NCBI GenBank assembly: GCA_964631745.1
Contig: CAZVWV010000002.1
Coordinates: 999 to 64,998 of the forward strand
Length of the DNA: 64,000 nucleotides
Origin: an uncultured Bdellovibrionales bacterium
GTDB taxonomy: Bacteria > Bdellovibrionota_C > UBA2361 > JBGSMV01
Direction: 5' to 3'
Positions within the stretch are counted from its first letter, which is position 1, and every line of letters starts with the position of its first letter. The position numbers were made by a program, and so were the translations under genes. A model generated the notes under the pieces. The model searched no databases and was not told the DNA's origin. It saw only the letters and a program-made list of their open reading frames with translations. This document shows positions 1 through 64,000 of the stretch, one piece after another.

Positions 1-482
1 ATCACCAAGTCCAGATACAACCAGAAACAGAAACGCTAAACGCCCTAGTAGAACTAACCCACTCCGAACGCACCGCCAAGGATGAAATCCTAATCTGGGG
101 CTACCTACCCCAATTCTATCTGCTCACCAACTCCCTCTCCCCCTTTGAAGATATCTCATTTATCTCAATTGTGGGCGGGAACTTCACCTCCGATCCCAAT
201 ATAACCCAGCAAACCGACTCAATTATGGTCGCCAAGTTTGAAAAGCAAATGACCGACTCGCCCCCAAAATTCTTTGTGCAGTATCTAGTTAACTCCAACG
301 CCGTGCTCTCTGACCCGACCTTCTTCAAACAAAAGAGCCTGCCCAGCGTGCCGTATCCGCAGGCCGGGCTGGAGCTGCCAAATCAGAGAAGACTTCGCGA
401 GGTGCTTGGCTTGCGCTATCGTAAGATAGGAGAGATGGCTGGGCGGTATGATGGGGCCATTGTGTATGAGTTAGATCGATAA
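1..482 (+). CDS. C-terminal fragment (start lies beyond the window) of a membrane GT-C-type glycosyltransferase paralog. Its periplasmic C-terminal domain is homologous to the C-terminus of the 1326..2921 protein.
   Basis: The reading frame is open from base 3 to the stop at 480-482; the ORF track only reports it from an internal Met at 171. EILIWGYLPQFYLL...KFFVQYLVN...RYRKIGEMAGRYDGAIVYEL aligns with EVLVWGPAPSIYLY...IIFVYYET...RYERVATFEGEFDRAEVYKL at the C-terminus of the 1326..2921 product. Confidence 0.5.
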   Translation, partial: HQVQIQPETETLNALVELTHSERTAKDEILIWGYLPQFYLLTNSLSPFEDISFISIVGGNFTSDPNITQQTDSIMVAKFEKQMTDSPPKFFVQYLVNSNAVLSDPTFFKQKSLPSVPYPQAGLELPNQRRLREVLGLRYRKIGEMAGRYDGAIVYELDR

Positions 483-558
483 CGCCCGTTGATGCCTATA
501 CATCCCAGGGCATGACAACCACCGCTCCTCTCCCGGCGCCTTGAACAGCGCTACCGAT

Positions 559-966
559 CTAAGCAGCTTTACTCTTCGGTAATTCGGCCAACAAATTGGG
601 GTGTTGATTGAGCAGACGAAGAAGATTATCCGTGGAGCGCATCTGCAAAGTCTCCCCCCTTTCGTAGCGACTAAAGCCATTTGCTCCACCACCAAAGTAT
701 TGGGCGGCCTGTTGTTGGGTAAGCCTTAGTTTCTTTCGGATAGCTTTGACCTCGTCCGAAGTCAAAAAGCCGTCAATACCCGCTTGCCAGTCATGCAAAG
801 ACTTTCGTGTCACCCTGAGATCCTCCGCATCAAGAACCCCCTCGGAACAAACGCTACAGTATTCGCCCGGTTGAGCAAGCTTTAGCTTGTGGCCCTTGTA
901 CCTGAAGGTCTCTTGAATTGTTTTGCGATGCAGTTGGCCTTTCTTACAGAAGGGACATTTTCTCAT
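559..966 (-). CDS. mqsA: Type II antitoxin MqsA (zinc-ribbon plus HTH-XRE)
   Basis: N-terminal CPxC...CxxC zinc ribbon (CPFCKKG...CSVCSEG) and C-terminal HTH. Strong similarity to E. coli MqsA (LTQ.EA...FGGG.N.FSRYE.G...P....LLR.L..HP.LL). Confidence 0.85.
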   Translation of the reverse strand: MRKCPFCKKGQLHRKTIQETFRYKGHKLKLAQPGEYCSVCSEGVLDAEDLRVTRKSLHDWQAGIDGFLTSDEVKAIRKKLRLTQQQAAQYFGGGANGFSRYERGETLQMRSTDNLLRLLNQHPNLLAELPKSKAA

Positions 967-967
967 A

Positions 968-1270
968 CTATTTTTCCTTGAAAGAAACTATTAAATGGCC
1001 GCGTTCGTCTTTCATGAACTTTACATACAAGGCTAAATGACCAAATCGAGCATGATACACATCTTGCCACACTCGCGAATCCGCATAAGTCGTCATCGAC
1101 TTATAAAAGTTGCCGGATTTAAGATTTTGAATCACAGAAATCACATCCTCATCTCTTAACCCAAGCGCCCTGGCTGATATATGCGCGGTGCGAGTCATCC
1201 GCAACCCCGATACCGCAAGGAAAGTCTTCTTGATATCTTCTAAATTGTAGCTACAACGACGCTTATCCAT
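968..1270 (-). CDS. mqsR: Type II toxin MqsR (mRNA interferase)
   Basis: 100 aa. FYKSMTTYADSRVWQDVYHAR...LIVSFKEK matches E. coli MqsR (FYKSMTTYSDHTIWQDVYRPR...LIVSFKEK). It sits directly upstream of mqsA with a 1-nt gap. Confidence 0.85.
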   Translation of the reverse strand: MDKRRCSYNLEDIKKTFLAVSGLRMTRTAHISARALGLRDEDVISVIQNLKSGNFYKSMTTYADSRVWQDVYHARFGHLALYVKFMKDERGHLIVSFKEK

Positions 1271-1275
1271 TAACT

Positions 1276-1306
1276 AACCTGTAAGTGTAGTTTAACCTAT
1301 TAGGTT
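1276..1306. promoter_or_regulatory. Putative MqsA operator palindromes in the mqsRA promoter region
   Basis: AACCT-ATT-AGGTT perfect palindrome at 1294..1306 and an imperfect AACCT-GTA-AGTGT at 1276..1288. Both lie immediately upstream of the mqsR start and resemble the E. coli MqsA box AACCT(N)AGGTT. Confidence 0.5.
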
Positions 1307-1325
1307 AGATAAGTCTATGACCGTT

Positions 1326-2921
1326 TTACGAAGTTTGCCCATTAATTATTCCGGGCGCGACATAGGGCCTTAACTTATAAACCTCCGCACGGTCAAACTC
1401 ACCTTCAAAAGTGGCAACACGCTCGTAGCGGTTACTTATGAGATCCTTCACGTATTCTAAGTGCGGCAAATGTTTGAAATCCATCTGCTTCATCGGTGGT
1501 CCCAGTGGATGCCCTACATAAGAGTTGCTAGCAGGTCCAATAAATTCCGGATTACGGTCGCGCATGGTCTCATAATACACAAATATTATCGGCGCAGTGT
1601 CGGTCAGATAATTTTTAAGCAGCACAGACATTTGAGGGTCAATCCCTTGATCTTCAAGTTGATTAGATTCGTAATTGGCCCCCAAAGCCGAGTAGAGTCC
1701 CATGTCAGGAAAAGAAGTGCGGCGTTCACTATACAAATAGATGCTTGGGGCTGGTCCCCAAACGAGAACTTCTTCGCCGAAGTCGGAATTTTTCCGCACT
1801 ACCTCAGCCGCGTTTCGCATGACTAGATCGTCCACCGGCAAGGTCCACCTGCCCGCGCCAATTCCAACACAGATCGGGAATAGCATGTAGCTGCCGCAAA
1901 GGGCGAAGAGTAACCCTTTCAGGTAACGAAACGAAATGGCGCACGCTAATAACCCAGTACTCAGGACAACAGCGGGCTGAAGCACCAAAAGATAATGAAT
2001 ATAGTAGCGTCCGCCAAGCACTGAGTAGATAAGCCCTAACACAGTTACTGATAAGTAAATCACTCGGTAAGGCTTTGGAACGGCACGAACTGCGAGGCAA
2101 ATTAGGAAGCCGATTCCAATCAGCGCAGCTGCCATAGGCTCCGCATCAACTCCCTTTTTTAAAAACTCGAGAATTGAGAATGGAACACCCTTATTACGCA
2201 TCGATAATGGAAAAATCAGGGCATGCTGAACGCAGCTCCAAAGTGCGCCGTGTGCGTAGAGCCACAGCCCGGCTAAGCTCGGCACGAGAGCCACGAAAAC
2301 CATCGCGGTGGCAACGGCACGCTTCCGATTAAGCCAGCTTGAATGGCAGAGTGGTAAGAACATCATCGACCCATACAGAATAAGCCGTTGGTCCATCACG
2401 GCCATAATTCCAAGCAAGAAACCCGCTCCTGCCATCATCCTAGATGATTGCAATCGCCAAGCTCGCGCTAAACTCACAAGAAGCAACCATATTAGCGGCA
2501 ACGCCTGGCTTTGAAGCTCAAAAATAAATCCTACCCATCCATACAGCCAACCGATAGTTACTGCCACCGTCGCTAACAAGACGCGAACGTTTGGCAAACC
2601 TAATTCTTTGGCCAGCATAAATGCTAGAAGCGCTGTGATGCATATATAACTGGCACTCAAACACCAGACCGCGTCCGGCGAATTTAAGAACATCAGCGGA
2701 AAAACATATCCCATGAAATGGTGGGTCACGTCATCGACGTAAGGAATACGCCCGCTCTTAACTACCAGAGCGTGATAAATCATCTCTGTGATGTCGTAAG
2801 AGAGATAAGAATGGTTACGAAAGCTAGAAATCCCAAGGAAGGCGGTCATGATAAGCAGAATGAATATTCCTACCGTGACCGCCCAGGCCTTTGTGCGCTG
2901 ACAACATAGCTCTAAAATCAT
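1326..2921 (-). CDS. Polytopic membrane glycosyltransferase, GT-C fold (ArnT/PMT, GT39/GT83-like)
   Basis: 531 aa. About 11-13 predicted TM helices followed by a ~170-aa soluble C-terminal domain. The first loop has a conserved acidic/aromatic motif (GRIPYVDDVTHHFMGY). The architecture is that of polyprenyl-P-sugar dependent GT-C enzymes. Confidence 0.6.
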   Translation of the reverse strand: MILELCCQRTKAWAVTVGIFILLIMTAFLGISSFRNHSYLSYDITEMIYHALVVKSGRIPYVDDVTHHFMGYVFPLMFLNSPDAVWCLSASYICITALLAFMLAKELGLPNVRVLLATVAVTIGWLYGWVGFIFELQSQALPLIWLLLVSLARAWRLQSSRMMAGAGFLLGIMAVMDQRLILYGSMMFLPLCHSSWLNRKRAVATAMVFVALVPSLAGLWLYAHGALWSCVQHALIFPLSMRNKGVPFSILEFLKKGVDAEPMAAALIGIGFLICLAVRAVPKPYRVIYLSVTVLGLIYSVLGGRYYIHYLLVLQPAVVLSTGLLACAISFRYLKGLLFALCGSYMLFPICVGIGAGRWTLPVDDLVMRNAAEVVRKNSDFGEEVLVWGPAPSIYLYSERRTSFPDMGLYSALGANYESNQLEDQGIDPQMSVLLKNYLTDTAPIIFVYYETMRDRNPEFIGPASNSYVGHPLGPPMKQMDFKHLPHLEYVKDLISNRYERVATFEGEFDRAEVYKLRPYVAPGIINGQTS

Positions 2922-3026
2922 TTAGAGTATTAAATCAAAATCTTATTGTGCTCGAAAGAGCAGTAAGTCATGGCACGATGGTAGAGCTGGCTGGAAATTG
3001 CGGGTTCGCTCCCGAGCCGATCGGAT

Positions 3027-4308
3027 TTAATCTGAGGTCTTAGGAGCTGCATACTGCATTAGTTTTCGATCCAAAAGTAGTATTGAACCGAAAAGAACAC
3101 ATTTCAACAACCAAGCCACCAAGTTATACCCTAAACTCGGCAAAACAGTATAAACCTGGAAACAAAACGCAAGACTGAGCCAGCATTTGCTATATGCGAC
3201 CCAATGAAACAATTTTTGCGACTCCACCATCAAGAGCGTTACCGGCACGATAACTAAGAACTCCTCAAAATGCCCGATATATGGACTGAACAGCAAATAC
3301 ACCGCCATTATATAAATAAGTCCTCGCAACGCCCTGGCGTGCGAGTTTACCTCCACACCAAAAGCTCGCAAACTCGCCAAGCACACCCAGATAAGGAGCG
3401 CGCTCAGGGCACTCGCAAGGCCTTGTGCCAATCGGATTCCGAGAAAAGGCGCAAAGACCCGAATAAAGGTACAGTCTATAAAATCTAACGACCAGAATTT
3501 ATAGGGGCCTTCAAAAGCAGCGCCCGAGTAAGCCCGAAGTGCTGCAAGGTGTTCCCAAAGTATCCCGATCCCCCACCGCGCCGAGACAAACGTCATCGCC
3601 ACCAATAAAAACGTTAAGCCCAGCATCAGCGCCTTGAAACGCCTCGCGAAAATCAATATGGCAGCTCCACAAAGTAAATAAGGGAATTTAATCCCAAGAA
3701 GCAGGATACCAAAACCCATTACCAGATCCCGAGTTATAGTGGCTGATTGAGTAGCGTAGTAAAATAGAAGTAGTAGAAGCCCCGCCGCAAAAATCGAGCT
3801 CTGTCCGAGCATAACCGCCCGCACAAATGGGGAAGAAAAAATGAACGGCAAAATTAAAAGCAGCGGACCATGCCCAATTAGCCCGACAGGCTCAGAGCAG
3901 CGCGTCACCCGGAGCAACCCGTAAAGAAGTATTAAGCATGAAAGGCCGACAAAGTGCATAGGCCAATTGAGGCGAGAGGTGCAGCGCTACTGTAAAGGGA
4001 TACCATACAAGAATAGCAACCGGCCCAACCCCCACCGGCATTACGCCACTAGGCACAGACCCAAAATACGCCGTTAAGCCGTCAATTTGCGACTGCAATG
4101 TATAGATACTCCCAATCTTGTTCGACCAAAGTTCGTCGATTAGTATGAGATGATAGGTAAAGTCTTGAACTCTAAGCAGGCCGAAGTTCGAGGTAATTAA
4201 TCGTTGATTAGCGGCATTTATCAGATAAACAGTGATAACCAAGATACTGAAAACAAGTACGAAAAAGGCTGCGGTATGGGCTCTCTTCTGGTTAATCGTT
4301 GCCTGCAT
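3027..4308 (-). pseudogene. Polytopic membrane protein, putative GT-C/DUF2029-like glycosyltransferase. It is split into two overlapping frames (3892..4308 is the N-terminal part, 3027..3959 the C-terminal part), an apparent frameshift.
   Basis: Two same-strand ORFs overlap by 68 nt in different frames. Both are very hydrophobic and multi-TM. The combined length of about 427 aa is typical for a single membrane GT. Confidence 0.4.
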
Positions 4309-4603
4309 GAATGTGTTATCCGTTATGTGGTGGTTTAACTTAGACTACCTTACCACCGACCTAGCCCAACTAATCTACCATGCGAAAGAGTTGGCCATCG
4401 GGCGAATCCCATATCGCGACATATTTAGCCACCACTTTTTGGGGCTGCTGCTACCACTTCGTGTTATAGACATAATATGGTCGATCTCCCCCGGCCAGCA
4501 ATGGGCACTTTGTCTGGCCTATAATTTTTGCAATGCTATTCTGATCTTTCTCATAGTTCGCGAACTCGCCAGCCCCCGCGAAGCAGCCGTAAGCGGTCAC
4601 TGA
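4232..4603 (+). pseudogene. N-terminal 123-aa fragment of a GT-C glycosyltransferase paralog, truncated by an IS66-family remnant
   Basis: DYLTTDLAQLIYHAKELAIGRIPYRDIFSHHFLGLLLPL aligns with YDITEMIYHALVVKSGRIPYVDDVTHHFMGYVFPL of the 1326..2921 protein. The ORF stops inside the IS66 terminal inverted repeat (GTAAGCG at 4589). Confidence 0.5.
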
Positions 4604-5163
4604 GGCGCGTTATTGCGCAGGCGAATTTTCCAATTTTTTAGCATTCCACTCCGCCGCCCAAAGCCGTGGCGTAAGCTCTGCCACCTTAGCCATGGGGGTG
4701 GAGTCTACACGCTGCAGCACGTCTACGAAATAATCGAACGGTCGCACGCCATGCAACCGGCACGCTGCCACTAAGGATTGCACTATGGCCACCACCTTGG
4801 CGCCAACCTCAGTCCAACAAAACATCCAGTTTTTGCGCCCCATAGGGATAGGTCGTAAGGTACGTTCAAGCTTGTTGTTATCGATGGGAACCGCCGGGTC
4901 GCCCAAAAATACGCGTAGCTCTGCTTCGGCGCGAAGCGCGTGACTGGCAGCTTTGAGAAATGCATTAGATGGTAAAAGCGCCTTGGTCAGCTGCTCAGCC
5001 CGCAGCCAGTTAAAAAACTCATCCACTATCGGACGGGAATGTCGGTCCCGGGCCTTTAGCCTCTCTTCCAAAGAGGCATCTTTAACCACTTCCTCGATAT
5101 CGTAAAGCCGGCGGATATACTCCAGCGCCTTATCACTTAGTTCCGGTTCATACTGCTTTGCTT
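4589..5163 (-). mobile_element. IS66-family remnant. It encodes only the C-terminal ~200 aa of transposase TnpC and is delimited by the characteristic GTAAGCG terminal repeat.
   Basis: ORF 4610..5242 encodes EAKQYEPELSD...VDSTPMAKVAELTPRLWAAEWNAKKLENSPAQ. This is near-identical to ORF 17997..18605 on the opposite strand. The DNA terminus GTAAGCG at 4589..4595 is the typical IS66 end. Confidence 0.8.
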
Positions 5164-5350
5164 CAAAAATAATTGCGTGCGCACTTGGTAAGTTGTCAGG
5201 GAGTGATGAAGATTCGCTAGACACAAAAATTATGTAGCACAATAATTTTCCTGATGCATTATTTTCTCTTCATTCTCGTAAAGAAAATAGCAACTTCTTT
5301 AACTGCAGCCCTTCTAGCACACACATCAGCTCGCGGTAACTTATCTCTTC

Positions 5351-5427
5351 CGTGTGTGGACTCCACCCCCATGTCTAAGGTGGCAGAGCTTACGCCAAGG
5401 CTTTGGGCGGCGGAGGGGATGCTAAAA
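5351..5427 (+). repeat. Third, 77-bp fragment of the same IS66 3' region (it encodes VDSTPMSKVAELTPRLWAAE), in direct orientation to the right copy
   Basis: 5353..5427 matches 18506..18580 with 8 substitutions. It lies 190 bp from the oppositely oriented left remnant. Confidence 0.7.
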
Positions 5428-5466
5428 ACCTGCAAGAGCAATTTCAAAATTCTAGCTTCGCTTGAC

Positions 5467-6912
5467 TTAGTCCTTACCAACGGCGTTCTTTCGAATCCAT
5501 AATTGAACGCGCCGGTTATTTGATTTTATTAGTGAGAAATTACTATTAAGATACCGCTGAATATCCAGACCCTCTCTAGTCATGCGCTCATTGAGCGCCA
5601 AGAATCTTTCATGATTTTTTGGATCGATTACGATTACCTTGGCAACATCAAGAATACCGGGCATCGCCAAAGCAGAGACAGATTCATAAAACCCACAGCC
5701 AACTCCCATGGTGGTCAAAATTGGGTCTCTAAGCTTCTTACTAAGAAAGCAAAGCGAAGGGTCCGCAAAAACTAACGCCGAGGATTCGTGTGGGATATTG
5801 TCATCTAGATCTTTTGCCAAGAACCTTTGTTGATCTCTCGGTTGCCATTTCTGGAACTGGAAAGAAAGAGAAGTTACACAAATTGGATAGATCACGAGAA
5901 TACTAAACATCACAGCAAAATAGATTAGCTTGAGGCTATTTCTTTTTAGAGAGCTCTGCATGAGTTGCCAGATACCGGTAAAGGCAATCAACTTTACGAA
6001 TGGCGCGGCTAATATTATATAGTGAGGATAGGTACGGAAATAGAGGGGCAGCAGCGACGCAATCAGTGCAACAAACGCAGCCACTAAAATTTCAAACACG
6101 CATCTTGGCATTGGCAAAGCTACCATCCACAGCAAAGGGACGATGACAGGCGCAAGTAACAGGGTAAGTCGAGCCAATATTTTCCAGTCAAAAGAGAACC
6201 CGGTATAGTGCCCACCCGACAGCGTATGCAATAAGTCGACAGGCGATACACCACCGATAATATATAAGGCCGAGAAACAAAGAATAATGGGGATTGTGTA
6301 TCCGATTATAAAAATGAGTATTCGTTTAATTCTAGTTTCAATATTGAATGAGTTACGCAAAGTTAATAACAGCAAACAGGGAACAATAAATAATCCAAAC
6401 TGCTTGTAAAGAAACGCGAGACCGCTGCAATACCCTGAGAAAAAGACACCTTGAATGGGGTAACGAACGAGCAAGTAGAACGAAAATAAACTCAGTAGAG
6501 CCACAAACGGTTCGAGGACGATGTAAGTACCTTCGTAGTAGAACGTCATAAATAGAAGAGCCAGGGCGCCAAGGGTACTCAAGTTGGGGTCTTTGGTAAT
6601 TATCCTTAGGAGCTTATAAAGTATCCACGCTGTAATAAGCTGAACTACGACTAACATCGATAGGTAGATGGAATAATCAGCTTCTCGATTACTCACCCAG
6701 GCAATAACAGCAAAAGTAAATATTCCGAAAGGTGTGTATCCACAACTAAAATCCCTATAAAGGACCAATCCGTTGGATACATAATTCGCGGCACGCAAGT
6801 AGGCACCCGCATCTGGGTTGATTGGAGCAAACTCAATAATCGAACCCGCTGCTAATGCAAAGATGCAACTTAGTACAATATTTAGAAAAACGATGATTCT
6901 TCTGGGCGACAT
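5467..6912 (-). CDS. Polytopic membrane protein, probable GT-C-fold glycosyltransferase paralog
   Basis: 481 aa with at least 11 TM helices. The first-loop motif GLVLYRDFSCGYTPFG resembles that of the 1326..2921 protein, and there is a C-terminal soluble domain. It directly abuts the GT2 gene with a 0-nt gap. Confidence 0.5.
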   Translation of the reverse strand: MSPRRIIVFLNIVLSCIFALAAGSIIEFAPINPDAGAYLRAANYVSNGLVLYRDFSCGYTPFGIFTFAVIAWVSNREADYSIYLSMLVVVQLITAWILYKLLRIITKDPNLSTLGALALLFMTFYYEGTYIVLEPFVALLSLFSFYLLVRYPIQGVFFSGYCSGLAFLYKQFGLFIVPCLLLLTLRNSFNIETRIKRILIFIIGYTIPIILCFSALYIIGGVSPVDLLHTLSGGHYTGFSFDWKILARLTLLLAPVIVPLLWMVALPMPRCVFEILVAAFVALIASLLPLYFRTYPHYIILAAPFVKLIAFTGIWQLMQSSLKRNSLKLIYFAVMFSILVIYPICVTSLSFQFQKWQPRDQQRFLAKDLDDNIPHESSALVFADPSLCFLSKKLRDPILTTMGVGCGFYESVSALAMPGILDVAKVIVIDPKNHERFLALNERMTREGLDIQRYLNSNFSLIKSNNRRVQLWIRKNAVGKD

Positions 6913-7827
6913 CTAGTCAAGTTGTTTGTCAACTACATAGTTTGGGCGACCTTTAACTTCGTCTAAGATTCGCCAAATATATTCGCCAAGTATTCCCAGC
7001 ATGAACATAATGATGCCGCCAATAATAAGCAATAGCATCATAATTGGTGCCCACCCTTGGAAGGGAATCATATGCGCGTAGTACGCCCAAATGATAGTCA
7101 AGGCGTACAAGAAGCCACTGACAGCAAAGCCTCCCCCTACCACTGTGAGCAAACGAATCGGCAAATAGCTAACGTTCAAAAATGCAGAATAAAAATTCCT
7201 GAACCGTTTTACAGTATTATACTGCGATTTACCCGTTTTCCGCCGCAACTTGTCATAAGGGATAAATTTAGTTCTATAACCAGTCCATAAAATGTCATAT
7301 TGGTAGAAACGATTTCTTTCGCTCAAAGAATTTATAACATTCAATACTTTTCGGTCGAGCAAGGCGAAATCAAATCCACCAGGCGGAACATTTGGCAAGA
7401 GCAACCAATAAAAAATACGTGATGTTAATTTCCTGGCGAAGGAAGTTTGGTGAGTTCGTCTATAGCTAATGACGATTTCGCTCCCTTCCTCCCATGCCTT
7501 GATCATAGGAACACACTGCTCAGGTGGATCTTGTAAATCTGCGGCCATGTTAATCACACATTCACCGCGCGCATATTGCCAACCCGCCAGAATTGCAGCC
7601 ATTTGACCAAAATTCCTGGTAAAAGAGATAACCCGCACCTTCGCGTCACGTTCTTTTAGAGCCAATAATTCTACTAGAGAGGCATCTGTCGACCCATCAT
7701 TTACGAACAGTAATTCGTAAGAATGATGCGGGAAATGGACTGCAAATTCACCCACAATTCGCTCGTAAAGCGGCATTAGCGAACCGGCATTCTGATAAAC
7801 TGGAAAACAAACTGAAATGATACTCAC
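6913..7827 (-). CDS. GT2 polyprenyl-phosphate glycosyltransferase (ArnC/GtrB/DPM1-like) with two C-terminal TM helices
   Basis: VCFPVYQN...NDGSTD...DLQDPPE motifs of GT-A family 2, followed by the C-terminal hydrophobic hairpin typical of ArnC/GtrB. Confidence 0.8.
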   Translation of the reverse strand: MSIISVCFPVYQNAGSLMPLYERIVGEFAVHFPHHSYELLFVNDGSTDASLVELLALKERDAKVRVISFTRNFGQMAAILAGWQYARGECVINMAADLQDPPEQCVPMIKAWEEGSEIVISYRRTHQTSFARKLTSRIFYWLLLPNVPPGGFDFALLDRKVLNVINSLSERNRFYQYDILWTGYRTKFIPYDKLRRKTGKSQYNTVKRFRNFYSAFLNVSYLPIRLLTVVGGGFAVSGFLYALTIIWAYYAHMIPFQGWAPIMMLLLIIGGIIMFMLGILGEYIWRILDEVKGRPNYVVDKQLD

Positions 7828-8098
7828 GTTTCACACATGTTTATTCGATGTAGCTTGCCGTCCTAGGCCCTCATGAAGACCACACTGCACGAGAGTCACG
7901 ACACAAGCTGCATAACAAAACGCTGACCTACCATGGGTTGCCAGTCCACGGGGAAACTACCTCGCCATCCTGTTTACACGTGCGGAGTGGCGGAACTACC
8001 ATTCTTCGCGCCGGCTTGCAATGACTTGCACGATTTTCCATATCTCTTGCCCCCTCGTCCCGGAATCTATTCTCCGACTGGCATGGGAAATAGCACCA

Positions 8099-8839
8099 TT
8101 ACTTTCCCTTTTCACAAACGAGTACAATGCTAGAGCAAAGCTCGGGATAAAGCTGCCCCAATTCATAGCATCCTTTCAAATATTCATCTGAAACAATGTC
8201 CGTAGCAAGAATTCTATCCCATTGAAAGTTAGCAAGGGCCTTAAAAAAAACACCCGCTCTGTATAACACTGAAAATCCCGATGCCCGAGCATCGCGCTCA
8301 AGAGTATCGAGACTATAGGTAATTCTGTGACCATGGGCAGCTTCGGCAGCGGTTACAGCGGAATTATGCGTAATTAGTCCCATTTTAACAGCAATTTGTC
8401 GTGAAGGAGCATTAGCATTGGGGCAAACCAAGAAAAATCTACCATCATCCGTTACCCATTCTGTATTCACCCGCTTTAAGATTTCAACGGGGTTGTCCGC
8501 ATGTTCAAGAACGTGGATCATCAGAATATTATCAAATCGACACGGCAGCACTAAATCTTCGAAACGGCCATGAACAAAATTGATCTTCTTCGGTAGGCGA
8601 CTACGAGCGATGCGCAAAGCATCCGAAGACGCGTCGACACAAGTGATCTCATCAAAATGACCCAAAATTCGTTCGGTAAAATCACCTTGAAAACTGCCAA
8701 GTTCAAGAGCCTTCCCAGCTCTAAAAAATGGAGCAATGGTGCGAAGCACAAACGGGTGCATCACTTCGTAGTCAAAGCGATAGGCATACTTGCGCACTTC
8801 GTTATCTTTACATTCTTTATTGTAATCTCTGCTTGACAT
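8099..8839 (-). CDS. Class I SAM-dependent methyltransferase
   Basis: Motif I ALELGSFQGDFT and motif II/III ILMIHVLEHADNP. It is paralogous to the 13318..14058 product; both end in a PELC/PELSCG region. Confidence 0.75.
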   Translation of the reverse strand: MSSRDYNKECKDNEVRKYAYRFDYEVMHPFVLRTIAPFFRAGKALELGSFQGDFTERILGHFDEITCVDASSDALRIARSRLPKKINFVHGRFEDLVLPCRFDNILMIHVLEHADNPVEILKRVNTEWVTDDGRFFLVCPNANAPSRQIAVKMGLITHNSAVTAAEAAHGHRITYSLDTLERDARASGFSVLYRAGVFFKALANFQWDRILATDIVSDEYLKGCYELGQLYPELCSSIVLVCEKGK

Positions 8840-8899
8840 CGAAATTAAGTGTATATTTTAAGTCGCCAAATTGGAGCTCGGTCATAAATTATATTAAAA

Positions 8900-9856
8900 T
8901 CACAGTTCGACCAATTGCGCCATACCGAAACCCGTCTTGCCAAATTCATTGCCATTATAGAGTAGATAGATCTGTTCATCGCATCGAAATATATGGGGAT
9001 AGCAAAGCATTTGGGAATCCCAGCCACTTTCTGAACGATTTAATCCTCCCCTCTTGTCATCGCGAATCCAATTGACTAAATCCATCGAACGGGCATAGCC
9101 AAGCCGATAACTCCGTTGCTTTCCTGATCTAAACCCCGTAGCGTGGCGATAACAGAAATACATATGGTAGCAATCATCAATTTTAATCACGCTTGGAAGC
9201 GCCTGACACTCATTTTCGTCTAAAACAGTCTCGATAAGCTGCTTACTGTCACGTTGCCAATGAACTCCGTCCACCGACTGTGCCTGAGCAATGCGGTAAA
9301 CCCTTTGTGGCTCAGTTTCATACGGATCGCAAAACCACTTACATCCGTAGATATACCACATATAGTATCGCTCCCCAATTTTGGATACAAAAGCATCGCT
9401 GACCAAAAAGGGCTCAAGAAGCGAAGCACCTAGTACTGGGCCCTGACCAAGCTTCTCGAATGTCAGCCCTTGATCGTTACTCACCGCATAGCCAATCGAT
9501 GCCTCAGCTGATACAGAGACTCTTCTACTCCATCCAGTCGTGTATGCAATTATCTTATTCCCGTCCCGAAGAACATTCATCGGAAAAATGCCGTGTTCGT
9601 CGAAACATCCGGGTCCTCCCAAGGCGATGACAGGTTCTTGGGCGACAGCCCTAATTGATTTAAAATCCTTATCGAAATCGACATAAGCTACCAGACTCAA
9701 ATATTTTCCATTCTTGTCGAGCATTCGAGTCGAGAAATATACTCGCACAAAATCGTCAAAGACTAAGGCCTGGGGCGACTGTGCGAAAGCCGTACACTGC
9801 TTAGGAAGCTTATGGGTCGAAGGATCGAATATCTGCCCCAATTTTTTCCAAAACAT
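8900..9856 (-). CDS. BNR/Asp-box repeat beta-propeller protein (sialidase or glycoside-hydrolase-like fold), paralog 2
   Basis: Asp-box motifs SNDQGLTF and SVDGVHW. About 45% identical to the adjacent 9863..10828 product (MFWKKLGQIFDP vs MFSWKKLGRVLDP). Confidence 0.45.
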   Translation of the reverse strand: MFWKKLGQIFDPSTHKLPKQCTAFAQSPQALVFDDFVRVYFSTRMLDKNGKYLSLVAYVDFDKDFKSIRAVAQEPVIALGGPGCFDEHGIFPMNVLRDGNKIIAYTTGWSRRVSVSAEASIGYAVSNDQGLTFEKLGQGPVLGASLLEPFLVSDAFVSKIGERYYMWYIYGCKWFCDPYETEPQRVYRIAQAQSVDGVHWQRDSKQLIETVLDENECQALPSVIKIDDCYHMYFCYRHATGFRSGKQRSYRLGYARSMDLVNWIRDDKRGGLNRSESGWDSQMLCYPHIFRCDEQIYLLYNGNEFGKTGFGMAQLVEL

Positions 9857-9862
9857 TTCTTC

Positions 9863-10828
9863 TTAAGCCCCCGAGTAAGTGTCTAATTCTGCTAATCCAA
9901 AACCGACTCTGCCGATTTCATTCCCTTGGTAAAGCACGTACAGTTTACCGTCCAGTTCTACCAAATGAGCATAGCTTATAGATTCCGAGTCCCATCCGGA
10001 CCCCGACGTAGTCAAACCGGCTCGTCCATCCAAACGCACCCAATTATAAAGGTCGTCCGAGCAAGCATAGCCTATACGATAACCACGAGTTGGCTGAGTG
10101 AATCTCAGTGCATACCGGTATGAAAAAAACATATGATACTTATCTCTGAAGAAGGTGACATCGGGACTTGCTTGACATTCCTCTTCGCTCAAGACGGGAG
10201 GAATTAATGTCTTGCCAACTTTAGTCCAGTTCAACCCGTCACTCGAGTAGGCCATGCGTATCTTGTATACCGGTTCTGAACGAGTATCGGTCAGTAGCCA
10301 CTTATCGCCCGCGACGTACCAAAGGTACCACATGTCTTTAAATCTTCTAATTTTTGGACTCCCGATAACAAAGGGTTCGTCTGGGCTATAACCGAGCACT
10401 GGTCCTTCACCAAGACGTTGAAAAGTTTCTCCATTATCCCAGCTGACGGCGACACCAATAGCAGCATTAAACGGGACCGATTCGCATCTGGTCCAACCTG
10501 CATAATACAGTCTTATTTCGTCACCGTAGCGAATGACAGAAGCAGGATAGATACCAAATTCATCGAAGGTGCCTAAGCGGCCGAGCGGTAAGACTGGATT
10601 TGGAGCCAATGCTTTGACACAACGAAGATCTTTTCGATCTAAATCGACGTAACCAAGCTGGCTTACATACTGACCGGCACTATCGGGAGATGTACGAGAT
10701 GAGAAGAAGACTCGAACATTCTCGTCAAGCACCAAGGCTGAAGGAGCCTGCGCAAACTCTCGAATCCATGTTGAACTTGGTATTGAGGCGGGATCAAGAA
10801 CTCTACCCAATTTTTTCCATGAAAACAT
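9863..10828 (-). CDS. BNR/Asp-box repeat beta-propeller protein (sialidase or glycoside-hydrolase-like fold), paralog 1
   Basis: Asp-box motifs SWDNGETF and SSDGLNWT. Tandem paralog of the 8900..9856 product. Confidence 0.45.
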   Translation of the reverse strand: MFSWKKLGRVLDPASIPSSTWIREFAQAPSALVLDENVRVFFSSRTSPDSAGQYVSQLGYVDLDRKDLRCVKALAPNPVLPLGRLGTFDEFGIYPASVIRYGDEIRLYYAGWTRCESVPFNAAIGVAVSWDNGETFQRLGEGPVLGYSPDEPFVIGSPKIRRFKDMWYLWYVAGDKWLLTDTRSEPVYKIRMAYSSDGLNWTKVGKTLIPPVLSEEECQASPDVTFFRDKYHMFFSYRYALRFTQPTRGYRIGYACSDDLYNWVRLDGRAGLTTSGSGWDSESISYAHLVELDGKLYVLYQGNEIGRVGFGLAELDTYSGA

Positions 10829-10839
10829 ATTCCGTGCTG

Positions 10840-11511
10840 CTAAGACAGTTTACACAAACTCTCTGCACCGGTTTTCAAGCATCCATAGTAATAGTCGTTA
10901 AAACCAGCGGCTTCCATCATCTCGAAAATTTTATGCATATCGTATGTGACCCTATGTAATTCAAATCGACCATCGAATGTCGCAAAAGCAGCACGCGGGT
11001 CCTTGTCTCGTGGTTGCCCAACTGAGCCGGGGTTGCAATAAGCCTTGCTGCCATAGTCGCATAAGATCTGCTTATGAGTGTGCCCTGAAACAAAAAATTT
11101 GCCGACAATATTACGAAAATAGTCAGCAGTAGGTTGTACATACTCATCAATGGGATCCGACCAACCGCCGTGAACCAAATGCAGCTTACCTACTCTTCTA
11201 TGCAACGAAAGTTGGCTTAACCAGCTCAAGTTGTCCGCGGTAATAATCTTGCGTTGGTAGGTCAAACAATCGTTGACACTTCTGGAGCGCGGACAGAAGC
11301 CTCCGCCCACCATATACCAATCGTGATTGCCCATTATTGTGGGGATTTCACGCCCTATGAGCTCCTGACAACACTCATTGATCTGAGGATAATAGCCTAC
11401 GACATCACCAAGACAATACACCTGCGACACGCGCAGCGCATCTAGCTTCGCCAAGACCGATTGTAATGCTTCGTAATTGCCATGGATATCAGAAATGAGA
11501 CCAATTTTCAT
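10840..11511 (-). CDS. Calcineurin-like metallophosphoesterase (YfcE/MJ0936-type)
   Basis: DIHGN, GDvvgyyP, GNHD and GHTH motifs. Overlaps the upstream ATP-grasp gene by 4 nt. Confidence 0.75.
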   Translation of the reverse strand: MKIGLISDIHGNYEALQSVLAKLDALRVSQVYCLGDVVGYYPQINECCQELIGREIPTIMGNHDWYMVGGGFCPRSRSVNDCLTYQRKIITADNLSWLSQLSLHRRVGKLHLVHGGWSDPIDEYVQPTADYFRNIVGKFFVSGHTHKQILCDYGSKAYCNPGSVGQPRDKDPRAAFATFDGRFELHRVTYDMHKIFEMMEAAGFNDYYYGCLKTGAESLCKLS

Positions 11512-12470
11512 TTATACGAAACTAAGTCTTCCACATAACGTACCGCTTCGCCATATCTAAGCTTGGGCTGGCGCGGCAACTTCTTTTCTAGAAAAAAATC
11601 AACTAACATCGCAGACTCGTTGTAGCCAAAAGCAGTTCGCATAGATGTGGAAGAAGAGATGCGCGGGTTAATTTCAAGCAATTTTAAGGCCCCGGCGTGT
11701 TTTCTAAATTGAAAATTTGTAGGTCCCAGCGGGCGAAAATAGCGGCACAGTTCGCGCAAGACATCTTGCGCCTCATCGAGTTTCACAACTTCCGCCCTGT
11801 CCGTATATCCATCCTTTGATAACCTACGGCGCAAACTTATTTGCGCACAGTAATCGCCATTTCCATCACCAAAGACTGAAACAGTATACTCTTCCTCGTC
11901 ACTTCCCACAAGTGCTTGCGACATTAAAGACTTACCAATATTCTCACGATGGGCCAGAAATACAGTCCGATCTGCCACCCTCACTATTCCGCGAGCAGCA
12001 TGCCCATGACGCGGTTTCAATATGAACGGAACGCCGAACCGTTCAGCAAGAAGATCAAAATTGTCATCCAATGACGAATCTATAACAAATGCTGGATTGA
12101 GTTTTGCCAGGTGTCCATAAAAAACCCATTTGTCCTTGCAAAGGGCGATTAACTCCGGTCTGTTCAGCGCGAATATGCGGCTGTTTTTTGACATTTCATG
12201 CAAATTCTCACTCCACTTGTACATATCAATCTCAATTCCCGGGACAACTAAATCCACTGCATGCTTACGAATCGTTGCATCCAACCATCCTATATAGCCG
12301 TCGTCATTTGTATTCGGAGCAACTTCAAAAATATCACTGAAGTGTTCAGCGATAGTTCCCGTATAGATGGAAGTGCCAATCAGCGTCACGTTTTCATGGA
12401 CTTTCCGCAGGGAACGCAAAATTCCATAACCGATAATTCCACTGGCTCCCGAAACCAAAATTGTTGTCAT
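11508..12470 (-). CDS. ATP-grasp family ligase
   Basis: FILKPRHGHAARGI (the ATP-binding lysine loop) and LEINPRISSS (the E-x-N signature of ATP-grasp enzymes). N-terminal Rossmann-like GASGIIG. Confidence 0.75.
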   Translation of the reverse strand: MTTILVSGASGIIGYGILRSLRKVHENVTLIGTSIYTGTIAEHFSDIFEVAPNTNDDGYIGWLDATIRKHAVDLVVPGIEIDMYKWSENLHEMSKNSRIFALNRPELIALCKDKWVFYGHLAKLNPAFVIDSSLDDNFDLLAERFGVPFILKPRHGHAARGIVRVADRTVFLAHRENIGKSLMSQALVGSDEEEYTVSVFGDGNGDYCAQISLRRRLSKDGYTDRAEVVKLDEAQDVLRELCRYFRPLGPTNFQFRKHAGALKLLEINPRISSSTSMRTAFGYNESAMLVDFFLEKKLPRQPKLRYGEAVRYVEDLVSYK

Positions 12471-13354
12471 ATGTCTATCTTTGTCCTTCTCGAAGATGCT
12501 ATGCGATTTAACCCTTCCTGAATAGAAATCTTAGGGTAAAAACCGATTCGCTCATAAAGCGAGAAGTTCTTATGGAAGATCTTATCAGCAAGGTCGTCTC
12601 GCGTAATATCGAAGCTGACCTTCCCATGGCGCCCAAACGCCTCAAAGGCGGCATTAGCAACAGTTGAATAAGAATAATCCTGTACATACTGGCAATTGTA
12701 GATCCCTTCGAGACGCAGCTGTACAACTCGGCGCAAGACATCCGTGAGATCTTCGATGAAAATGTAATTTCGTAAAGCGTCATGGCTACCGTAAATGATG
12801 ATATCTCTGCCAGCTTGAGCTTGATCAATAATATGATACAAGAAAGGCTGATGTCGACGGAAGTTTTCAGTCTCACCGTAAATTTGAGAAGGACGCACGA
12901 TGCACAACGGGAGAGAGTTGGTTGCACAATGCATCACCGCCACATCCTCAGAATATCTTTTTGTCAAAGCATATGGTGAATACGAAGCAAAACCTTGCCC
13001 AATAGATGCAAAAATGCTCGAAACTTGAATAAAATGCTTTGCGCCCATTTTGGCGGCTTTTTCACAAAGCCTTAGTGTCCCAAGGACATTAATATTGATT
13101 GCGTCTGATAGTTGATTATACGACGCACCTCCGAAGTGCGCCGCGGTATTTATAACAACATCCAGATTCGTTGGAATTTCCATCTCCTCTGGACCTTCCG
13201 CCAAGTCAACATGAACATCACAAGAATTCCGGCCGCCGGTCACTACCTCACAGAATTCAGAAAGCGCAACTTTGAGTGCTACCCCTAATGCAGAATGACC
13301 CCCGACAATCAGAACTTTCATCGCATCCTCTGAATTTGGGCTAGTATTCCGCAC
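12467..13354 (-). CDS. NAD-dependent epimerase/dehydratase family (extended SDR) protein
   Basis: N-terminal MKVLIVGGHSALG nucleotide-binding motif and catalytic YALTK (YxxxK). Overlaps both neighbouring genes by 4 nt and 37 nt. Confidence 0.7.
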   Translation of the reverse strand: MRNTSPNSEDAMKVLIVGGHSALGVALKVALSEFCEVVTGGRNSCDVHVDLAEGPEEMEIPTNLDVVINTAAHFGGASYNQLSDAININVLGTLRLCEKAAKMGAKHFIQVSSIFASIGQGFASYSPYALTKRYSEDVAVMHCATNSLPLCIVRPSQIYGETENFRRHQPFLYHIIDQAQAGRDIIIYGSHDALRNYIFIEDLTDVLRRVVQLRLEGIYNCQYVQDYSYSTVANAAFEAFGRHGKVSFDITRDDLADKIFHKNFSLYERIGFYPKISIQEGLNRIASSRRTKIDI

Positions 13355-14058
13355 GAAAGTTCAGGATAACCAATTCCTACTTCACATAATGCGTCGATAA
13401 TCCGATGGTCTAGCTTCAAATCCAAAATTTGCTTGGTCGTAAACGGTTTGAGATAAATTCCTTCCAATTGCGCAATCTCACAACCTGCCTTATGCACGTC
13501 CTCTCTCAATGTACGAACAGTATAGTAGCGCTTGTGTCCAAGCAAAACATCATTGCCCGATAGCTCTTCGATGTTGGGCAGCAAGCCCGCAATGTGCCCC
13601 AGCCTTCGATTAAGGGCTTCGGCATTAGGCACGGCAACATATAGTGTCCCACCGGGCTCCAAAAATCTTGCATAACGCGAAATGAGAAAAGCGGGATTAT
13701 CCACATGCTCCAAAACAAAGCCCAAAACAATCAAGTCAAAAATCTCAGTGGTGTCAAAACTTTCGAAGAGTGACTCAACTACTTGCGCTGAACAATCTGG
13801 AAATCTTTGCTTAAAATGGACTGTGACGGCAGGCGAACCATCTATCACCACATGTCGTTTAAAATGCTTCGCGAATCTAGCGGTGGAATACCCATGACCC
13901 AATCCTAACTCTAATAAAGACTTCGCCTCACCTGACAAGGCAATGATTCGCTCAGGATACCAATTCAATAAAATTTCATTATCAAAATCGTACAAAATCC
14001 CACCGTTATAGGCAGTGACCGATCTATCCAATGTTTTATTCATAGGTGTGTCACTCAT
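13318..14058 (-). CDS. Class I SAM-dependent methyltransferase, paralog of the 8099..8839 product
   Basis: Motif I LELGLGHGYS, LIVLGFVLEHVDNP, and a C-terminus co-linear with the other methyltransferase. Confidence 0.7.
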   Translation of the reverse strand: MSDTPMNKTLDRSVTAYNGGILYDFDNEILLNWYPERIIALSGEAKSLLELGLGHGYSTARFAKHFKRHVVIDGSPAVTVHFKQRFPDCSAQVVESLFESFDTTEIFDLIVLGFVLEHVDNPAFLISRYARFLEPGGTLYVAVPNAEALNRRLGHIAGLLPNIEELSGNDVLLGHKRYYTVRTLREDVHKAGCEIAQLEGIYLKPFTTKQILDLKLDHRIIDALCEVGIGYPELSCGILAQIQRMR

Positions 14059-14064
14059 GTCTTA

Positions 14065-15150
14065 TTATTCGATTACTTCACCGACGATCCTAGCTATTTT
14101 GGAAACAATTTCAGACTCAAGGTCATGATACAATGGTAAGCATAGCACTCGCTTGGCTACGTCTTCCGTAATTGGAACGCTTTGCGGTTTAACATAATTA
14201 AGCCTATTCAGCGCAGGGTAAAAGTAGCGACGGGTCAATATAAGTTGATCTTTCAACGCAGCACGGACACGCAACAAAACGCTTTCTGATTCAAAAAGCA
14301 CAGGATAGTAAGAATAATTATATTGCAGACCTGGTTGGCTAGTCGGCCTGCTAAGCTTAGCCTTCCAAAATGGCGCCAGCAGCCTGTCGTATTCATCGGT
14401 TACGACTTTTCTTTTTTGAATGAGTGTTGGAACATGGGGAAGAACTGCTAGGCCCATAGCAGCGTGGAGTTCCGAATTCTTTGCATTAATTCCTAATCCA
14501 AAAAAAGCCTCGGGGCCATTGTGCCCGAAATTCATCAAGTAAAATATCTTGTGTGCGAGGTCATCGTCATTAGTTAAAATGGCCCCGCCTTCCCCAGTAT
14601 GAAATAGTTTAGTGGCATGGAAACTGACTGTCGAGATATCGCCGTTATTTAATATCGCTTTTCCATTCAAACGACACGCAAAAGCCTGGGCCCCGTCGTA
14701 TATGACCTTGAGACGATTAGCTTCTGCGATTTGCTGTATTTTTTCCACATCGCAACTATTACCGTAAACATGCACCGGCAAAATTGCCGATGTATTTCCA
14801 TTAATTTTTGCTTCTATACATGCAGGGTCGAGACAAAATGTGCGCGGGTCTATTTCAGAATAAATTGGCTCGCACCCCTCCCAACAAATCGCCGCGGTAG
14901 TGGCGACGTAACTGAAAGCGCTAGTGATAATTTCCCCACCAAGTCCTAGTGCGCGAATAGCAATTTGCAAGGCAATCGTGCCGTTGCTGACTAGATAAAC
15001 ATGCTTTACTCCGAACAGAGACTTAAGCTCGGCCTGCAAGCGCTGAGATAGAGGACCATGATTCGTAACCCAACGCTGGTCCCAAATTTGCCGCAGATAT
15101 TCCACATAGGTATTAAAATCGGGAACGAATGTTTTGGTTACGGTAATCAT
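14065..15150 (-). CDS. DegT/DnrJ/EryC1/StrS-family PLP-dependent sugar aminotransferase (ArnB/PseC-like)
   Basis: 361 aa. SFHATK carries the PLP lysine. Family-typical N-terminus (VTKTFVPDFNTYVEYLRQIWD..WVTNHGP) and C-terminal LCLPLYHDL. Confidence 0.85.
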   Translation of the reverse strand: MITVTKTFVPDFNTYVEYLRQIWDQRWVTNHGPLSQRLQAELKSLFGVKHVYLVSNGTIALQIAIRALGLGGEIITSAFSYVATTAAICWEGCEPIYSEIDPRTFCLDPACIEAKINGNTSAILPVHVYGNSCDVEKIQQIAEANRLKVIYDGAQAFACRLNGKAILNNGDISTVSFHATKLFHTGEGGAILTNDDDLAHKIFYLMNFGHNGPEAFFGLGINAKNSELHAAMGLAVLPHVPTLIQKRKVVTDEYDRLLAPFWKAKLSRPTSQPGLQYNYSYYPVLFESESVLLRVRAALKDQLILTRRYFYPALNRLNYVKPQSVPITEDVAKRVLCLPLYHDLESEIVSKIARIVGEVIE

Positions 15151-15629
15151 TGGTAACCGTCTCCAATTGTACCTGAATTGAAAAATTTACAGTTTGAAAT
15201 ATATTTGCACGATATTGTATACAATTCATCAATCCCTTTCGGATCTTTCTATCACTAAGTCACAGCTCGGTCGATAGCCCCAGGACAATCTCACTGGCAG
15301 CAACCTATCGTCCTATAATCTACTGGTATAATTGAGGAAATTGAAATGAGGCAGATAGGCAAGAGTTGCACCCCTGAATAGAGTTAGCATTATAGTCTAA
15401 CCTATCAGAAGAAAAGCCGATGGAAGCGCGTCTAGTAAATTTCGCACTACTGTCACATTTTTCAGTTATCAGGGATCCACGTCGCATATGCGGAAAGTTA
15501 CATCGGCTTGAGAAGATCTTATGCCTGTCTGTGTAGGGCATTATAAGCGGAGCTGAGAGTTGGGTTGAAACTCTGCGCAGGCCAGTAAGTGCAGAAATAG
15601 TATCGATTGACGGAAAGACGCTGCGGCGT

Positions 15630-16301
15630 TCATTTGACAAGGCAAACGGTTTGCATCCACTTCATATAGTGAGCGCACTGGTCATAGCGTCCGCCAGCGG
15701 CCACGCTCCCACACTCCCTGTATCCCTCCATCTGCACCTCCAGAATGGTGCCGGTATAGTAATCCAATCCGCGAGCAAGGCTCAGGTCGACCTCGATGTT
15801 AGCCAGCGCATCGGGATCCAAAAGCGATACAAGCTCCACCATTTTCGTCTTTGCCTTCCAAGCAGAGCTTATTGTTCACTTACAAGCTAGACAGAACGTA
15901 CCGCCTTCAGCCGCAGGAATTTTTACCTCCGCAAAGTCGGTGATTCTTTTGGCTTGGCTTTGGTCGATCTTGACCTTTTCAATGAGATCTTTAAGCACTG
16001 CATCTCTGCCGGTCTTGGCAATTTTATCCAGCACCGTTATGGCAGCCTTTGACTCGTCGGCATTCAGGCCAAGCGAGGCACAGATTCCAAGCAACAGCTT
16101 ACGGTTATTAATACGCATGGCATGTTTACCGACATCAAGCACCTTGAAGACCTGATGCATGGCCGAGCGGTAGGTGCAGCACCTGTGCCGGACTTTGGTC
16201 ATACATCCTGGGCGACACCGTGCGCTTTGTGGATTCAATTCCGCCGCGCGTGATGGTAACCGGCCGCACGTCGTAATTACCTCTCGGCATTCCGTGAACA
16301 T
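15630..16301 (-). pseudogene. Decayed fragment of a histidyl-tRNA synthetase-like (HisS/HisZ class II) gene with in-frame stops
   Basis: [16 protein letters not shown]...[10 protein letters not shown] is the HisRS motif-3 region. Upstream in the same frame, INNRKLLLGI...ITVLDKIAKTGRDAVLKDL.EKVKID matches the HisRS insertion domain. Two stop codons at 15876..15878 and 15870..15872 separate the pieces. The N-terminal motif 1/2 region and the anticodon-binding domain are absent. Confidence 0.5.
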
Positions 16302-16898
16302 TTAATAGCCGAAGAGATCGAGGCCGGAATTTCCGGGGCCGCCGCCGCCATCGGGCGGGATGTAAGCGATTATCCGGTAGGCGCTCTGTACCCAACCAGC
16401 GCGTTGGAGCTAGGCGGCCATCTTTATGTGGTGGAGTTCAGCGGAACAGGCGAGATTCAAAACCAAAAGGCTCTAGATGAATTCTCAGCCGTCTTAGACC
16501 GCATACTCTGCGCGCGAAGCGCGGATTACGCCGCCCACCGAAACTAAGGTTTCGGGCTTAAGCCGCCCCAAATAAAGCCTGTGCGACCTGGGTCTTTTGC
16601 GGATTGAATGAAATCACGCGGCAAGTTCGGCGGGCAGAATAAGGTGCCACGGATTATTAATCGGGGGAGGTGTTTGATGGGCTGGTGGCGTATGAGTGAG
16701 GAGGAGGAGCACTTGAGGGTCTATCTATGATGCAAGAGTGGCTGTCTATTACTAGCCCCATTTTGGATCAAAGATCACGACTCTTAATTGAAGCTATGGG
16801 TTCAGTTTTGTCCTTAAGCGGGTGATCGGGTCTTTCGCTAGGGCCCGGGAAAATCTATCGTCTTACAGGATTCAGGAATTAGAACAGGTAGGTCACTC

Positions 16899-17603
16899 GT
16901 GAAAATAGCTATCATGCAACCGTACTGGTTTCCATACATCGGCTATTTTCAGCTCATGTCCGCAGTGGACACCTTCATAGTATACGACAATGTGCAGTAT
17001 ACAAAAAAGGGTTGGGTTAATCGCAATCGAATACTCCATCAAAGTCAACCAGTTCAAATCTCCATACCCATAAAGAAAGGGGGTCATTCGCTATTCATAA
17101 TTGACCGGATCATTGCTGACAATTGGAGTACACAACGGTGGAGAATCTTAAATCAAGTGCGCGATTTTTACCTGCAAGCTCCGATGTATCAAGATGTATT
17201 CCCACTAGTAGAGAACTGCCTATTGCACGAAGATTTAAATCTTTTTCGACATATTTCCTATTCAATTCGTAAGACCCGTGAGTACATGGGCTTGGCGTCA
17301 ACTTTTCTCGTTTCCTCCGAATTAAAAATCGATCACACCCTAAAAGGAGAAGACAAAGTTATTGCAATTTGTAGCGAAATCGGCGCAAAGCAATACATAA
17401 ACCCAATCGGTGGAACCGAACTTTACTCCAGGGAGAAATTCGCCTCATATGGCATTGATTTGCGATTCTTGAAGTCAAAGCAAATTGAATACAAACAATT
17501 CGATAAATCCTTCGTGCCTTGGCTCTCAATAATTGACGTGTTAATGTTTAATGACCTAGAAACTACTAATCAGTTTCTGAAACACGAATATATGTTGCTG
17601 TAA
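16899..17603 (+). CDS. WbqC-like family protein (function unknown, polysaccharide loci)
   Basis: MKIAIMQPYWFPYIGYFQLMSAVDTFIVYDNVQYTKKGWVNRNRI is the hallmark N-terminus of the WbqC family. GTG start. Confidence 0.75.
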   Translation: MKIAIMQPYWFPYIGYFQLMSAVDTFIVYDNVQYTKKGWVNRNRILHQSQPVQISIPIKKGGHSLFIIDRIIADNWSTQRWRILNQVRDFYLQAPMYQDVFPLVENCLLHEDLNLFRHISYSIRKTREYMGLASTFLVSSELKIDHTLKGEDKVIAICSEIGAKQYINPIGGTELYSREKFASYGIDLRFLKSKQIEYKQFDKSFVPWLSIIDVLMFNDLETTNQFLKHEYMLL

Positions 17604-17746
17604 CCCTAGAGGTGAGTTCATGAATACCCGTAGCAAGGCAAGTAGGCTTATTGCGTATGCAAGAAAGGTGACAGAGCGAGCGCGCAGGGAGCCTTTCAAC
17701 AAGAAATAGATGGCTGTCTGAATATCGGCTATATGAAGCTAGCAGA

Positions 17747-18626
17747 ATGACAGTGAAAGCGTTTTGCGCGGAGCGCAAGCTCAATTACTATACGTTTAAG
17801 GGCTGGCAGAGAGTGTTTAGCCGAGAGGGAGTAGAGCAGTTTCGCGAGTTGGCACCCACGCCAAATGCGGAGGCTAGCTACGCTGTAGTGTTAGCCAACG
17901 GCCGGGAGCTTAAAGTAAGCGCTGGATTTTCGATTACATCTAGGGGGCCAGGGGAACGGTACCAATTCTGGTCAACCACCGATCCGGTCGGCACTTTTGT
18001 TAGAGCCCATATACGAGGCGCAGCTAGCCTCGGCGCTCAACGAGTTCTTTGAAGCAAAGCAGTATGAACCGGAACTAAGTGATAGGGCGCTGGAGTATAT
18101 CCGCCGACTTTACGATATCGAGGAAGTGGTTAAAGATGCCTCTTTGGAAGAGAGGCTAAAGGCCCGGGACCGACATTCCCGTCCGATAGTGGATGAGTTT
18201 TTTAACTGGCTGCGGGCTGAGCAGCTGACCAAGGCGCTTTTACCATCTAATGCATTTCTCAAAGCTGCCAGTCACGCGCTTCGCGCCGAAGCAGAGCTAC
18301 GCGTATTTTTGGGCGACCCGGCGGTTCCCATCGATAACAACAAGCTTGAACGTACCTTACGACCTATCCCTATGGGGCGCAAAAACTGGATGTTTTGTTG
18401 GACTGAGGTTGGCGCCAAGGTGGTGGCCATAGTGCAATCCTTAGTGGCAGCGTGCCGGTTGCATGGCGTGCGACCGTTCGATTATTTCGTAGACGTGCTG
18501 CAGCGTGTAGACTCCACCCCCATGGCTAAGGTGGCAGAGCTTACGCCACGGCTTTGGGCGGCGGAGTGGAATTCTAAAAAATTGGAAAATTCGCCTGCGC
18601 AATAACGCGCCTCAGTGACCGCTTAC
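17747..18626 (+). mobile_element. IS66-family remnant. A short tnpA-like ORF (17747..18052) is fused or adjacent to the C-terminal ~200 aa of tnpC (17997..18605), ending in the terminal repeat CGCTTAC at 18620..18626. tnpB and the N-terminal half of tnpC are deleted.
   Basis: HTH-like FCAERKLNYYTFKGWQR and ...VVLANGRELKVSAGF resemble IS66 TnpA. 18049..18622 is about 97% identical to the reverse complement of 4590..5163. Confidence 0.75.
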
Positions 18627-18833
18627 ATGCCGTTTGATAGTTTGCATTTATTGTAATCACATTAGTGTAAAACAACTTGGTCTTTCGGATCGCTCTGAGT
18701 CCTTATGCGTTCAACGCTCTGATTTTCAATTGCGCCATTCATACGAATTGACTCTTCAAAAGCTACCGCCGCATCTCATTGCCAAACAGTTTCGCCGACA
18801 ACGTAAGTAAGCGCTTAGTATGAAATTTCTTAC

Positions 18834-20306
18834 CTACATCCCACCCACAGCCACTTCAGCCAGCCGATACAGCCCTGATGGGAACAGCCCAAAATACACG
18901 ACCCCAAAGGCGCAGAGCGCCATTGAGAGCTTTATTAGTGCGTTTGGCCCGATTGAGGATTGGAGGGTGCGGGATTCTTCGTCGCCTTCTATGAAGTACA
19001 TGGCTACGATTACTCGGAGGTAGTAGTAGCAGGAGACGGCGGAGCTTAGGATGCCTAGGATGGCTAGGCCGGGGTAGCCGGCTTTTACTACGGCGCTGAA
19101 GACGTAGACTTTGCCCATTAGGCCGGCCATGCCGGGGGGCAGGCCTGCTAGGGAAAGTAGGAATAGGGTGAAGAGTGCGGCTAGGAGGGGTTGGGTTGTG
19201 CTTAGGCCGTTAAAGCGTGAGAGGTTATCTGCGTGGCGCTCGGATGAGAATCTGCTGCTTATGGCTATTAGGGCGCCGAATGCGCCCATGGTCATTAGGG
19301 TGTAAGAGACTAGGTAATAGAGCGCGCCGGGGCCGCCGCCGAAGTCGTTCGTGGGGGCAAGCAGGGCCATTAGAACGTAGCCTGCGTGGGCTATGCTGGA
19401 ATATGCCAGCATGCGTTTAACACTTCGTTGTCTTAGGGCGATTAGGTTTCCTATTACCATGGTTAGTAGCGCCAGGGTCCAGACTAGGCCGGACCATTGG
19501 GTGAAGTAGGCTCCAAAGCCGGTCCAGATAACTCTGAATGCGGCCGCAAAAGCTGATGCTTTAATGGCGCAGGCCATGAAGGCTGTTACGGGGGTTGGCG
19601 CGCCTTGGTAGACATCGGGCGCCCAGTAGTGAAACGGAACGGCTCCAATTTTGAAGGCCAACCCGATGATTATCAGTCCTAGTCCTATTAGGGAGAGAGT
19701 TTGATCGCCTTTGATAATTAGCTCGCCGATTATGGCTATATCGGTGCTGCCGGTTACTCCGTATAGAATGGCTATACCAAATAAGAGAAAGGCTGAACTA
19801 AAGGAGCCTAGAAAGAAATATTTTAGGGCGGCTTCAGAGGAAACTTTGCGATCGTAGGCGGCCCCGCAAAGGCAGTAGAGCGCCATCGACATAATCTCAA
19901 GCGCCAGGAATAACATAATAAGCTCAGCGGAGGTGGCAAACCAGATCGCACCGGCTGTGGCCATCAGATACAGCGCGTAGTATTCGGCTGTGGACTCTAT
20001 GCCCTCGTCTCTTAACTTATTGAGTCCTAGTAAAATTCCAAAAAGTGATCCGGCTAGAATTAATACCGTTACAAAGAGCGCGTACGGGTCGGCGAATATA
20101 AATCCTTGGAAGATTCGGGAACCGGCTTGAAAGCCGGAGAGGTTAAAGGCGCAAGCGACAAGTGAGAGCACCACTATGTTACCGGCGAAAGCTCCGCGTG
20201 CCCACTCTGCTTTCGAAAATACATCTATCAAGAGAAGCAGCATTGCCCCTATGCAAAGTATGATGGGGGCGGCTCCTAATGAGAGCTCACTTAGTAGCGC
20301 ATTCAT
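18834..20306 (-). CDS. nuoN: NADH-quinone oxidoreductase subunit N
   Basis: 490 aa, 14-TM antiporter-like subunit, last gene of the nuo operon. Confidence 0.9.
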   Translation of the reverse strand: MNALLSELSLGAAPIILCIGAMLLLLIDVFSKAEWARGAFAGNIVVLSLVACAFNLSGFQAGSRIFQGFIFADPYALFVTVLILAGSLFGILLGLNKLRDEGIESTAEYYALYLMATAGAIWFATSAELIMLFLALEIMSMALYCLCGAAYDRKVSSEAALKYFFLGSFSSAFLLFGIAILYGVTGSTDIAIIGELIIKGDQTLSLIGLGLIIIGLAFKIGAVPFHYWAPDVYQGAPTPVTAFMACAIKASAFAAAFRVIWTGFGAYFTQWSGLVWTLALLTMVIGNLIALRQRSVKRMLAYSSIAHAGYVLMALLAPTNDFGGGPGALYYLVSYTLMTMGAFGALIAISSRFSSERHADNLSRFNGLSTTQPLLAALFTLFLLSLAGLPPGMAGLMGKVYVFSAVVKAGYPGLAILGILSSAVSCYYYLRVIVAMYFIEGDEESRTLQSSIGPNALIKLSMALCAFGVVYFGLFPSGLYRLAEVAVGGM

Positions 20307-20307
20307 C

Positions 20308-21912
20308 TTAAATACCCCTCAATGAAAGTTTTTGTTGCTGAATGATAGCACTCACGTCTACGTTCGATTGGCGCTCGGCGTACCGCTTCTCGCCACTTTG
20401 GACCAACATTACCCGGCGCGCCTCGACTGATGAAATATAGGCGCTGATTGTGGGCTCCATGCGCGCGAAAAATGGCCCGGGGAAGAGTCCCATAACGAAG
20501 ACCAAGACAAGCAGCGGGGCGAAAAAGGCCAGTTCCGTGGGCGTCACGTCTTTCAAGTCACCGTTTTTCTTCTCATCAATCTCGCCGTACATGGTGCGCA
20601 TATAAAGGGTAAGCATATAAATAGCGCCAAGCACCACACCGGCGCAGGCTATGATTGTAAGCACTGGCAGTGTCTTAAAACTTCCGATAAGAATTGCAAA
20701 TTCCCCTACGAAGCCATTGGTGAGCGGCAGGGCGATGGAGCTTAAGGTAAATACTAAGAAAAGGAATGCAAAAATCGGGATGCGAGATGCCAGTCCACCG
20801 TATTCGGAGATCTCTCTGGTGTGGCGGCGATCGTATAGCACTCCGACTAAGAGGAAGAGCGCGCCGGTTGAGATGCCGTGGTTTAACATCTGATAGATTG
20901 AACCAGCGGTGGAGACCACGTTAAAGGCCACAAAACCAAGCACACAGTACCCAAGATGCGAAACAGAAGAATATGCCACAAGTTTTTTGATGTCGTGCTG
21001 GGCCCAGGCCACTAGCGCGCCAAATACCACGCCGATAACGGCGAGTGTTCCGATGTATGGCGCATAGACTTCAGCAGCCCGCGGGAAGAGCGGATAAGCA
21101 AAGCGGATAAATCCGTACAGGCCCATCTTTAATAGAACCCCCGCCAGCACAACCGAGCCGCCCGTGGGGGCTTCAACGTGCGCGTCCGGAAGCCAGGTGT
21201 GGAACGGAAATATGGGGACCTTAATTCCAAAGGCCAAGGCGAAGGCGCCAAAGAGCCAGAGCTCTTCTTTTAAGGTTAGGTTTGAACTTAGAAGAAGTTT
21301 TTCTAAATCAAATGTTAGCTGCCCATTCGAAGCCTCGTAGTACTTCCAGACGGTGTACATCAGAGCTACCAACATCAGCACTGAGCCAAAGACTGTATAA
21401 AGCACAAACTTCAAAGTGGCGTATATTTTTCGTTTGCCTCCCCAAACCCCGATGATGAAATACATGGGGGCCAGCATCAGCTCCCAAAATACGTAGAACA
21501 GGAACATATCTAGGGCTAAAAGCGTGCCGAGCATGGCGGTCTCAAGCACTAACATACTGGCGAGATAGCCACGCACCTTTTTCTCAACTGAACCGGAGGC
21601 CATTACGATGAGCGGCATTAGAAAAGTCGTGAGAAGCACTAAGAAGATACTGATGCCGTCAACTCCGAGCGCATACCCGATTCCAAAACCGGGGATCCAT
21701 TCTTTGCGCTCAACTAACTGGTATGTCGAAAGCGCGCCGTCAAATTGGCGCAGCACCAGGAGCGATACAAAGAATGTAAACAGCGTGGCAGTCAGCGCCA
21801 CGGCTCTAACACTCTTACCGTCGCGGTCGCAGCTTGGCCCGCAAAAAGGAAGCAGGTAGAGCGCCAGCGCCCCAAGCAGCGGAGTAAAAATTGTCCAGGA
21901 GAGAAGTCCCAT
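20308..21912 (-). CDS. nuoM: NADH-quinone oxidoreductase subunit M
   Basis: 534 aa antiporter-like subunit with conserved FPFHTWLPDAH. Confidence 0.9.
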   Translation of the reverse strand: MGLLSWTIFTPLLGALALYLLPFCGPSCDRDGKSVRAVALTATLFTFFVSLLVLRQFDGALSTYQLVERKEWIPGFGIGYALGVDGISIFLVLLTTFLMPLIVMASGSVEKKVRGYLASMLVLETAMLGTLLALDMFLFYVFWELMLAPMYFIIGVWGGKRKIYATLKFVLYTVFGSVLMLVALMYTVWKYYEASNGQLTFDLEKLLLSSNLTLKEELWLFGAFALAFGIKVPIFPFHTWLPDAHVEAPTGGSVVLAGVLLKMGLYGFIRFAYPLFPRAAEVYAPYIGTLAVIGVVFGALVAWAQHDIKKLVAYSSVSHLGYCVLGFVAFNVVSTAGSIYQMLNHGISTGALFLLVGVLYDRRHTREISEYGGLASRIPIFAFLFLVFTLSSIALPLTNGFVGEFAILIGSFKTLPVLTIIACAGVVLGAIYMLTLYMRTMYGEIDEKKNGDLKDVTPTELAFFAPLLVLVFVMGLFPGPFFARMEPTISAYISSVEARRVMLVQSGEKRYAERQSNVDVSAIIQQQKLSLRGI

Positions 21913-21918
21913 ATCTTC

Positions 21919-23805
21919 CTACAGTACTAAATAAAACAGCACAAAAAACACCGTGAAAGCAAAAATGCTGAGCGTGTAAAAACGGAGCTGGCCGGTGTTA
22001 GTTACTTGGCGAACTTCGCCGGAGATATCTATAAACTGCGCTGAGCCGTTTACTATTCCATCAATCAGCCCCTGGTCGATAATCTTCCAGAGAAATTTTG
22101 CGAAACCTTCAAGGGGCCGCACAATTAGGGAGCCATAAATCTCATCGAGGTAATATTTGTGCGAGAAGAGATTCCCAATTGGGTAAAGGGCGTTGTAGAT
22201 CTTTGCGGGCAGGCTCTTAAGTTGGGTATATAACACTAAGCCAAGTGCCAGCCCGAGCAAGCCGATCCAGGAATGCATTATGGCTTCAAGTATGCTCTCT
22301 GAATGGTGGGCGATCTGGCCCAAGGGAATAATATTTGCCAGGTAGTGTTCCAGTGAATATGCATGAGTTTGAAGCACTAGCCCGCCGAAGGCTCCGAGTA
22401 TCGCCAACACAATTAGAGGTACTGTCATGGCCCAAGGGGATTCATGCGGGTGCGCGTGTCCTCGGTAGCTTCCAAGAAAGGTCATTGCAAATGAGCGCGT
22501 CATATAAAATGCCGTGAGGAAGGCTGTGAAATTTACGAGCATTAAGATTGAGCCCATGGCGCTCGCTAGAATAGGATTGTGGGCGTGTTCAAGCGCCGCC
22601 AAAATTGCATGCTTCGATTGATACCCCGAAAAGAAAAATATTCCTGCGATCGCCAGAACTGACACGCCATAAGTAGCGCAGGTGATGGGCATCTTTTTCC
22701 AAAGTCCGCCCATATGGCGCATGTCCTGTTCGTGATGACAGCCGTGGATTACCGATCCGGCCCCTAGGAAGAGGCAGGCCTTAAAGAATGCATGTGTTAC
22801 CACATGAAAAATCGCCACCCAATATGCGCCGACCGCCGCTGCCATAAACATAAATCCAAGCTGGCTTACGGTTGAGTAGGCCAGCACTTTCTTAATGTCG
22901 TTCTGGGCTAAGGCTGTTGTGGCGGCAACGAATGCGGTAGAGACAGCCACTATCAAAATCACCGCGCCAGCTACTTCCGAAAGCGCGAAGATAAAATTAA
23001 GGCGCGCTAGCATATATACACCGGCGGTCACCATAGTAGCGGCGTGAATCAGGGCGGATACCGGCGTTGGCCCGGCCATGGCATCGGGCAGCCACACAAA
23101 TAAGGGTATCTGGGCGCTTTTGCCGCAGGCGCCCACAAAGAGGCAGAGTGCTACGGTTGTAAAAAACGGTGTAGCCAAGCCACTTAGGTTGACCGCTTCT
23201 TGGAGTTCGCGAAAATCCAGAGTGCCGAACTGACTCCAAAGTATAAATACGCCAAACAGGAATCCCGCGTCGCCGATTCGATTAACGACGAAGGCTTTGC
23301 GCCCGGCGGCAGCGTAGCTAATGTTTTTAAACCAAAAGCCAATCAGTAGGTACGAGCAGAGCCCCACCCCTTCCCAGCCGACAAAGAGCACTAAGAGGTT
23401 AGCGCCTAGCACCAGGCAGAGCATCGCAAACATAAAGAGATTCAGATACGAAAAGAATCTGTGCACGGACGGGTCTTCCGCCATGTAGGCTGTGGAATAC
23501 AGGTGGATTAAACTTCCCACGCCCGTGACTACCAAACACATTACGGCTGAGAGTTGATCCAGACGCAGAGTAAAGTTTGCCGAGAGGCCGCCGATGTTAA
23601 TCCAGTTAAAGAGCGTTTGCTCAAATACTCCATCTTCCGGGAGGAGCAACACCTGTTTAACGGTCCAAAAGAACGCCAGAAACGATGCGGCCGTTGCAAT
23701 GATCCCGGCAATTTTATGCTGCTGTCTTCCCACTATGAAGGCTAACAGCGAGCCAACCAGCGGTAAAAGCGGTATTAGTCCAAGCTGTGCTGAAACTGGT
23801 GTCAT
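21919..23805 (-). CDS. nuoL: NADH-quinone oxidoreductase subunit L
   Basis: 628 aa, with the long C-terminal amphipathic helix extension typical of NuoL. WLPDAMAGPTPVSALIHAATMV. Confidence 0.9.
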   Translation of the reverse strand: MTPVSAQLGLIPLLPLVGSLLAFIVGRQQHKIAGIIATAASFLAFFWTVKQVLLLPEDGVFEQTLFNWINIGGLSANFTLRLDQLSAVMCLVVTGVGSLIHLYSTAYMAEDPSVHRFFSYLNLFMFAMLCLVLGANLLVLFVGWEGVGLCSYLLIGFWFKNISYAAAGRKAFVVNRIGDAGFLFGVFILWSQFGTLDFRELQEAVNLSGLATPFFTTVALCLFVGACGKSAQIPLFVWLPDAMAGPTPVSALIHAATMVTAGVYMLARLNFIFALSEVAGAVILIVAVSTAFVAATTALAQNDIKKVLAYSTVSQLGFMFMAAAVGAYWVAIFHVVTHAFFKACLFLGAGSVIHGCHHEQDMRHMGGLWKKMPITCATYGVSVLAIAGIFFFSGYQSKHAILAALEHAHNPILASAMGSILMLVNFTAFLTAFYMTRSFAMTFLGSYRGHAHPHESPWAMTVPLIVLAILGAFGGLVLQTHAYSLEHYLANIIPLGQIAHHSESILEAIMHSWIGLLGLALGLVLYTQLKSLPAKIYNALYPIGNLFSHKYYLDEIYGSLIVRPLEGFAKFLWKIIDQGLIDGIVNGSAQFIDISGEVRQVTNTGQLRFYTLSIFAFTVFFVLFYLVL

Positions 23806-23810
23806 ATTTA

Positions 23811-24113
23811 TTATAGCTTTAGCTCCGTAGCGCTTGAAGTCTCAATGCTCTGATTATTTCTAAACAATGAAAGAATTATAGCCAAGCCAACAGCCGCCTC
23901 GGCCGCGGCCACTACCATCACAAAGAATACAGCCATCTGGCCGGTTAGGTTGCCGTGCATTCTTGAAAAGGCCACAAAAACCAGGTTGACGGCGTTTAGC
24001 ATCAGCTCTAAGCACATGAACACCACAATCGCGTTGCGCCGCACAATCACGCCTATGGCGCCGATGGTGAACATGATCGTGGCCAAAACTAAATATTGTG
24101 TTACCGGTACCAC
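23811..24113 (-). CDS. nuoK: NADH-quinone oxidoreductase subunit K
   Basis: 100 aa, 3 TM helices. [18 protein letters not shown]. Confidence 0.9.
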
Positions 24114-24115
24114 AA

Positions 24116-24613
24116 TTAGCGCTCCCTGTATTTTCGTTTAGACAACATTATCGCCCCTACTACCGCCACCATAATCAGCACGGAAGCAGCCTCGAAGGGG
24201 AAGACGTACTTGGTGTAAAGCTCCCGGCCCATGGCTGCTACGCTGCCTTGTAGCGCCGCGCTTGGCATGGCCGTGGTGATTCCGAACTCAAAGTGCTGGC
24301 CTACAGTAAATAAGAATATAATTCCTAGGAAAACTGCCGCCAAAAAATACGGGATATTAATGGCATTACCCAGCGGTTCAATCTTTACGTTTAAAAGCAT
24401 TAGCACGAACATCACAAGCACCATGATGGCGCCTGCGTAAACTATGATTTGCACGACTGCCAAAAAATGTGCGTCCAAAGTCGCAAAGAGCGCTGCTACT
24501 GTCACAAGATTTAGCACTAATGATAAGCCGCTATAGATCGGGTTTTTAAAAGCCACGACCATCACGGCGGTCACAATCAGCACAATCGATAAGAGGTAAA
24601 ATCCAATTTCCAT
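24116..24613 (-). CDS. nuoJ: NADH-quinone oxidoreductase subunit J
   Basis: 165 aa membrane subunit. It lies 4 nt downstream of nuoH, with no nuoI between them. Confidence 0.85.
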
Positions 24614-24617
24614 ATCA

Positions 24618-25709
24618 CTAAACCGTGGGTAGTACTCCCAAAAGCTTTAGCGCGCCGTAAAGCATCAGATTGACCAAACTAAGCGGCAAAAGAATCTTCC
24701 AACCTAAATTCATAAGTTGATCGAAGCGAAATCTTGGGAGTGTCCAACGGATAACTATTTGTAGAACGCAAAAGAAGATTACTTTGGTCATTAAGATTGC
24801 AAAGCCAACCAGCGCGCCGAGCCAACTTCCGGCCGCGAAGGTGAGAAATGGAAGGTGCCAGCCGCCGAAGAAAAGCACTGTGATCAAGAACGAGAAGAGC
24901 GCAATTTCGCCGAATTCGCCTAACCAAAAGAGCAAAAACTTCATGCCTGAGTATTCAGTGAAGTATCCGGCCGCAAGCTCCGACTCGCTCTCGGGAAGGT
25001 CAAAGGGGGCGCGCTTGGTCTCGGCCATGCCGACTGTAAAGAGAATGAGAAAGGTAAGCGGCTGATAGAAGACGCCCCACAAACTCGACTGAGCATCGAC
25101 CATCTTATAGAGATCCAGGGTGCCATAAACCACGATGGTGGTTACAAAGGCGATGCCCATAGCGAGTTCGTATGAGATCATTTGAGCGGCGGCGCGCAGG
25201 CCTCCAAGTAGAGAAAACTTATTGTTGCCGGTCCAGCCCGCCAAGGCCACGCCGTATACCGAAATTGAGCCCATGGCGAACAGGAACAACACGCCCGCGT
25301 CAATTGGCGCAATCTGGGTGGTGATTTGGTAGCCAAAGAGTTCGAAGTTGGGCGCCATGGGCATGACCGCATACGCCACAAAAATCGGGAAGACCGCTAA
25401 GAAGGGACCTAAGCAATGCACGAAATTAGAAACGCCTTCCGGTATGAAATCCTCTTTCATTATGGCTTTGACGGCATCGTTCACTAAGGTGTTAATAATG
25501 CCGAGGCCGCCCATGATACGGATAAAGAAAAAGAGGGGCTTTAGAATAAAGATATCAGTTTCGATGTAAGCGGCTGCGCGGTTTGCGCCGATTCGATCTT
25601 GAATTAACGCTGAGCCCTTACGCTCAATCCAGGTGCAAAATGCCGCAAGGTGCAGTGCCACTATAAAAAGCACGAAGATAACTTTAACGATGAGTATTAC
25701 TAGCTCCAT
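24618..25709 (-). CDS. nuoH: NADH-quinone oxidoreductase subunit H
   Basis: 363 aa, ND1 family. RAPFDLPESESELAAGYFTEYSGMKF. Confidence 0.9.
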   Translation of the reverse strand: MELVILIVKVIFVLFIVALHLAAFCTWIERKGSALIQDRIGANRAAAYIETDIFILKPLFFFIRIMGGLGIINTLVNDAVKAIMKEDFIPEGVSNFVHCLGPFLAVFPIFVAYAVMPMAPNFELFGYQITTQIAPIDAGVLFLFAMGSISVYGVALAGWTGNNKFSLLGGLRAAAQMISYELAMGIAFVTTIVVYGTLDLYKMVDAQSSLWGVFYQPLTFLILFTVGMAETKRAPFDLPESESELAAGYFTEYSGMKFLLFWLGEFGEIALFSFLITVLFFGGWHLPFLTFAAGSWLGALVGFAILMTKVIFFCVLQIVIRWTLPRFRFDQLMNLGWKILLPLSLVNLMLYGALKLLGVLPTV

Positions 25710-27358
25710 GCGGCGGCTCCCTCAGAAGCGCTGGAATTCGCGCCGGGTTTGTAAGTGTTGAGGCATACTCCGCCGTTTTTAATATTGCGTATGGTTAAGC
25801 CTGCCAGCGCCGGAGTGTTTCGGAGAAGCTCTAGCGTTAACTCTCTATCATTTTGCGGCTGCGCCAACTTGGCGCCGGCGCGCTCTGACAACCGGCAAAG
25901 TATGCGCCAGTCCGGCTCAGAGCCTTCCGGAAAGTCTCTAACTTTGTCGGTGTATTGGAGCCGCATCTTCTGATTTACTAGCAATCCGGATTTTTCGAGG
26001 ATGCTGCGGGAAGGGAAAGTGACCTTCGCCTCTGAAGCCAAAACTGATTTGGCATCCATAACTAACGCTACGCTTTGATCCAGTTTGGAGATAACATTTT
26101 TTAAATCCGGCAGATCGTTTGGGAGGACCGATCGATCCCCGACAAAAAGCGCAGACTTGAATTGGCCGTTTTTCAGATTTGAAATGGCTTCGCGGTAACT
26201 CTGCCCGGGAGTACCAGTTTCTAGACCAGCAAACTCTGCACCTCTAAAATTGGCGGCGTAATCGGGGCTGACAAGAATTTTTTCGACTGCGCTCAGTTCC
26301 CGTTCAGAGTAAGCCACTACAACCTTATAGTTCTTTACTGCTTTTTCTAGGAACTGTTTTAAGATCCAATATTCCTCAAGCAGAAGATCTGGCGAAGCGA
26401 AACAGACAAGCGGTAAGTGCTGTGTCAATTTCTGAGCTTCAGCCAGGGCCTGGTCCCAAGAGGTCTCATGGCCATGCAAACGCGGGGCAGTTAATCTATC
26501 TTTTGGAAGAAAGCGCTCAAAGCCGTACCGCCCTTCGTCGCAAAGCCACTCTTTGTTGACATGCGCGTTGTAACGGGCCTTCACCGTTACAATCTCTCCG
26601 TCTCGCTCGGCCACTTTGACGTTACATCCGGTTGAACAACCGGGGCAAATTGCATCAGTCTGCTTGGTAAACCAAATTCTAGTGTTGAAGCGCCAATCGC
26701 GGTGCGTGAGCGCTCCCACAGGGCATAAATCTACAACCGTACCCGAAAGCGCGTTGTCGAGGGGTTTATCGGGATTTACGGTAATCATGGATCGGTCGCC
26801 GCGGTTTATCATGCCGATCTCATGCGTCTCGGTAATTTCGTCGCAAAAGCGCACGCAGCGTGTGCACATAATGCAGCGCTCGCCGTCTAAGATAACGTGG
26901 GGGCCAAGCTCTTCGGCTTTGACTTTATGCACCTTCTCTTCCATGAAGCGGCTGGGGTTGGCGTTGTATTCGAAGTGATAATCTTGAAGCTTACAGTGCC
27001 CGGCCTGGTCGCAAACAGTGCAGTCCAGCGGATGATTAATCAGAATCATCTCCAAGGTACTTTCCTGTGCGGCCTTTACTTCAGGGCTAGTGTGATGCGT
27101 GGAAACTTTCATGCCTTCGGTAACCTGTGCGTGGCAGGCAACTGCGAGCTTTGGCGCACCTTCGACTTTGACTTGGCACATGCGGCAATTGGCGGGCACG
27201 GAGAGATCCTGGTGGTAACAATAATAAGGGATGTCTATACTGGCGGCTGCGGCGGCCTTAATAATATTAGAGCCCTTTGTAACGCTTACGCTTTTCCCAT
27301 CGATCGTGAGCGTCACCATTTCGGGAGCTTTGCCGGAGCCGTTGCCGTTACCACTCAT
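25700..27358 (-). CDS. nuoG: NADH-quinone oxidoreductase subunit G (75-kDa subunit, short form)
   Basis: 552 aa. N-terminal 2Fe-2S (CRMCQV), a His-ligated 4Fe-4S (HPLDCTVCDQAGHC), CIMCTRCVRFC, and a truncated molybdopterin-like domain. Confidence 0.85.
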   Translation of the reverse strand: MSGNGNGSGKAPEMVTLTIDGKSVSVTKGSNIIKAAAAASIDIPYYCYHQDLSVPANCRMCQVKVEGAPKLAVACHAQVTEGMKVSTHHTSPEVKAAQESTLEMILINHPLDCTVCDQAGHCKLQDYHFEYNANPSRFMEEKVHKVKAEELGPHVILDGERCIMCTRCVRFCDEITETHEIGMINRGDRSMITVNPDKPLDNALSGTVVDLCPVGALTHRDWRFNTRIWFTKQTDAICPGCSTGCNVKVAERDGEIVTVKARYNAHVNKEWLCDEGRYGFERFLPKDRLTAPRLHGHETSWDQALAEAQKLTQHLPLVCFASPDLLLEEYWILKQFLEKAVKNYKVVVAYSERELSAVEKILVSPDYAANFRGAEFAGLETGTPGQSYREAISNLKNGQFKSALFVGDRSVLPNDLPDLKNVISKLDQSVALVMDAKSVLASEAKVTFPSRSILEKSGLLVNQKMRLQYTDKVRDFPEGSEPDWRILCRLSERAGAKLAQPQNDRELTLELLRNTPALAGLTIRNIKNGGVCLNTYKPGANSSASEGAAAWS

Positions 27359-28671
27359 CAGTGCGCCCCTTCATAAACGATATTTAAAAAATCACGGTGC
27401 GGAATCTTCCCGGTAGCGGATTCTATGATTCGCTCCTTAAATTCTTCCGAGAATTTTCGGATGATACTGACATATGGCAGCACCATAGTGTCGCCGAAGG
27501 CGCAGATGGTGTGCCCGCCAATCTGACTGCATACGTTTTCGATCAGCGCTAAGTCGCCGGGCATCCCCATACCGCGTGAGATGCGGGTGACGATCTTCTC
27601 GATCCAATGCCCACCCTCGCGACACGGCGTACACTGCCCGCAAGATTCATGCGAGTAGAATCTGGTAAGATTTAAGAGCGCCTCGACCATGTCGGTGGTG
27701 TCATCAAGCACCATGAAACCGGCGCAGCCAAGCGAGGAACCGGCGTTCTTCAAAGAGTCGTAATCCATGGTTAGTCCATCGATCTCGTCGCCACGTAAAA
27801 CTCCGACAGATGATCCACCGGGAATCAGACATTTTAGTTTTCGTCCGTTCCAGATGCCACCCAGTTCATCTTCTATGAATTGGCGCACAGGGTACCCCAT
27901 TTCAATCTCGTAGATGCCGGGCTTATTAATATGGCCGGAGGCGGAGACTAGCTTCGTGCCTGCGGAGTTCTTAACGCCGATCTTTGAGTAGGCAGCGCCG
28001 CCGTTTTCCATAATCCAGGGTACGTTTGCGAGAGTTTCGACGTTGTTAATAACAGTCGGACAGTTCATAAAGCCTGAAACCGCCGGGAAAGGAGGCTTCA
28101 TGCGGGGTTGCCCTTTCTTTCCCTCTAAAGAATTTAGTAGCGCGCTTTCTTCGCCGCAGATGTAAGCGCCAGCGCCGCGATGGATCACCATCTCATGATT
28201 AAAGCCAGAGCCGAAAATATTCTTACCGAGATACCCCGCAGCATAAGCTTCATCGATAGCTGCTTTGGTACGGGCGTAGGGGTAGCCGTATTCGCCGCGC
28301 ACGTAAATGCAAGACCAGTTACTTTGAAGCGCCCAGGCTGCAATCAACATGCCCTCAATCAAGAGATGCGGATCGTTTTCCATCAGCAATCGATCTTTGA
28401 AGGTGCCCGGCTCACTTTCGTCGGCGTTACAGATTAAGTATACGGGCTTCCCGGAATTGCGCGGAACGAAGCTCCACTTCATCCCCATTGGGAACCCGGC
28501 ACCGCCGCGACCACGCAGATTTGAACTTTTTACCTCTTCGATCACTTTCAGAGGATCCATAGCCAGCGCTTTTCTTACATTTTTATAGGCGCCCCGGCTC
28601 TCTGCACCTTGCAAAGTGTGCTGATTAGGCTCACGAATGTTTTTAAGTAGTATTTGTAAATGCTGTGCCAC
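27358..28671 (-). CDS. nuoF: NADH-quinone oxidoreductase subunit F (51-kDa, FMN and NADH binding)
   Basis: GRGGAGFPMGMKW FMN/NADH motif and C-terminal 4Fe-4S cysteines (ESCGQCTPCREG). Confidence 0.9.
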   Translation of the reverse strand: MAQHLQILLKNIREPNQHTLQGAESRGAYKNVRKALAMDPLKVIEEVKSSNLRGRGGAGFPMGMKWSFVPRNSGKPVYLICNADESEPGTFKDRLLMENDPHLLIEGMLIAAWALQSNWSCIYVRGEYGYPYARTKAAIDEAYAAGYLGKNIFGSGFNHEMVIHRGAGAYICGEESALLNSLEGKKGQPRMKPPFPAVSGFMNCPTVINNVETLANVPWIMENGGAAYSKIGVKNSAGTKLVSASGHINKPGIYEIEMGYPVRQFIEDELGGIWNGRKLKCLIPGGSSVGVLRGDEIDGLTMDYDSLKNAGSSLGCAGFMVLDDTTDMVEALLNLTRFYSHESCGQCTPCREGGHWIEKIVTRISRGMGMPGDLALIENVCSQIGGHTICAFGDTMVLPYVSIIRKFSEEFKERIIESATGKIPHRDFLNIVYEGAH

Positions 28672-28689
28672 TGTATCTACTTCAATCTG

Positions 28690-29253
28690 TTAGCCTAAAA
28701 CCTGCGATTTTGAGTAGCCCTTTAAGCCCTCGCCTAATTTATCTTCAATCATCGATAAACTTAAGTTAGGTTTATCCTTTTGAATTTGGTCTACGATCTT
28801 TAAGAGCTCCGCCGCTGTCAGCTTCTCAAAGAAGCAATCATTTACCTGGCACATCGGAGCAGTTCCACATGAGCCCAAACACTCGACCTCTTCGAAGCTG
28901 AACATTCCATCTGGGGTGACTTCCCGGGGCCTTGTGCCAAATTTATGGGCAAGCGCCTCAGAGAGTTTCTTTGAGCCGCGAACCGCACAGGAAAGTGTGC
29001 GGCACACCTGAAAATGATATTTGCCCAGGGGCTTTTGGCGATACATGGAATAGAAGCTGATAAGCTCTTGCACGTGCACGGGGGCAAGTCCTGCTTTTTC
29101 AGATACCCAAGCCACAGCTCTTTCGTCAAGGCAGCCCAGCTCTTCCTGCACTATATATAGTGCCACCATAGCCGCGGATTGCTTACTTGGATAGAGGGCT
29201 TTGACATCCTCAATTCTCTTTTCGGCTTTATCTGAAAGCTTCATCTGTCGCAC
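28690..29253 (-). CDS. nuoE: NADH-quinone oxidoreductase subunit E (24-kDa, 2Fe-2S)
   Basis: CRTLSC...CLGSCGTAPMCQVND thioredoxin-like 2Fe-2S motif. Confidence 0.85.
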   Translation of the reverse strand: MRQMKLSDKAEKRIEDVKALYPSKQSAAMVALYIVQEELGCLDERAVAWVSEKAGLAPVHVQELISFYSMYRQKPLGKYHFQVCRTLSCAVRGSKKLSEALAHKFGTRPREVTPDGMFSFEEVECLGSCGTAPMCQVNDCFFEKLTAAELLKIVDQIQKDKPNLSLSMIEDKLGEGLKGYSKSQVLG

Positions 29254-30518
29254 TCCCCGCCGATCATATTAATCATGCCAAAAATCGGAACGATATCGGC
29301 AATAGAGTGCCCCAAAAGCATCTTGCGCATGGCCCCCATATGAATAAAAGATGGCGCGCGCACATGCACTTTATAAGGGTGGCCGGAGCCGTCTGAGACG
29401 GTGTAAAATCCGAGCTCGCCATTACCCCCCTCGACCGGCATATAGACATCGCCGACCGGGGGTTTAATGCCGTACATTACCATTTCAAAATGGTTAATCA
29501 TTCCGTCGATTGAATTGTAAACCTGTTCCTTGGGAACTAGTGTTATGTGGGGATCGTCTACAGAGATGGGGCCGCCGGGCAGATGTTTCAAGGCTTGCTC
29601 ACAGATGCGCATCGACTGCTCAGCTTCTTGGAACCTCACCAAAAAGCGATCGTAGTTGTCCCCCTTTGAGCCAAGCGGCACGGTGAATTCAAAGTCTTCG
29701 TAGCTTGAATAAGGGAAGGCTTTGCGCACGTCGTAATTTAGGCCGGAGGCGCGTCCCATAGGGCCGGTTAGAGAGTAATCAATCGCTTCCTGCTTAGAAA
29801 CTTTGGCCACGTCGCACATGCGGTCCATGAAGATTCTGTTTCTGGTAAGGAGCCTATCGCAGTCGGAGAGAATCTTGCGAGTTTGTTTAAATGCCTGAGC
29901 CATCTTTTCGCCAAAGCCGTCGGGCAGATCGTAACGTAGGCCCCCTACTCTGCCGTAGGAAATTGTGAGGCGTGCCCCGGTGACGTCCTCGATAAGCTCC
30001 CAGAGCAGCTCTCTAGCTTCAATCATGTATAACATGACGGTAAAGGCACCGAGTTCCATGGCAGAGGCGCCGAGACAGGTAAGGTGATCTGAAACGCGCG
30101 AGATCTCAGACATAATCACGCGAATATATTGGCACCGTCTTGGAACTTCGATTCCTAAAAGCTTTTCGATCGTGAGGCACCAGCCCACGTTGTTGATTAT
30201 GGGAGAAACATAATTTAGGCGATCAGCGTACGGCATGACTTGGTTGTAGTCGACCGTCTCGCACATTTTTTCGAAGCCGCGGTGCAGATAACCGACTTCG
30301 ACGTCGGCGTCGATGATGCGTTCCCCGACTAACTCGGCGACCACCCGCACAGTGCCGTGTGTGGCGGGATGGGCCGGTCCGAAGTTTAAGATCATGCTCT
30401 CCGAGTGCAGATCGTCTCCCAATTTGTGAGAGCGCATGTGGGTAGTGACGCCGCCAGCGCCGTAATCTACGTTTAGAAGCTCTTTATCGGGAACGGCCGA
30501 ATAATTAGACTCACTCAT
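29241..30518 (-). CDS. nuoD: NADH-quinone oxidoreductase subunit D (49-kDa)
   Basis: 425 aa. NFGPAHPATHG and the C-terminal RAPSF.HMGAM motifs of the NiFe-hydrogenase-like 49-kDa subunit. Confidence 0.9.
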   Translation of the reverse strand: MSESNYSAVPDKELLNVDYGAGGVTTHMRSHKLGDDLHSESMILNFGPAHPATHGTVRVVAELVGERIIDADVEVGYLHRGFEKMCETVDYNQVMPYADRLNYVSPIINNVGWCLTIEKLLGIEVPRRCQYIRVIMSEISRVSDHLTCLGASAMELGAFTVMLYMIEARELLWELIEDVTGARLTISYGRVGGLRYDLPDGFGEKMAQAFKQTRKILSDCDRLLTRNRIFMDRMCDVAKVSKQEAIDYSLTGPMGRASGLNYDVRKAFPYSSYEDFEFTVPLGSKGDNYDRFLVRFQEAEQSMRICEQALKHLPGGPISVDDPHITLVPKEQVYNSIDGMINHFEMVMYGIKPPVGDVYMPVEGGNGELGFYTVSDGSGHPYKVHVRAPSFIHMGAMRKMLLGHSIADIVPIFGMINMIGGECDR

Positions 30519-31177
30519 CGAGCAGCCTCCCTGTGATGCACTCCTAAATTCTGCTGCGGCTTATCTGTAGTCTCGGTAGATGTTTGCCCGGAAACTTTTC
30601 TTGAAATTTGAACCAATTCCGGCCGCAGCATCTTTCGTGCCGTGTTTTCAACTTCAGGTGCTCGGAGTTTTACGCGCGGCTGCTTGGCCTGCACTGGGTA
30701 GTCCTTTCGCAGTGGATAACCCTTGAACTCATCATACATAAGTATGCGCCTTAGGTCTGGGTGGTTACGGAATTGGATGCCGTACATATCCCAAACTTCG
30801 CGTTCCATAAAATTCGCGCTGGACCAAAGCGGCACTAGGCTTTCGATCTCTGATTCTTGCTCCGGCAGATCGAGTTTCACCCGCAAACGGTGTAGTTTTG
30901 TGGTGCTAAGCAGGTGGTAAACAAGCTCGAAACGATGCTCACGAGCGTCCATCCAATCAACAGCGGTGACACTTAGCAAAAGATCGAAATCAAGTTCGGC
31001 ATCAAGCTTTAAGAGTCTAAATAAATCGATGGCGTTCTGCGGGCTGATGCGAACTACAACGTCGCCGAGACTTAGATCAGCCTCTAAAAGTTGGCTGCCA
31101 AGCTTTGCCTTTAATAAGGCTAAAAGCTCCTGATTTCTAACCGGTTCTTTTTCCATAAGGACTACGATTGGGCGCAC
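30515..31177 (-). CDS. nuoC: NADH-quinone oxidoreductase subunit C (30-kDa)
   Basis: 220 aa with conserved EREVWDMYGI.F..HPDLRRIL. It is the first gene of the operon; nuoA and nuoB are not upstream. Confidence 0.85.
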   Translation of the reverse strand: MRPIVVLMEKEPVRNQELLALLKAKLGSQLLEADLSLGDVVVRISPQNAIDLFRLLKLDAELDFDLLLSVTAVDWMDAREHRFELVYHLLSTTKLHRLRVKLDLPEQESEIESLVPLWSSANFMEREVWDMYGIQFRNHPDLRRILMYDEFKGYPLRKDYPVQAKQPRVKLRAPEVENTARKMLRPELVQISRKVSGQTSTETTDKPQQNLGVHHREAAR

Positions 31178-31329
31178 ACTTCCGTGTGTACTGCAAAAAC
31201 TCCTAATTTGGCACGCAAAACGATACTCGCACTGTTGGTTTTATCGAATGCGCCTCTGCCTTGCAAGCTACTAAGGCGGTTGAGGTTCATGGCTTGCGTT
31301 AGAACATAAGAATTATATAGTGCTCCCCC

Positions 31330-33315
31330 ATGATTTCAGAGGAAGAAAAGAGCCTTATCAGCAAGGAAGAGGAAATTCTTAAAACGACGATTGATTCTTT
31401 GGCTTCGCAACAAAAGCACGGGTTTGGGCGGCTAGGAGCGGAGAATATACGTGCTCGAACGTTGACGGCTGAGCTAGTGCTCACGAGACGGGCTGAGGAC
31501 AAGCAGCTTTTGGCGTCGGACGAAGCAGTTTCACATGCCTTAATTGGAAAGAAGAAAGAGGAGCTTAAGAACATCGACCTGCTTCTAAAAAACCCGTATT
31601 TCGCGCGTTTTGAGGTGCAAGAGATACCGTCCCGGGGCGGTAGTAGTGTTGGCGAGGCGCGAAAGATTGAGTACAAGCTCGGATTTGTGGCCAATCCGGA
31701 CTGCCGCATCATGGATTGGCGCAAGGCGCCTATCTCAAAGCTTTATTACGAGTATAAGGAAGGTGACGAATATTTTGAGGAGATCCAGGGGCGAGAGCGT
31801 GAGGGCACTATAACGTTAAGGCATGCGCTGGAGATCTCGGCCGGTGCGTTGACCAAAGTTAGTGGCGCCAAGGGAACCTTCGTTAAGAAGGGCGAGGTTT
31901 GGGAGAAACGCGGCGAGGCTGGCGGCGATGAACATCAGAGCGGCACTCTGCCACATATCCTTAGCCTTATTACCCCCGAGCAGTTCAAAACCATTTCGGA
32001 AGAATCAACCATTCCGTTATTGATTCAGGGCGTAGCGGGCTCGGGCAAGACCACCGTGGCTCTGCATCGCTTGGCGTGGTTGCTGCATGAGGAAAACTCT
32101 GCCCTGCTTTCGTCTGAGTGTTTGGTGTTGGTGTTAAGTCAAACATTGAAGCGATACATCACAGGCTTGTTGCCTGCGGTTGGCGCGCCTGAAGTAAAGA
32201 TTCAAACCTTTGCCGAGTGGGCGGCGGAAACAATTTCGCATTTTATGCCTGCATTCTGCGGTGAAGATGGAAGGCTACAAGTGCTTAATATTGAGCCTCC
32301 GCTTGGCGTGCAACGCGTTAAGACCAGCATGGCGCTCCTAAGGATGCTTGAGAGCGAGCGTGACATTGCGGATCCTTACGACCTCTTAATTAGATGCTTG
32401 TCAAATTATCGCCAATTAATTGAATTGGATGAAACCAAGCTTTTAGATCGCGAGGTGATCGATGCTGCCCTAAGCCGCACCATCAGCAATCGGGAGCAGG
32501 CAACTCTCGAAGCGTGCGATCTGGCGTTTTTCATGCGTGCGCTTGAGCTAAGGGAGAAACAGATATTTCTTCCTGACAAAAAAACTGGGCATCTTGGGCA
32601 TTTAGTGGCAGACGAAGTTCAGGACATGAGCGCGCTTGAGCTTGCTTGTATTTTCGGGGGAGTCAAAAAATCCGGAAGTGTGACCTTGGTGGGTGACACC
32701 TCTCAGGCCCTCTCCGGAAAGCAGTTTGTTGGCTGGGAGAAACTGCGAAGCTATTGGGGGCTTAAGGATTCACTTTCCAGATTTATCACCTTGGATGTTA
32801 GTCACCGCTCAACGCAACAGATCATGCGCTTTGCCAACTACGTGCAAGGCAATCAGTCCAAGGCACAAGGCAGGGAGGGTCGCCCGCCGATTCTCTTCAA
32901 ATGCGCAGGTCATCAAGCAGCCTTAAGTGCCGCCATGAATTGGTTGAACGAAGCCATGAAACGGTATCCAAACGCCCTCACTTGTGTAATTTGCGGGACT
33001 TCCCAACAGGCCAAGGAGTTGCATGGGCTCTTGGAACCAACCTTCGGTGCGGCGTTGAGAATCGGCCAGACCGAGGACTTTAGCTTTGAAGAAGGCATTG
33101 TGATTGCGCCACTACAGGTGGTGCGGGGCTTAGAGTTTGTAAACGTGCTGATTTGGGAACCGGATTCAAAGTTCTTCCCGGCCGATGAGCACGGGCGGAA
33201 TTTATTTTACACCGCAGCCACCAGGGCCTCGCAGAATTTGTGTATGGTGGCGAGTAAGGCTTTGAGCGCACTAATGCCAAGAGAGGAGAGTCGCTTGATG
33301 CGGGTGGTGGCGTGA
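31330..33315 (+). CDS. helD: HelD-like (helicase IV class) UvrD-family helicase that would associate with RNA polymerase
   Basis: The N-terminal domain motif RIMDWRKAPISKLYYEYKEGDEY matches B. subtilis HelD ([23 protein letters not shown]). Walker A LLIQGVAGSGKTTVALHRLAWLL and a C-terminal UvrD-like 2A domain. Confidence 0.7.
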   Translation: MISEEEKSLISKEEEILKTTIDSLASQQKHGFGRLGAENIRARTLTAELVLTRRAEDKQLLASDEAVSHALIGKKKEELKNIDLLLKNPYFARFEVQEIPSRGGSSVGEARKIEYKLGFVANPDCRIMDWRKAPISKLYYEYKEGDEYFEEIQGREREGTITLRHALEISAGALTKVSGAKGTFVKKGEVWEKRGEAGGDEHQSGTLPHILSLITPEQFKTISEESTIPLLIQGVAGSGKTTVALHRLAWLLHEENSALLSSECLVLVLSQTLKRYITGLLPAVGAPEVKIQTFAEWAAETISHFMPAFCGEDGRLQVLNIEPPLGVQRVKTSMALLRMLESERDIADPYDLLIRCLSNYRQLIELDETKLLDREVIDAALSRTISNREQATLEACDLAFFMRALELREKQIFLPDKKTGHLGHLVADEVQDMSALELACIFGGVKKSGSVTLVGDTSQALSGKQFVGWEKLRSYWGLKDSLSRFITLDVSHRSTQQIMRFANYVQGNQSKAQGREGRPPILFKCAGHQAALSAAMNWLNEAMKRYPNALTCVICGTSQQAKELHGLLEPTFGAALRIGQTEDFSFEEGIVIAPLQVVRGLEFVNVLIWEPDSKFFPADEHGRNLFYTAATRASQNLCMVASKALSALMPREESRLMRVVA

Positions 33316-33372
33316 GGGGCGCGCGGATTGGTGTATTTGCTTATTATGTATATGCCTCAACCGCGTGATTCG

Positions 33373-33789
33373 CTACAGGCCACAATACTTACCAATTTGC
33401 AGCGCGAAATCCCTAAAAACACACATTTCAGTCGTTATTTTTTCGAAAACCCTGCCCCATTCAATAGTCGCGTATCGATGCACTAACAAATTCCTAAACC
33501 CTACCGCTTTCGAAAGTTTCTCAGCCAGCGATTTTTCTATTATTCCCTTTCCGCCAAGCTCCAAGAATAGGCTTCCTGCCGACAAACCACCGAGATCATC
33601 AAGGTCTGAGGCAAGATGCGCAGCTATGTCGATACAGTTCTGTACCGCGCGCTCTAGGTTTACCGAAATGATGTCTTGGATATCAAGATCCACGAAAAGT
33701 CGGTCAGCCGACTCTGGCATCTTACTCTCAATTCGCGCCACGCAATTTCTTAGATTTTCTAACTTTTGTGCAACTAACTTTCTATCCAT
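33373..33789 (-). CDS. hepT: HepT-type HEPN toxin (DUF86)
   Basis: 138 aa. The R-x4-H HEPN motif RNLLVHRY. Overlaps the upstream MntA gene by 8 nt (ATGAATAA). Confidence 0.8.
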   Translation of the reverse strand: MDRKLVAQKLENLRNCVARIESKMPESADRLFVDLDIQDIISVNLERAVQNCIDIAAHLASDLDDLGGLSAGSLFLELGGKGIIEKSLAEKLSKAVGFRNLLVHRYATIEWGRVFEKITTEMCVFRDFALQIGKYCGL

Positions 33790-34192
33790 GAATAAACCTT
33801 TCGCGACGCGCTTTAAGTATCGACTCCCACAACGGAATGTAGTCTAGTCCTTCCATCAAACACCGGGAGATAAGATTACCATACAACTCAGAATTTCGAT
33901 TAATAAGCGTTACCCTGCAAGAGACGATCTGCTGCAGCAAGACTCCGGATGCTGCCCGAAGATCAATGAGATCGATTTCTTTATTGGTTTTTTGAGATAA
34001 GCGCTGCGCCAAGTTAAGACGTTCATCCATGGTGAGCGGATGTTTCATTGCCACTGCTATATCGATATCACTATGCGACGTGGCGCCCCCATTTGCATAC
34101 GACCCGAAGCAGATCGCCAGTTGAAGATTGGGGATCTCCGTTAGAGTGTTTTTGATTGTTTCCAACAGACTCGACAGTATTTTCTTGGGCAT
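33782..34192 (-). CDS. mntA: MntA-type minimal nucleotidyltransferase antitoxin
   Basis: The Pol-beta NTase motif GSYANGGATSHSDIDIAV (GS...SDxD). Confidence 0.8.
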   Translation of the reverse strand: MPKKILSSLLETIKNTLTEIPNLQLAICFGSYANGGATSHSDIDIAVAMKHPLTMDERLNLAQRLSQKTNKEIDLIDLRAASGVLLQQIVSCRVTLINRNSELYGNLISRCLMEGLDYIPLWESILKARRERFIHG

Positions 34193-34335
34193 AACTTCAG
34201 CCGAACTTAAAATTGGTACGATATCAGAGCATTATATACTACTCTAAAAGAGAGAGGAAGCTTCGCGCGCGGAAGCTCATGTACAAAAATCTCTCGATTT
34301 TCGCTCAGAGACCATGCGCAATTTTTCAGCTGCTG

Positions 34336-35109
34336 TTACGCCAATATCGGGCAGGCGCCACGGATTGAGCCATAATGCGCTTTATCTTTACTGCCGGGGG
34401 TGTGGTTCACTTCGCCCTTCTTGTTGATATATAGGCAGCCCAGCTGAGTTGGTTTGAGCTGTTTTACCATGGCGTGCGCCTGGTCTAGTGCTTTGATCCA
34501 ACGCAGCTTAATCTGCTTTGGATCAACCTCCACACGCAAGGTCTCCTGAGCTAACAGGTCGGGGGTAATCCTGGCATTTCTAGCGATCATTTCTAGAATT
34601 AGTTCCGGCGTAAAGCCCGGATCCTTTCCGCAAGCTGCCCAGCAACACGCTCCAAGATGCAGGAGCGTATCGTGAATTGAAAGTATGTCGATTACGTCAC
34701 GAACCTCGGTGCGCCCCGCCAGGGCGAGGCACTTGTTAATGGCGGCATCTATCTCATGCAGCCGGTAGCCTAGGTCAGGGTCAGGTATAATGGGGAAGAA
34801 ACGAAAGGCAGAGTCGCTTGTCCATTCAAGCTTCACTCCGTCGTTAGTATCCTTAACAAAGGCTCTGACAAAGTTGGGTGTTTCAATCAGTACTTCAACT
34901 TTAAATCCATTACCTTTTAGGGTGTTTATATCGGCAATGGCGCTTAATGTTACGCTCGCAGCAGGATCATGAAAGAGATCGATATCTCTGGAAAACCGCG
35001 GCGAATCCGGAGATCTATTTATTACGGTTGCTCCGGCGACATAGCTTTCCGGATTTCGATTTACCGCAAGCAGCGAGAGAACCTTTCGTTGGAATGGTGT
35101 TAAGGGCAT
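34336..35109 (-). CDS. AbiEii/AbiGii-family nucleotidyltransferase toxin-like protein (DUF1814)
   Basis: VAGATVINRSPDSPRFSRDIDLFHD matches the family signature GGTAL...R.SEDlDF. 257 aa. Translationally coupled to the upstream small ORF by a 10-nt overlap. Confidence 0.6.
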   Translation of the reverse strand: MPLTPFQRKVLSLLAVNRNPESYVAGATVINRSPDSPRFSRDIDLFHDPAASVTLSAIADINTLKGNGFKVEVLIETPNFVRAFVKDTNDGVKLEWTSDSAFRFFPIIPDPDLGYRLHEIDAAINKCLALAGRTEVRDVIDILSIHDTLLHLGACCWAACGKDPGFTPELILEMIARNARITPDLLAQETLRVEVDPKQIKLRWIKALDQAHAMVKQLKPTQLGCLYINKKGEVNHTPGSKDKAHYGSIRGACPILA

Positions 35110-35495
35110 AGTTTCGATGCCTCCATATAACCGATGCGGCCGCCATAAGTTTTCAGGCCCTTTATAATTTGCGGTAAGTCAGTCGCGGTAATAATTAAGT
35201 CCCGTTTCATGTGCCAGAAACATTGCTCATAGTACTTTTCAAAAAGCTGTTGGGCCCGCTCCAGAACCGAATCCGTCTCTTTAGGACTGGCCTCACTAGT
35301 CGTCATAGCAGCCACGAAGCGCCGCAGCACTTCATTAATTTTGCGCTGATACCCAGGGCCTGAGCCCTTGAACCAGTCCACAATTTCGCGATCAAGCTTT
35401 ATAAATACCGGAACCTTAGGGGACTTGTCCTGTTTAAAGATGTCACCGGCAGCCTGGGCCAACTTTAGGTTGGCTTGGGAAATTGATCTTGGCAT
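35100..35495 (-). CDS. Putative antitoxin: a BrnA-like (DUF4415) segment fused to a ~55-aa C-terminal extension
   Basis: KVPVFIKLDREIVDWFKGSGPGYQRKINEVLRRFV resembles the BrnA core (I.LDedVLeWFk...GyQt.iN..LR.y). It is upstream of, and overlaps, the AbiEii-like gene. Confidence 0.45.
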   Translation of the reverse strand: MPRSISQANLKLAQAAGDIFKQDKSPKVPVFIKLDREIVDWFKGSGPGYQRKINEVLRRFVAAMTTSEASPKETDSVLERAQQLFEKYYEQCFWHMKRDLIITATDLPQIIKGLKTYGGRIGYMEASKLCP

Positions 35496-35519
35496 ATATA
35501 TGATTATATATATGATTCA
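35496..35519. promoter_or_regulatory. Perfect 2 x 12-bp direct repeat (ATATATATGATT)x2 abutting the start codon of the 35100..35495 gene. Candidate autoregulatory operator or UP element.
   Basis: Seen directly in the sequence at 35496..35507 and 35508..35519. Confidence 0.35.
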
Positions 35520-35628
35520 TATTTTGGGTCAAGCACGATTATGGGAGGCTACCTAGCCTGATATATCGGCATCGTTGTATGGCGAAACGCCGTTATTTGA
35601 CTAAGAATCATGTTGGTTTAGACCGGGA

Positions 35629-36846
35629 ATGAAAGGTGGTATGGCCCCGTTAGGGTGCCCTAAATCGATTATGATTTTAGACGAAGATCTATTAAAGCGC
35701 AGACGGGCACAGGGAAAAGCTCCTGACGGTGAGGATTTTGAACCGGAGCACATTGGCGCGATTCCTGAGGAGTCGGATGACCCATTCCGATCTTTTGACG
35801 CTTTCGGTCGAGCTGCAAAGCGTCTGTTCGAGGAGCTTGCAGGCAAAGCCCGTGACCCCAATTTAAATCCGAAATTTACTAAGTTTAATTCGGGCGAAAC
35901 TGAGCGAGCAGAAAGTACTTCGGATGCTGCTCGCACCGCTCCCGACGATAGAGTTGCGGAGGAGTATTTCTTTCTTGTCGGGATGGCCACGGGCGAAAGC
36001 GAGAAGCGTCCTCCTTATATTTTGCCGCCACTTAGGGGACCTGAGACGGACGCTGAACCCAGCATCACTCAGAGCGAGGATGAGGAGGATTTACGAAGAG
36101 CTCGTCTCAGCACTCGCGAGCCATTGCAGACAACGATCGAAGTCTCGGAGCAGCGTTTACCGCGACCTGATGAGGGCGCGGAAATTTTACAAGCAGATCG
36201 GTTTGGACAGATTACAGAGCATGCTGTTGATGACTCCCAGTTCCTACGGGCCTCCCTGTCCGCATCAGACGAACCTCGAATACCAGTAGGAAGGATCGTG
36301 CCGCTCTTTTTAGAAGCCGAAGGATCGATCTTAAAGCCCAATGTCGAGCGCGGCCGCGCCCGCATATTAAGTCAGGCTTCGTTGCCCGTAGATGACCATG
36401 TCTTGGGCGCACTGGAACAGGCCCAGAGCTTATTGGCACAACTGCCGCCGATTCCAAACCTCGCAGATATTCCAGCTAACCCCGCGGGGATAGCGCAGAC
36501 GACAGGGCACCCACCGGGCAATCTCCAATCAGGTAATGACTGGAGTGAAGATTTTGGGAGCGTTGATTTTAACTCCCCATCACAACCCGCCCAGGAATTA
36601 GAGGCAGCGCGCGCCGCCATGAAATTAGTAGCTGCCTCATCCTTGGCCACGGCCCATGCCGCACGGGGTCCACTCGAAGATCATTCTAGGCGACTCGCCA
36701 TAGTCGGAGCCGCTTTGGCCGCCGACCCGGAAGAGCTTGACTCTGCGCCCTTTTTAGACGGCGTGAGACGGGCACAGGCTGCTGTGGCGGAAAGGGTCAG
36801 ACTGCTGAATCTGAACGAGCACGAGCTTGCTCTCAGAGCGGCTTAG
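35629..36846 (+). CDS. Hypothetical acidic, Ala/Glu/Asp/Pro-rich low-complexity protein (405 aa) in a locally GC-rich patch
   Basis: A long ORF with no recognisable domain. The region has higher GC than its surroundings, which explains the several antisense ORFs in the track. Confidence 0.4.
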   Translation: MKGGMAPLGCPKSIMILDEDLLKRRRAQGKAPDGEDFEPEHIGAIPEESDDPFRSFDAFGRAAKRLFEELAGKARDPNLNPKFTKFNSGETERAESTSDAARTAPDDRVAEEYFFLVGMATGESEKRPPYILPPLRGPETDAEPSITQSEDEEDLRRARLSTREPLQTTIEVSEQRLPRPDEGAEILQADRFGQITEHAVDDSQFLRASLSASDEPRIPVGRIVPLFLEAEGSILKPNVERGRARILSQASLPVDDHVLGALEQAQSLLAQLPPIPNLADIPANPAGIAQTTGHPPGNLQSGNDWSEDFGSVDFNSPSQPAQELEAARAAMKLVAASSLATAHAARGPLEDHSRRLAIVGAALAADPEELDSAPFLDGVRRAQAAVAERVRLLNLNEHELALRAA

Positions 36847-37227
36847 ATTGCAGGTGTGATTCAGAGAGGGCTGCTCCTGGTCTCAAGAGATACAACTCTT
36901 AGCGGCATACCCCGCTTGGAAGATAGGAACGTGAATCCTTCTGAACGTCACCGATCTCTCGAAACTCCCTCGTCGACCGCAACCAACCTGCCATCATTAA
37001 CCTTATAAAGCCGCATGGACTGATTCACGCTTCTGGCCGGTCCGAAATATACACGCATGCGGTCTGCGATGGATCCGGTTTTGTTGGATTCAACGGCGGC
37101 TGCCACATACATTAAGCCCTGATAGCCCAGTGCAACTATGCTTGCGTCCCAAGCCTCCTCTCCATATAGCTCTCGGTATCTTGTGAGAATCGGTGACTCG
37201 GCTGGCGGTAGCCAAGGTACGTAAACT

Positions 37228-37509
37228 CTAAGCCGCCTTGGATGTAACCACTCGATAGTCGTACCCTAAAGACACTAGAATATTGAAGATCACATCGAAA
37301 GTGATATTAGCAGTTCCAATTCCTGACTCAATCTGAGCAATTCTTGCCTGACTTACCCCAAGTTTTCTTGCGACCATGACTTGCGAAATCTTCTTGGCTT
37401 TTCGAATCTTTTTAATCATGCCGATTAGACGCTGTTTCTCCCTAATCTCGGATATATCGGCACCAAGCGACTTTGCTAATTGTTCCACTGTAACTTCTTT
37501 CCAAGGCAT
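37228..37509 (-). CDS. HTH-XRE family antitoxin (HigA-like)
   Basis: 93 aa. KISQVMVARKLGVSQARIAQIESG HTH. Immediately downstream (2-nt gap) of the Gp49-like toxin gene. Confidence 0.7.
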   Translation of the reverse strand: MPWKEVTVEQLAKSLGADISEIREKQRLIGMIKKIRKAKKISQVMVARKLGVSQARIAQIESGIGTANITFDVIFNILVSLGYDYRVVTSKAA

Positions 37510-37510
37510 A

Positions 37511-37843
37511 CTATATCTCTCGAATTCGTTTTAAAATTAATTTCATTTCTTTCTGTGGGATCTCCTGCGTCTTTTTCCGAAAAGCATGGATCAAATAAAT
37601 TGCCTCTGCACGCTTGATAAAATAAATAACTCGAACTTGCCCACCCTTGTCCCCGAATCGTAGCTCATGCAGTCCACGCGCTATATTTGAAAGGTTACGA
37701 CTCAATGGCATACTAAGATTTTGCCCAGATTCAAGAAGAGCGACAGCGTCTGCGACTTCAAGTTGTGTGGCCGCTGGCAACTCCAATAGAAATTCTTCAA
37801 CTGGACTTCGTCCACTTGATTTCTTGAAATATCGAACCTTCAC
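37511..37843 (-). CDS. RelE/ParE-superfamily toxin, Gp49/HigB-like (DUF891)
   Basis: 110 aa. GLHELRFGDKGGQVRVIYFIKRAEAIYLIHAFRKKTQEIPQKE matches the Gp49-like family core (l.ELR......yRvlYf......iyLLhaF.KKtqk.P..e). Confidence 0.7.
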   Translation of the reverse strand: MKVRYFKKSSGRSPVEEFLLELPAATQLEVADAVALLESGQNLSMPLSRNLSNIARGLHELRFGDKGGQVRVIYFIKRAEAIYLIHAFRKKTQEIPQKEMKLILKRIREI

Positions 37844-37852
37844 TTTAAAAAT

Positions 37853-37885
37853 ATAAGCTTCAACTTATAATAAGTCAAGGCTTAT
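37853..37885. promoter_or_regulatory. Two tandem inverted-repeat operators ATAAG-N6-CTTAT in the promoter of the HigB-like/HTH operon
   Basis: ATAAGcttcaaCTTAT at 37853..37868 and ATAAGtcaaggCTTAT at 37870..37885, 10-40 bp upstream of the toxin start. Confidence 0.45.
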
Positions 37886-37969
37886 TATATGGACGGGAGA
37901 CGTCCTATAACATGGCGACCCGGGCCCAGATAATCAGCCAAACCTCACAGGCGCTAAGCCGACGAAATA

Positions 37970-38905
37970 TTGCAAACAACCCCAAAGGCTGCTAAAAAGA
38001 GCTGTATGTGTGCAAATATATACAAGCTATTTAAGCATTTAACACCAAAAGCCATCCCGGCACTTTTCATTCTCTGCGCGATTTTTAGCTCAGCCTCTGC
38101 CGGATTTGCCTGCCCGAAGATCTCTGACATGCCTGACTTCAACTGCGATCAGACTGTGCATTTTGTCTTGCTCGGGGACAGCCTGGCCTATGGCTTTGGG
38201 GATACCAAAAACGGTGACCAAGGCGGATACGCTTTGCGCGCTCAGGCTAAATTTCCAAACCTGACTATTTCTAATCTGGGCGAGCCCGGGCTTCGTACCC
38301 TTCAGCTCATTTTGAAGATTCAGCGCGCCTTTAAGAGGAATTCGCATTCTCCGTTCAAAGAGGCACTTTTAAGCGCTGATGTTGTTTTTCTGGATCTAGG
38401 GCGCAACGACCGCTGGTTATTCGGAGAGCCGTTAGAAGCTTATAGAAATCTAAAACGTATCGCTTCCATGATCAAAAGCAGCGTGCAGAAAGCCGGCGGC
38501 GTTTCTCCTTTGGTCGTGAAAGCTGTGCTAATGTTACCTAATCGCGGCTCGCAGGGACCTTGGGTGGCGGCTTTGAATGATCTGATAAAGGCCTCAAATT
38601 CTCTGAACTTCCCGGCAGATCTTCGTTTCGATACGGTCAGCAAGCGCTTATTATCTTTTGATCAAATTCACCCAACCTCTAAAGGTTACGCCGCCCTCGC
38701 AAGCGTGTTTATCAAATATATTAAGAAGAGTTTGCCAGGAAAAATTACTGCCTTGCGTCCTGACTTAGATTCAGACGGAGTTTACGATCTCTTCGAGACA
38801 TCCAAATATTTTACCGACCCTACTCTTTTGGATAGTGATGGGGACGGAGTGAGCGATGGCGATGAGCTTTTTGTGTTTAATTCAGATCCTTTAAGCGTGT
38901 CTTAA
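37970..38905 (+). CDS. Secreted SGNH/GDSL-family hydrolase with C-terminal thrombospondin type-3 (calcium-binding) repeats
   Basis: GDSL block VLLGDSLAYGFG, catalytic DQIHPTSKGY (DxxH), and TSP3-like DLDSDGVYD / DSDGDGVSDGDE repeats. An N-terminal signal-like hydrophobic segment; the true start is uncertain. Confidence 0.65.
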   Translation: MQTTPKAAKKSCMCANIYKLFKHLTPKAIPALFILCAIFSSASAGFACPKISDMPDFNCDQTVHFVLLGDSLAYGFGDTKNGDQGGYALRAQAKFPNLTISNLGEPGLRTLQLILKIQRAFKRNSHSPFKEALLSADVVFLDLGRNDRWLFGEPLEAYRNLKRIASMIKSSVQKAGGVSPLVVKAVLMLPNRGSQGPWVAALNDLIKASNSLNFPADLRFDTVSKRLLSFDQIHPTSKGYAALASVFIKYIKKSLPGKITALRPDLDSDGVYDLFETSKYFTDPTLLDSDGDGVSDGDELFVFNSDPLSVS

Positions 38906-38935
38906 CAACCTCAGAGCCCTTGGACCGGACTGCCT

Positions 38936-39712
38936 TCAGGTTAACACCTCATGTCCGCTATCTGTAACCAAGACCGTGTGCTCCCACTGCGCCGATAATT
39001 TTCCATCAGCAGTTCGTACGGTCCAACTATCAACTTTCGACAAAACCGTCTTGTGGGTTCCTGCGTTGATCATCGGTTCCACAGTAAAGGTCATGCCGGG
39101 TTTCATTTTTTCAGCGGTGCCTCGTCTGCCCACATGAATTACTTGCGGGGGCTCATGAAAATTTCTACCTAACCCATGGCCCGTATACTCCCGCACGATT
39201 CCATACCCCTTCCCTAAGCCCTCAATAAATTCCGATATGGCCGCCCCGATATCCCCAATATGTTTGCCAGGACTGACTTCACCGATGCCAACGTGCAGTG
39301 CTTGCAAAGTATCATCAACTAGCTCCTGCGCCTCTTTTGAGCAGGCTTCCCGCCCACCCACAAAATACATGCGGCTTGAATCCCCATGGAAGCCGTTCTT
39401 AATAGATGTCACATCAACATTAATAATGTCACCGGCCTTCAAAATCACATAAGGACTCGGCACTCCGTGGCAGATAACATCATTAACGGAGGTGCAAACT
39501 GATTTTGGATACCCTCTATAGTTCAAAGTGGCAGGCGTTGCGCCATGCTCAAGGGTTAAGCGATGCACCATTGTGTTGATCTCTTCTGTGCTGACACCCG
39601 GTTTTACGAAATTTTGCATAGCATCGAGAATGGCAGAGGTAACGCGACAGGCCTCTCGCATCAACGCGATTTCTTCTTCGGTTTTTATCGGGATTTTAAC
39701 CATTCGCTCCAA
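38936..39712 (-). CDS. map: Methionine aminopeptidase type I
   Basis: 258 aa with the metal-ligand context (D..V..DV..I.NG.HGD...EH.V). Pita-bread fold signature. Confidence 0.9.
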   Translation of the reverse strand: MERMVKIPIKTEEEIALMREACRVTSAILDAMQNFVKPGVSTEEINTMVHRLTLEHGATPATLNYRGYPKSVCTSVNDVICHGVPSPYVILKAGDIINVDVTSIKNGFHGDSSRMYFVGGREACSKEAQELVDDTLQALHVGIGEVSPGKHIGDIGAAISEFIEGLGKGYGIVREYTGHGLGRNFHEPPQVIHVGRRGTAEKMKPGMTFTVEPMINAGTHKTVLSKVDSWTVRTADGKLSAQWEHTVLVTDSGHEVLT

Positions 39713-39833
39713 CTATACGCCTCAAGTGACAGCCATTTCACACACAGCACAGTTTCACAGCACAGTTTCAAATTGTAGCTGGCAGGCGCGAAGTGTGTCA
39801 ATTGACCCGACTCAATGCTATCCTCGCTCACCT

Positions 39834-40487
39834 ATGTTTCAATCGCCCTTTCCACTTGAGGTAGCCTTCGAATGCGTGAAAGTTGAGTTGGCCGACAAAC
39901 GACTCGCCCAACCGGCTCACTCCACAGCTCCGTCCAGTGGAAAACGAGCCCGGGAATATCAAGCTGGCCGGAAAGCCGCTAAACTTGCATTGACTAAGCT
40001 CGGGCAGGCTTTCGCTACCGATCTCACTAGTGCACCCGATGGCGCGCCACTTTGGCCAAATGGGATATGTGGTTCAATCTCACATTCAAAAGGCTTGGCT
40101 GTGGCTGCGGCAACTTATCAACAAAACTATCTCTCGCTTGGACTGGATCTGCAGGAACTTCGAGCGCTGCGCATGCCACTCGCGTTTGCTGAAAGGATCT
40201 GCACCAAAAACGAACTTGCGAATCTAAGTCATCTCGGAAAATTGCTCGATGAACAACTACTAAGAATTTTCTCGGTCAAGGAAGCCCTTTATAAAGCTTT
40301 ATCCAAATACAGCGCCAAGCGGCTCTTATTTAAAGATGCAGAAGTATGCTTTAATGGCGCCGCTGTGCACGCGGAAGTTCTGGGCTTCAACGACCCTATT
40401 TCGGTCCGGCAGATTCGATCACAGGGATTTATTCTCTCCGGGGTACTTCTGAAGCAGTTGGCCAACTCGGCGCAATGTGATAACTAA
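39834..40487 (+). CDS. 4'-phosphopantetheinyl transferase (Sfp/EntD type)
   Basis: [13 protein letters not shown] and [12 protein letters not shown] motifs. Start moved to the ATG at 39834; the track ORF from 39528 overlaps map. Confidence 0.75.
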
Positions 40488-40492
40488 AGCAT

Positions 40493-42148
40493 ATGTCATT
40501 AGGCACAAAAGTTAACCTCAGCGCTCCCGAGTATATTGAAAATGCGCGCGCTTTTAATAAGCATATTGAAGCGCTTAACCTTCATTTAAAAAGTGCGCTT
40601 GCGCCACTCGATGACGATCAGATTGCGCGACACAAAGAGCGCGGAAAACTGCACGCACGTGAACGGGTCGATCGCCTACTGGATCCAGGCTCGCCCTTTT
40701 TAGAGATCGGAGCGCTCGCTGGCTTAAATGTGTACGAGGGCGTGCGTGCTGGGGCTGGCATGATCTGTGGCATCGGCCGTATTTCTGGCCGGGAGTGCAT
40801 GCTGGTTGCAAATGACGCTACTGTTAAAGGTGGCTCGTACTTCCCGTTAACTGTTAAGAAGCATCTGCGCGCTCAGGAGATCGCTCTGGAAAATCGACTT
40901 GCTTGCCTCTATCTGGTCGATTCCGGCGGCGCTTATTTGCCAATGCAAGATCAAGTCTTCCCCGACAGAGAACATTTCGGTCGCATATTTTACAATCAGG
41001 CCCGCATGAGTGCGGCAGGCATTCCTCAAATTGCTGTTGTTATGGGATCATGTACAGCGGGCGGAGCATATGTGCCAGCCATGAGCGATGAAGCTATTAT
41101 TGTGCGCAATCAAGGAACTATCTTTCTTGGTGGTCCGCCCTTGGTAAAGGCTGCCACCGGTGAAGAGATTTCGGCAGAGGAGCTTGGCGGCGGCGATGTT
41201 CACACAAAGCTTAGCGGCGTAGCCGATCATTTGGCGGAAGATGATCTGGATGCCATTCGAATTGCTAGAAGAATCGTGAGCACGCTTGGAGTTCACAAAA
41301 AGGCTGCTCTCGACCAGCTAACTAGCCGCCCGCCCCTCTATCCCGCCCAAGAGATTTACGGATTGGTACCTTCCGACCACAAGAAATACTTCCCGATTCG
41401 AGAGATTCTAGCGCGCATTCTTGATGCTAGCGAGCTGGATGAGTTTAAGCAAAATTATGGCACGACCATGATCTGCGGCTTTGCGCGCATCAATGGCTAT
41501 CTCGTTGGAATCTTGGCAAACGACGGAATCCTGTTCTCTGAGAGCGCCTTAAAGGCCACCCACTTCATTCAACTCTGCAACCAACGCAATATCCCCTTGG
41601 TATTTTTTCAAAACATCACTGGCTTTATGGTTGGCAAAGATTATGAACGACGCGGTATAGCCAAAGATGGCGCCAAACTCGTAACCGCAGTGTCATGCTC
41701 TCGGGTTCCAAAATTCACCGTTGTAATGGGCGGATCTTTTGGTGCCGGTAACTATGGTATGTGTGGCCGTGCTTACCAACCTCGATTTCTTTTCATGTGG
41801 CCAAACGCTCGCATCTCAGTCATGGGTCCAGAACAAGCCGCACAGGTATTAACACAGGTGCGTGTCGATTCTTCAGCTTCGCGCGGCAAGAAAATCCCCG
41901 AGGCCGAGATTAATAAATACCGGGATGATATTTTGGCCCAATACAACTCTCAAGCTAGCGCTTTCTATGCAACCGCTCGGGTCTGGGATGACGGAATTAT
42001 AGATCCGGTGCAAACCCGCACGGCGCTGGCGCTCTCGATCGCCGCAAGCGCCAACTCGGATTGGACCGATGCGCACAGTTCCTCAGGGGATAGGGCCCCA
42101 GGGAGCGCCATGCAGAATCGTCCCCATTACGGAGTTTTTCGCACCTAA
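40493..42148 (+). CDS. Acyl-CoA carboxylase carboxyltransferase (beta) subunit, 3-methylcrotonyl-CoA carboxylase-like
   Basis: 551 aa with two crotonase-like carboxyltransferase halves. The length and N-terminus are typical of MCCase beta. Confidence 0.85.
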
Positions 42149-44136
42149 TGTTTAATAAAGTATTGGTCGCTAACCGGGGCGAGATTGCGCTTCGGATCAT
42201 TAGAAGCTGTAAGAAGCTTGGGATAAGATCTGTAGCCGTTTACTCTGAAGCCGATGCTAGGAGTCTGCATGTAAAGACTGCGGACGAGGCTTACTTGCTT
42301 GGTCCCTCAGAAGCCAAGGACTCTTACCTTAATATCGCCAAGATAATTGAAATCGCATCGGCTCATCAGGTTGCGGCCATACATCCGGGCTACGGATTTC
42401 TGGCGGAAAATGCCGAGTTTGCCGAGGCCTGCAAAAGTGCTGGCATAATATTTATCGGCCCGACTCCAGAAACCATCCGATTAATGGGAGATAAGTTACA
42501 GGCTAAAAAACTCGCTCATGAGTTAAAGATTAGACTCGTTCCTGGGATCACCTTAGAAAGCGCCGGAATGGAGATTGCAACTTCTCAAGCCAAACTTAAA
42601 TCATTTGCCCAAGAAGCCGGCTATCCACTGATTCTTAAAGCCGCTGCAGGCGGAGGCGGACGCGGAATGCGGCGAATTTTTAACGAGGCTGACATTGAGC
42701 ATTCTCTATTGGGTGCCTCCAGAGAGGCTCAAGCTTTCTTTTCAGATGGTCGCATCTTTGTAGAAAAACTAGTTCAGAAAGCGCGCCACATTGAGGTGCA
42801 GATTTTTGGAGATAAATTTGGCGCTGTGCGCCATCTTTATGACCGCGATTGCAGCATGCAACGCAACCATCAAAAGGTGCTTGAAGAAGCTCCGGCTCCG
42901 AACATCAGCGATAAGACACGCGCGAATCTTTACAAGGCCGCTCTCAGTTTAGCCAAAGCTTCGAAATATGAAGGCGCAGGCACAGTTGAGTTCCTACTAG
43001 ATGCCGACGAAAATTTTTACTTTCTGGAAGTTAATAGCCGCCTTCAAGTTGAACACCCTGTAACGGAAGAGCTCACCGGCCTCGATCTTGTAGAGCTGCA
43101 ACTGAAAATAGCGGCGGGCGAGAAACTTGAGAACTTGATTCCGGAGCTGCCAACTAATCCAGGCAAAACCTCAGCCATCGAACTCAGAGTATGCTCTGAA
43201 TCACCCCACCAGGATTTTGTAGCCTCGACCGGAACGATTTCGTGCCTGAAGTTCCCTTCTTTATCAGGAGTGCGCCTGGAAAGCGGTGTGGAGGCAGAGG
43301 ATACAGTCACTCACTATTACGATTCCTTGTTAGCAAAGATCGTGGTGCGCGCTGACTCGCGCAAGGAGGCGATTGAGTTGGCACGGCAGGCTCTTAATCA
43401 GACCACTATCTTCGGTGTTTCGACGAACCTCTCTTTATTACACTTATTGCTGGAAGATTCGGCCTTTGCCAACGCTGCTCATAATACAGACCGCTTACCT
43501 GAGATTCTTCAGGGCGGAAAAGCCTTTCAGAGCCAGATAGCTTGCGCGGCTTTTGCTCTTGCGGTTTGGAATATGCACCCGGAATTCAATAACCCCTGGG
43601 CCAGCGCCTTCGGTTTTCGCTTAGATGGTAAGAGAAAGCATTCCTCTTCGTTTGAATTTAAATTGGGTGATTTGCAAATTGAAGGTGTAGTCGAGTTCGA
43701 CGATAGCCTAATTTGCGCCCAAGTATTGGATCAAAACTTTCGAACAGAAATTGCCGCCAATTTCCGAAACGGGACAATTGAGATCAACGGTAAAAAAGTT
43801 AAAATTGACGTGGCCTCGTACGCATTCCACGCCTGGATCTCGACCGATCAGGGATGCTTTAAGTTTGATTATCCTACCAGACGACTAAGAGAACATCAGT
43901 CCGACATGGGCTCGCATTCAAACGAGATCGTTTCCGCACTGCCCGGCAAAGTGATCGCGTTAAAGGTTGAAACGGGCTCCAGCATCTCAGCCGGAGATGC
44001 CTTGGTCGTAATAGAGTCCATGAAGATGGAACATATCCTGAAAGCGCCCGCGGACGGGATGGTCGACGAACTATGCTGCACCCCTGGCCAGGTAATCGAG
44101 GCGGGGCAGATTTTGGCGAAACTCAAGTTTTCATGA
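42148..44136 (+). CDS. Acyl-CoA carboxylase alpha subunit (biotin carboxylase plus BCCP), methylcrotonyl-CoA carboxylase-like
   Basis: [21 protein letters not shown] biotin-carboxylase N-terminus, an ATP-grasp core, and the C-terminal biotinylation motif ESMKMEH. Confidence 0.85.
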   Translation: MFNKVLVANRGEIALRIIRSCKKLGIRSVAVYSEADARSLHVKTADEAYLLGPSEAKDSYLNIAKIIEIASAHQVAAIHPGYGFLAENAEFAEACKSAGIIFIGPTPETIRLMGDKLQAKKLAHELKIRLVPGITLESAGMEIATSQAKLKSFAQEAGYPLILKAAAGGGGRGMRRIFNEADIEHSLLGASREAQAFFSDGRIFVEKLVQKARHIEVQIFGDKFGAVRHLYDRDCSMQRNHQKVLEEAPAPNISDKTRANLYKAALSLAKASKYEGAGTVEFLLDADENFYFLEVNSRLQVEHPVTEELTGLDLVELQLKIAAGEKLENLIPELPTNPGKTSAIELRVCSESPHQDFVASTGTISCLKFPSLSGVRLESGVEAEDTVTHYYDSLLAKIVVRADSRKEAIELARQALNQTTIFGVSTNLSLLHLLLEDSAFANAAHNTDRLPEILQGGKAFQSQIACAAFALAVWNMHPEFNNPWASAFGFRLDGKRKHSSSFEFKLGDLQIEGVVEFDDSLICAQVLDQNFRTEIAANFRNGTIEINGKKVKIDVASYAFHAWISTDQGCFKFDYPTRRLREHQSDMGSHSNEIVSALPGKVIALKVETGSSISAGDALVVIESMKMEHILKAPADGMVDELCCTPGQVIEAGQILAKLKFS

Positions 44137-44487
44137 GGCTCCACAACACTCCGGATTATTCGGGGGCCCCGCTGCGCATGGTCTCCGAGCTAAAGCGCGC
44201 CCCACCTGCTCGCACCGGCTGCTGCCTATCGGCCTAAGAATTTGTGCCGCTACGTGGCACCGGCCGACGAGTCGTCGGCGCTCCATAATATCCCTACTCT
44301 GCGCCGCGTTTGTAATTTACCCGGGGTTTTTAAGCAGCTACCAAAATACAACATAAGTATTTAATATTACTCTCTTTATTACCTATTGAGCTGTGCCTCC
44401 AAACCTCCGAAATATCTAAGTGACGGGAACTGCTAAGGATCTCCCACACAAAGGACTAAAATTGCTGCGCATTTTTTTGCGACGACG

Positions 44488-47400
44488 ATGCTGAAACGAT
44501 TCGCAAAGACACTCCCATTCTTGATTCTAATCACTGGCTCAGTGGTTTCTCTCGAGATCTATCGCCAACAGCTTCAAGATGTGGTTGATGATGTCAGTTA
44601 CAATTTAGAATTGGAGTCGCTCCAGACCGTAAAGGCCTTAGACGAGAAGCTTGGGGTGTACGAGGCGGCGCTGAGAGGCAGCGCGGGGTTCTATACGGCC
44701 TCCGGCGACGTAAGCTTAGCAAGTTGGCAAAGTTATGTGGGCTCCCTAGATATCTTTACACAGTATCCGGGTGTAATGGGGATGGGGATAGTAAAGCCAG
44801 TCAACGTACAGGACTTGGAGGCTTTCGTCGCAGCTCAGAGTCTCGCTAGCTCTCAAAGCTTCGCGATCAGAGACTTTCCGGCCCAAATACTGGGTGCACA
44901 TGCCGCTCCTGCTGAAGATTCCAAACTAAAATATATCGTAACTTATCTCTGGCCCGAGGATTTGAGTGCAAAGGTTGCCGGGCTTGATATAGGCAGCGAA
45001 CAACAGCGACGACTGGCTGCTGAATCGGCACGAGATACAGGTAAGGCTGTGATGACGCCCAAAATCCAGATCTGGCAGGGCGACAACTCGGCCGCTGGTT
45101 CGCTCTTACTGCTCCCTATTTACAAAACGCGACAGATGTTAGACAGCACCGAAGCTCGGCGGGCGGCCTTCGAAGCTTGGGCGTTGATGCCACTGACATA
45201 CAATGAATTCTTCAGGGATTTGCCGAGACTTCGAAAGTTTCACGCTCTTGATATTTTTCAAAACATCACGCCCGCTTCGGACTCATTGGTGTTCGCCGCT
45301 GAGCCAGTGAGGGCACCGGGAACGCAGGCCTATTCCAAAATCACACGAATCAATTTAGCGGGTGTTCCTTTTACCTTGGCCTGGCAAGATACTCTCCCAA
45401 AAGGCTCGGCCATGTCGCATGAGGCGCTTATACTGGCGCTTTCTTTGGCCACAACTTTCCTTTTCACTGGTCTAACCTATCTCTTATCAGCGCTTGAACG
45501 CCGTGCTCAAAAAATCGCCAGTGATCAGCTAACTTCCACCAGAGCAAAAGATTCCGAACTGAAAGCCGTTAATGACTCGGCCCCAGTTGGAATATTCAGA
45601 ACGGATACTAAGGGCGAGCTACTCTATGTTAATCGACGCTTCGAAGAGATCGCTCAAACGGAAGTAAACGCTTGTGTGGGGTTTGAATGGCTTGGACTTA
45701 TTAACGCAGAAGCACGAGAGCGCATACAATCAGAATGGCGCGCAAGTCTTCGGGCCAAGATCGCCTTTAGCACAGAGCTTCACTTTCGGGACAGAGACGG
45801 TCACTTACGACATGCAAGCCTAAAGGCGCAACCTGTTTACAACGGAACAGAGTATCTGGGCTATGCGGGGACTTTGGAAGACACGACTGAAAAAGTCTGG
45901 GGCGAAAAGCAAGCAGCGGTCCAGGTCGCCATCACCGATGCGCTGAGTCAGGCTTTCAGCCTTGATGAAGTCAGCTCGTTTATTTTGAAAGAACTGTGCG
46001 AGAAATTCGATTGGGATGCGGGAGCGATCTGGCTGGTGGATAAAAAATCGACCAAGCTTAGATGCATCGAGGTTTGGCACAATCCCGATAGAGCGCTCGG
46101 GGCCTTTGCTCAAAATTCTTTAAACCTACAAGTTAGTGAGGGCGAGGGACTACCCGGACAGGTATGGCAACGTGGCACAGTACTATGGCACTCCGATCTT
46201 AGCACTCAAACTAATCTCGCCAGGGTGGATGCCATTCGAGATAATAATCTTCGCACGCTCTTGGCGATGCCGATACTCTCAGGCGGGCACACACGCGGCG
46301 TGCTTGAGTTTTTCAAAGCTCAGTCGCTAAAACCAAATCGAGACCTAATTAGCTTTTTAAATACTCTAACAACGCAGATTAGTCAGCTGCTGGAGCGCAA
46401 GGAAGCAGAGGAACGCGTACGCGTTAGCGAAGAACGCTTGCAGGGCTTATTAGATAATTGTTCACAGTTCATTTTTATTAAAGACCTAAACGGGCGATAT
46501 CTAATCGCCAACAAGGCCTTTGAAAAAACATTACAGGTCGCTGCAGGGAGCCTCATTGGAAAGTCAGACTACGAAGTATTTCCAAAAGAGATTGTCGAAG
46601 CATTTCGAGCGAATGACGCCAAGGTGTTGGCCAAGAACCAAAGTCTAGAATTCGAGGAAGAGCTTCTTGTTGATGGCCAAGAAAAGACCTATCTCACCAC
46701 CAAGTTTCCTTTGCGCGATAGTGATACAGCACCCTATGCAATTTGCGGCATTGCTACCGACATAACGGATAGGAAGTCCGCCGAAGATGCCCTGCGGGTT
46801 GTACTTCAATCAGTAACGGCCAAGGCCGATGAAACCCTATTTTGCACTTTAGCCGAGCAGGTGGCTCGTTCCTTACAAGTCGAATACGTGAGCATCTCAA
46901 AGATACTCCCCGACAAACCGGGTTGGATTCAGAGCCTGACTTTTTATGCTAACGGGGCACTGCTGAGCAGCAGCGAACATCCCCTTGCCGGCACTCCCTG
47001 CGAAGACGTGATCGAGCGAGGTCCACTTCTTCACTCGCAGGATGTAGCAGACATGTATCCGGATTTTCCGTACCTTAAAGCCATGGGCGCGTATAGTTAC
47101 TTTGGGTCTGCTCTCTTAGACTCCGCCGGAAACATCATAGGGATTCTAGCGATCATACATACAGAAGCGTTGACGTTAGATAAGCACCGCGAGTCTCTAA
47201 TCCAGATCTTTGCGGCACGCGCCTCTGTTGAACTTGAGCGTCAGGGTTATCAGGAAGAGCTTATTCACGCTAAAAATATCGCCGAGAATATCGCCCGCCT
47301 CAAGTCTGAATTTCTGGCCAATATGAGTCACGAGATCCGCACTCCCATGAATGGCATAATCGGCATGACTAATCTTGCGCTTGAAACTGAGCTTGACCAG

Positions 47401-48450
47401 GAGCAAAAGGGATATTTGGAGGTCGTTAAAGATTCGGCTAATGCGCTTCTTACGATCATTAATGATATCTTAGACTTTTCCAAAATAGAAGCGGGCAAAT
47501 TCACGATCGAGGCCCATCCCTTTGAGTTGAGGAATTTTATCTCCAAAGAGCTGACCCTGCTTTCGGCAAGAGCGACGGAAAAGAAAGTTAAAGTGAGTTT
47601 CTCTATTCAAAATGAAATCCCCAAAACATTAGTGGGCGATCAAGTTAGAATTGGGCAACTGCTCATGAATCTTATCGGGAATGCGATCAAATTCACTTCC
47701 CCCTCCGGAGATGTGCATTTAAGAGTTGAAATAGACAGTTGGAATGCCTTGCGCGATCGTTGTTGGCTTCATTTTGTAGTGCGAGATACCGGCATTGGTA
47801 TCGAGACAGAGAAACTGGAACATATTTTTGAGGCCTTCTCGCAGGCCGACGCGTCGACTACCCGACAGTACGGGGGAACGGGGCTAGGGCTCTCCATTAG
47901 CAAGAAACTTGTGGAACTCATGAACGGCAGAATCTGGGCCGACAGCAAAGTCGGAGAAGGTTCGGAGTTTCACTTCTTAATTGAATTCGCCGTGGCCGCA
48001 GAGGGCGCTATAAAAAGTGCCGCGCCTGCTGCTAGGCACGTCATGGCTGCTCCACAGTACGGTCTATCGGTACTAGTGGTTGAAGATAACATAGTGAATC
48101 AGAAGCTAACCAAAAAGCTGTTGGAAAAGCGCGGCTGTTCGGTCATTATCGCGAACAATGGGAAGGAAGCGCTTGATTTAATCAAAGCTAAGCCAGATTC
48201 ATCATATGATCTGATTTTTATGGACTGCCAGATGCCGGTCATGGGCGGATTTGAAACCACCGAACATATTCGAAAATTACAGGGGCGTATTGGTGATATT
48301 CCGATCGTAGCCATGACTGCACATGCTATGACTGGAGACCGGGAGCGCTGCCTTAGCGCCGGCATGAACGATTATATTTCAAAGCCCCTGGAGGTTACCT
48401 GCCTAAACGAGATCTTGGAGCGATGGGGTACCTCGCATAAGAAGATCTAG
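44488..48450 (+). CDS. Hybrid sensor histidine kinase: TM, periplasmic CHASE, TM, PAS, GAF, PAS, GAF, HisKA, HATPase, REC
   Basis: 1320 aa. H-box [19 protein letters not shown]-boxes DTGIGI / GGTGLGLSI, and receiver D in [14 protein letters not shown]. Confidence 0.85.
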
Positions 48451-49248
48451 CTGCTGCTTCAATGCGCTGGCCAAGGGGGACTCGATTCCCGCGATTTGAG
48501 CACGCTCAATAAAAGCGTCTAACATAAATGGAAGCTCAGTGCGTTTGCCATTTCTCAGATCGCATAAAGTTGAATTGAAATTCTCTCCGTGGTCCTTAAT
48601 AGACTGAAATATATAATCGTTAGACCAGCTATCCAGGTTAATTCCCTGGGCTCTAGCGACATTTCGGATCTCCTGCAATAGATGCAAAGCTCTCTGATGC
48701 ACTCCGGGGTCCTCTATCAAAATCTTGTTAGGAGCGTTTGCAAGTGTCGCCAAAGTGTTCACCAGCAAATTGACCATAAGCTTGCGCCATTCGCAATGCT
48801 TCACCGATTCGCAAAGTTCAACCAAGAAACCGTAACGTCCAAGTTCTTCGGCCCAGGTAGAAAGCTCCAACTGGAGATGGGCAGCGCCCGCCAGCAGAAC
48901 CCGAGCCTCACCGTGTTGCGAGACTCTTCCTTGTTTATCGAGGCTGACTCCGAAATTTAGGAGCAACCTGTAAAATTTGAGCGTTGGGCAGATTGACACA
49001 GCTCTGTCGTAAATTCCGAGCCCGTTCGAAATCAGAAACAAATCATGTGAGGGATTTAGATGATTTCGAATACCCTGCAGCACGGACTCTACGTCGTAGC
49101 CCTTTACGCATAACCAGATCGAACTATTGGCACCAACTTCTTTTAGAGTGCCACCCCGCACAAGTGTTTGAACCTCAAGATTTTGTGCTTGCAGAATTTG
49201 GGCAACAAATTTGCCGACCGGACCTGCACCAACCACCAAAGCATTCAT
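48403..49248 (-). CDS. panE: 2-dehydropantoate 2-reductase (ApbA/PanE family)
   Basis: MNALVVGAGPVGKFVAQIL Rossmann motif, ~281 aa, and the family's C-terminal domain. Confidence 0.7.
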   Translation of the reverse strand: MNALVVGAGPVGKFVAQILQAQNLEVQTLVRGGTLKEVGANSSIWLCVKGYDVESVLQGIRNHLNPSHDLFLISNGLGIYDRAVSICPTLKFYRLLLNFGVSLDKQGRVSQHGEARVLLAGAAHLQLELSTWAEELGRYGFLVELCESVKHCEWRKLMVNLLVNTLATLANAPNKILIEDPGVHQRALHLLQEIRNVARAQGINLDSWSNDYIFQSIKDHGENFNSTLCDLRNGKRTELPFMLDAFIERAQIAGIESPLASALKQQLDLLMRGTPSLQDLV

Positions 49249-50291
49249 TGCCCACCATGCATAATCTGTAAGGATTCCTGGAGGGCGGAAAGCTGCTCAG
49301 CCCAGTAACGATCTGAACCGAAATCAAGAAACATTCTTGGAAAGATCGGATCTTCCCAGCGCCTTGCAATCCAGGCGCTAAAGCGCAACATGCGGCTGGC
49401 TCTGAGCGGTTCGATGAGTCGCAAGGACTCTCTATCGAATCTACGAAGCTGCTCGTAACCGCTCAAAAACACTTCCCGCCTGCGGGCGGCATCCTCATCG
49501 CGCGAGGGCAAAATCAACCAGAGATCTTGCACAACCGGTCCGAGCAAACTGTCATCAAAATCCATTAAAGTGAGCTGATTATCGTTCCACAAAACGTTTC
49601 CCAGATGCAGGTCAGCATGCACGCGCTGCATTGTTAGGCCCTGCATCCAGGAATCCATAACGATTAGAATTTGCTCCATCACCTGTTTCAATGGCAAGCC
49701 GTAGCGCTCGCCTAAACACTTATGCGAGAGCAGATATTCCAAGTCCTGCCGCACGTCCATAACGGACAAAGACCTTCTAGCCTTAAATGAATTCGAGGCA
49801 CCACACATATGGAGCCTGGCAGCCGTGCGCCCCAGAATTTCGAGCTGTGTATCGGTTAGCTCATCTAAATGGCGCCCTCCAACTTTGGGCGAGACGTTAA
49901 AGTATATGCCGGATGGTTCACCAGACGATGATTCAATGACCTGTAATGTCTTACCTTCCTTATTGGCAAGCGGAACCACCACCGGCAGGTCTTTTTCAAA
50001 TAATTCACCCAAAAAAGCATGTTCTTCTAAAATTTGGGCTTGGCTCCAACGCCCAGGACGATAGAATTTGGCAACCTTAAACCTATCGTAACGCGAGCGC
50101 ACCTCTGCTTCTGGAATCTCTATCTCTACCTCGTAAACACGGTTTTCCAAGCTGTTTAACGCCAATACCCGACCGGTGCATCGAAAACCGTAGCTTTCAA
50201 CCGCCCGCAGCACTTTTTCAGGCGTTAAGTCGTAAAAAAACCTTGTTTCTCCCGGTATTTCGCTCATACGAGAATTCTTACACATTCTCAC
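49245..50291 (-). CDS. srkA: Stress-response serine/threonine kinase SrkA (YihE/RdoA; APH-like fold)
   Basis: NSLENRVYEVE...KFYRPGRWSQAQILEEHAFLGEL is co-linear with E. coli SrkA (NSYENRVYQFQ...KFYRPERWTADQILEEHQF). Catalytic HADLHLGNVLW and DFDD. Confidence 0.75.
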   Translation of the reverse strand: MRMCKNSRMSEIPGETRFFYDLTPEKVLRAVESYGFRCTGRVLALNSLENRVYEVEIEIPEAEVRSRYDRFKVAKFYRPGRWSQAQILEEHAFLGELFEKDLPVVVPLANKEGKTLQVIESSSGEPSGIYFNVSPKVGGRHLDELTDTQLEILGRTAARLHMCGASNSFKARRSLSVMDVRQDLEYLLSHKCLGERYGLPLKQVMEQILIVMDSWMQGLTMQRVHADLHLGNVLWNDNQLTLMDFDDSLLGPVVQDLWLILPSRDEDAARRREVFLSGYEQLRRFDRESLRLIEPLRASRMLRFSAWIARRWEDPIFPRMFLDFGSDRYWAEQLSALQESLQIMHGGQ

Positions 50292-50489
50292 CTATAAGCA
50301 ACACTGACTCGCATTGAACCTAGAAAGAGCAGTTGAATAATAACGGGGTTTCGTCGTCACAGCTCTGCGCTGCAATTTTACTCTTTTTCGCGAGATAAAG
50401 TTGTATTAGCGTGAGCGCGAGCTGATAGGGCATGAATATTTCATGCTCGATCGCCTCGCTTCAAAAGTTGAATGTTTATTGGAGATACA

Positions 50490-50843
50490 ATGAAAAAAAT
50501 CATCGCGGTAGCCTTGAGCGTATTAGCCTGTTCAAATATGGCGTTTGCTAACGACCCTCATGCTGGGAATATGGCCACCAAGGAATACTCTTTCAAGAAC
50601 CACTGTGTAATGGGAATCACGATGGGCAAGGAAGTTCCCTGCGATCCTTCATTTAGCGAAGCTACTACCTGGACCGATCCGGCCACTTCCATGCATTACT
50701 GTTTCAGTACACCTGAAATGAAAACTGCTTTTGCAACCTCTATTAAGGACAATCTATCCAAGGCTAACAATGAATGGGCTAAGATTCATACCCATGATAG
50801 CCATGCAGCTAACACCAACACGGGTCATAGCTCGACTCACTAA
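50490..50843 (+). CDS. Small secreted protein with a YHS-like putative metal-binding core and a His-rich tail
   Basis: Signal peptide MKKIIAVALSVLACSNMAFA. The C.MG...G.....DP......W.D..T...Y.FS.PE.K.AF pattern resembles the YHS domain. C-terminal HTHDSHAANTNTGHSSTH. RBS GGAGA 4 nt upstream of the ATG at 50490. Confidence 0.4.
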   Translation: MKKIIAVALSVLACSNMAFANDPHAGNMATKEYSFKNHCVMGITMGKEVPCDPSFSEATTWTDPATSMHYCFSTPEMKTAFATSIKDNLSKANNEWAKIHTHDSHAANTNTGHSSTH

Positions 50844-50878
50844 CAGGCTTCTGGACATATATCCTGAATACTAAGAAG

Positions 50879-51967
50879 ATGGGGCTCAACAGAGCCCCAT
50901 CTTTGTATGTGCGTATGCTGACAGCCGATCCAAATAATTTATATATTCACACATTAGATCCATTCGCCATACAACTCACAGAGAGCTTTGGTATTCGATG
51001 GTACGGCCTTGCATACCTGACAGGATTTCTCGCCACGTATTATCTTATTCAATGGTTCTCAAAAAAGGGCTTAAGTTCGCTGACAAACGAATTGGCGGGT
51101 GATTTCGTTTTCGCGGCAGCCATCGGAACTATAATAGGCGGCCGACTCGGTTACTGTTTGCTATATAGTCCCGATCTGTTTCTTAGTTTTACAAATACCC
51201 CGCCCTTCTGGGGCGTTTTTGCAATTAATCAGGGTGGCATGGCGAGCCACGGTGGCATTCTTGGGATTTTCATCACGTGTATATTGTTTGGAAGAAAACG
51301 TAATATTTCGGCGTTGCACCTGGCCGATTTATCGGCGCTCGGCGGAACCATCGGCATCTTCTTTGGTAGAATTGCGAATTTCATTAACGGTGAATTAGTT
51401 GGGCGCGCCTGTGTTTCGCTGCATGCTTGGTGCGTTAAGTTCCCGTCCGATATCCTGCTTTGGCCAGCGCAAGAGCCAAATCGCCTTGCTGGGCTGGCGC
51501 CCCTGGTCTTAGACCAGGGCCTTTCCAACACTAAATGGTCAGAGCTAATGGCGGCGCTGCCCGGGAGTTCCGGGGCCTGGGAGAAGGTTGAGTCGGCCTT
51601 GCAGCATATAATCTTGTCTATTCAGCACGGCAACGCCCAGCTAGTCGAAGCAATCGCTCCGTTGCTTACGGCGCGGCACCCCTCCCAATTATACGAAGCC
51701 ATGCTTGAAGGTTTGTTAATGTTCATCTTGCTAATGCCATTGATGCTTAGAAAAGCGCGTTACGGAATGGTTTGCGCGTGGTTTTTTATTTTTTATTCGC
51801 TAGTTCGAATCCTAGGCGAAGCATTTCGTATGCCCGACGCGCAACTCGGCTTCCAGCTCTGGGGACTCACGCGAGGACAGTGGTTAAGCTTCGGGCTATT
51901 GGGATTTGGAATAGTATTTTTGATATACGTACGCAACCAGCATTACGGCGAGGATACTCAATCCTAA
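50879..51967 (+). CDS. lgt: Prolipoprotein diacylglyceryl transferase
   Basis: The Lgt signature GRIANFINGELVGR (G.xxNF.N.E..G) and WYGLAYLTGF. 362 aa, with an insertion relative to the 291-aa E. coli enzyme. Confidence 0.8.
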   Translation: MGLNRAPSLYVRMLTADPNNLYIHTLDPFAIQLTESFGIRWYGLAYLTGFLATYYLIQWFSKKGLSSLTNELAGDFVFAAAIGTIIGGRLGYCLLYSPDLFLSFTNTPPFWGVFAINQGGMASHGGILGIFITCILFGRKRNISALHLADLSALGGTIGIFFGRIANFINGELVGRACVSLHAWCVKFPSDILLWPAQEPNRLAGLAPLVLDQGLSNTKWSELMAALPGSSGAWEKVESALQHIILSIQHGNAQLVEAIAPLLTARHPSQLYEAMLEGLLMFILLMPLMLRKARYGMVCAWFFIFYSLVRILGEAFRMPDAQLGFQLWGLTRGQWLSFGLLGFGIVFLIYVRNQHYGEDTQS

Positions 51968-53640
51968 CTGCAGTAAACAATTACCAATACCTGAACCACA
52001 ACTACTCGCAGCAACATAGTGAACGGATAAACGGTTGAGTACGCGATCGAAGGTTCGTCAGAGCCGGTAAGCGAGGTGGCAAATGCTAAGGCGGGCGGAT
52101 CGGTCATGCTGCCCGCTAACAATCCACAAAGATTGAGATAGTTCAATCTATATATCAACCGCCCAATAATCCCAACTATCAACAAAGGCACCAAAGTTAT
52201 CACGGCGCCACACAGCATCCAGTACAACCCCTGGCCATGTACCAAGACTTGGACGAATTGATCCCCGGCTTTAAGCCCTACGCAAGACAGGAACAGCACG
52301 ATGCCTAGTTCACGCATCATAAAGTTGGCGCTTGCCGGCATATGCCACACCAGCGGGCCAATATTTCCGATTCTGCTGAGCACGATGGCTGCAATTAATG
52401 GTCCGCCCGCCAACCCCAAGCGTACAGCCGATGGAATACCGGGAATGTGAATAGGGTATGTGCCAATAGCGACCCCCATAACAATTCCTAAAAAGATCGG
52501 GATTAACCTAGGATAATTTAGCTGTTTGAAAGAATTTCCAAGCTTGGCTGCCGCGGCTTTAATGCCGCCCTCTTCGCCCACCAGCCGTATAGTGTCACCG
52601 AATTGAAGTCTAACACCTGGGCTAAGCGGCAGCTGTACGTCCGCTCTACGGACACGCGTGGCGGTTACGCCGAAGGTCTCATTCAGGTCAAGCTCGTCGA
52701 TAGTCTTGGCCAACGGCCAACTCTCAGAGATCAAGACGTCCTTGTAAACCATGTCGCTCTCGACCTTGCGCAGATCAAACTCTGCGCGCGCGCCGATAAT
52801 TAGCAAGAGTTGATCTAACTTTTCTCTAGGTCCGACAGCTAAAATTATATCTCCAACGCCAAGCGTGTGGTCCGGTCGCGCCAACTCGGGGTCGCCCCCA
52901 GGGCGCATGATTCGAGAGATCACAACTCCAGACTCGCTCAGTGTAGGAACTTGATCTAAGCGCAATCCGGCCAGATTAGGGTTACGAACCTCAAGACTCT
53001 GGTGGGAAACATGCACCTGGGCGCGTTTATTCAAATTCTCTATTTCATCCACTTCAGATTTTAAATTGACTCTAAGAATCAAGCGCAAGAGAATCATAGC
53101 AATGATTATGCCGGCTACCCCGAAGGGATAGGCCACTGCGTAACCAAGACCTGGCAGCTTCATATCCGCCGAAGAGATTCCGGCTATGTCTTGAAGCGCC
53201 TGCTGCGCTGCCGCTAAACTCGGCGTGTTCGTCGTTGCTCCGGCCAACACGCCCACGGCCATCGGGAAACTGGAGACGCCCCCGGCGTTCAGAGCCAAGA
53301 GCACAGTCAACAGGGCCCCCAATAACACAGTGGCACTGGCGAGAATGTTTAAAGGCAACCCTTGGCGACGCAACGAACTAAAAAATCCCGGCCCGACCTG
53401 CATTCCAATCGTATAAACGAACAATATCAACCCAAATTCACGCGCGAATTCGAGCACTGCGGGATCAATATGGAAGCCGAAATGTCCAAAGGCGATACCG
53501 CTAAAGAGCACGCCAGCTATGCCAAGAGAAACGCCCCACACCCGAACAGAGCCTAAAGCTAAGCCTGCGGCCGCCACTAACCCGATCACTACGATCGCCT
53601 GGGACACTGTCTGCCCGCTTAATGCCTCTCCGAACCACAT
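51964..53640 (-). CDS. YidE/YbjL/AspT-family (AAE) duplicated transporter with two central TrkA-C (RCK_C) domains
   Basis: 558 aa. N- and C-terminal membrane repeats (FVYTIGMQVGPGFF / FLSCVGLKAGDQF) flank two soluble RCK_C-like segments. Confidence 0.75.
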   Translation of the reverse strand: MWFGEALSGQTVSQAIVVIGLVAAAGLALGSVRVWGVSLGIAGVLFSGIAFGHFGFHIDPAVLEFAREFGLILFVYTIGMQVGPGFFSSLRRQGLPLNILASATVLLGALLTVLLALNAGGVSSFPMAVGVLAGATTNTPSLAAAQQALQDIAGISSADMKLPGLGYAVAYPFGVAGIIIAMILLRLILRVNLKSEVDEIENLNKRAQVHVSHQSLEVRNPNLAGLRLDQVPTLSESGVVISRIMRPGGDPELARPDHTLGVGDIILAVGPREKLDQLLLIIGARAEFDLRKVESDMVYKDVLISESWPLAKTIDELDLNETFGVTATRVRRADVQLPLSPGVRLQFGDTIRLVGEEGGIKAAAAKLGNSFKQLNYPRLIPIFLGIVMGVAIGTYPIHIPGIPSAVRLGLAGGPLIAAIVLSRIGNIGPLVWHMPASANFMMRELGIVLFLSCVGLKAGDQFVQVLVHGQGLYWMLCGAVITLVPLLIVGIIGRLIYRLNYLNLCGLLAGSMTDPPALAFATSLTGSDEPSIAYSTVYPFTMLLRVVVVQVLVIVYCS

Positions 53641-53673
53641 TGTAGTAACCAGTAAACCTTTATGGAATAAAAC

Positions 53674-54459
53674 CTATTGCAGATCGTCTAGCGGATCCGC
53701 CAATGGATCTGCCGATTCCTGCGTCTTTTGCACAGACCTTCCTTTTACAAGGCCTTCACGATACTGAGTGTACGCTCCTTGCGTAAATAAATAGTAATCT
53801 ACGGCACTTTCTTTGGCCGCCTTAACGGTATCAAGCATATCGGCACGCTGATCAACTAAGTCAAGCGCCTTGGCTCCGATTGATACTCCCCAAGCCTGGT
53901 TATCAGTAAGATCAAAGATTGAGCCCACATAGTAAATCGGGCTCAGAGCCGCATCGGCCACACGACCAACGGCATCTCTGACGTTGCTTGGTCCCAGAAA
54001 TGGAATCACAATATAGGCTCCTGCCGGAACGCCGTTGCGCTGCAACATTAGGCCGAAATCTTGCTCGTCAATGGGCAATCCCATATCAGTTGCAACGTCG
54101 AACAATCCAGCTATGCCAACAGTGGAGTTGATTAAGAATCGTCCAGATTGCTTAAAGGCGTCACTAACCTCGCCTTGAAAGAGATTACTCACAAATACCG
54201 ATGGAAATCGCAGGTTATTAAAGAAATTGCCGATCGAATCCTGCACACGATCAGGCAGGACCTTATCGTATCCCCTGGCAACCGGCTCAAGCACATGCAC
54301 GTCTAAGCGATCGTTAAACCAAAAAATTCCGCGATTTACCGGTTCGATCGGGTCCGACACCTCAATTTTTTCATCGCTACTCTTGACACTGTCCTCAGCC
54401 AACAAAGTCAGCGGGGCCAAGGTTAAAAAGAGCAGTAATATTAAATGTTTTTTTCTCAT
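53674..54459 (-). CDS. mlaA: MlaA/VacJ-family outer-membrane lipoprotein
   Basis: DPIEPVNRGIFWFNDRLDVHVLEPVARGY...VSNLFQG matches the MlaA core (DP.E..NR..F.FND.LD...L.PVA.GY). Confidence 0.75.
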   Translation of the reverse strand: MRKKHLILLLFLTLAPLTLLAEDSVKSSDEKIEVSDPIEPVNRGIFWFNDRLDVHVLEPVARGYDKVLPDRVQDSIGNFFNNLRFPSVFVSNLFQGEVSDAFKQSGRFLINSTVGIAGLFDVATDMGLPIDEQDFGLMLQRNGVPAGAYIVIPFLGPSNVRDAVGRVADAALSPIYYVGSIFDLTDNQAWGVSIGAKALDLVDQRADMLDTVKAAKESAVDYYLFTQGAYTQYREGLVKGRSVQKTQESADPLADPLDDLQ

Positions 54460-54474
54460 ATGCGCCTAAAAGTG

Positions 54475-55428
54475 TTATCGATCGGCGATAGTCGGATCGC
54501 TTCCCACACGTATCTCACGGCCATCGTAAATACCATCGCGATCGCTATCCTGAATCGCTGGATTCGTCTTAAAAATAAATTCAAGATCATCGGACAACCC
54601 GTCTCCATCCGTATCTACGAACTTATCAGAACTGCCAAACTGGTTCTCGATACTATCGGGTAAATTGTCGCGGTCTTTGTCCACAAACTTAGAATTCTGA
54701 TCCAACGGATCGCTTCCTCCCAACACTTCCAAACCATCCGAGATCCCATCACCATCAGAATCGGCAAGATTTGCTGAAGTTCCAAGCTGTATTTCCTCAT
54801 TATTAGTTAGTCGATCAAGATCCTCATCGGACCCTCTAAAGCGATCGACTAATCGAGAAAGCCCGGCCAAGCTTGGCATGCTCAGTTGATCTGCGGGATC
54901 ACTGCCGTGATTGACCTCGTAACTATCGGTAAATCCATCGCCGTCGGTATCCTGCTCCTGAGACTTTTCTCCAGCTTTACCGAGCCAGTCACCGTTAGCC
55001 AGATCAGGCTGCGAACTTCCGGCCTTCTCGAGCTCCATGAGCGCGCTCTTTAGACCGAGAGACTTTTCTGCTGAGGCGCTCGGAAGTACGGCGGCACCAA
55101 CAGCTACCGTGGCCGTAGGAGAAGCACTAATACTCGCGGCTGGCGACGGACTGCCAACCACAACCGTCTGCGTTCCCGATATCGCGGTTCTGCTGGGCGT
55201 TGCGGTAAGAGAATCTGGGGTGGTGGTAATAGTCCCGGTGGCAGTAGGAGTGCCAGTCTCAACTACGGTAACCTGGTCGAGAAAAGAATAACTTTTTTGA
55301 CAGTAGTTTACCCCTGTCAGCGCAAGTCCTAAAAAAATGCAAGCTATGCCTGTGCAGAGCTGCGCAAATGCTGGTCTATCCGTCATAGTGAAAGATAATA
55401 TTGTAAACTGCGAGTTACCAAAACCCAT
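54475..55428 (-). CDS. Secreted or surface protein with a Thr/Ser/Ala-rich linker and multiple thrombospondin type-3 calcium-binding repeats
   Basis: DTDGDGFTDSYEV, DSDGDGISDGLEV, DTDGDGLSDDLEF and DSDRDGIYDGREI repeats. Confidence 0.6.
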   Translation of the reverse strand: MGFGNSQFTILSFTMTDRPAFAQLCTGIACIFLGLALTGVNYCQKSYSFLDQVTVVETGTPTATGTITTTPDSLTATPSRTAISGTQTVVVGSPSPAASISASPTATVAVGAAVLPSASAEKSLGLKSALMELEKAGSSQPDLANGDWLGKAGEKSQEQDTDGDGFTDSYEVNHGSDPADQLSMPSLAGLSRLVDRFRGSDEDLDRLTNNEEIQLGTSANLADSDGDGISDGLEVLGGSDPLDQNSKFVDKDRDNLPDSIENQFGSSDKFVDTDGDGLSDDLEFIFKTNPAIQDSDRDGIYDGREIRVGSDPTIADR

Positions 55429-55569
55429 GAACCTAGTGACAGCTACTTATTTCTTGGAGGCGTCTATTCAAGGAGCAAATTTGGCAGAAATTAAAACAAC
55501 GTTACCTATGTTGTTGAGGGTAAAAATCCAGTATACATAGATCACCCATCAAATTTTTTAGGAGTTTTT

Positions 55570-56154
55570 ATGACGCATGAACTGCCCCCACTTCCTTACG
55601 ATTACGAAGCGCTCGAGCCCCATATTGACGGCCAAACCATGCGGCTTCACCACGACAAGCACCATCTTGCTTACGTAAACGGCCTCAACAAGGCTGAAGA
55701 GATGTTGGCCAAGGCCCGCGAAACCAACGACTTTTCGCTCGTCAAACATTGGGAACGTGAAGCTGCATTTCACGGGGCTGGTCATTTTTTGCACTGTATT
55801 TTTTGGGAGAACATGGGTCCAAATTGTGGTGGTGAACCAACTGGAAAGCTCGCAGATGGTATCAATGCTAGATTTGGCACTTTCAAATCCTTCATGACGC
55901 ACTTCAAGGCTGCTGGCGCCGCTGTTGAGGGGTCCGGTTGGGTATTGCTCGTGAAGAATAACATGACCAAGGCTTTGGATATCTTAACAGCCGAGAAACA
56001 TCAGGATCTGACCCAATGGGTGGTTACGCCACTCTTGGTTTGCGATGTTTGGGAGCATGCCTATTATTTAAAATATCAGAACAATAGAGGCGCATACCTG
56101 GATGCCTTTCAGAATGTGATTAACTGGAAAGACGTGGCACAGCGACTTGGTTGA
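55570..56154 (+). CDS. sod: Fe/Mn superoxide dismutase
   Basis: LPPLPYDYEALEPHIDGQTMRLHHDKHH and the C-terminal DVWEHAYY signature. Confidence 0.9.
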   Translation: MTHELPPLPYDYEALEPHIDGQTMRLHHDKHHLAYVNGLNKAEEMLAKARETNDFSLVKHWEREAAFHGAGHFLHCIFWENMGPNCGGEPTGKLADGINARFGTFKSFMTHFKAAGAAVEGSGWVLLVKNNMTKALDILTAEKHQDLTQWVVTPLLVCDVWEHAYYLKYQNNRGAYLDAFQNVINWKDVAQRLG

Positions 56155-56164
56155 TCAATTTTGG

Positions 56165-56521
56165 CTAAGCCAGTTTGGAATGCGTGCTAGGCTCAATTTC
56201 CCGCACTTCCACCGTCAGGCGGCATCGCAAAGTTGCGAGACTCTCTGCGAAGGCCGTGCGCAGATACGTCAGCATAGCAGCGCTTAAGTTCTGCCGGATT
56301 TCCGTCTCTCTACCTGCTAACATAGCGATGCCAAGGTGGATAAAGGCGTTTGATTGAGACCCGTCGCCGATATAATAATTTTGGTGCACGATAACACGGC
56401 TTTTTAGGTCTTTGAGATCAAAGGGGGCGTGTTGCAGTGCCAGGTCGTGTAAGCCTCGAAAAAAGCCCTCACCCGGACGCTCCAGCACGTTTTCAGATAT
56501 TTCAAGCACTAGGTGTGGCAC
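56165..56521 (-). CDS. 5-carboxymethyl-2-hydroxymuconate isomerase family protein (HpcD-like)
   Basis: With the GTG start at 56521 the product begins (M)PHLVLEISENVLE..., co-linear with E. coli HpcD MPHFIVECSDNIRE...IRSRVHWVD. The track ORF starts further upstream at 56575. Confidence 0.65.
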   Translation of the reverse strand: MPHLVLEISENVLERPGEGFFRGLHDLALQHAPFDLKDLKSRVIVHQNYYIGDGSQSNAFIHLGIAMLAGRETEIRQNLSAAMLTYLRTAFAESLATLRCRLTVEVREIEPSTHSKLA

Positions 56522-56731
56522 GCCCGGTACTTTACAGGTTCTTGACCTCGGCTTCAACTTTTGGCCAAGAAGCATCGGGGCGACATTTGGCGGCCAGGTT
56601 GCAGCTAAACCCCTAATATTGACTGGAAATTACGCCAAAAACGTACCCCACACTATCCACTTAACTTTTTTAAGGGACATTCCGACAGGTTCTCCGTAAA
56701 GTTATGCTTATTCATTCCAAAGGAGATTTAA

Positions 56732-57514
56732 ATGAAAAGAGTCATAAAGAAACTGACATGCTGTGCGTTCGTATTCGCTGCTTGCGTGTCGACACCCTTA
56801 TTCGCCGATGATGCCGCAGTCGCTGCGGGCGCGACGGATGAGAAGCCCTGGTCTGTGGACATGAGCGTTGCCTTAGTTTCCGATTATATGTTTCGTGGAC
56901 AGGATTTGTATGATGGTTCGGCCATCCAGCCCTATGTGGGAGGAAGCTATGATACCGGCTACGGAAAGCTTGGCGCTTTTGGCTGGATGCATATCTCCGC
57001 TGACGGCAGCACTAATGTCCAGGATTTTACAGAACTAGATCTCGGAATAAATTATGAGGTAGATTTCAAACCGTTAACATTTGGCGTTGGAAATCTTTGG
57101 TATACATACCCAAATGATAACGATGGCATCAAGGATACTGCCGAAGTTTTCTTTAGTGTGGCCCTTGATGACAGCGAGCTCAATGATTTTTATACATTGA
57201 GCCCAAAATTTACATTCTATAACGACTACAAAGAGATCGATTATGAATATTATGAACTCACTTTGAGCCATGAATATTCAGGTGGAAGTTTTGGTGATGA
57301 TGCCACGCTGACACCCTACGTAACCTTCGGCTTTGCCTCAAACGGCGAAAAAGTTTACGCAGAGAACGGCCTTGAGCAAGTTACGGAAGGCTTGAGTCTT
57401 GCGCTACCACTAGGCGAGATGACAGTTACACCTAACCTAAATTACACCCATGGCATAGATGACCTAGCCAGGGATCAATTCTGGTTTGGAGTGACTCTGG
57501 GCTACAGTCTCTAA
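56732..57514 (+). CDS. Outer-membrane beta-barrel protein of the Gcw_chp (TIGR02001) family
   Basis: Signal peptide. VSDYMFRGQDLYDGSAIQPYVGGSY is the hallmark of Gcw_chp proteins. Alternating amphipathic strands and a C-terminal aromatic-rich strand. Confidence 0.55.
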   Translation: MKRVIKKLTCCAFVFAACVSTPLFADDAAVAAGATDEKPWSVDMSVALVSDYMFRGQDLYDGSAIQPYVGGSYDTGYGKLGAFGWMHISADGSTNVQDFTELDLGINYEVDFKPLTFGVGNLWYTYPNDNDGIKDTAEVFFSVALDDSELNDFYTLSPKFTFYNDYKEIDYEYYELTLSHEYSGGSFGDDATLTPYVTFGFASNGEKVYAENGLEQVTEGLSLALPLGEMTVTPNLNYTHGIDDLARDQFWFGVTLGYSL

Positions 57515-57531
57515 GCGGCCCGATTAAATCC

Positions 57532-57570
57532 GCCCGCTAAATGCAGCGATGCTTTAGCGGGCGGGTCTTT
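57532..57570. terminator. Bidirectional rho-independent terminator between the convergent outer-membrane-protein and sufS genes
   Basis: Perfect 10-bp stem GCCCGCTAAA / TTTAGCGGGC with an 11-nt loop, followed by GGGTCTTT. An A-rich tract lies on the other side. Confidence 0.55.
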
Positions 57571-57607
57571 GCACAATATCCACAAAATATCCGCACAGCT
57601 CCCACCC

Positions 57608-58858
57608 TTATTGAAATAGTTTACGCGCATATCGCAGAGCTTCCTTGAGACGCAAGATATCTTCAAGGTCTGAATAAACACCGAAACTAATTCGAGCCGA
57701 GGATTGCAGACCAAGTTTATGAAGCGTTGGCATGGCACAGTGGTGCCCGCCTCTAAATTGCACATTGAACTGGTCGGCTACACTTGAAAGATCGTGAGGA
57801 TGCACACCCTCTAGATTAAAAGAAATTATCGAGGCCTGCGCCCCGCCCACATTAGCAGGACCATATAATTTCACCCCAGGCTCAGACTTCATGATTTCCC
57901 AGGTTTTGTTAAACAGCGCAGACTCGTGTTCTTGCAAACGGGTCCGGCCCACTTGCTCGACAAATCCGATCGCCTCTGCCAACGCTATCACTTCTGCTAT
58001 GGCAGGAGTGCCAGCTTCAAACTTCTGGGGAATCGCGGCGTAGGTCGAACCCCGCGTAGTCACGCTCTGGATCATGTCTCCCCCACCCTGAAACGGTTGC
58101 ATTAGTTCAAGCCATCGGGCTTTACCATACAGCACGCCCACGCCCGTGGGGCCGTATAATTTATGCCCAGATAACGCTAAGAAGTCACAGTCAAGATCGA
58201 CCACATTAATTGGTGTGTGCACCACAGACTGGGCCGCGTCCACAAGAACTACTGTGCCAACTTCATGAGCGACTGCGGTAAGCTCTTTTATGGGAACCAC
58301 GCTACCCAAAGAGTTTGCAACTTGTGTAATAGCTAAGAGTTTCGGTTTTAGGGTTTTAAGCTTCTGTTTTGCATCCTCTACCGACAAAGCTCCATTAGAA
58401 TCGATCTCAATCCACTCAATCGAAAGTTGTTTGCGCTCGGCCAAAAGTTGCCACGGCACGATATTACTGTGATGTTCCAGTAAACTAAGTAAGATGACGT
58501 CGCCGGCCTTGAAGTAATTCTCAAAAGCATATGCAACTAAATTGATGGCTTCGGTGGTGCCGCGAGTGAAAATTATTTCACGGGAACTCCCTGCCCCGAT
58601 AAAACCTGCGACTAGATCACGGGTATGCTCATAGCCTTCCGTCGCTTTAGCGCTGAGCTTATAAGCGCCTCTGTGAATATTGGCATGCTCAAAAGAAAGG
58701 TAATCGCGCAATCGATCGATCACCGCCGCTGGCTTTTGACTAGATGCGGCTGTGTCTAGATATGCAAGCGGTGCCTCCGCTGTATATTTTGAGTAGATCG
58801 GAAAATGCCCGCGGATATTCTTTCCAGGTTGTAATGCGCCCTCTTTCATTGCGCGCAT
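57608..58858 (-). CDS. sufS: Cysteine desulfurase, SufS/CsdA group II (aminotransferase class V)
   Basis: PLP lysine in SGHKLYGPTGVGVLYGK, and the active-site cysteine in RGGHHCAMP, characteristic of group II. Confidence 0.85.
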   Translation of the reverse strand: MRAMKEGALQPGKNIRGHFPIYSKYTAEAPLAYLDTAASSQKPAAVIDRLRDYLSFEHANIHRGAYKLSAKATEGYEHTRDLVAGFIGAGSSREIIFTRGTTEAINLVAYAFENYFKAGDVILLSLLEHHSNIVPWQLLAERKQLSIEWIEIDSNGALSVEDAKQKLKTLKPKLLAITQVANSLGSVVPIKELTAVAHEVGTVVLVDAAQSVVHTPINVVDLDCDFLALSGHKLYGPTGVGVLYGKARWLELMQPFQGGGDMIQSVTTRGSTYAAIPQKFEAGTPAIAEVIALAEAIGFVEQVGRTRLQEHESALFNKTWEIMKSEPGVKLYGPANVGGAQASIISFNLEGVHPHDLSSVADQFNVQFRGGHHCAMPTLHKLGLQSSARISFGVYSDLEDILRLKEALRYARKLFQ

Positions 58859-58944
58859 AGCTTATTACATGCTCTCGATTAGTACAACGCGGCCCTCATC
58901 TATAGCACTTGCTCGTTTGCATGAGATAGCGGTACTTTTCGTGC

Positions 58945-59841
58945 ATGAGAACTTCAGCCTCATCAAGACCCACTGCTTGGGGGTGGCTCATCGCCCTAGC
59001 AAGCTTAATTTTGGGGATCATTTTGGTGGTGGGCATTTCGTTTTGCGCTTCGGATATTTATCGCACGATGCTTGTAAAGCGCGTGACATCATTGATCGAC
59101 GCTGGACGCTTTAGTCAAGCGGAGACGGAGCTGGCGAATTATTTTTCTCCCCCTTGGTTCTTAAGCTCTTTACGTGGTCGCTCTTTATCCCTAGCTACAA
59201 ATGCGCGCGATGATTCGCTCTCATTGCTGCGCAGCGTGGCCGCCGTTTATCGAAACGACATTAACAGTGCCCTTGGCTTTATCCCTAACGCTCAAAATGA
59301 AAAGTATCAAGAATTTCGAGTACTCTTGAGCGAACTTGATCACACACGCGATGAGTTGCAAAACACGCGCTCCGAGCTTTTTAGGCTACGAGGTTGGTTA
59401 GATAATTTTCCAACACAGTATGACTCTATCGCAAAAGCATTTGGAGAGCTCTTTTCGCTGACCCCGGTGAGATACGAAGGTGAATCCAGATCGCTCCCTA
59501 TATATGAATCTGGAGTGCTGCAGGGGTTACCCCAGCTTGCTAACCTAAGCGACGATATACCTGATTTCCCTGCGCTGGCCGGCGCACTTCAAGCGGCAGG
59601 GGGACAGGTGACATTGGAAGCCGCCGATCAGCATGAAGCTTTTCTTAGGCGAGTTGATGAACTGAGAACAACGCTAGCGGGGGCTCAAGAAGAGCGAGAA
59701 GATACCTTCAAAAGAATAGCGGAGCTGGAGGCCTTGGAACGCGCAGGCGCCGCCCAGAGGGTTTCCTTTGAACGAGAGCTAAAAATTAACGCACGTGCCT
59801 TTGTTAACGATTCGCTGCGCTTGGCCTGGGATTTGTTTTGA
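58945..59841 (+). CDS. Hypothetical membrane-anchored coiled-coil protein
   Basis: A single N-terminal TM (WGWLIALASLILGIILVVGISF) followed by helical, heptad-like sequence. No recognisable domain. Confidence 0.4.
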   Translation: MRTSASSRPTAWGWLIALASLILGIILVVGISFCASDIYRTMLVKRVTSLIDAGRFSQAETELANYFSPPWFLSSLRGRSLSLATNARDDSLSLLRSVAAVYRNDINSALGFIPNAQNEKYQEFRVLLSELDHTRDELQNTRSELFRLRGWLDNFPTQYDSIAKAFGELFSLTPVRYEGESRSLPIYESGVLQGLPQLANLSDDIPDFPALAGALQAAGGQVTLEAADQHEAFLRRVDELRTTLAGAQEEREDTFKRIAELEALERAGAAQRVSFERELKINARAFVNDSLRLAWDLF

Positions 59842-59963
59842 TTCTAAACAGCTAGCTAATTACCTTATTAGAGCAAAGCATTTAGTGACCGCCATTTTCA
59901 GGCGCGGCTTTAACCCAAAAACACCCCCAAAATAAGCGAAAAAAATAATCCTGCATTTTTTTC

Positions 59964-59992
59964 TTGCCTTACGGGTTTTCAAGCGCTAGAAT
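59964..59992 (+). promoter_or_regulatory. Sigma70-like promoter: TTGCCT, 17 nt, TAGAAT
   Basis: Hexamers at 59964..59969 and 59987..59992 with 17-nt spacing. About 350 nt upstream of the 60349 ORF. Confidence 0.35.
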
Positions 59993-60348
59993 GCTCGTTC
60001 TTCGCTGAAAGATAGAGAGTTTTTGTTTGTTATTTGACGTTTTGAGTCGAAGTTGTTAGTCGGAAAACTGTTAGGACCTTTGGCTGGGTGTAGGCTGAGT
60101 GGAAGCTGCCTGGAAGCTGAGTGTAGTTTGTTCACCAACAAGTAAGGTCACTGCCTATTATTATTTAGTGTTCTGAGAGCATTTTCGCCGGAGGGCATTT
60201 TTGAACGGGCGACAAGACCCAGTTCAAAATAGGGTTGTGTTGTTTGCGAAGTAAGTCTTGTCGGCGAACGATTACTAACCGGTAGCTAAACCGCGAAGTG
60301 TAGCTACATAACTGAAACTATTAACTTATTTACATTTGAGGTGTTTAA

Positions 60349-60699
60349 ATGAAATTTTGGTCTAATTCTGAAATTCCGCCCTACGGCCCATTTGTACCAG
60401 AAAAGCGACTTCTTGCAGCGGTTTTGCAGCGTGCGATCACAGATTTTCTTAGCGGTGACGGGGAACTAGCCGAAGGCGCCAAGGCTTGGCTCTTAGAAGA
60501 AGAATCTTCCGATGCTCCGCTTACATTCAGCTTCATCTGTGAAGCTCTCGATTTAGACAAGCCTGGCTTAACAAAGGCCATTCTTCGTCAATGCCAGCAG
60601 GACCGATCTCAAGCTGGCCAACTTCATGATGGCCAACTTCAACATGCCGGACAAAGTCACAATCAAGGTGACCAATACTTGCAACAAGCTGCGGTTTAG
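60349..60699 (+). CDS. Hypothetical protein with a Gln-rich tail
   Basis: ORF only. No domain recognised. Confidence 0.35.
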   Translation: MKFWSNSEIPPYGPFVPEKRLLAAVLQRAITDFLSGDGELAEGAKAWLLEEESSDAPLTFSFICEALDLDKPGLTKAILRQCQQDRSQAGQLHDGQLQHAGQSHNQGDQYLQQAAV

Positions 60700-60828
60700 T
60701 TTGTAAAACTTACCGAAATATCACGGCGAGACACACAGCAAGGCATGCAGCAGCGCCCTCCGGGGCGCTGCTGCTAGATTTAATCACTTGCAATCTTTTG
60801 CGACGCCAACAGCTTGCTTTTTTTGGCT

Positions 60829-60858
60829 TTGCCCCTTCCGCGCACCCTGGTATATAAT
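60829..60858 (+). promoter_or_regulatory. Sigma70-like promoter with an extended -10: TTGCCC, 18 nt, TGgTATATAAT
   Basis: Seen at 60829..60834 and 60848..60858, about 35 nt upstream of the 60891 start. Confidence 0.35.
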
Positions 60859-60890
60859 ACTAAGTAAGAGTAATTATTGTATTAACCCAG

Positions 60891-61157
60891 ATGGATTCAT
60901 CGGCTAGCAGAGGAAATGACCCTAAACGTTGGGAAGCGTTATTGGCGTTGCTAGACGAAAAACTTCAGCTAGGATTGCTCGGATATATTTCAAGAGTTGC
61001 CTCATATCACTTTGAAAACGAATTGCTTTTTATCGAGCCAGGTAATGAGGAAGATGCCGCCTATTTGAAACGTGATGCGGTATTACGTCAACTTGAGCTT
61101 TTTGCTCAGGAAGCAGCCAAGATAGAGAAGGTCAAAATTAAGACTAATACCCCCTAA
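60891..61157 (+). CDS. Small hypothetical protein (88 aa), possibly a DnaA domain-I-like fold
   Basis: W..L..L...L....GY......Y.F...L..IEPGN......L.......L.L pattern. Weak; inference only. Confidence 0.3.
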   Translation: MDSSASRGNDPKRWEALLALLDEKLQLGLLGYISRVASYHFENELLFIEPGNEEDAAYLKRDAVLRQLELFAQEAAKIEKVKIKTNTP

Positions 61158-61283
61158 GGGGGTAAAAAATGACCTAACTTCGAGACACGTTTATCTTACT
61201 ATTTTATCTCACGATGGGGCTGCGTGCCTTCCCCACCCTTCCCCGTGTAATTTAATAAAAATTTTGAGTATATTGATAAGATT

Positions 61284-63092
61284 ATGAAAAGCTCAGAACT
61301 ACCAAAAGACGATCTCTATAAAATAAGACACTCGCTGGCGCATGTTATGGCGCAGGCTGTGCTAAAAATTCGCCCGCACGCCAAACTCGCATTCGGGCCT
61401 CCGATTGATACTGGGTGTTACTATGATTTTCTTTTTGATCAGCCACTTACCAGTAATGACTTCGTCACTATCGAAAATAACATGCGCGCCATCATCAAGG
61501 AGAAACAAGAATTCATCGGCTCCTCACGCCCAGTGAAAGAGGCCTGCGATTTTTTGAGGGCGCAAAATGAGAACTTCAAGCTCGAATATTGCGAAGAGCT
61601 AATTAGTAAGGGGGAAACTACGATCGGATTTTACAAGAACGGCCCTTTTGAAGATATGTGCGCCGGTCCCCACCTCAAACACACGGGCGAAATTCCGAGG
61701 GATTGTTTCAAAATAGACTCATTGGCGGGTGCCTATTGGCGCGGCGATGAGAACAATCCCCAGCTGACCCGCATCTACTGCTTAGCTTTTTCAACTAAGG
61801 CCGAACTTGACCAATACATTGAGAATCGCAAATTGGCCATGGAACGGGATCACAGAAAGCTCGGCAAAGAATTAGAGCTCTTCATGTTCTCGGATCAAGT
61901 TGGACCTGGACTTCCACTTTGGATGCCAAACGGGACCGTCATCCGGGAGGCGCTTGAAGCGTTAGCCAAAGAGACGGAGCAACGTTACGCATATCAGCGC
62001 GTTGCCACACCGCACCTGGCAAAAGAGGAATTGTACCTAACCTCAGGACATCTGCCATTTTACAAAGACTCGATGTTTCCGCCCATGCAGTTGGAGGGCG
62101 AGTCGAACTATTACCTTAAGGCTATGAACTGCCCGCATCACCATATGATTTACGGGCACCGGCCTCGAAGTTACCGGGAACTGCCGTTGCGCTTAGCCGA
62201 GTACGGCAACTGTTACCGGTTCGAAGCTTCCGGAACTCTGGCGGGTTTATTGCGCGTGCGTTCCTTGGCCATGAATGACGCCCATATTTATTGCACGATC
62301 GAGCAGCTTAAAGCGGAGTTGAAAAACACCTTTAAGATGACCATTGATTATTACGAGATGTTTCGTTTTAAGAATGTGCGTGTGCGCGTATCCACTCATG
62401 ACCCACTTAACAAAGAGAAATTTGTCGACAACCCCGAGCTTTGGAAATTCTCGGAAGAAGTCGTGGAAGAGGTCGCCAAAGAGATGGGCGTTGAATATTT
62501 TGTCGGACAAGGCGAGGCTGCCTTTTACGGACCCAAGATCGACTTTCAAGCTTCGACCATGCTTGGTCGGGAAGAAAGCATCAGCACCACTCAGCTAGAT
62601 TTTGCGAGCCCAATTCGGTTCGGGTTAGCTTATACCGCTGAAGATGGTAAAGAGCATAAACCTTACATCGTGCATCGAGCGCCGCTTGGAACACACGAAC
62701 GCTTTTTGGCGTTTTTGATTGAGCATTTTGGTGGGGCCTTTCCGACCTGGATGTCGCCCAAGCAACTAAGAATAATCCCCGTGGGTGAAAAGTTTAACGA
62801 GGCCGCGCACAACCTAGCGCAACGCTTGCGTGACAAGTTGATACGCGTCGATCTAGACGATTCGGATAATTCCTTTAATAAGAAAATTCGCGAAGCCGTA
62901 ACGCACAAGATCCCAAATATGGCGATCTTAGGTGGCCGTGAGGTAGAAAACGGCACGGTAACACTGCGACGCTACGCCGTGCCCGAACAAGTTACTATGA
63001 CTCAGGACGAACTGCTGGCGAGGCTGCTGATGTTAAACGAAAAGCGCATAATGGATAACTTCCCCGATATGGTTATTCCGGACAAGCTTTAG
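61284..63092 (+). CDS. thrS: Threonyl-tRNA synthetase (short form lacking the N-terminal TGS domain)
   Basis: Starts directly in the editing domain (IRHSLAHVMAQAV... vs E. coli IRHSCAHLLGHAI at residue ~70). Class II motifs and C-terminal anticodon-binding domain. 602 aa. Confidence 0.9.
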   Translation: MKSSELPKDDLYKIRHSLAHVMAQAVLKIRPHAKLAFGPPIDTGCYYDFLFDQPLTSNDFVTIENNMRAIIKEKQEFIGSSRPVKEACDFLRAQNENFKLEYCEELISKGETTIGFYKNGPFEDMCAGPHLKHTGEIPRDCFKIDSLAGAYWRGDENNPQLTRIYCLAFSTKAELDQYIENRKLAMERDHRKLGKELELFMFSDQVGPGLPLWMPNGTVIREALEALAKETEQRYAYQRVATPHLAKEELYLTSGHLPFYKDSMFPPMQLEGESNYYLKAMNCPHHHMIYGHRPRSYRELPLRLAEYGNCYRFEASGTLAGLLRVRSLAMNDAHIYCTIEQLKAELKNTFKMTIDYYEMFRFKNVRVRVSTHDPLNKEKFVDNPELWKFSEEVVEEVAKEMGVEYFVGQGEAAFYGPKIDFQASTMLGREESISTTQLDFASPIRFGLAYTAEDGKEHKPYIVHRAPLGTHERFLAFLIEHFGGAFPTWMSPKQLRIIPVGEKFNEAAHNLAQRLRDKLIRVDLDDSDNSFNKKIREAVTHKIPNMAILGGREVENGTVTLRRYAVPEQVTMTQDELLARLLMLNEKRIMDNFPDMVIPDKL

Positions 63093-63105
63093 CTAGTAGG
63101 ATCAA

Positions 63106-63315
63106 ATGGCAACCAACGGCTACAAGTGCCCCAACTGTAACACCAGCTTTTTGGAGAAGAGCAAAGATTTCCCGTTTTGCTCCGCACGCTGCCGGCTGAT
63201 AGACTTGGGCGCCTGGGCCAAGGAGCAGTATCGCATTAAGGGGCCTGAGGTTACGGAGCCGGAATCCGGCTCTACCGCGAACGAGGAGAGCGATGATGTG
63301 GGAACGATTAAGTAG
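63106..63315 (+). CDS. yacG: DNA gyrase inhibitor YacG (zinc-ribbon protein)
   Basis: CPNC...FCSARCRLIDLGAWA matches the YacG signature CP.C......PFCS.RC.LIDLG.W. Confidence 0.75.
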   Translation: MATNGYKCPNCNTSFLEKSKDFPFCSARCRLIDLGAWAKEQYRIKGPEVTEPESGSTANEESDDVGTIK

Positions 63316-63431
63316 CTTGCGATATTCGATACCAGATTAGTCTCAAAATATCTTAGCCCCATAAGCTCCTACAATTACTACATTAAAGTTTGCATTTTGC
63401 CTGCGCCCTTCGGTCTTCTGCCCCCATCTAA

Positions 63432-64000
<569 letters not shown>

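Follow-up and report, generated by a model that had tools for sequence, protein, structure and literature searches.

What once occupied the gap between a DegT-family gene and a WbqC-like gene in the genome of an uncultured Bdellovibrionales bacterium? The question arises from the window, that is, the whole stretch of 64,000 nucleotides analyzed here (GCA_964631745.1, CAZVWV010000002.1:999-64998), in which an initial annotation described ~1.75 kb devoid of any intact gene between the two, with a synthetase-like relic interpreted as decayed cargo of an island bracketed by insertion sequences. The interval was measured at 1748 bp and indeed holds no intact gene. Translated searches showed that its content consists of three gene fragments placed end to end, derived from an ISAs1 transposase, a histidine--tRNA ligase (HisRS, encoded by hisS) and a GH3-family protein (Table 1). 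The gap is very probably the collapsed remnant of a divergent gene pair, a canonical hisS and an OlsH-like GH3 gene, of a kind typical of Bdellovibrionota.

Three gene fragments in the DegT–WbqC interval

Table 1. Features of the DegT–WbqC interval and its flanks, in coordinates of the window.
Feature	Position	Strand	Evidence
DegT/DnrJ/EryC1 aminotransferase gene, intact (left flank)	14065..15150	-	Pfam PF01041, E = 3.2e-85
AT-rich spacer (39% GC), DegT start to IS remnant	15151..15419		No homology found
ISAs1-family transposase remnant, N-terminal part only, dead	15420..15683	+	Pfam and NCBIfam
Internal hisS fragment, ~165 residues	16166..15672	-	Profiles and tblastn, single frame
Deletion junction (predicted), 11 bases, GCGGTAGGTGC	16167..16177		Between last HisRS-homologous and first GH3-homologous codons
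C-terminal third of a GH3-family, OlsH-like gene	16178..16730	+	GH3_C, OlsH_GH3_orni, tblastn
Spacer, GH3 stop to WbqC start	16731..16898		No recognisable remnant
WbqC-like gene, intact (right flank)	16899..17603	+	Pfam PF08889, E = 3.1e-66

The HisRS fragment matched the Pfam tRNA-synt_His profile (PF13393; E = 1.6e-12, profile positions 133-289 of 308), the hisS model TIGR00442 (E = 9e-23, 80.9 bits, positions 142-291 of 406) and the HisRS structure 3NET in PDB (E = 1.7e-19, residues 169-333). A match to hisZ (TIGR00443), the ATP phosphoribosyltransferase regulatory subunit with a homologous fold, was significant but weaker (E = 2.4e-12, 46.6 bits), and the nearest relatives of the fragment differ from HisZ in having anticodon-binding domains and in passing the hisS cut-off, not that of hisZ. 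The class II synthetase assignment made in the initial annotation is thereby upheld, and of its two candidates, "HisRS or HisZ", the former stands and the latter does not. When full-length HisRS sequences were used in tblastn searches, the fragment proved collinear with residues ~147-311 of the ~437-aa protein, about 38% of the whole, and this stretch covers the insertion domain, as had been proposed, together with HisA and HisB. It retains RGLDYYTG and AAGGRYD in alignment with its relatives; RGLDYYTG and GGRYD are the HisRS-specific signatures HisA and HisB, respectively. The GGRYD region had been read as motif 3, an assignment that the alignment does not bear out, as homology is confined to the stretch between motifs 2 and 3, which in relatives read WRGxRPQxGRFREFYQ and GVGxSIGLxRL, respectively.

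As the initial annotation had it, the N- and C-terminal parts of HisRS are missing. Alignment with full-length relatives showed that class II motifs 1, 2 and 3 are all absent, that there is no start codon, and that the anticodon-binding domain (PF03129; residues ~312-437), which the relatives possess, has no counterpart in the relic. The HisRS N-terminus, motif 2 and the anticodon domain were likewise not found in the other frames of 15100-17000 or anywhere in the window, and no second HisRS or GH3 piece occurs within these 64 kb. Two in-frame stops had been reported; a single one, the TGA at 15876-15878, falls inside the HisRS-homologous stretch, and the further stops of the minus frame (15630-15632 and 16302-16304) lie outside it. 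The insertion domain and HisA/HisB are thus what the relic shares with class IIa HisRS (TIGR00442, PF13393), above all the GH3-linked form of Bdellovibrionota MAGs and solved structures such as PDB 3NET, from which it differs by the missing motifs, anticodon domain and start codon and by the internal stop. With 80.9 bits it scores below the functional family, for which the hisS cut-off is 286.75, while 24 of the 27 positions that are invariant in its relatives are kept. The piece is a pseudogene for which no synthetase function is possible, because all ATP-binding and tRNA-binding elements are gone.

The relationship of the fragment to known HisRS was examined by running HMMER exhaustively against 1.84 billion representative proteins, as a re-test of a first homologue listing (entries up to ~1.7 times the query length) that had given a best identity of 39%. 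Apart from two ORFs derived from the locus itself, the closest match was at most 44% identical, and the nearest relatives were canonical 438-442-aa HisRS with anticodon-binding domains. Among the 148 best representative matches retrieved, exactly four were of Bdellovibrionota type, defined as at least 50% identical to GH3-linked HisRS, and these took ranks 1, 2, 4 and 5 of the non-self matches. Measured on one set of 167 columns, identity to Bdellovibrionota HisRS amounts to 32-39% for the fragment, compared with 40-50% between deep lineages of that phylum; a Verrucomicrobiota HisRS (P0174) is about as close to the fragment, at 37%. The fragment is thus somewhat more divergent than an orthologue with mild decay would be predicted to be. 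As a result, orthology is not proven by sequence alone and the argument leans on synteny. A scan of species-representative genome contigs with the HisRS fragment returned 138 stretches fitting the pattern, none of them a relative. Two proteins considered as the intact hisS of the same sample (P0170 and P0173) were rejected because both come from other samples.

The third fragment, on the plus strand, matched nearly the whole of Pfam GH3_C (PF23572; E = 1.3e-16, positions 2-117 of 119) and the C-terminal part of the NCBIfam model OlsH_GH3_orni (E = 8.7e-30, positions 388-502 of 524, 103.7 bits), and it spans residues ~336 to the end of a protein of ~515 aa. It is made up of two collinear tblastn segments, 72-81% and 52-60% identical to GH3 proteins of Bdellovibrionota, and its identity of 48-58% to these relatives lies within their own range. 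The fragment is interrupted by a frameshift (16274-16277) and by two in-frame stops, TAA at 16545-16547 and TGA at 16605-16607, the latter in place of an invariant Trp; its frame closes at 16728-16730. The initial annotation had noted a start-less open frame of 95 codons at 16260..16548 on the plus strand, ending in AHRN*, and rightly saw in it a gene remnant. The frame was found, not as a separate short remnant but as the middle of the GH3 fragment. Two long contigs with C-terminal GH3 fragments (P0132 and P0140) were set aside as uninformative, because in both the GH3 gene had been called as several separate pieces and its surroundings were ordinary.

OlsH-like GH3 enzymes are ATP-dependent amino-acid/fatty-acid amide ligases. 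The relic has the GK(L/F)GGQNKVPR motif and a full GH3_C domain in common with OlsH; it keeps the C-terminal third only and lacks an intact frame and the N-terminal and middle adenylating domains (PF03321 and PF23571). OlsH itself is the GH3-like lyso-ornithine lipid synthetase of planctomycetes (NCBIfam NF052613; PMC12493201), and its catalytic residue S115 has been placed in the N-terminal adenylating part (PMC12493201), which is deleted here. In organisms other than planctomycetes, homologues may act on different amino acids (PMC12493201), so the likeness to OlsH does not fix the ancestral substrate of the relic GH3.

Next to the 3′ end of the HisRS fragment lies the ISAs1 remnant, which matched Pfam DDE_Tnp_1_assoc (PF13808; E = 1.4e-8, profile positions 2-40 of 88) and NCBIfam transpos_ISAs1 (E = 1.4e-8, positions 63-104 of 314). 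It shares with the ISAs1 family the N-terminal DDE_Tnp_1-associated region and the IDGKTLRRS...LH.VSA block, and differs from a functional element in having lost the whole DDE catalytic domain, in an in-frame TAG at 15534-15536 and in a probable internal deletion, which the two model matches put at roughly 45-50 codons. HisRS similarity ends directly past GGRYD, at ~15680, where the ISAs1 similarity on the opposite strand also ends. No other ISAs1 copy was found within the 64-kb window and no ISAs1 terminal repeats were identified. When the surroundings of the relic were searched for terminal repeats of an IS and for target duplications, only one imperfect direct repeat of 14 nt (15302 and 16852) was seen, at chance level. 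The right boundary (16731-16898) showed neither an IS remnant nor a repeat.

The remainder of the gap is featureless by the methods applied. Translation of the left spacer gave no match in a Pfam search, and its one sigma-70-like consensus (15178-15205, plus strand; n = 1) is not above the number in shuffled sequences, as was the case for the promoter and terminator scans generally. The window, scanned over its full length for Rfam families and tRNAs, gave no match. In tblastn searches of the right spacer for a 3′ remnant of DegT, eight DegT homologues that precede WbqC elsewhere and the DegT of the window gave chance-level matches only. The DegT and WbqC-like genes are context only and lie outside the relic; a protein identical to the DegT of the left flank is called on Logan contig L001. 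The region 13986..18077 is reproduced at 100% identity by Logan assemblies of two separate runs (SRR12762304 and SRR12762305), so that the stops and other lesions cannot be put down to a fault in one assembly.

The hisS/GH3 pair in Bdellovibrionota and its probable collapse

The HisRS and GH3 fragments stand head-to-head, 11 bp apart; both lack their 5′ parts and are transcribed away from the junction. The end points, 16166 (HisRS residue 147) and 16178 (GH3 residue ~336), were identical in tblastn with 11 different relatives. An intact counterpart of this arrangement was seen on the JGI contig of P0172, the best full-length match for which a long contig is available; there, a GH3 gene of 509 aa on the minus strand is followed by an 86-aa ORF and then by a 438-aa HisRS with anticodon domain on the plus strand, the pair being located downstream of a trp operon. 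An alignment of the GH3 C-terminus was then scanned against 185,579 species-representative genomes and the best 80 loci were taken. The closest GH3 loci (53-57% identity) were Bdellovibrionota MAGs. Of the 14 loci of Bdellovibrionota type, 10 have hisS near GH3 by tblastn, compared with none of the 66 others, mostly alphaproteobacterial, among these best 80. Seven (L008, L010, L012, L016, L017, L020 and L037) have hisS and GH3 in divergent orientation, 0.5-0.9 kb apart, and three more have the two genes within 2-9 kb of each other; an adjacent hisS is missing in Bdellovibrionota loci L007, L013 and L015.

The relatives' hisS genes are canonical, with scores of 340 and 342 bits against the equivalog cut-off of 286.75. 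Their GH3 proteins reach 588-611 bits, which means that even intact relatives stay short of the OlsH equivalog cut-off of 620, far above the 103.7 bits of the relic. Neighbors of the pair are housekeeping or lipid genes, for example RdgB/HAM1 and a DesA-like desaturase, and no polysaccharide genes were seen there. When the flanks of the window were compared with those of the relatives' hisS/GH3 loci, no common genes and no synteny were found. The organism itself, judging from the ThrRS encoded in the window (61284..63092), belongs to Bdellovibrionota: this protein is 74-76% identical to its best matches, of which the named ones are "Bdellovibrionales" and "Oligoflexia" MAG proteins.

A mildly interesting by-product of these comparisons is the conservation of a hisS/GH3 (OlsH-like) neighborhood in Bdellovibrionota. 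We regard it as a rather improbable though conceivable idea that the divergent pairing reflects functional or regulatory coupling, for example through control elements that serve both genes from a common bidirectional region, or through a GH3 product that is an N-acyl amino-acid lipid, with histidine or another amino acid, and that the relic may record the loss of a lineage-typical hisS, or its replacement by a xenologous copy, along with a lipid pathway that was given up.

The arrangement of the relic suggests that the HisRS and GH3 remnants are not independent of each other but are what a deletion left at either end of a single gene pair. A single deletion of ~2 kb, rather than two events, would have produced the junction by taking the 5′ half of each gene and the intergenic region between them. 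Measured on three relatives (L010, L016 and L017), it would have removed hisS codons 1 to ~146 (about 440 bp), a spacer of 510-650 bp and GH3 codons 1 to ~335 (about 1000 bp), and would have joined the surviving 3′ part of each gene to that of the other, head-to-head, at 16167-16177. In a separate event, the last ~126 codons of hisS, encoding motif 3 and the anticodon-binding domain, would have been lost at the ISAs1 junction, and the ISAs1 element would afterwards have decayed to a stump. ISAs1 activity may also have brought the segment to its present site, the pair having perhaps lived elsewhere in this genome before it was moved or copied. After inactivation, three stops, a single frameshift and a small number of non-conservative substitutions at invariant sites would have accumulated in the two genes. 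A functional hisS presumably exists elsewhere in the genome, given that hisS is an essential gene.

The extent of the damage bears on when the divergence arose. Three stops and one frameshift were counted in about 1050 bp, and 89-90% of the positions invariant among relatives are kept in the relic. Where invariant residues have been lost, the substitutions (E>K, L>C, F>M; G>R, N>S, E>A, L>F, L>W) are not conservative ones and in this differ from the changes found among functional relatives. Decay since inactivation has thus been modest, implying that most of the divergence from known HisRS predates it.

Island context and alternative origins

The relic is located in a low-GC island (5243..17603; 44.5% GC) flanked on both sides by IS66 remnants of 579 bp, which lie in inverted orientation and are 99.5% identical to each other. 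Its own GC content is 54.1%, whereas the island averages 44.5% and does not exceed 48.4% in any 500-bp window, and the HisRS and GH3 fragments are alike in GC and both unlike the island. The core of the window has 49.5 ± 3.1% GC, placing the relic in the upper range, about 1.5 sd above the mean; 27% of the core 500-bp windows reach 51.5% and 2% reach 56%. Several of the relatives have 52-60% GC, a range that includes the relic. A metagenome scan with WbqC yielded 25 related loci, which were compared with the island genes of the window. In 13 of them DegT precedes WbqC in the same orientation, with the two genes abutting in 8, and WbqC is followed by GH130-like genes in three (L089, L093 and L107), with a methyltransferase in addition in L093; the counterparts of these genes in the window are at 8099..10828. 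The same-strand order elsewhere indicates that the head-to-head arrangement of DegT and WbqC in the window is derived, with the relic at the breakpoint. HisRS or GH3 similarity was detected in none of the 25 loci, and the intact orthologues that might have been expected in relatives with the same island are therefore not present in this set. The relic is not part of the conserved gene set of the island. Of the earlier description as decayed cargo genes of an IS-bracketed island, the decay holds, and the cargo status is contradicted by the related loci, the GC content of 54% and the GH3 partner.

These data also bear on the function proposed in the initial annotation, that a specialized HisRS- or HisZ-like paralog of the island activated an amino acid for sugar acylation in concert with an ATP-grasp ligase. 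The island does encode an ATP-grasp enzyme within its IS66 boundaries, the essentiality of hisS means that the relic copy was once a second or a replaced copy, and the fragment is somewhat more divergent than would be expected of an orthologue. Against this, the sequence is far closer to hisS than to hisZ, its closest relatives are canonical enzymes complete with anticodon domains, and its physical partner is a GH3 gene in an arrangement that is conserved outside glycan clusters; moreover, both genes are missing from all 25 related WbqC/DegT loci, their GC is not that of the island, and the ATP-grasp gene lies 3 kb from the relic, beyond DegT, a methyltransferase and an SDR gene. The proposal is largely refuted and we consider it very improbable. 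It would be hardly credible, too, that the genes are intact in the organism and the relic is an artefact of sequencing or assembly. Only one NCBI contig represents the genome, and in clustering at 90% identity its proteins are singletons, but the two Logan assemblies match the region exactly, and the defects consist in the loss of about 2 kb and 0.4 kb of sequence rather than in single-base errors.

More serious is the question of whether the two fragments belong together and where they resided. They might be unrelated debris, brought next to each other by two or more independent truncations or insertions. Several events have evidently affected the locus (the ISAs1 stump with its internal deletion, the inverted truncated IS66 copies and the displaced WbqC), and neither microhomology nor any other signature of a single deletion was found at the junction. 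Such debris would nevertheless have had to land head-to-head within 11 bp by chance and to reproduce the orientation that the intact pair has in the seven Bdellovibrionota loci and on the JGI contig, with both fragments sharing a similar, non-island GC, and we judge this unlikely. A different possibility is that the hisS/GH3 segment was never functional in this genome and was imported with mobile DNA, possibly already truncated, from another Bdellovibrionota bacterium of somewhat higher GC. The GC of the relic, high for the core and normal for several relatives, is consistent with this, as are flanks that have no synteny with the relatives' loci, the position among island genes beside an IS remnant and a divergence greater than expected of a native orthologue. 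However, core windows with GC as high as that of the relic make composition indecisive, and no donor-like sequence above 44% identity was present among the 1.84 billion representatives. We hold import to be a possibility to be taken seriously, though not the likelier course. It is compatible with the collapse of a divergent hisS/GH3 pair as an account of what the fragments are, and differs only as to where that pair lived.

Meaning of the relic

The collapsed hisS/GH3 pair represents ordinary deletional pseudogene decay at a point of IS-associated rearrangement, a kind of event that is already known. Its parts come from three well-known families (HisRS, OlsH-like GH3 and ISAs1 transposases), and none of them is a functional member of its family. 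The practical value of the result lies chiefly in annotation: two ORFs of 94 aa and 70 aa predicted here by gene callers (P0167 and P0168) are dead pieces of hisS, for which the label of pseudogene fragment is appropriate and that of tRNA-synt_His protein is not. Nor should the region be taken as support for an aaRS-like enzyme in glycan modification. It would, on the other hand, illustrate neatly that a single deletion spanning two divergently transcribed genes can leave behind two "start-less" remnants.

Pairing of hisS and GH3 in Bdellovibrionota

In seven of the Bdellovibrionota loci examined (L008, L010, L012, L016, L017, L020, and L037; L010 is given in the table), a hisS of canonical type lies beside an OlsH-like GH3 gene and is transcribed divergently from it; the same divergent pair occurs on the JGI contig encoding P0172, a HisRS matched by the window's hisS fragment. 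Among the best 80 GH3 loci, hisS lay within 10 kb of GH3 in 10 of the 14 of Bdellovibrionota type and in none of the 66 others. The HisRS proteins of the GH3-paired Bdellovibrionota MAGs are deeply diverged, sharing only 49–58% identity between lineages. Downstream of GH3, the hisS/GH3 loci carried an ORF of ~250 aa and a DesA-like desaturase gene. P0171, which ranked third among the matches to the hisS fragment, has an unusual HisRS architecture, in which the anticodon-binding domain has a separate tRNA-synt_His region on each side (two in total); its gene neighbors a 1048-aa PAN-domain gene.

Features of the window and of related loci
Feature	Position	Strand or orientation	Description
Large ORFs	1326-4308 and 5467-6912	minus	no Pfam match at E ≤ 0.001
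IS66 transposase remnants	4589-5167 and 18048-18626	inverted	C-terminal half only; 579 bp, 99.5% identical
GH130-like genes	8900-9856 and 9863-10828	minus	tandem paralogs; weak family matches
Direct repeat	15302-15315 / 16852-16865		imperfect, 14 nt; AACCTATCGTCCTA / AATCTATCGTCTTA
IS66 TnpA-like ORF remnant	17747-18052		
L010 hisS	7040-8362	minus	
L010 GH3	8876-10423	plus	
P0171 (L006, Logan SRR3100150)	4866-7250		794-aa protein

Rearrangement and IS remnants around the DegT/WbqC cluster

The segment 8099-17603 of the window was compared with loci L089, L090, L093, L102, L103, L104, L107, L108, L110, and L111. In the related metagenomic clusters, a single strand carries DegT, WbqC, two GH130-like genes, and a methyltransferase gene, in that order. 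Relative to these, WbqC of the window is on the opposite strand and has moved to the other side of DegT, and four additional genes (methyltransferase, SDR epimerase, ATP-grasp, and phosphodiesterase-like) lie between DegT and the GH130-like genes. The window's two tandem GH130-like genes match GH130/GH32/GH43-like β-propeller families only weakly (E ~1e-11 to 1e-14 for the β-1,2-mannobiose phosphorylase model); they are conserved beside WbqC in several metagenomic loci, with 41–60% identity.

Inverted IS66 remnants flank the low-GC polysaccharide region on both sides, and a further match spans 76 nt at 92% (5354-5428 vs. 18505-18580). The large ORFs of 531, 310, and 138 aa lie just outside the left remnant, and that of 481 aa just inside it. 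The direct repeat encloses the dead ISAs1 transposase stump and the hisS/GH3 relic and could mark the ends of an inserted segment, but such a repeat is within chance expectation.

Host lineage

Ten proteins of the window, NuoL/M/N and ThrRS among them, were looked up, and none had a full-length partner in its 90%-identity cluster; the sole additional member was a 264-aa Logan fragment for NuoL. Since the closest match to ThrRS is also only 76% identical, the organism represents a poorly sampled Bdellovibrionota/Oligoflexia-like lineage, otherwise seen only in runs SRR12762304 and SRR12762305.

Follow-up and report, generated by a model that had tools for sequence, protein, structure and literature searches.

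An eleven-gene nuo operon lacking nuoA, nuoB and nuoI in uncultured Bdellovibrionota, best read as part of a split complex I gene set

The locus described here raises the question of how a nuo operon that carries neither nuoA, nuoB nor nuoI may contribute to a working complex I. Within the window (i.e. the whole 64-kb stretch of DNA that was analysed, part of a 65,330-bp contig), eleven successive ORFs on the minus strand, spanning positions 18834–31177, were matched by Pfam and NCBIfam models in the order nuoC-D-E-F-G-H-J-K-L-M-N; all eleven are intact, being free of frameshifts and stops, and the ten junctions between them range from −13 to +18 nt. The operon opens with nuoC (30-kDa subunit; 30515..31177; PF00329, E=2e-43; TIGR01961 above cutoff), which encodes 220 aa from a GTG at 31177 or 213 aa from an ATG at 31156, the latter start being that of the gene call on a Logan contig. 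It is followed by nuoD (49-kDa subunit; 29241..30518; 425 aa; PF00346, E=2e-102; TIGR01962 and NF004739 above cutoff), nuoE (24-kDa subunit with the [2Fe-2S] cluster N1a; 28690..29253; 187 aa; PF01257, E=4e-45; TIGR01958 above cutoff), nuoF (51-kDa subunit with the FMN/NADH site and cluster N3; 27358..28671; 437 aa; PF01512 and PF10589; TIGR01959, 593 bits) and a short form of nuoG (25700..27358; 552 aa), the product of which matches PF13510, PF10588, PF22117, PF04879 and, partially, PF00384 and scores below the TIGR01973 cutoff. The gene nuoH (ND1; 24618..25709; 363 aa; PF00146, E=6e-98; PDB matches to NuoH/ND1/NdhA) overlaps nuoG by 10 nt, and is succeeded by nuoJ (ND6; 24116..24613; 165 aa; PF00499, E=2e-34), nuoK (ND4L; 23811..24113; 100 aa; PF00420, E=4e-29; NF004320 above cutoff), nuoL (ND5; 21919..23805; 628 aa; PF00361 and PF00662; NF005141, 704 bits), nuoM (ND4; 20308..21912; 534 aa; PF00361 and PF01059) and the operon's final gene, nuoN (ND2; 18834..20306; 490 aa; TIGR01770, 401 bits; PF00361). 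An IS66 transposase fragment is located 230 nt past nuoN.

In canonical operons nuoI is situated between nuoH and nuoJ. Direct reading of the sequence at this position revealed a spacer of 4 nt (tgat; 24614..24617, minus strand), flanked by the nuoH stop codon TAG at 24620–24618 and the nuoJ ATG at 24613. Upstream of nuoC lies a divergent intergenic region of 152 nt (31178..31329), after which a gene for a UvrD/HelD-like helicase (31330..33315, plus strand; 661 aa; PF00580, PF13245 and PF13538) is read in the opposite direction. The best minus-strand sigma-70-like site of the region, CTGAAA-16-TATAAT at 31339–31312, is a consensus match alone and no sign of function. The first-pass annotation had reported this gene order, the 4-nt gap without nuoI and the absence of nuoA and nuoB upstream of nuoC, and was borne out on each of these points; nor did the two intervals that it had singled out (24100–25710 and 31178–31329) contain an overlooked small ORF that could encode NuoI or NuoB.

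The search for the three genes was then extended to the remainder of the window and to related loci. Six-frame motif scans of the entire 64 kb identified neither NuoB motifs nor the CxxCxxCxxxCP pair of NuoI, a NuoA motif scan of the window was likewise negative, and tblastn with E. coli, Thermus and bovine NuoA, NuoB and NuoI as queries returned noise alone at E<=1. Seeds closer to the clade were obtained by way of a representative search with NuoC, which led to a fused NuoCD protein (P0256) and from there, through a metagenome scan, to sequences of NuoA (36), NuoB (24) and NuoI (21) that belong to related complex I lineages. These gave no tblastn match at E<=0.01, and nuoA, nuoB and nuoI occur neither in the 64-kb window nor within 10 kb on each side of the cluster at 90 related loci (1.36 Mb), a sample in which some 20 kb of each relative's genome is visible. 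Of the membrane arm, H, J, K, L, M and N are present, while NuoA, a small and poorly conserved protein, was matched by none of the 36 related seeds in the window and flanks. A NuoB profile search was similarly unproductive: each of the best 120 matches listed shared 74% identity or more with a seed and none was on a known clade contig, a 10,710-bp contig of the clade read from end to end was without nuoB, and a scan of viral contigs with the profile yielded unrelated matches only. A look-up with the window's own NuoD and NuoH returned only Logan contigs of 3–4 kb. The clade's Nuo proteins score near or below the TIGR cutoffs. The possibility that a NuoB or NuoI domain is concealed by fusion within NuoC (220 aa), NuoD (425 aa), NuoH (363 aa) or NuoJ (165 aa) was dismissed since these proteins are too short and lack the Cys motifs.

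The arrangement is not confined to the window. The same C-D-E-F-G-H-J-K-L-M-N order is present in the closed 2.28-Mb genome CP129486.1 (GCA_030584005.1), where the cluster lies at 1.62–1.64 Mb, and in about 80 GTDB species representatives (Bdellovibrionota MAGs, abundant at freshwater sites) with a NuoH identity of 50–72%, and it recurs in contigs from JGI, ENA and Logan, so that the layout is ancient and kept under selection. In none of 82 related loci does nuoI stand between nuoH and nuoJ, the spacing of which ranges from −10 to +170 nt. The divergent helicase gene adjoins nuoC in loci L002, L004, L085, L088 and L089 and in at least 14 GTDB loci; relative to L004, the closest long contig, NuoD and NuoH are 85% and 84% identical, respectively, and the neighbouring helicase 52%. 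Gene relocation is demonstrably frequent in the clade: one sub-clade (e.g. JAYPVM01 and JBIIHQ01) lacks nuoF between nuoE and nuoG, one lineage carries H-J-K-L-M-N by itself and another G-H-J-K-L-M-N, and in two loci foreign genes have been inserted between nuoG and nuoH. An orphan nuoF was pursued as a lead to a satellite locus with nuoA, nuoB and nuoI by means of a profile search, a tree and three look-ups, all of which led to more in-cluster nuoF genes only; for the nuoF-less sub-clade, no orphan nuoF was detected among the best 120 NuoF matches listed.

The cofactor and quinone-site motifs of the encoded proteins were then assessed. NuoD possesses the quinone-site residues His54 (in GPAHPATHG) and Tyr103 (in DRLNY) in addition to HRGFEK, and these three motifs are invariant across 54 clade sequences. 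NuoF carries GAGAYICGEE together with Cys344, Cys347, Cys350 and Cys390, while NuoG retains the Cys sets for N1b, N5 and N4 and for an N7-type cluster. Every FMN and Fe-S ligand motif is retained in NuoE, NuoF and NuoG, giving a complete NADH-oxidising N-module. Residues 1–310 of NuoG align with solved 75-kDa subunits, and its C-terminal molybdopterin-like domain is reduced, with approximately 60 alignable aa. The first-pass annotation was correct in describing the 552-aa NuoG as a short form; judged from sequence comparison, this is not peculiar to the locus, as NuoG measures 526–575 aa in most clade members and some 490–540 aa in the sampled related complex I lineages. Overall, all eleven encoded subunits look fully canonical at the sequence level. 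A group 4 membrane-bound [NiFe] hydrogenase (Ech/Mbh/Hyf) was rejected as an identity for the locus, as NuoD ends in ...GGECDR, is devoid of the NiFe-binding Cys motifs (CxxC nickel ligands) and is matched by NiFe hydrogenase models at E~3e-4 only, its top models being NuoD equivalogs.

Taken together, it is very probable that this uncultured Bdellovibrionota lineage has a canonical complex I with its genes split between loci, the operon being the principal one. Since the His and Tyr residues of NuoD are invariant and the Fe-S and FMN motifs complete, a working NADH:quinone oxidoreductase would need NuoB (cluster N2) and NuoI (N6a/N6b) to be supplied from another locus; the conserved sites of NuoD, NuoF and NuoG make sense only if N2 delivers electrons. 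In the proposed scheme, a single translationally coupled operon would provide the NADH-oxidising module NuoE/F/G, half of the quinone module (NuoC/D) and, of the seven membrane subunits, all but NuoA (NuoH, J, K, L, M and N), while NuoB, NuoI and the small membrane subunit NuoA would be produced from one or more other chromosomal loci and would assemble with the products of the operon. Electrons would then pass from FMN through N3, N1b, N4, N5, N6a, N6b and N2 to quinone at the His/Tyr pair of NuoD. The first-pass annotation had argued that NuoB and NuoI are indispensable for electron transfer, reasoning that we judge to be sound, and that the missing genes must be encoded elsewhere. The latter remains the best reading in light of the conservation of the layout (about 80 species, one complete genome among them), the NuoD quinone residues, the cofactor motifs and published descriptions of split sets; as the sequence at hand represents only part of each genome, the existence and chromosomal location of the three genes are what we infer. 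Its other suggestion, that the module pairs with a different electron-input or output partner, finds no support, since all of the encoded subunits have a canonical appearance.

Such an arrangement has parallels within the phylum. Degli Esposti 2015 (PMC4758237) terms the nuo operon of Bdellovibrio 'split', with its genes in sub-clusters, and a 2026 comparison centred on Peredibacter starrii (PMC13147790) speaks of a 'split arrangement in other BALOs', both statements covering cultured Bdellovibrio-like organisms and not the uncultured lineage of the window; in these sets, as in ours, complex I genes are found outside one A-N operon. According to the latter work (PMC13147790), a nuoA-H-J-K-L-M-N cluster with nuoH beside nuoJ occurs in all Bdellovibrionota studied. 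This published cluster resembles the window's operon in that nuoJ directly follows nuoH without nuoI; it differs in that the window's nuoH is preceded by nuoC-G rather than nuoA, with eleven genes together and A, B and I alone missing. An HD100 transcriptome paper contained no nuo data. Further afield, the ndh genes of cyanobacterial and chloroplast NDH-1 are spread over several syntenic groups (PMC4758237), so that this complex I homologue is built from several loci as proposed for the enzyme of the window, although NDH-1 lacks NuoE/F/G and uses ferredoxin whereas the window's locus has a complete NADH module. Nuo11 of Campylobacter and Chlorobium and the archaeal Fpo are also encoded by fewer than 14 nuo genes; they lack E/F/G and keep A/B/I, the reverse of the cluster described here, and a partial 11-subunit complex I (Nuo11/NDH-1/Fpo) was discounted on that basis. 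In Rhodothermus marinus, Melo and colleagues reportedly found in 2005 that nqo1-7 and nqo10-14 form operons while nqo8 and nqo9 each stand on their own. Its complex I is said to be a functional, purified enzyme of the 14-subunit type for which the NuoI homologue Nqo9 is encoded apart from the main clusters, as envisaged here, while, in contrast to the window, NuoH is reportedly also separate and NuoA and NuoB are in the first operon.

Three other explanations for the missing genes were weighed. Since the window is MAG sequence and an IS66 transposase fragment lies close to nuoN, the gap might reflect mis-assembly or a chimeric contig, or else the operon might be a remnant decaying after a recent deletion peculiar to the strain. 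However, identical junctions were found in independent NCBI, JGI, ENA and Logan assemblies and in a closed genome, and the window's genes are free of frameshifts and stops with all motifs intact; the conservation of the layout across relatives refutes both an assembly accident and a recent deletion, and the probability left to this explanation is negligible. A special case of the three genes being encoded elsewhere, namely that a second nuo operon, complete or of the 11-subunit type, lends NuoA, NuoB and NuoI so that subunits are common to two isoenzymes, is unlikely but deserves somewhat more weight. A second cluster had already been proposed in the first-pass annotation, and two nuo clusters are reported for predatory Bdellovibrionota in the Peredibacter comparison cited above (PMC13147790); against this, complex I clades rarely mix subunits (Spero et al., PMC4453560), and the CP129486.1 genome is small. 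Nor did a second NuoD or NuoH of the clade appear among the best 120 matches listed per search, although lists of that depth could not have revealed one.

It might also be argued that these genomes encode neither NuoB nor NuoI. The eleven products would then make up either a non-canonical enzyme, in which unrelated Fe-S proteins connect NuoG with the quinone site or with some other acceptor, or a sub-complex that serves a different purpose. Neither NuoB nor NuoI was encountered in any clade sequence read (i.e. the window and the flanks of the 90 loci), and one sub-clade also has no nuoF in its cluster, with no orphan copy among the matches listed. These observations must be set against the limited span visible per genome and the invariance of the NuoD quinone-site residues. 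Moreover, we know of no NuoD homologue functioning without a NuoB partner; to our knowledge, each characterised member of the complex I/group-4 hydrogenase superfamily pairs the two. Erhardt and co-workers are said to have observed in 2012 that loss of single nuo genes in E. coli leaves complex I only partially assembled. True absence is accordingly regarded as improbable, and its strictest form, in which closed clade genomes hold no nuoB or nuoI at all and NuoCDEFGHJKLMN works without N2 and N6a/b, relying instead on an Fe-S carrier unrelated to them or on another acceptor, as slightly more improbable still.

The layout without A, B and I is real and conserved, and split nuo sets are already known from Bdellovibrio; an ordinary split gene set is the best reading of the layout, and the main present value of the finding is in annotation, as pathway-completeness tools would score complex I of this lineage as incomplete unless they looked outside the operon. 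For complex I evolution, the clade provides a well-sampled case, in about 80 species, of an ancient operon fragmenting while the enzyme is kept, to which the further relocation of nuoF and nuoC-G in sub-lineages adds. Should a closed genome nevertheless prove to lack both nuoB and nuoI, NuoD would for the first time be seen without its NuoB partner in a relative of complex I, overturning the NuoB-NuoD pair as the invariant core of the superfamily; only then would broader importance arise.

The related complex I lineage recovered from metagenome contigs is marked by the NuoD motifs DRLNY and ...NMIGGECDR/K and by a short NuoG, signatures that it shares with the window although the NuoD proteins are only 50–57% identical. 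Its gene order is very plastic, including full A-N operons, an A-B-C-D-G-H-I type without E/F and a peripheral-arm-only B-G-I-CD-EF type; unlike in the window's operon, nuoB and, where visible, nuoI are inside the cluster. The adjacent-Cys (CC) N2 motif of its NuoB reads FVTACCGME. At least one NuoB near the B-G-I-CD-EF type carries a Terriglobales (Acidobacteriota) label.

The 11 contiguous open reading frames at window positions 18834–31177 on the minus strand encode, in transcription order, NuoC (220 aa), NuoD (425 aa), NuoE (187 aa), NuoF (437 aa), NuoG (552 aa), NuoH (363 aa), NuoJ (165 aa), NuoK (100 aa), NuoL (628 aa), NuoM (534 aa) and, lastly, NuoN (490 aa), each assigned by Pfam and NCBIfam models, in agreement with the gene order proposed in the first-pass annotation. 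Neighbouring genes overlap by up to 13 nt or are separated by at most 18 nt, so that they form a single translationally coupled operon. The same annotation had found no place for nuoI, nor nuoA and nuoB upstream of nuoC, and both statements are borne out: only 4 nt separate the stop codon of nuoH from the start of nuoJ, with no nuoI between them, and nuoC is preceded by 152 nt harbouring the region's best sigma-70-like match (a putative promoter, by sequence match), beyond which lies a divergent gene for a UvrD/HelD-like helicase (661 aa). On the 3' side of nuoN, a truncated IS66 transposase gene is followed by polysaccharide-synthesis genes.

The best NuoD matches belong to uncultured "Oligoflexia", "Bdellovibrionota" and "Bdellovibrionales" MAGs, and the arrangement of the divergent helicase gene and nuoC-D-E-F-G-H-J-K-L-M-N recurs in the closed 2.28-Mb genome CP129486.1 and in a 286-kb JGI contig, with the same pattern on three further independent contigs reached through NuoF. 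A NuoH scan of one genome per GTDB species returned at least 80 loci, all from MAGs of the same phylum (NuoH identity 50–72%); nuoJ directly follows nuoH in every locus that has both (spacing −10 to +170 nt), and none of the loci of this clade carries nuoA or nuoB upstream of nuoC. Judged from these comparisons, the layout lacking nuoA, nuoB and nuoI is old and stably inherited, and such recurrence across related genomes and contigs rules out mis-assembly or a recent deletion as the cause of the gap. Between the window and the closest long contig (L004), identity reaches 85% for NuoD and 84% for NuoH but only 52% for the adjoining helicase, indicating strong purifying selection. The cluster is a real, conserved and well-formed complex I operon.

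Within the clade, a monophyletic and mostly freshwater sub-clade (L027–L038, L044–L049, L053–L059, L061–L064 and L015/L017) also lacks nuoF, which encodes the FMN/NADH subunit, from the operon, so that nuoE adjoins nuoG, as in L030:5776–16966, where C-D-E-G-H-J-K-L-M-N lies between ileS and rpsL-rpsG-fusA; no orphan nuoF was present among the best 120 NuoF matches. Elsewhere, H-J-K-L-M-N stands alone behind an aminotransferase gene (L070:9995–17378), G-H-J-K-L-M-N stands alone with degenerate L/M/N-like genes (L083:5927–13083), and two foreign minus-strand genes, one of them glycosyltransferase-like, separate nuoG from nuoH (L060:8185–9707 and L065).

The absence of a hidden small nuoI or nuoB frame, as claimed from the sequence beforehand, was upheld by a six-frame scan of the whole 64 kb, in which neither a CxxCxxCxxxCP motif nor NuoB motifs were detected and the sole looser CxxCxxCxxxC match was the N4 site of NuoG. 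A NuoA motif scan of the window was equally negative, while tblastn of the window yielded only noise with E. coli, Thermus and bovine NuoA/B/I queries, and no match at E≤0.01 with 81 NuoA/B/I sequences of the most similar complex I lineages. Fusion of NuoB or NuoI to another window protein was ruled out, as all are too short or lack the cysteines. In relatives' genomes, read to 10 kb around the cluster, no NuoA/B/I-like sequence was found in the clade loci scanned. The clade's NuoB was recovered neither by looking for an orphan nuoF that might mark a satellite locus (among the NuoF matches listed) nor by a NuoB profile search with out-group seeds, whose best 120 matches were all close relatives of the seeds.

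To our knowledge, in every solved complex I electrons pass from NuoG N4/N5 to N6a and N6b (NuoI), then N2 (NuoB) and quinone, which is reached at conserved NuoD His and Tyr residues. NuoD of the window retains the HRGFEK motif as well as the two residues that bind quinone, His (in GPAHPATHG) and Tyr (in DRLNY), and the three motifs are unchanged in 54 clade sequences; the protein is about equidistant from its mitochondrial, Aquifex, Thermus and Paracoccus homologues (approximately 50% identity to each). In NuoF, the FMN/NADH motif is present together with all four cysteines of N3, and NuoG carries every ligand of N1b, N5, N4 and an N7-type cluster. The strict conservation of the NuoD site argues that NuoB and NuoI are present in the cell. 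Their true absence from the closed genomes of the clade, the sole reading that, if true, would make the cluster remarkable, is considered highly improbable, while nuoA, nuoB and nuoI are very probably encoded elsewhere, having presumably been relocated out of the operon long ago. The cluster is an uncultured-branch case of the split nuo organisation already known from Bdellovibrio, the case with which Degli Esposti (2015; PMC4758237) illustrates an operon "separated in different sub-clusters". A nuoA-H-J-K-L-M-N cluster, in which H adjoins J with no I, is described in PMC13147790 for all examined Bdellovibrionota, predatory and non-predatory. Partial nuo operons are widespread, and subunit mixing between complex I clades is rare (Spero et al., 2015; PMC4453560).

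The N-terminal region of NuoH (residues ~1–70; window 25500–25709) is divergent, and alignments with solved NuoH/ND1 chains and with NCBIfam models begin only at residue ~61–69. Some 30 additional, mostly hydrophobic residues (AAYIETDIFILKPLFFFIRIMGGLGIIN) separate its ...DRIGANR motif from ...AVKAIMKEDF, and L060 and L070 show similar segments.

The nearest out-group in the representative search has a fused NuoCD (P0256) sharing the DRLNY and ...NMIGGECDR signatures. On metagenome contigs, this wider lineage displays full A-N operons, A-B-C-D-G-H-I clusters without E/F, or peripheral-arm-only B-G-I-CD-EF clusters. The 552-aa NuoG of the window is indeed a short form, as first noted, but its length is typical: clade NuoG proteins are mostly 526–575 aa and those examined from the out-group (L091, L111 and L163) ~490–540 aa, making shortness a family trait rather than a peculiarity of this locus. 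In L091:7185–13541, nuoB, a short nuoG, nuoI, fused nuoCD and fused nuoEF lie together, so that the complex I genes are cleanly divided and those for the peripheral arm stand by themselves, with no membrane-subunit genes found within 10 kb on contigs of this type (also L093, L094, L100, L103, L105, L107 and L161); at least one NuoB near this type is labelled Terriglobales (Acidobacteriota).

NuoB homologues were also observed on IMG/VR contigs. On the 9.3-kb L172 (2166–3393), ndhK-like (NuoB) and ndhI-like (NuoI) genes are adjacent, amid content that appears cyanophage-like by eye from translations (PstS-like, high-light-inducible protein, gnd-like and plastocyanin-like genes). L171 (9947–10492) and L175 (same position), large contigs of 233 and 295 kb with 32% GC, carry a lone 181-aa homologue that has a CC N2-type motif; its neighbours are genes of unknown function, and no further nuo gene lies within 10 kb.

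The IS66-family ORF (window 17997–18605, plus strand), ~230 nt past the nuoN end, matches the C-terminal element but, in the Pfam DDE model, only positions 159–284, and is the trace of an earlier insertion at the 3' border of the operon; it was not seen in relatives whose flanks were inspected. Upstream of the helicase gene, a small toxin-antitoxin or defence-type cluster (window 33782–35495, minus strand) comprises genes for a Pol-beta-type nucleotidyltransferase (33782–34192), an AbiEii-like nucleotidyltransferase toxin (34336–35109) and a BrnA-type antitoxin (35100–35495).

Follow-up and report, generated by a model that had tools for sequence, protein, structure and literature searches.

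The locus described here raises the question whether toxin-antitoxin (TA) type modules that lie close together on a bacterial chromosome constitute a defense or addiction island, or stand side by side as independent units. It is a 4.5-kb stretch of the chromosome of an uncultured Bdellovibrionota, flanked by a HelD-like helicase and a GDSL lipase, that contains three minus-strand two-gene modules and, thereby, six TA-type genes. The whole stretch of DNA analyzed, referred to as the window, spans 64 kb. An earlier note on this DNA had proposed three TA or abortive-infection-type modules on the minus strand, and this proposal is upheld: all six genes were found where they had been placed, and each pair is backed by evidence from family, motif, fold, and gene order.

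The analysis makes it likely that the locus holds three independent, self-regulated two-gene TA modules, which are neighbors in a chromosomal gap flanked by housekeeping genes, and it characterizes the locus as ordinary overall, apart from one modestly novel module. Modules 1 and 3 are of canonical types, and module 2 combines a known type of toxin enzyme with a small, unnamed antitoxin-like partner that recurs beside the nucleotidyltransferase (NTase) in many bacteria. Modules 2 and 3 clear the Pfam cutoffs and module 1 clears the equivalog cutoffs of NCBIfam, and HepT, MntA, and the NTase retain intact catalytic motifs. Within the pairs the genes overlap by 8 nt (module 1) or 10 nt (module 2), or are separated by 1 nt (module 3), as is to be expected of TA operons with translational coupling. 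The analysis established which genes are present, their motifs, the fold, and the conserved pairing of the genes; toxicity, targets, mode of neutralization, and operator binding of the putative toxin-antitoxin pairs are inferred.

Results

Modules 1 and 3

Judged by sequence, the HepT/MntA pair of module 1 is a canonical type VII system. The hepT gene (33373..33789, minus strand) encodes a HEPN-domain RNase toxin of 138 aa that matches the HepT_toxin equivalog NF047751 with 104.5 bits (cutoff 60) and PF01934 with 72.5 bits, and in which the Rx4HxY motif is intact (R99-NLLV-H104-R-Y106). Directly upstream and overlapping with hepT, mntA (33782..34192, minus strand) encodes the minimal nucleotidyltransferase antitoxin of the pair, a protein of 136 aa that matches the MntA_antitoxin equivalog NF047752 with 85.8 bits (cutoff 60) and PF18765 with 74.4 bits, and that has an intact GSx10DxD motif (G30-S31-x10-D42-I-D44). 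In the proposed mechanism, HepT would act as a HEPN RNase that is kept inactive by MntA via AMP transfer onto the tyrosine of Rx4HxY.

Repeat and promoter consensus scans detected no convincing operator and no clear sigma-70-like promoter upstream of mntA. Between the NTase gene of module 2 and mntA, a terminator-like GC hairpin with a T-rich tract was found (34258..34278, minus strand), in which a 7-pair stem at 34278-34258 (GAGCTTC..GAAGCTT) is followed by CCTCTCTCTT. This element, which is a match to the consensus pattern only, points to separate transcription of modules 1 and 2. Operator-like repeats had been claimed for the promoter of every module; these were recovered at modules 2 and 3 as described below, but at mntA only the hairpin was encountered.

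Module 3 is, on basis of the families to which its products are assigned, a canonical Gp49(HigB-like)/XRE pair. The first gene (37511..37843, minus strand, GTG start) encodes a Gp49/HigB-like toxin of the RelE/ParE superfamily (110 aa; PF05973, 71.8 bits at a cutoff of 23.9; phrog_2523, 76 bits), and the same 110-aa gene call is present in an independent assembly. The downstream gene (37228..37509, minus strand), which starts 1 nt past the Gp49 stop codon, encodes an XRE-family helix-turn-helix (HTH) antitoxin of 93 aa (PF01381 HTH_3, 49.8 bits). A consensus scan revealed a promoter-like site with overlying palindromes (37850..37884, minus strand), consisting of TTGACT-17-TATATT at 37878-37850 and two TAAG-N6-CTTA palindromes at 37854-37867 and 37871-37884, which are 17 nt apart and cover the -35 and -10 elements. 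This pattern occurs at 3 sites in the 64-kb window, as compared to 0.97 expected, and 2 of these 3 are at the module 3 promoter; both palindromes are candidate HTH operators. Module 3 would function as a HigBA-type type II pair, in which the RelE-fold toxin cleaves mRNA on the ribosome, and the HTH antitoxin binds the Gp49 toxin and represses the promoter through both palindromes.

Module 2

The second gene of module 2 (34336..35109, minus strand) encodes a DUF1814-superfamily (AbiEii/MenT-type) NTase of 257 aa, which is a putative toxin on the evidence of PF08843, motifs, and fold. Its PF08843 score of 23.4 bits is barely above the cutoff of 22.5, and 30 out of 35 members of its subfamily match this profile at E<=0.01; in total about 2,954 homologs were found. 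No match was obtained in the PADLOC and NCBIfam models, nor at the sequence level in the PDB, profile search included, and within its family the protein takes a peripheral place. All four motifs of DUF1814 proteins, i.e., motifs I-II (hG[G/S]..R..DhD), III (K..R), and IV (+DxxD) as defined in PMC3985639, are nevertheless present (G26-A27...R38-F-S40-R-D42-I-D44, K126-x6-R133, and R137-D-V-I-D141, respectively), with residues that are invariant or at least 90% conserved among 35 homologs. The AlphaFold2 (AF2) model of the protein (pLDDT 91.6) has the Pol-beta-like NTase fold of the DUF1814 superfamily: a Foldseek comparison with the PDB returned JHP933 (4o8s, 4ok0; E 1e-7) and MenT4 (6y56; E 6e-6) as best matches, with near full-length alignments to DUF1814 structures at TM 0.50-0.55 (about 0.5). 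Moreover, the subfamily conserves S40 (R38-F-S40-R41-D42-I-D44) to at least 90%, and by motif this residue can be equated with S78 of MenT3 (R76-x-S78-K79), the phospho-acceptor of that toxin; the position has been reported to be strictly Ser or Thr throughout DUF1814 (PMC11375011). By analogy, the module 2 NTase may add nucleotides to tRNA 3' ends and thereby block translation.

The upstream gene (35100..35495, minus strand), which shares a 10-nt overlap with the NTase gene, encodes the putative antitoxin, a protein of 131 aa in which an N-terminal BrnA-like ribbon-helix-helix (RHH) domain (residues ~20-65) is followed by a C-terminal helical domain of roughly 58 aa that lacks annotation (residues ~74-131). 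The former matches BrnA_antitoxin over residues 20-61 with 43.6 bits (cutoff 26.1), and the latter has no match in Pfam or PDB and resembles no known antitoxin, so that its assignment to neutralization follows from gene linkage alone. Among the 50 metagenome loci that could be checked, being those with room downstream, 46 had the gene for the helical domain immediately ahead of that for the NTase. In homologs of the partner the C-terminal domain is always kept, and the RHH domain is sometimes absent. The pair is a conserved cassette that is encountered in unrelated neighborhoods, where some copies adjoin ParE modules, Fic, or SLFN/AlbA genes; on viral contigs no relative of the partner was found.

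A promoter-like site with a tandem repeat precedes the module (35494..35532, minus strand). The consensus scan from which its presumed function derives gave TTGACC-18-TATAAT at 35532-35503 a score of 11/12, and a perfect tandem repeat of ATATATATGATT (x2, 35494-35517) overlaps this site and contains its -10 region; the repeat is a candidate operator of module 2. Since the -10 element ends 7 nt before the ATG, the module 2 mRNA may be leaderless. Taken together, the partner is envisaged as a modular antitoxin, in which the conserved C-terminal helical domain would be the toxin-specific neutralizing part, which may either sequester the NTase or induce it to phosphorylate itself at S40 (R-F-S-R-D-I-D), and in which the BrnA-like RHH domain, being optional, would autorepress the operon by binding to the tandem ATATATATGATT repeats.

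The same genes could be read as a regulated housekeeping NTase (e.g., for RNA or small-molecule modification) that forms a transcription unit with an RHH transcription factor of its own and does not belong to a TA system. The marginal Pfam AbiEii score and the invisibility of the NTase to PADLOC agree with such a reading, as do the dissimilarity of the partner to known antitoxins outside its DNA-binding domain, and the many cassette copies that are located among ordinary metabolic genes. However, all four motifs that are conserved in the NTase are needed for toxicity in AbiEii, which is abolished by their mutation (PMC3985639). Moreover, the part of the partner that is conserved is the non-DNA-binding domain, and because this domain persists without the RHH domain, a role as protein-protein neutralizer fits better than that of a transcription factor. 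In addition, the patchy distribution of the cassette, its change of context between close strains, and the 10-nt overlap are typical of mobile TA modules. The housekeeping function is therefore considered unlikely, and module 2 is interpreted as a TA pair in what follows.

The acidic ORF and the start-less frame

Divergent from module 2, an orphan ORF of 405 aa is located on the plus strand (35629..36846), which in the deposited gene call begins at M5 (401 aa). Its description as a GC-rich acidic ORF on the opposite strand holds (55% GC, pI 4.8, 69 D+E versus 45 K+R). The only match of its product among 1.84 billion representative proteins is the protein itself; no acceptable Pfam, NCBIfam, or PHROG match was obtained, and the PADLOC models gave only a chance-level score of 14.6 bits. 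The ORF looks coding on its codon statistics, as the in-frame codon score (0.141) falls among those of real genes, and each of the five remaining frames has a negative score. Since its GC3 of 0.507 equals the host mean and its GC1 is 0.66, the high GC content reflects a composition rich in Ala, Glu, Pro, Arg, and Asp rather than foreign codon usage. By these sequence comparisons it is not a recognizable TA or defense component, and may represent an unrelated passenger.

Between this ORF and the XRE gene, a stop-free frame of 95-105 codons that lacks a start is present on the minus strand (36948..37232, extending to 37265). It had been taken for a gene remnant of about 100 codons, which raises the idea that this spacer, and perhaps the orphan ORF as well, derives from decayed genes that were disrupted by the insertion of TA modules. 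Besides the existence of the frame, the slightly positive codon score in this frame (0.035, with negative values in the other five) is in line with decay, but that score is lower than those of all training genes (minimum 0.088), and an equally long open run occurred in about 25% of simulated, composition-matched random sequences of 381 nt (p about 0.25). Furthermore, searches against Pfam, PHROGs, PDB, and 5.8 billion proteins detected no homolog, and the orphan ORF is intact for 405 codons with host-like codon usage, which argues against its decay. Gene decay is thus a quite improbable origin of these sequences, the claim of a remnant is not supported for a gene or a gene fragment, and the start-less frame is probably just non-coding spacer.

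Composition, mobility, and relatives of the locus

The label of defense or addiction island that the earlier note gave to the locus is plausible but unproven. It would imply a horizontally acquired, strain-variable region in which the modules jointly act against phages by abortive infection, with the orphan ORF as cargo. The presence of three TA-type modules inside 4.5 kb is compatible with this, as is the fact that the module 2 cassette adjoins TA- or defense-type genes (ParE, Fic, SLFN/AlbA) elsewhere. The GC content is indeed heterogeneous, ranging in 500-nt windows from 0.41 to 0.58 as compared to a mean of 0.485 (sd 0.034) outside; the proposed GC shift is thereby only partly borne out, and equally extreme values were encountered elsewhere in the 64-kb window. 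GC3 clearly deviates in the Gp49/XRE pair only (0.34 and 0.42, respectively, versus 0.51 for the host, sd 0.06), which speaks for an island, but modules 1 and 2 and the orphan ORF are host-like in this respect.

Signs of mobility were not detected: the ORFs include no integrase, transposase, or recombinase, the 64-kb window contains no tRNA, and no flanking direct or att-like boundary repeats were found. There was no DNA match to plasmids, which, together with the absence of relatives of the partner protein from viral contigs, also counts against an island. PADLOC, a check proposed with the island label, recognized no complete defense system in the region with its HMMs. Exact matches were restricted to two runs (SRR12762304 and SRR12762305), and in the nearest species-level genomes the flanking helicase shares 43-48% identity and synteny is lost. 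In five related Bdellovibrionota loci the island proteins gave no tblastn match at a distance of up to 10 kb from the helicase orthologue, which agrees with an island, but this absence says little, because on this side all synteny is lost in these relatives, housekeeping neighbors included. Finally, no functional tie between the modules was found, modules 2 and 3 have their own strong promoter-like sites, and the terminator-like hairpin sets module 1 apart from module 2. A joint antiphage island is accordingly regarded as possible but doubtful, and three modules that are each regulated independently constitute the preferred reading.

Comparison with known systems

Modules 1 and 3 conform to described systems. 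Compared with the type VII HEPN/MNT systems, including Shewanella SO_3166/SO_3165, Aphanizomenon HEPN/MNT, and Legionella HEPN-MNT (PMC11586414), module 1 has the same mntA-then-hepT order, overlapping genes, and Rx4HxY and GSx10DxD motifs; nothing notable differs, and it adds to these systems a member with a new sequence, from a Bdellovibrionota genome. Likewise, module 3 shares with HigBA and Gp49-HTH_3 modules the position of the toxin gene, which comes first, the order of PF05973 followed by HTH_3, and the palindromes over the promoter. Gp49.HTH_3 has been catalogued as a common pair (PMC6504116), and besides a GC3 below that of the host nothing notable differs.

Module 2 had been described as an AbiEii-like NTase with a small upstream partner, and both genes are present, but a strict AbiE label was rejected, because the partner is not AbiEi (COG5340) and neither gene is recognized by any PADLOC model. 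With AbiE of Streptococcus agalactiae and Lactococcus (PMC3985639), module 2 shares a bicistronic organization in which the antitoxin gene comes first and the downstream gene encodes a DUF1814 NTase with motifs I-IV, as well as a two-domain partner with one DNA-binding and one C-terminal domain. AbiEi, however, is a winged-HTH protein with an AbiEi C-terminal domain, whereas the module 2 partner combines in 131 aa a BrnA-like RHH with an unrelated helical C-terminal domain. Moreover, module 2 has a tandem direct repeat as its candidate operator where AbiE has paired inverted repeats, and the module 2 NTase, at 257 aa, is shorter than that of AbiE and matches PF08843 only marginally.

The toxins MenT1-4 of the MenAT systems of Mycobacterium tuberculosis, which are accompanied by diverse MenA antitoxins (PMC7450476, PMC10435456, PMC11375011), are likewise DUF1814 NTases. 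MenT4 is among the best fold matches of the modeled module 2 NTase, and the active-site-loop Ser of R-x-S-[K/R]-D-x-D, which is phosphorylated in MenT3, is conserved as judged by motif. MenAT also provides a precedent for small, unrelated antitoxins, e.g., the 7.4-kDa MenA1. The best structural match is JHP933, a DUF1814 NTase from the plasticity zone of Helicobacter pylori (4o8s, 4ok0), which is similar in size and aligns over nearly the full length with an E-value of about 1e-7, but at 14-17% identity and a TM of about 0.5.

What module 2 shares with the type II TA system BrnT/BrnA of Brucella is the BrnA RHH family, which its partner protein matches in the N-terminal half. In that system the toxin BrnT is RelE-like, whereas the cognate gene in module 2 encodes a DUF1814 NTase. 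Identity with BrnT/BrnA was rejected, as the BrnA domain adjoins this NTase instead of BrnT, of which no gene was found in the region. In a survey of TA systems, clusters of BrnA-type antitoxins were found to pair almost exclusively with BrnT (PMC6504116), which makes the pairing of a BrnA domain with an NTase in module 2 unusual.

Gene content of the toxin-antitoxin cluster

The three toxin-antitoxin modules at 33373-37843 form a genuine cluster, though an ordinary one, and clusters of such modules are common. The six small minus-strand genes proposed in an earlier note on this DNA were all recovered, and the family signature predicted for each was borne out. Module 1 consists of HepT (33373-33789; NF047751 equivalog, 104.5 bits, cut-off 60) and MntA (33782-34192; NF047752, 85.8 bits, cut-off 60), module 2 of an AbiEii-like NTase (34336-35109; PF08843, 23.4 bits, cut-off 22.5) and an upstream partner (35100-35495; BrnA_antitoxin, 43.6 bits, residues 20-61 only), and module 3 of XRE (37228-37509; HTH_3, 49.8 bits) and Gp49 (37511-37843; PF05973, 71.8 bits). 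An Rfam scan of the region yielded nothing.

Modules 1 and 3 are new sequence members of well-known families only. Module 1 is a textbook type VII HepT/MntA pair with an 8-nt overlap between its genes. The motif R99-x4-H104-x-Y106 is present in HepT and G30-S-x10-D42-x-D44 in MntA; in this family, MntA transfers NMP to HepT and thereby blocks its RNase activity (PMC11586414). A terminator-like hairpin (34278-34258) separates mntA from the NTase gene. Module 3 conforms to the standard HigBA type: the toxin gene precedes the antitoxin gene, and 1 nt separates them. Its promoter-like site (TTGACT-17-TATATT, 37878-37850, minus strand, matching the consensus at 10 of 12 positions) is overlapped by two TAAG-N6-CTTA palindromes (37854-37867 and 37871-37884), which are credible candidate HTH operators; the palindrome occurs three times in the 64-kb window versus 0.97 expected, and two of these occurrences are the ones at module 3, 17 nt apart. 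The -10 element ends 6 nt ahead of the GTG start and is not followed by a Shine-Dalgarno sequence, and therefore the module 3 transcript may be leaderless. Operator-like repeats had been described at the promoter of every module; they do overlap the promoter-like sites of modules 2 and 3, but upstream of mntA neither a convincing operator nor a strong sigma-70-like promoter was found.

The putative module 2 toxin

Among the three modules, module 2 alone departs from the textbook toxin-antitoxin types. Its 257-aa protein is a true DUF1814 NTase, carrying all four AbiEii motifs (G26-A27 ... R38 ... D42-I-D44; K126-x6-R133; R137-D-V-I-D141), which were defined by Dy et al. and shown by mutagenesis to be required for AbiEii toxicity (PMC3985639). 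Across 35 homologues, each motif position is either invariant or conserved to at least 90%. Moreover, the AlphaFold model is confident (pLDDT 91.6), and its nearest solved structures are Helicobacter pylori JHP933 and Mycobacterium tuberculosis MenT4 (E 1e-7 to 6e-6), to which it aligns over nearly its full length with TM scores of 0.50-0.55. The protein is nevertheless peripheral in its family: the PF08843 score barely exceeds the cut-off, and no match was obtained in NCBIfam or PADLOC. A tie to the solved MenT/AbiEii structures at the sequence level was rejected, as the subfamily profile gave only spurious matches to PDB sequences (E ~0.08 or weaker), and the link thus exists at the level of the fold only. 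The subfamily comprises approximately 2,954 proteins (E<=1e-3), most of which are unnamed.

The module 2 partner

The 131-aa partner encoded upstream of the NTase is not an AbiEi. Its residues 20-61 match the ribbon-helix-helix (RHH) part of BrnA, and residues ~74-131 form a predicted helical domain (pLDDT 91-95 over 81-130), which is the conserved core across 24 partner homologues. The signature of this C-terminal domain of ~58 aa reads AQxLFxxYxxQCFWHMxxDLxxTxxDLPxIIKGLxTYGGRxGYxEAxxLC, and some homologues of 83 aa consist of the domain alone. Six partner neighbourhoods were retrieved by looking up exact proteins. In each of them an NTase homologue follows a partner of 83, 103, 125 or 129-130 aa, with a gene overlap of 10 nt in five, and the genes around the cassette are unrelated among the six. 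Likewise, the NTase gene lies directly 3' of the domain on the same strand in 46 of the 50 metagenome loci whose sequence extends more than 130 nt downstream.

Public records label partner-type proteins as hypothetical, and the C-terminal domain is absent from Pfam, NCBIfam, PADLOC and PDB, so that current toxin-antitoxin and defence annotation pipelines miss cassettes of this type. In a survey of toxin-antitoxin systems, BrnA-type antitoxins were found to pair almost exclusively with BrnT (PMC6504116), and the literature searched described no DUF1814 (AbiEii) toxin paired with a BrnA/RHH protein. In module 2, a DUF1814 toxin is thus paired with a small putative antitoxin domain that has no earlier description and that is joined, in this case, to an RHH domain of BrnA type; the cassette is widespread and unannotated.

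In close strains of another organism, the cassette (neighbourhood L015, 7253-8246; neighbourhood L016, 2533-4653) is followed by differing neighbours, namely genes for ParE, DUF6290 and Fic in one strain and for ParE and an SLFN/AlbA-HATPase protein in the other; a conserved, unannotated 138-aa gene lies on the opposite strand immediately downstream of the cassette in both.

The promoter-like site of module 2 (TTGACC-18-TATAAT, 35532-35503, minus strand) matches the consensus at 11 of 12 positions, and its -10 element lies inside a perfect tandem repeat, ATATATATGATT x2. The hexamer ends only 7 nt ahead of the ATG and a Shine-Dalgarno sequence is lacking, which suggests a leaderless transcript. 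The same AT-rich repeat region (35475-35532) also contains plus-strand promoter-like sites (TTGGCA-16-TATGAT, 35489-35516) directed toward an orphan 405-aa ORF, so that both divergent genes could be under the control of the RHH partner.

The orphan ORF and the open frame at 36948-37265

The plus-strand ORF of 405 codons (35629-36846) was confirmed as GC-rich (55%) and acidic (pI 4.8). It is divergent from module 2 and shows no link to the toxin-antitoxin genes. When 1.84 billion representative proteins were searched exhaustively with HMMER, only the ORF itself was retrieved; no meaningful family match was obtained, and the antisense ORFs within it gave no Pfam matches. The ORF appears coding: its in-frame codon log-likelihood is 0.141, with all five other frames negative, and the training genes score 0.18 +/- 0.05 with a minimum of 0.088. 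Its GC3 (0.507) equals the host mean of 0.51, and the excess of GC at codon positions 1 and 2 (0.66 and 0.48) is due to a composition rich in Ala, Glu, Pro, Arg and Asp; its GC-rich character is therefore no sign of foreign origin.

The stop-free minus-strand frame at 36948-37265, which had been taken for a gene remnant, does exist (95-105 codons without ATG, GTG or TTG), yet it has no homologue in Pfam (E<=1), PDB by phmmer (E<=10), PHROGs or 5.8 billion proteins. Moreover, its codon score (0.035) is lower than the score of any genuine training gene, and an equally long open run in any of six frames occurs in ~25% of composition-matched simulated sequences of 381 nt; the frame is therefore not evidence of gene decay. 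The idea that it represents the C-terminus of a periplasmic binding protein of the LivJ type was dropped, as none of these searches gave a match.

Genomic setting and island status

The window is part of the chromosome of an uncultured bacterium belonging to the Bdellovibrionota. Apart from one 65-kb NCBI contig, exact copies of its proteins were found only in the sequencing runs SRR12762304 and SRR12762305; exact look-ups of the helicase, NTase and XRE returned the source sample only, and that of the methionine aminopeptidase, with a guessed start, gave no match. To the left, the cluster is adjoined by a HelD-like helicase of 661 aa (31330-33315, plus strand), with the nuo operon further left; to the right lie genes for a GDSL lipase, methionine aminopeptidase, phosphopantetheinyl transferase and acyl-CoA carboxylase. 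Orthologues of the helicase, at 43-48% identity, occur only in Bdellovibrionota or "Deltaproteobacteria" MAGs, and in one relative the gene adjoins nuoC as it does in the window, which argues that it is a housekeeping gene outside any island. A scan of genome contigs with this helicase retrieved only these relatives, and synteny was absent. The helicase scores 183 bits with NF041464 for HelD, an RNA polymerase recycling motor, which falls short of the cut-off of 419, and it has weak similarity to the defence helicases GajB and DRT RTasHel.

Elsewhere in the window, genes for biosynthesis of a polysaccharide or an O-antigen-type product are clustered in a low-GC stretch (~5400-17600; 0.39-0.43) that deviates more in composition than the toxin-antitoxin region; they include a family 2 glycosyltransferase, a methyltransferase, a DegT/EryC1 aminotransferase, WbqC and an ATP-grasp protein. 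Between this cluster and the nuo operon, a 202-aa ORF (17997-18605) aligns with an IS66-family DDE transposase over the C-terminal part only (profile 159-283 of 284) and is probably a truncated IS element. A hybrid sensor kinase of 1320 aa (44488-48450) contains CHASE, several PAS and GAF, HisKA/HATPase and receiver domains.

The evidence that the region is a defence or addiction island is weak to moderate. Consistent with such an island, none of the cluster proteins was detected in the vicinity of the helicase orthologue at the five related loci compared, and the module 2 cassette elsewhere adjoins ParE, Fic and SLFN/AlbA genes, with neighbours that vary between close strains. However, no tRNA, recombinase or flanking att-like repeat was found, a plasmid DNA similarity search gave no match, and relatives of the partner protein were lacking on the viral contigs scanned, none of which carried its C-terminal domain. 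Composition is similarly divided: GC in 500-nt windows swings between 0.41 and 0.58 within 4.5 kb and the Gp49/XRE pair has a low GC3 (0.34 and 0.42), but equally extreme GC is seen elsewhere in the window, and the GC3 of modules 1 and 2 is host-like, as is that of the orphan ORF. The GC shift and the remnant of the earlier note were over-readings, and they are evidence of neither foreign origin nor gene decay. PADLOC models run on the region recognised no defence system; MntA matched the candidate family PDC-S09 only, and Gp49 weakly matched the C-terminus of NsnC.

Proposed mechanism and comparison with known systems

By likeness to AbiEii and MenT, the NTase would block translation through nucleotide transfer, an activity that MenT toxins exert at tRNA 3' ends (PMC7450476, PMC10435456). 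The partner C-terminal domain would be the neutraliser specific to this toxin, acting either on its own, as in the 83-aa proteins, or joined to an RHH domain of BrnA type; this optional RHH domain may autorepress the operon. We give about an even chance to the proposal that the ~58-aa helical domain is a widespread antitoxin domain, not described before, that serves specifically the short DUF1814 NTase subfamily (~3,000 detected).

Regarding the mode of neutralisation, S40 of the NTase lies within R38-F-S40-R41-D42-I-D44 and corresponds by motif to S78, the phospho-acceptor of MenT3 (R76-x-S78-K79). Arrowsmith et al. reported that only Ser or Thr occupies the S78-equivalent position throughout DUF1814, and that auto-phosphorylation of the toxin can be triggered by antitoxins that are unrelated, a single helix being enough (PMC11375011). 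On these grounds induced auto-phosphorylation of S40 is plausible, and by analogy a reasonable mode of neutralisation; simple sequestration would be the alternative.

Module 2 represents a large, mostly unannotated DUF1814 subfamily that is partnered with a small domain instead of AbiEi, and it provides a compact test case for a recently made proposal, namely that all of the unrelated antitoxins force DUF1814 toxins into self-phosphorylation. Auto-phosphorylation has been proposed for MenA1 and MenA3, and the helical domain might act likewise on the conserved active-site serine. If so, it would constitute a third, structurally unrelated antitoxin solution for one toxin family, and the BrnA domain, otherwise found almost only with BrnT, would be re-used in an unusual manner.

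Follow-up and report, generated by a model that had tools for sequence, protein, structure and literature searches.

Two overlapping genes on the minus strand of the 64-kb window, by which we mean the whole stretch of DNA that was analysed, form a compact bicistronic unit. Gene A (35100..35495) encodes a two-domain antitoxin-like protein of 131 aa, as judged from its ORF, Pfam match and structural model, and is followed by gene T (34336..35109), whose product of 257 aa is a predicted toxin, namely a divergent nucleotidyltransferase of the DUF1814/AbiEii/MenT fold according to Pfam, fold and motifs. The genes share 10 nt (ATGCCCTTAA; 35100..35109, minus strand), which extend from the start codon of T to the stop codon of A and imply translational coupling, and T has a Shine-Dalgarno sequence, GGAGG, which is located within the 3' end of A, 10 nt ahead of the ATG of T (35120..35124, minus strand). 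The positions of both ORFs and the length of the upstream gene, given in an earlier note on this DNA, were confirmed, and the overlap agrees with the translational coupling stated there. The arrangement is typical of the family, since in 70 of the 81 partner genes of T homologues an ATG or GTG precedes the stop codon by exactly 10 nt, with T-ATG-CC-N-N-T-R-A (ATGCCNNTRA) as the consensus of the overlap. Cys130 of A is invariant because the ATG of T, which overlaps its codon, leaves no other choice; a functional role for this residue was considered and rejected, as the Cys is absent from loci without the overlap.

The operon promoter was located by a promoter scan, with a -35 hexamer TTGACC at 35527..35532 and a -10 hexamer TATAAT at 35503..35508 (both minus strand). 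With a spacing of 18 nt and 11 of 12 matches, it ranks first among the sites in the region that was scanned. TTGAC(A/G/T) is located at an equal distance in five related loci (L005, L008, L010, L011 and L012), and four of these (L005, L008, L010 and L011) have the geometry TATAAT-7 nt-ATG in common. Since the -10 hexamer ends 7 nt before the ATG of A, and no Shine-Dalgarno sequence was found upstream of A, the mRNA is probably leaderless. Two TA-rich palindromic boxes over the -10 hexamer and the start codon (35493..35517, no strand assigned) were identified from repeats and conservation as a candidate operator. In them, two copies of ATATATATGATT form a perfect 12-nt tandem repeat (35494-35517), and a 9-nt inverted repeat (35493-35501 / 35506-35514) is likewise perfect; this pattern is unique within the window, with 0 expected from shuffles. 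The box columns are invariant across 15 aligned loci, even in GC-rich Gemmatimonadaceae. At the other end of the unit, a weak terminator-like hairpin with a poor T-tract lies 58 nt past the stop codon of T (34258..34278, minus strand); by itself it is not significant, since one such site was found and 1.5 were expected from shuffles. According to Pfam, the A-T module has an MNT/HepT pair on one side and a Gp49/HTH_3 pair on the other, and the GC content does not indicate a recent horizontal acquisition.

The nucleotidyltransferase T

By profile, T is a marginal member of the AbiEii family. The match to PF08843 reaches 23.4 bits (E 6.5e-5, gathering score 22.5) over profile positions 16-166 of 238, a precomputed PF08843 match is present in about half of the close homologues of T, and the PADLOC AbiEii models match T at an E value of only about 0.02. 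The NCBIfam search returned no match for A or T, and PDB sequence searches with A and T as single sequences and with profiles of the C-terminal domain of A, the T family and the ribbon-helix-helix (RHH) segment of A gave chance or spurious repeat matches only. The monomer model of T (pLDDT 92.4, pTM 0.88), compared with the PDB by Foldseek, has as its top matches JHP933 (4o8s/4ok0; E 1e-7) and MenT4 (6y56; E 1.4e-6, TMq 0.55), and matches generic pol-beta nucleotidyltransferases only at E > 1e-4. TM values against JHP933 and MenT4 are about 0.5, and T is about 15% identical to either protein.

The motifs that define DUF1814 are hG[G/S]..R...DhD, K..A...R (K-L-x-A-x-x-x-R) and +DxxD (Dy et al. 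2014, PMC3985639). In T, motifs I and II read A25-G26-[G/A]27 ... R38-x-S40-x-D42-I-D44, with the spacing hG[G/S]-x(~15)-DhD and the family-specific Arg four residues ahead of the first Asp; G26 and R38 are conserved in all of the 118 T homologues, D42 in 115 and D44 in 116 of them. Motif III (K126-C-L-A129-L-A-G-R133) and motif IV (R137-D138-V-I-D141), which were matched as sequence patterns, are about 4 residues closer to each other than in AbiEii, and K126, R133, R137, D138 and D141 are each found in 118/118 homologues. The stretch R38-x-S40-x-D42-x-D44 corresponds to R63/T65/D67/D69 of AbiEii and to R76/S78/D80 of MenT3. Ser40, which is kept in 117/118 homologues, lies two residues before the DxD, where type VII systems have a Ser or Thr, and is located at the phosphoacceptor position of AbiEii T65 and MenT3 S78. 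From the predicted structure and the motifs we conclude that T is a divergent DUF1814 (AbiEii/MenT-fold) nucleotidyltransferase with apparently intact active-site motifs. The assignment as AbiEii-like, already made in the earlier note, holds despite the marginal PF08843 score, since it is secured by the fold match to JHP933 and MenT4 and by the motifs conserved over the 118 homologues.

An enzyme of this fold might nevertheless be no toxin at all but act in small-molecule or antibiotic modification or in signalling, with A as its dedicated regulator or regulatory subunit. The DUF1814 superfamily does include non-toxin enzymes (JHP933, ANT(2'')-Ia; bioRxiv 10.64898/2026.01.19.700257), but T has kept the complete toxin-type catalytic motifs, the phosphoacceptor Ser included. 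Many of the homologous loci sit among housekeeping genes; however, the module has a patchy phyletic spread, and there are decayed copies with a deleted toxin, namely in-frame fusions in which motifs I and II of the nucleotidyltransferase are lost and the small domain is kept. Decayed copies are typical of toxin-antitoxin loci, and a harmful nucleotidyltransferase would be expected to lose its active site in this way. A search of the phage collection yielded no T homologue, and plasmid presence is low, with only distant homologues (about 30-36% identical), whereas the locus in the window sits in a cluster of toxin-antitoxin pairs. Together with the classical type II layout, i.e. a small coupled first gene, a DNA-binding head joined to a partner domain and a predicted operator, this makes a non-toxic T unlikely. 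At two plasmid loci, of Rhizobium and Devosia (34-36% identity of the T homologue), the upstream partner is a 112-aa protein for which hhalign detects no relationship with A (probability 0.1).

Head and C-terminal domain of A

The N-terminal part of A matches PF14384 (BrnA_antitoxin) with 43.6 bits (gathering score 26.1). This match is confined to residues 20-61, about one third of the protein, and covers profile positions 28-68 of 68, while positions 1-27, the N-terminal, non-RHH part of the profile, remain unmatched. Based on PF14384, model and conservation, residues 20-66 (35298..35438, minus strand) are a BrnA-type RHH and a predicted DNA-binding module, with a predicted strand at ~28-34, helices at 36-44 and 49-65 and the conserved pattern hxhxh...WF+..GYQ..I..VL; in the monomer model of A, in which the N-terminal half is of only moderate confidence, the β-strand of the RHH is not called. 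In BrnA, the C-terminal part is the RHH domain that controls brnTA transcription (PMC11980606). The BrnA-like stretch of A is, by sequence, this DNA-binding half of BrnA, and the toxin-binding part is absent. The BrnA resemblance described in the earlier note is hence well above the gathering score, but extends over one third of A rather than over the N-terminal two-thirds. Neither a BrnT nor a RelE-fold ORF flanks A, and the neighbouring ORFs are without a relevant Pfam match.

Residues 72-131 (35103..35282, minus strand) form a helical 'CFW...GL..GGR.G' domain, defined by conservation and model and proposed to be toxin-neutralising. Its model (pLDDT about 90) has helices at 72-87, 89-92, 104-117 and 119-129, and A81, C92, F93, W94, G113, L114, G118, G119 and G122 are invariant or near-invariant. 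For this C-domain no match was found in Pfam, NCBIfam or the literature, and no relative in the PDB, neither by sequence nor by fold. Pfam-type profile searches with both proteins, which had been proposed earlier as a check, recovered the BrnA RHH in A and PF08843 in T and no family for the C-domain. It is a large family that comprises about 3,900 clusters when grouped at 90% identity, and still about 400 at 50%.

Of the 80 distinct loci with a T homologue, 79 carry the C-domain upstream of it, a pairing far beyond chance. These loci are distributed over about ten phyla, among them Bdellovibrionota, Gemmatimonadota, Acidobacteriota, Verrucomicrobiota/Lentisphaerota, Latescibacterota and Spirochaetia. 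The N-terminal head of the partner occurs in three states, i.e. a BrnA-type RHH, a basic "IGRKGG" motif, or none. The earlier note had proposed a neighbourhood survey of DUF1814 homologues for BrnA-type (DUF4415) partners. Among the loci of T homologues, roughly one in four has the RHH head, all of them within one monophyletic T clade, and about three quarters of the partners lack a BrnA-like part, whereas every one of them has kept the C-domain. Moreover, the C-domain exists on its own in proteins of 60-90 aa, the smallest of about 60-70 aa, whose genes immediately precede those of T homologues and overlap them in the same way.

The heads also correlate with the DNA upstream. Two TATATA boxes are present in 15 of 18 RHH-type loci, in addition to the window, compared to a background of 0.95%, and in none of the loci with other head types (0/29 and 0/14, i.e. 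0/43). The palindrome CATAAGCGGCTTATG occurs in 20 of the 29 loci with an IGRKGG head and in none of the loci of other types. Each head type goes with an upstream palindrome of its own.

Our best reading of the C-terminal ~55 aa of A, as far as sequence comparison can tell, is that they are the conserved core of the cognate partner of T and belong to an undescribed family; with gene linkage as the basis, they are also the part predicted to contact T. What had initially been regarded as an extension of unknown function is instead the cognate domain, which is conserved universally in this toxin clade. The suggestion of a hybrid or undescribed antitoxin class consequently survives with respect to the undescribed partner family, but not with respect to a BrnA core that was recruited and then extended, the RHH being limited to about a quarter of the loci. 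Nor is there a sign that A is an ordinary AbiEi N-terminal fragment: its head is an RHH, and its C-domain, with no Pfam or fold match, is unrelated to AbiEi.

The same observations bear on the reading in which A is a BrnA antitoxin that has exchanged BrnT for a DUF1814 toxin as its target, with the BrnA-like part neutralising T and the C-terminal 55 aa as an accessory. A does exceed the PF14384 gathering threshold, and since BrnA otherwise occurs almost exclusively with BrnT (TASmania, PMC6504116), the locus resembles a partner swap. However, the region matched is the RHH DNA-binding half alone, which most partners do without, the stand-alone C-domain proteins abut T homologues in the same manner, and the BrnA-like head co-varies with the DNA motif and not with the toxin as a whole. 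We therefore regard such a re-targeting, already disfavoured, as very improbable, and retain the C-domain as the predicted cognate partner of T. In a literature search, no paper was found that joins DUF1814/AbiEii with BrnA/DUF4415, or AbiEii with NetFlax; papers on AbiEii and BrnA, or on DUF1814 and RHH, discuss these families separately.

A putative toxin-antitoxin module and its relatives

Among the toxins of phage defence and persistence, the DUF1814 nucleotidyltransferases (AbiEii, MenT1-4) form a major family, and the classes of their antitoxins include COG5340 (AbiEi/MenA3/MenA4), COG4861 (MenA2) and the MazE-like MenA1. Induced toxin autophosphorylation has been proposed as the answer to how structurally unrelated antitoxins control these toxins.

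The closest parallels to T are found in AbiE, MenA3/MenT3 and MenA4/MenT4, which share with it the toxin fold, motifs I-IV and the Ser/Thr two residues before the DxD. In these systems the antitoxin gene likewise comes first, its product joins a DNA-binding head at the N-terminus to an antitoxicity domain at the C-terminus (PMC7319586; bioRxiv 2026), and antitoxins of the AbiE type are described as repressing their own promoter via repeats (PMC7319586; bioRxiv 10.64898/2026.01.19.700257). In contrast, A comprises 131 aa instead of 200-300 aa, has an RHH head instead of a winged helix-turn-helix, and its C-domain is unrelated to AbiEi. If AbiE is defined strictly by a COG5340/AbiEi partner with a winged helix-turn-helix and about 200-300 aa, A lies outside it. 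MenA1/MenT1 (Rv0078B/Rv0078A) likewise combines a DUF1814 toxin with a short, upstream-encoded antitoxin unrelated to AbiEi, and a small helical element of MenA1 suffices to bind MenT1 and to induce autophosphorylation (PMC11375011); MenA1 (PDB 8AN5) is absent from the sequence and fold matches of the C-domain of A, which we do not assign to the MenA1 type.

With BrnT/BrnA of Brucella abortus, A shares the homologous RHH module, for which an autorepressor role as in BrnA is expected. Apart from this the systems differ, since the gene order is antitoxin before toxin here and toxin before antitoxin in BrnT/BrnA, A carries its RHH in the N-terminal half and BrnA at the C-terminus, and in A, which has no BrnT alongside, an unrelated domain comes after the RHH in place of a BrnT-binding part. 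Modular type II antitoxins (RelB, ParD, CopG-type) resemble A in their N-terminal RHH and C-terminal toxin-binding segment, as well as in tandem palindromic operators over the promoter and in the exchange of heads between related systems. The tail of A, however, is a folded ~55-aa helical domain of a family without annotation, and T is a nucleotidyltransferase, not an RNase or gyrase poison.

The type II-style architecture, with the antitoxin gene first, the overlap, the RHH head and a predicted palindromic operator over the promoter, leads us to interpret the locus, with a probability of roughly 70%, as a bicistronic, autoregulated DUF1814 module of the toxin-antitoxin type with a new antitoxin domain. 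Like its analogues MenT1, MenT3 and AbiEii, T would most likely add nucleotides to tRNA 3' ends and thereby block translation, and the C-terminal ~55-aa helical domain of A would recognise and neutralise it. Neutralisation could be a plain sequestration of T by the C-domain, as in type II systems, or the C-domain could induce autophosphorylation at Ser40 in the R38-x-S40-x-D42-x-D44 loop, as in type VII systems; the latter mode is documented for MenA1/MenT1, MenA3/MenT3 and AbiEi/AbiEii (PMC11375011; bioRxiv 10.64898/2026.01.19.700257). The N-terminal RHH of A would dimerise and bind the two TATATA palindromic boxes over the -10 hexamer and the start codon, and this binding would repress the probably leaderless transcript of the operon. 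A reversed polarity would make the small protein the toxin and T the antitoxin by which it is modified, in the manner of HEPN/MNT type VII systems. In its favour are the adjoining MNT/HepT pair, which follows exactly this logic, and the striking invariant residues (CFW, GGRxG) of the small protein. It is nevertheless the least probable of the alternatives, with hardly any weight, since T has the DUF1814 fold instead of that of a minimal nucleotidyltransferase (MNT) and is closest in structure to toxins or toxin-like proteins, an autoregulatory DNA-binding head would be unusual on a toxin, the upstream place of the small gene suits an antitoxin, and it is the small domain that the decayed copies retain, with the active site of the nucleotidyltransferase gone.

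With T as the predicted toxin and A as its predicted antitoxin, we lean slightly towards the view that the 'CFW...GL..GGR.G' domain constitutes a new cognate antitoxin class for DUF1814/MenT-like toxins, which is spread over about ten phyla and has taken up at least two DNA-binding heads, each with an operator of its own. The locus adds a widespread, unannotated putative antitoxin domain that is coupled to a toxin clade retaining the phosphoacceptor serine. If this is true, it allows us to ask whether induced toxin autophosphorylation is universal across DUF1814 systems, and the stand-alone partners of about 60-70 aa would suit a test of this model. The family would also represent a natural series for the swapping of antitoxin regulatory modules, and the correspondence between head type and operator could help to engineer orthogonal repressors. 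For automated toxin-antitoxin annotation it is relevant that a Pfam "BrnA_antitoxin" match can mean just a shared RHH head.

The nucleotidyltransferase T and its predicted control by A

For A, the 131-aa protein encoded upstream of the AbiEii-like nucleotidyltransferase T, we infer binding to a toxic T, DNA recognition and a leaderless start. A would be a two-domain antitoxin, whose ribbon-helix-helix (RHH) head would bind tandem boxes and repress the operon and whose helical C-terminal domain (C-domain, residues ~72-131) would recognise and neutralise T. For T, the analogy to MenT1, MenT3 and AbiEii predicts an arrest of translation through the addition of nucleotides to tRNA 3' ends (PMC7450476, PMC10435456, PMC11375011, bioRxiv 10.64898/2026.01.19.700257). 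Both genes are located on the minus strand (A, 35100..35495; T, 34336..35109, 257 aa), their ORFs share 10 nt (ATGCCCTTAA) and gene A contains a GGAGG located 10 nt 5' of the ATG of T, which confirms the 131-aa upstream gene described in the earlier note.

The same note had assigned T to the AbiEii-like nucleotidyltransferases, which from sequence matches alone would be shaky. Pfam AbiEii (PF08843) matched T with 23.4 bits, barely exceeding the gathering score of 22.5, the best E-value with PADLOC was only ~0.02, and searches of NCBIfam and of PDB sequences with T gave no match. The AlphaFold2 model of T (118 homologues as input; pLDDT 92.4, pTM 0.88) had its top PDB fold matches in two DUF1814 proteins, JHP933 (4o8s/4ok0; E 1e-7) and MenT4 (6y56; E 1.4e-6, TMq 0.55), and matched generic pol-beta nucleotidyltransferases only at E > 1e-4. 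All four motifs that Dy et al. 2014 (PMC3985639) described for DUF1814 are retained in the T family according to column counts in the 118 homologues, i.e. motif I (A25-G26-[G/A]27), motif II (R38-x-S40-x-D42-x-D44; R38 118/118, S40 117/118, D42 115/118, D44 116/118), motif III (K126..A129..R133) and motif IV (R137-D138-x-x-D141). From the fold matches and the motifs we conclude that the assignment holds and that T is a divergent DUF1814 nucleotidyltransferase with a predicted intact active site. About 2,950 relatives of T were found at 90% clustering.

S40 of T is located, by motif comparison, at the position equivalent to the phosphoacceptors T65 of AbiEii (R63-x-T65-x-D67-x-D69) and S78 of MenT3 (R76-x-S78-K79-D80) (PMC3985639, PMC11375011, bioRxiv 10.64898/2026.01.19.700257). 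Since MenA1, MenA3 and AbiEi, which are structurally unrelated, all induce autophosphorylation of the Ser/Thr adjoining DxD (PMC11375011, bioRxiv 10.64898/2026.01.19.700257), and since this Ser is kept in nearly all T homologues, induced autophosphorylation is, by analogy, to be taken seriously as the way in which T would be neutralised; simple sequestration would be the alternative mode. In its predicted working, the A-T module would resemble type II or type VII DUF1814 systems. The DUF1814 superfamily also includes non-toxins (bioRxiv 10.64898/2026.01.19.700257), so that T could instead be a non-toxic enzyme and A a dedicated regulator, which we regard as rather improbable.

The C-terminal domain in partners of T

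A scan for T loci using one genome per GTDB species revealed at least 519 loci, the best 79 of which are spread over about ten phyla; the closest relative of T among these 79 (77% identity) is from an uncultured Bdellovibrionales bacterium. In 79 of 80 distinct loci examined, the T homologue is directly preceded by a plus-strand ORF with the C-domain core (A-x3-F-x6-CFW ... GL-x3-GGR-x-G ... A-x2-LC), the sole exception having just 48 nt of sequence before T. This contradicts the view that the C-terminal ~55 aa of A are a mere extension. In 70 of 81 cases, the stop of this partner, i.e. the upstream protein related to A through the C-domain, lies exactly 10 nt past the ATG/GTG starting T (overlap consensus T-ATG-CC-N-N-T-R-A). 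The start of T, where it overlaps the partner gene (xxA TGC Cxx TRA; T frame ATG CCx), dictates the near-invariant 'LC[RPQ]*' at the C-terminus of the partner and forces the penultimate Cys (Cys130 in A, codon at 35106-35108, minus strand); in loci without overlap this Cys is missing and other endings occur, e.g. ..ELDLK or ..ELGS.

An initial homology search with A had returned only ~20 full-length relatives and four proteins of 83-107 aa matching the C-terminal half only. The partner profile search yielded 3,872 clusters at 90% identity and 403 at 50% identity, 211 of the latter with E <= 1e-10. Nearly all members are 60-170 aa long and, where the sources give a name, are almost always termed "hypothetical protein". 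A precomputed Pfam domain was present in none of the clusters, no Pfam family matched the C-domain in 42 and in 150 diverse members, the PDB gave neither a sequence nor a fold match for it, and no description was found within the searchable literature. The top match of the representative search, P0266 (4429 aa), was rejected as a repeat artefact that does not belong to the family, since 19 repeated stretches of it align to profile positions 61-80 and to no others. In a Latescibacterota locus (L051), two partner-gene copies lie within 3 kb (2732-3010 and 5418-5627), which may represent a duplicated module.

Two proteins, P0383 (249 aa) and P0363 (192 aa), are in-frame fusions of the C-domain with a remnant of T without the N-terminal ~90 residues (motifs I and II); judged by this deletion, they look like decayed modules with an inactivated toxin. 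That they drop these motifs and keep the small domain also makes it unlikely that the roles are reversed and the small protein is the toxin.

T homologues of ~35% identity, annotated 'AbiEii/AbiGii toxin family', are encoded on Rhizobium sp. BG4 pRPC2 (L084, 2160-3316) and a Devosia neptuniae plasmid (L085, 2162-3301), where the upstream gene encodes a 112-aa hypothetical protein (..DLVRVEVLVP..) that is possibly RHH-like. This protein has no detectable relation to A (hhalign probability 0.1) and may be yet another partner type.

Head types and candidate operators

Pfam BrnA_antitoxin covers only residues 20-61 of A (profile positions 28-68 of 68), although the N-terminal two-thirds had been taken for the BrnA core. 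Since the C-terminal part of BrnA is an RHH domain, which controls brnTA transcription (PMC11980606; PMC5086665), what A and BrnA have in common is, by sequence, a DNA-binding head and not a toxin-binding core. The model of A comprises a short extended segment and helices 36-44 and 49-65 in the N-terminal half, a low-confidence linker (66-71) and the C-domain (pLDDT ~90; helices 72-87, 89-92, 104-117, 119-129). In TASmania, BrnT is the partner of BrnA-type antitoxins in 99.88% of cases (PMC6504116); a Pfam scan of neighbouring ORFs detected no BrnT-like ORF near A-T.

According to their heads, the partners were sorted into three types: a BrnA-type RHH head (hxhxh..WF+..GYQ..I..VL), a basic head ('YLAxIGRKGGxKSRRxLS', about half of the loci) and headless proteins of 60-70 aa. 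The earlier note had proposed surveying the neighbourhoods of DUF1814 homologues for DUF4415 partners; next to T homologues the C-domain partner is nearly universal, but the RHH head occurs in only about 20 of 80 loci, and PF14384 matched 15 of 150 partner cluster representatives. The distribution of the C-domain and of these variable heads contradicts a BrnA core plus extension. In a rough neighbour-joining distance tree of T proteins (midpoint root), all RHH-type partners, including that of the window, belong to one clade; a second clade is mostly of the IGRKGG type, and headless forms take basal or scattered positions.

The DNA directly 5' of the partner gene differs with head type. Two boxes of (TA)3 or longer within -70..+6, arranged as GTATATAC-N5-GTATATAC or similar, are present in 15 of 18 RHH-type loci and in the window, but in 0/29 IGRKGG-type and 0/14 headless loci (0.95% of random windows from the same loci), and their columns are invariant in 15 aligned RHH-type promoters, which range from AT-rich (Bdellovibrionota) to GC-rich (Gemmatimonadaceae). 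IGRKGG-type loci carry a TAAGCnGCTTA palindrome (CATAAGCGGCTTATG) in 20 of 29 cases (background 0.8%) and loci of other head types in none; it follows a TTGC -35-like element and precedes the partner gene by 10-40 nt (L014, L015, L023, L029, L030, L037, L038, L046, L054, L061 and others). By this association, the basic KGG-like motif may be a second, undescribed DNA-binding head; Pfam KGG matched one family member weakly (E 0.006).

The boxes of the window make up a perfect tandem repeat of 12 nt (35494-35517) as well as a perfect inverted repeat of 9 nt (35493-35501 / 35506-35514), a pattern unique in 64 kb (0 expected by chance), and overlap both the -10 hexamer and the ATG of A. Such a signature is what one would expect of an autorepressor head and its operator. 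The top sigma-70-like site of the scanned region, TTGACC-18 nt-TATAAT (35532..35503, minus strand, 11/12 matches), ends only 7 nt before the ATG of A, and no Shine-Dalgarno sequence was found upstream of A, so that the A-T transcript is probably leaderless.

Known antitoxins of DUF1814 toxins belong to COG5340 (AbiEi, MenA3, MenA4 and, by prediction, RlegA and SanaA; bioRxiv 10.64898/2026.01.19.700257), to COG4861 (MenA2) or are MazE-like (MenA1) (PMC11375011, bioRxiv 10.64898/2026.01.19.700257). A belongs to none of these families, and to the BrnA family solely via the common RHH head. Toxin fold, operon logic and antitoxin modularity are familiar; what appears undescribed is the antitoxin domain with its breadth, together with the correspondence between head and operator.

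Surroundings of the module

The module is flanked by two further toxin-antitoxin pairs identified by Pfam, all on the minus strand. Directly downstream of T lies an MNT/HepT pair (33373-34192), i.e. an MNT nucleotidyltransferase (Polbeta/NTP_transf_2, 33782-34192) and a HepT RNase (33373-33789), whose genes overlap by 8 nt and constitute a type VII HEPN/MNT pair. On the other side (37228-37843), a Gp49/HigB-like toxin gene (37511-37843) is followed by an HTH_3 antitoxin gene (37228-37509). The three pairs within ~4.5 kb make up a small toxin-antitoxin cluster; outside it are housekeeping genes (nuo operon, UvrD-like helicase, GDSL lipase, M24 peptidase, carboxyltransferase), and GC content around the module showed no anomaly. 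A weak hairpin 3' of T (34278..34258, minus strand) was not significant compared to shuffled sequence. Divergent from gene A, a 405-aa ORF (35629-36846, plus strand; acidic, Ala/Pro-rich) without Pfam match is only a possible gene, and several minus-strand ORFs overlapping it likewise lack Pfam matches. The UvrD-like helicase (31330-33315, plus strand, 661 aa) has no Pfam match in its first ~210 residues.
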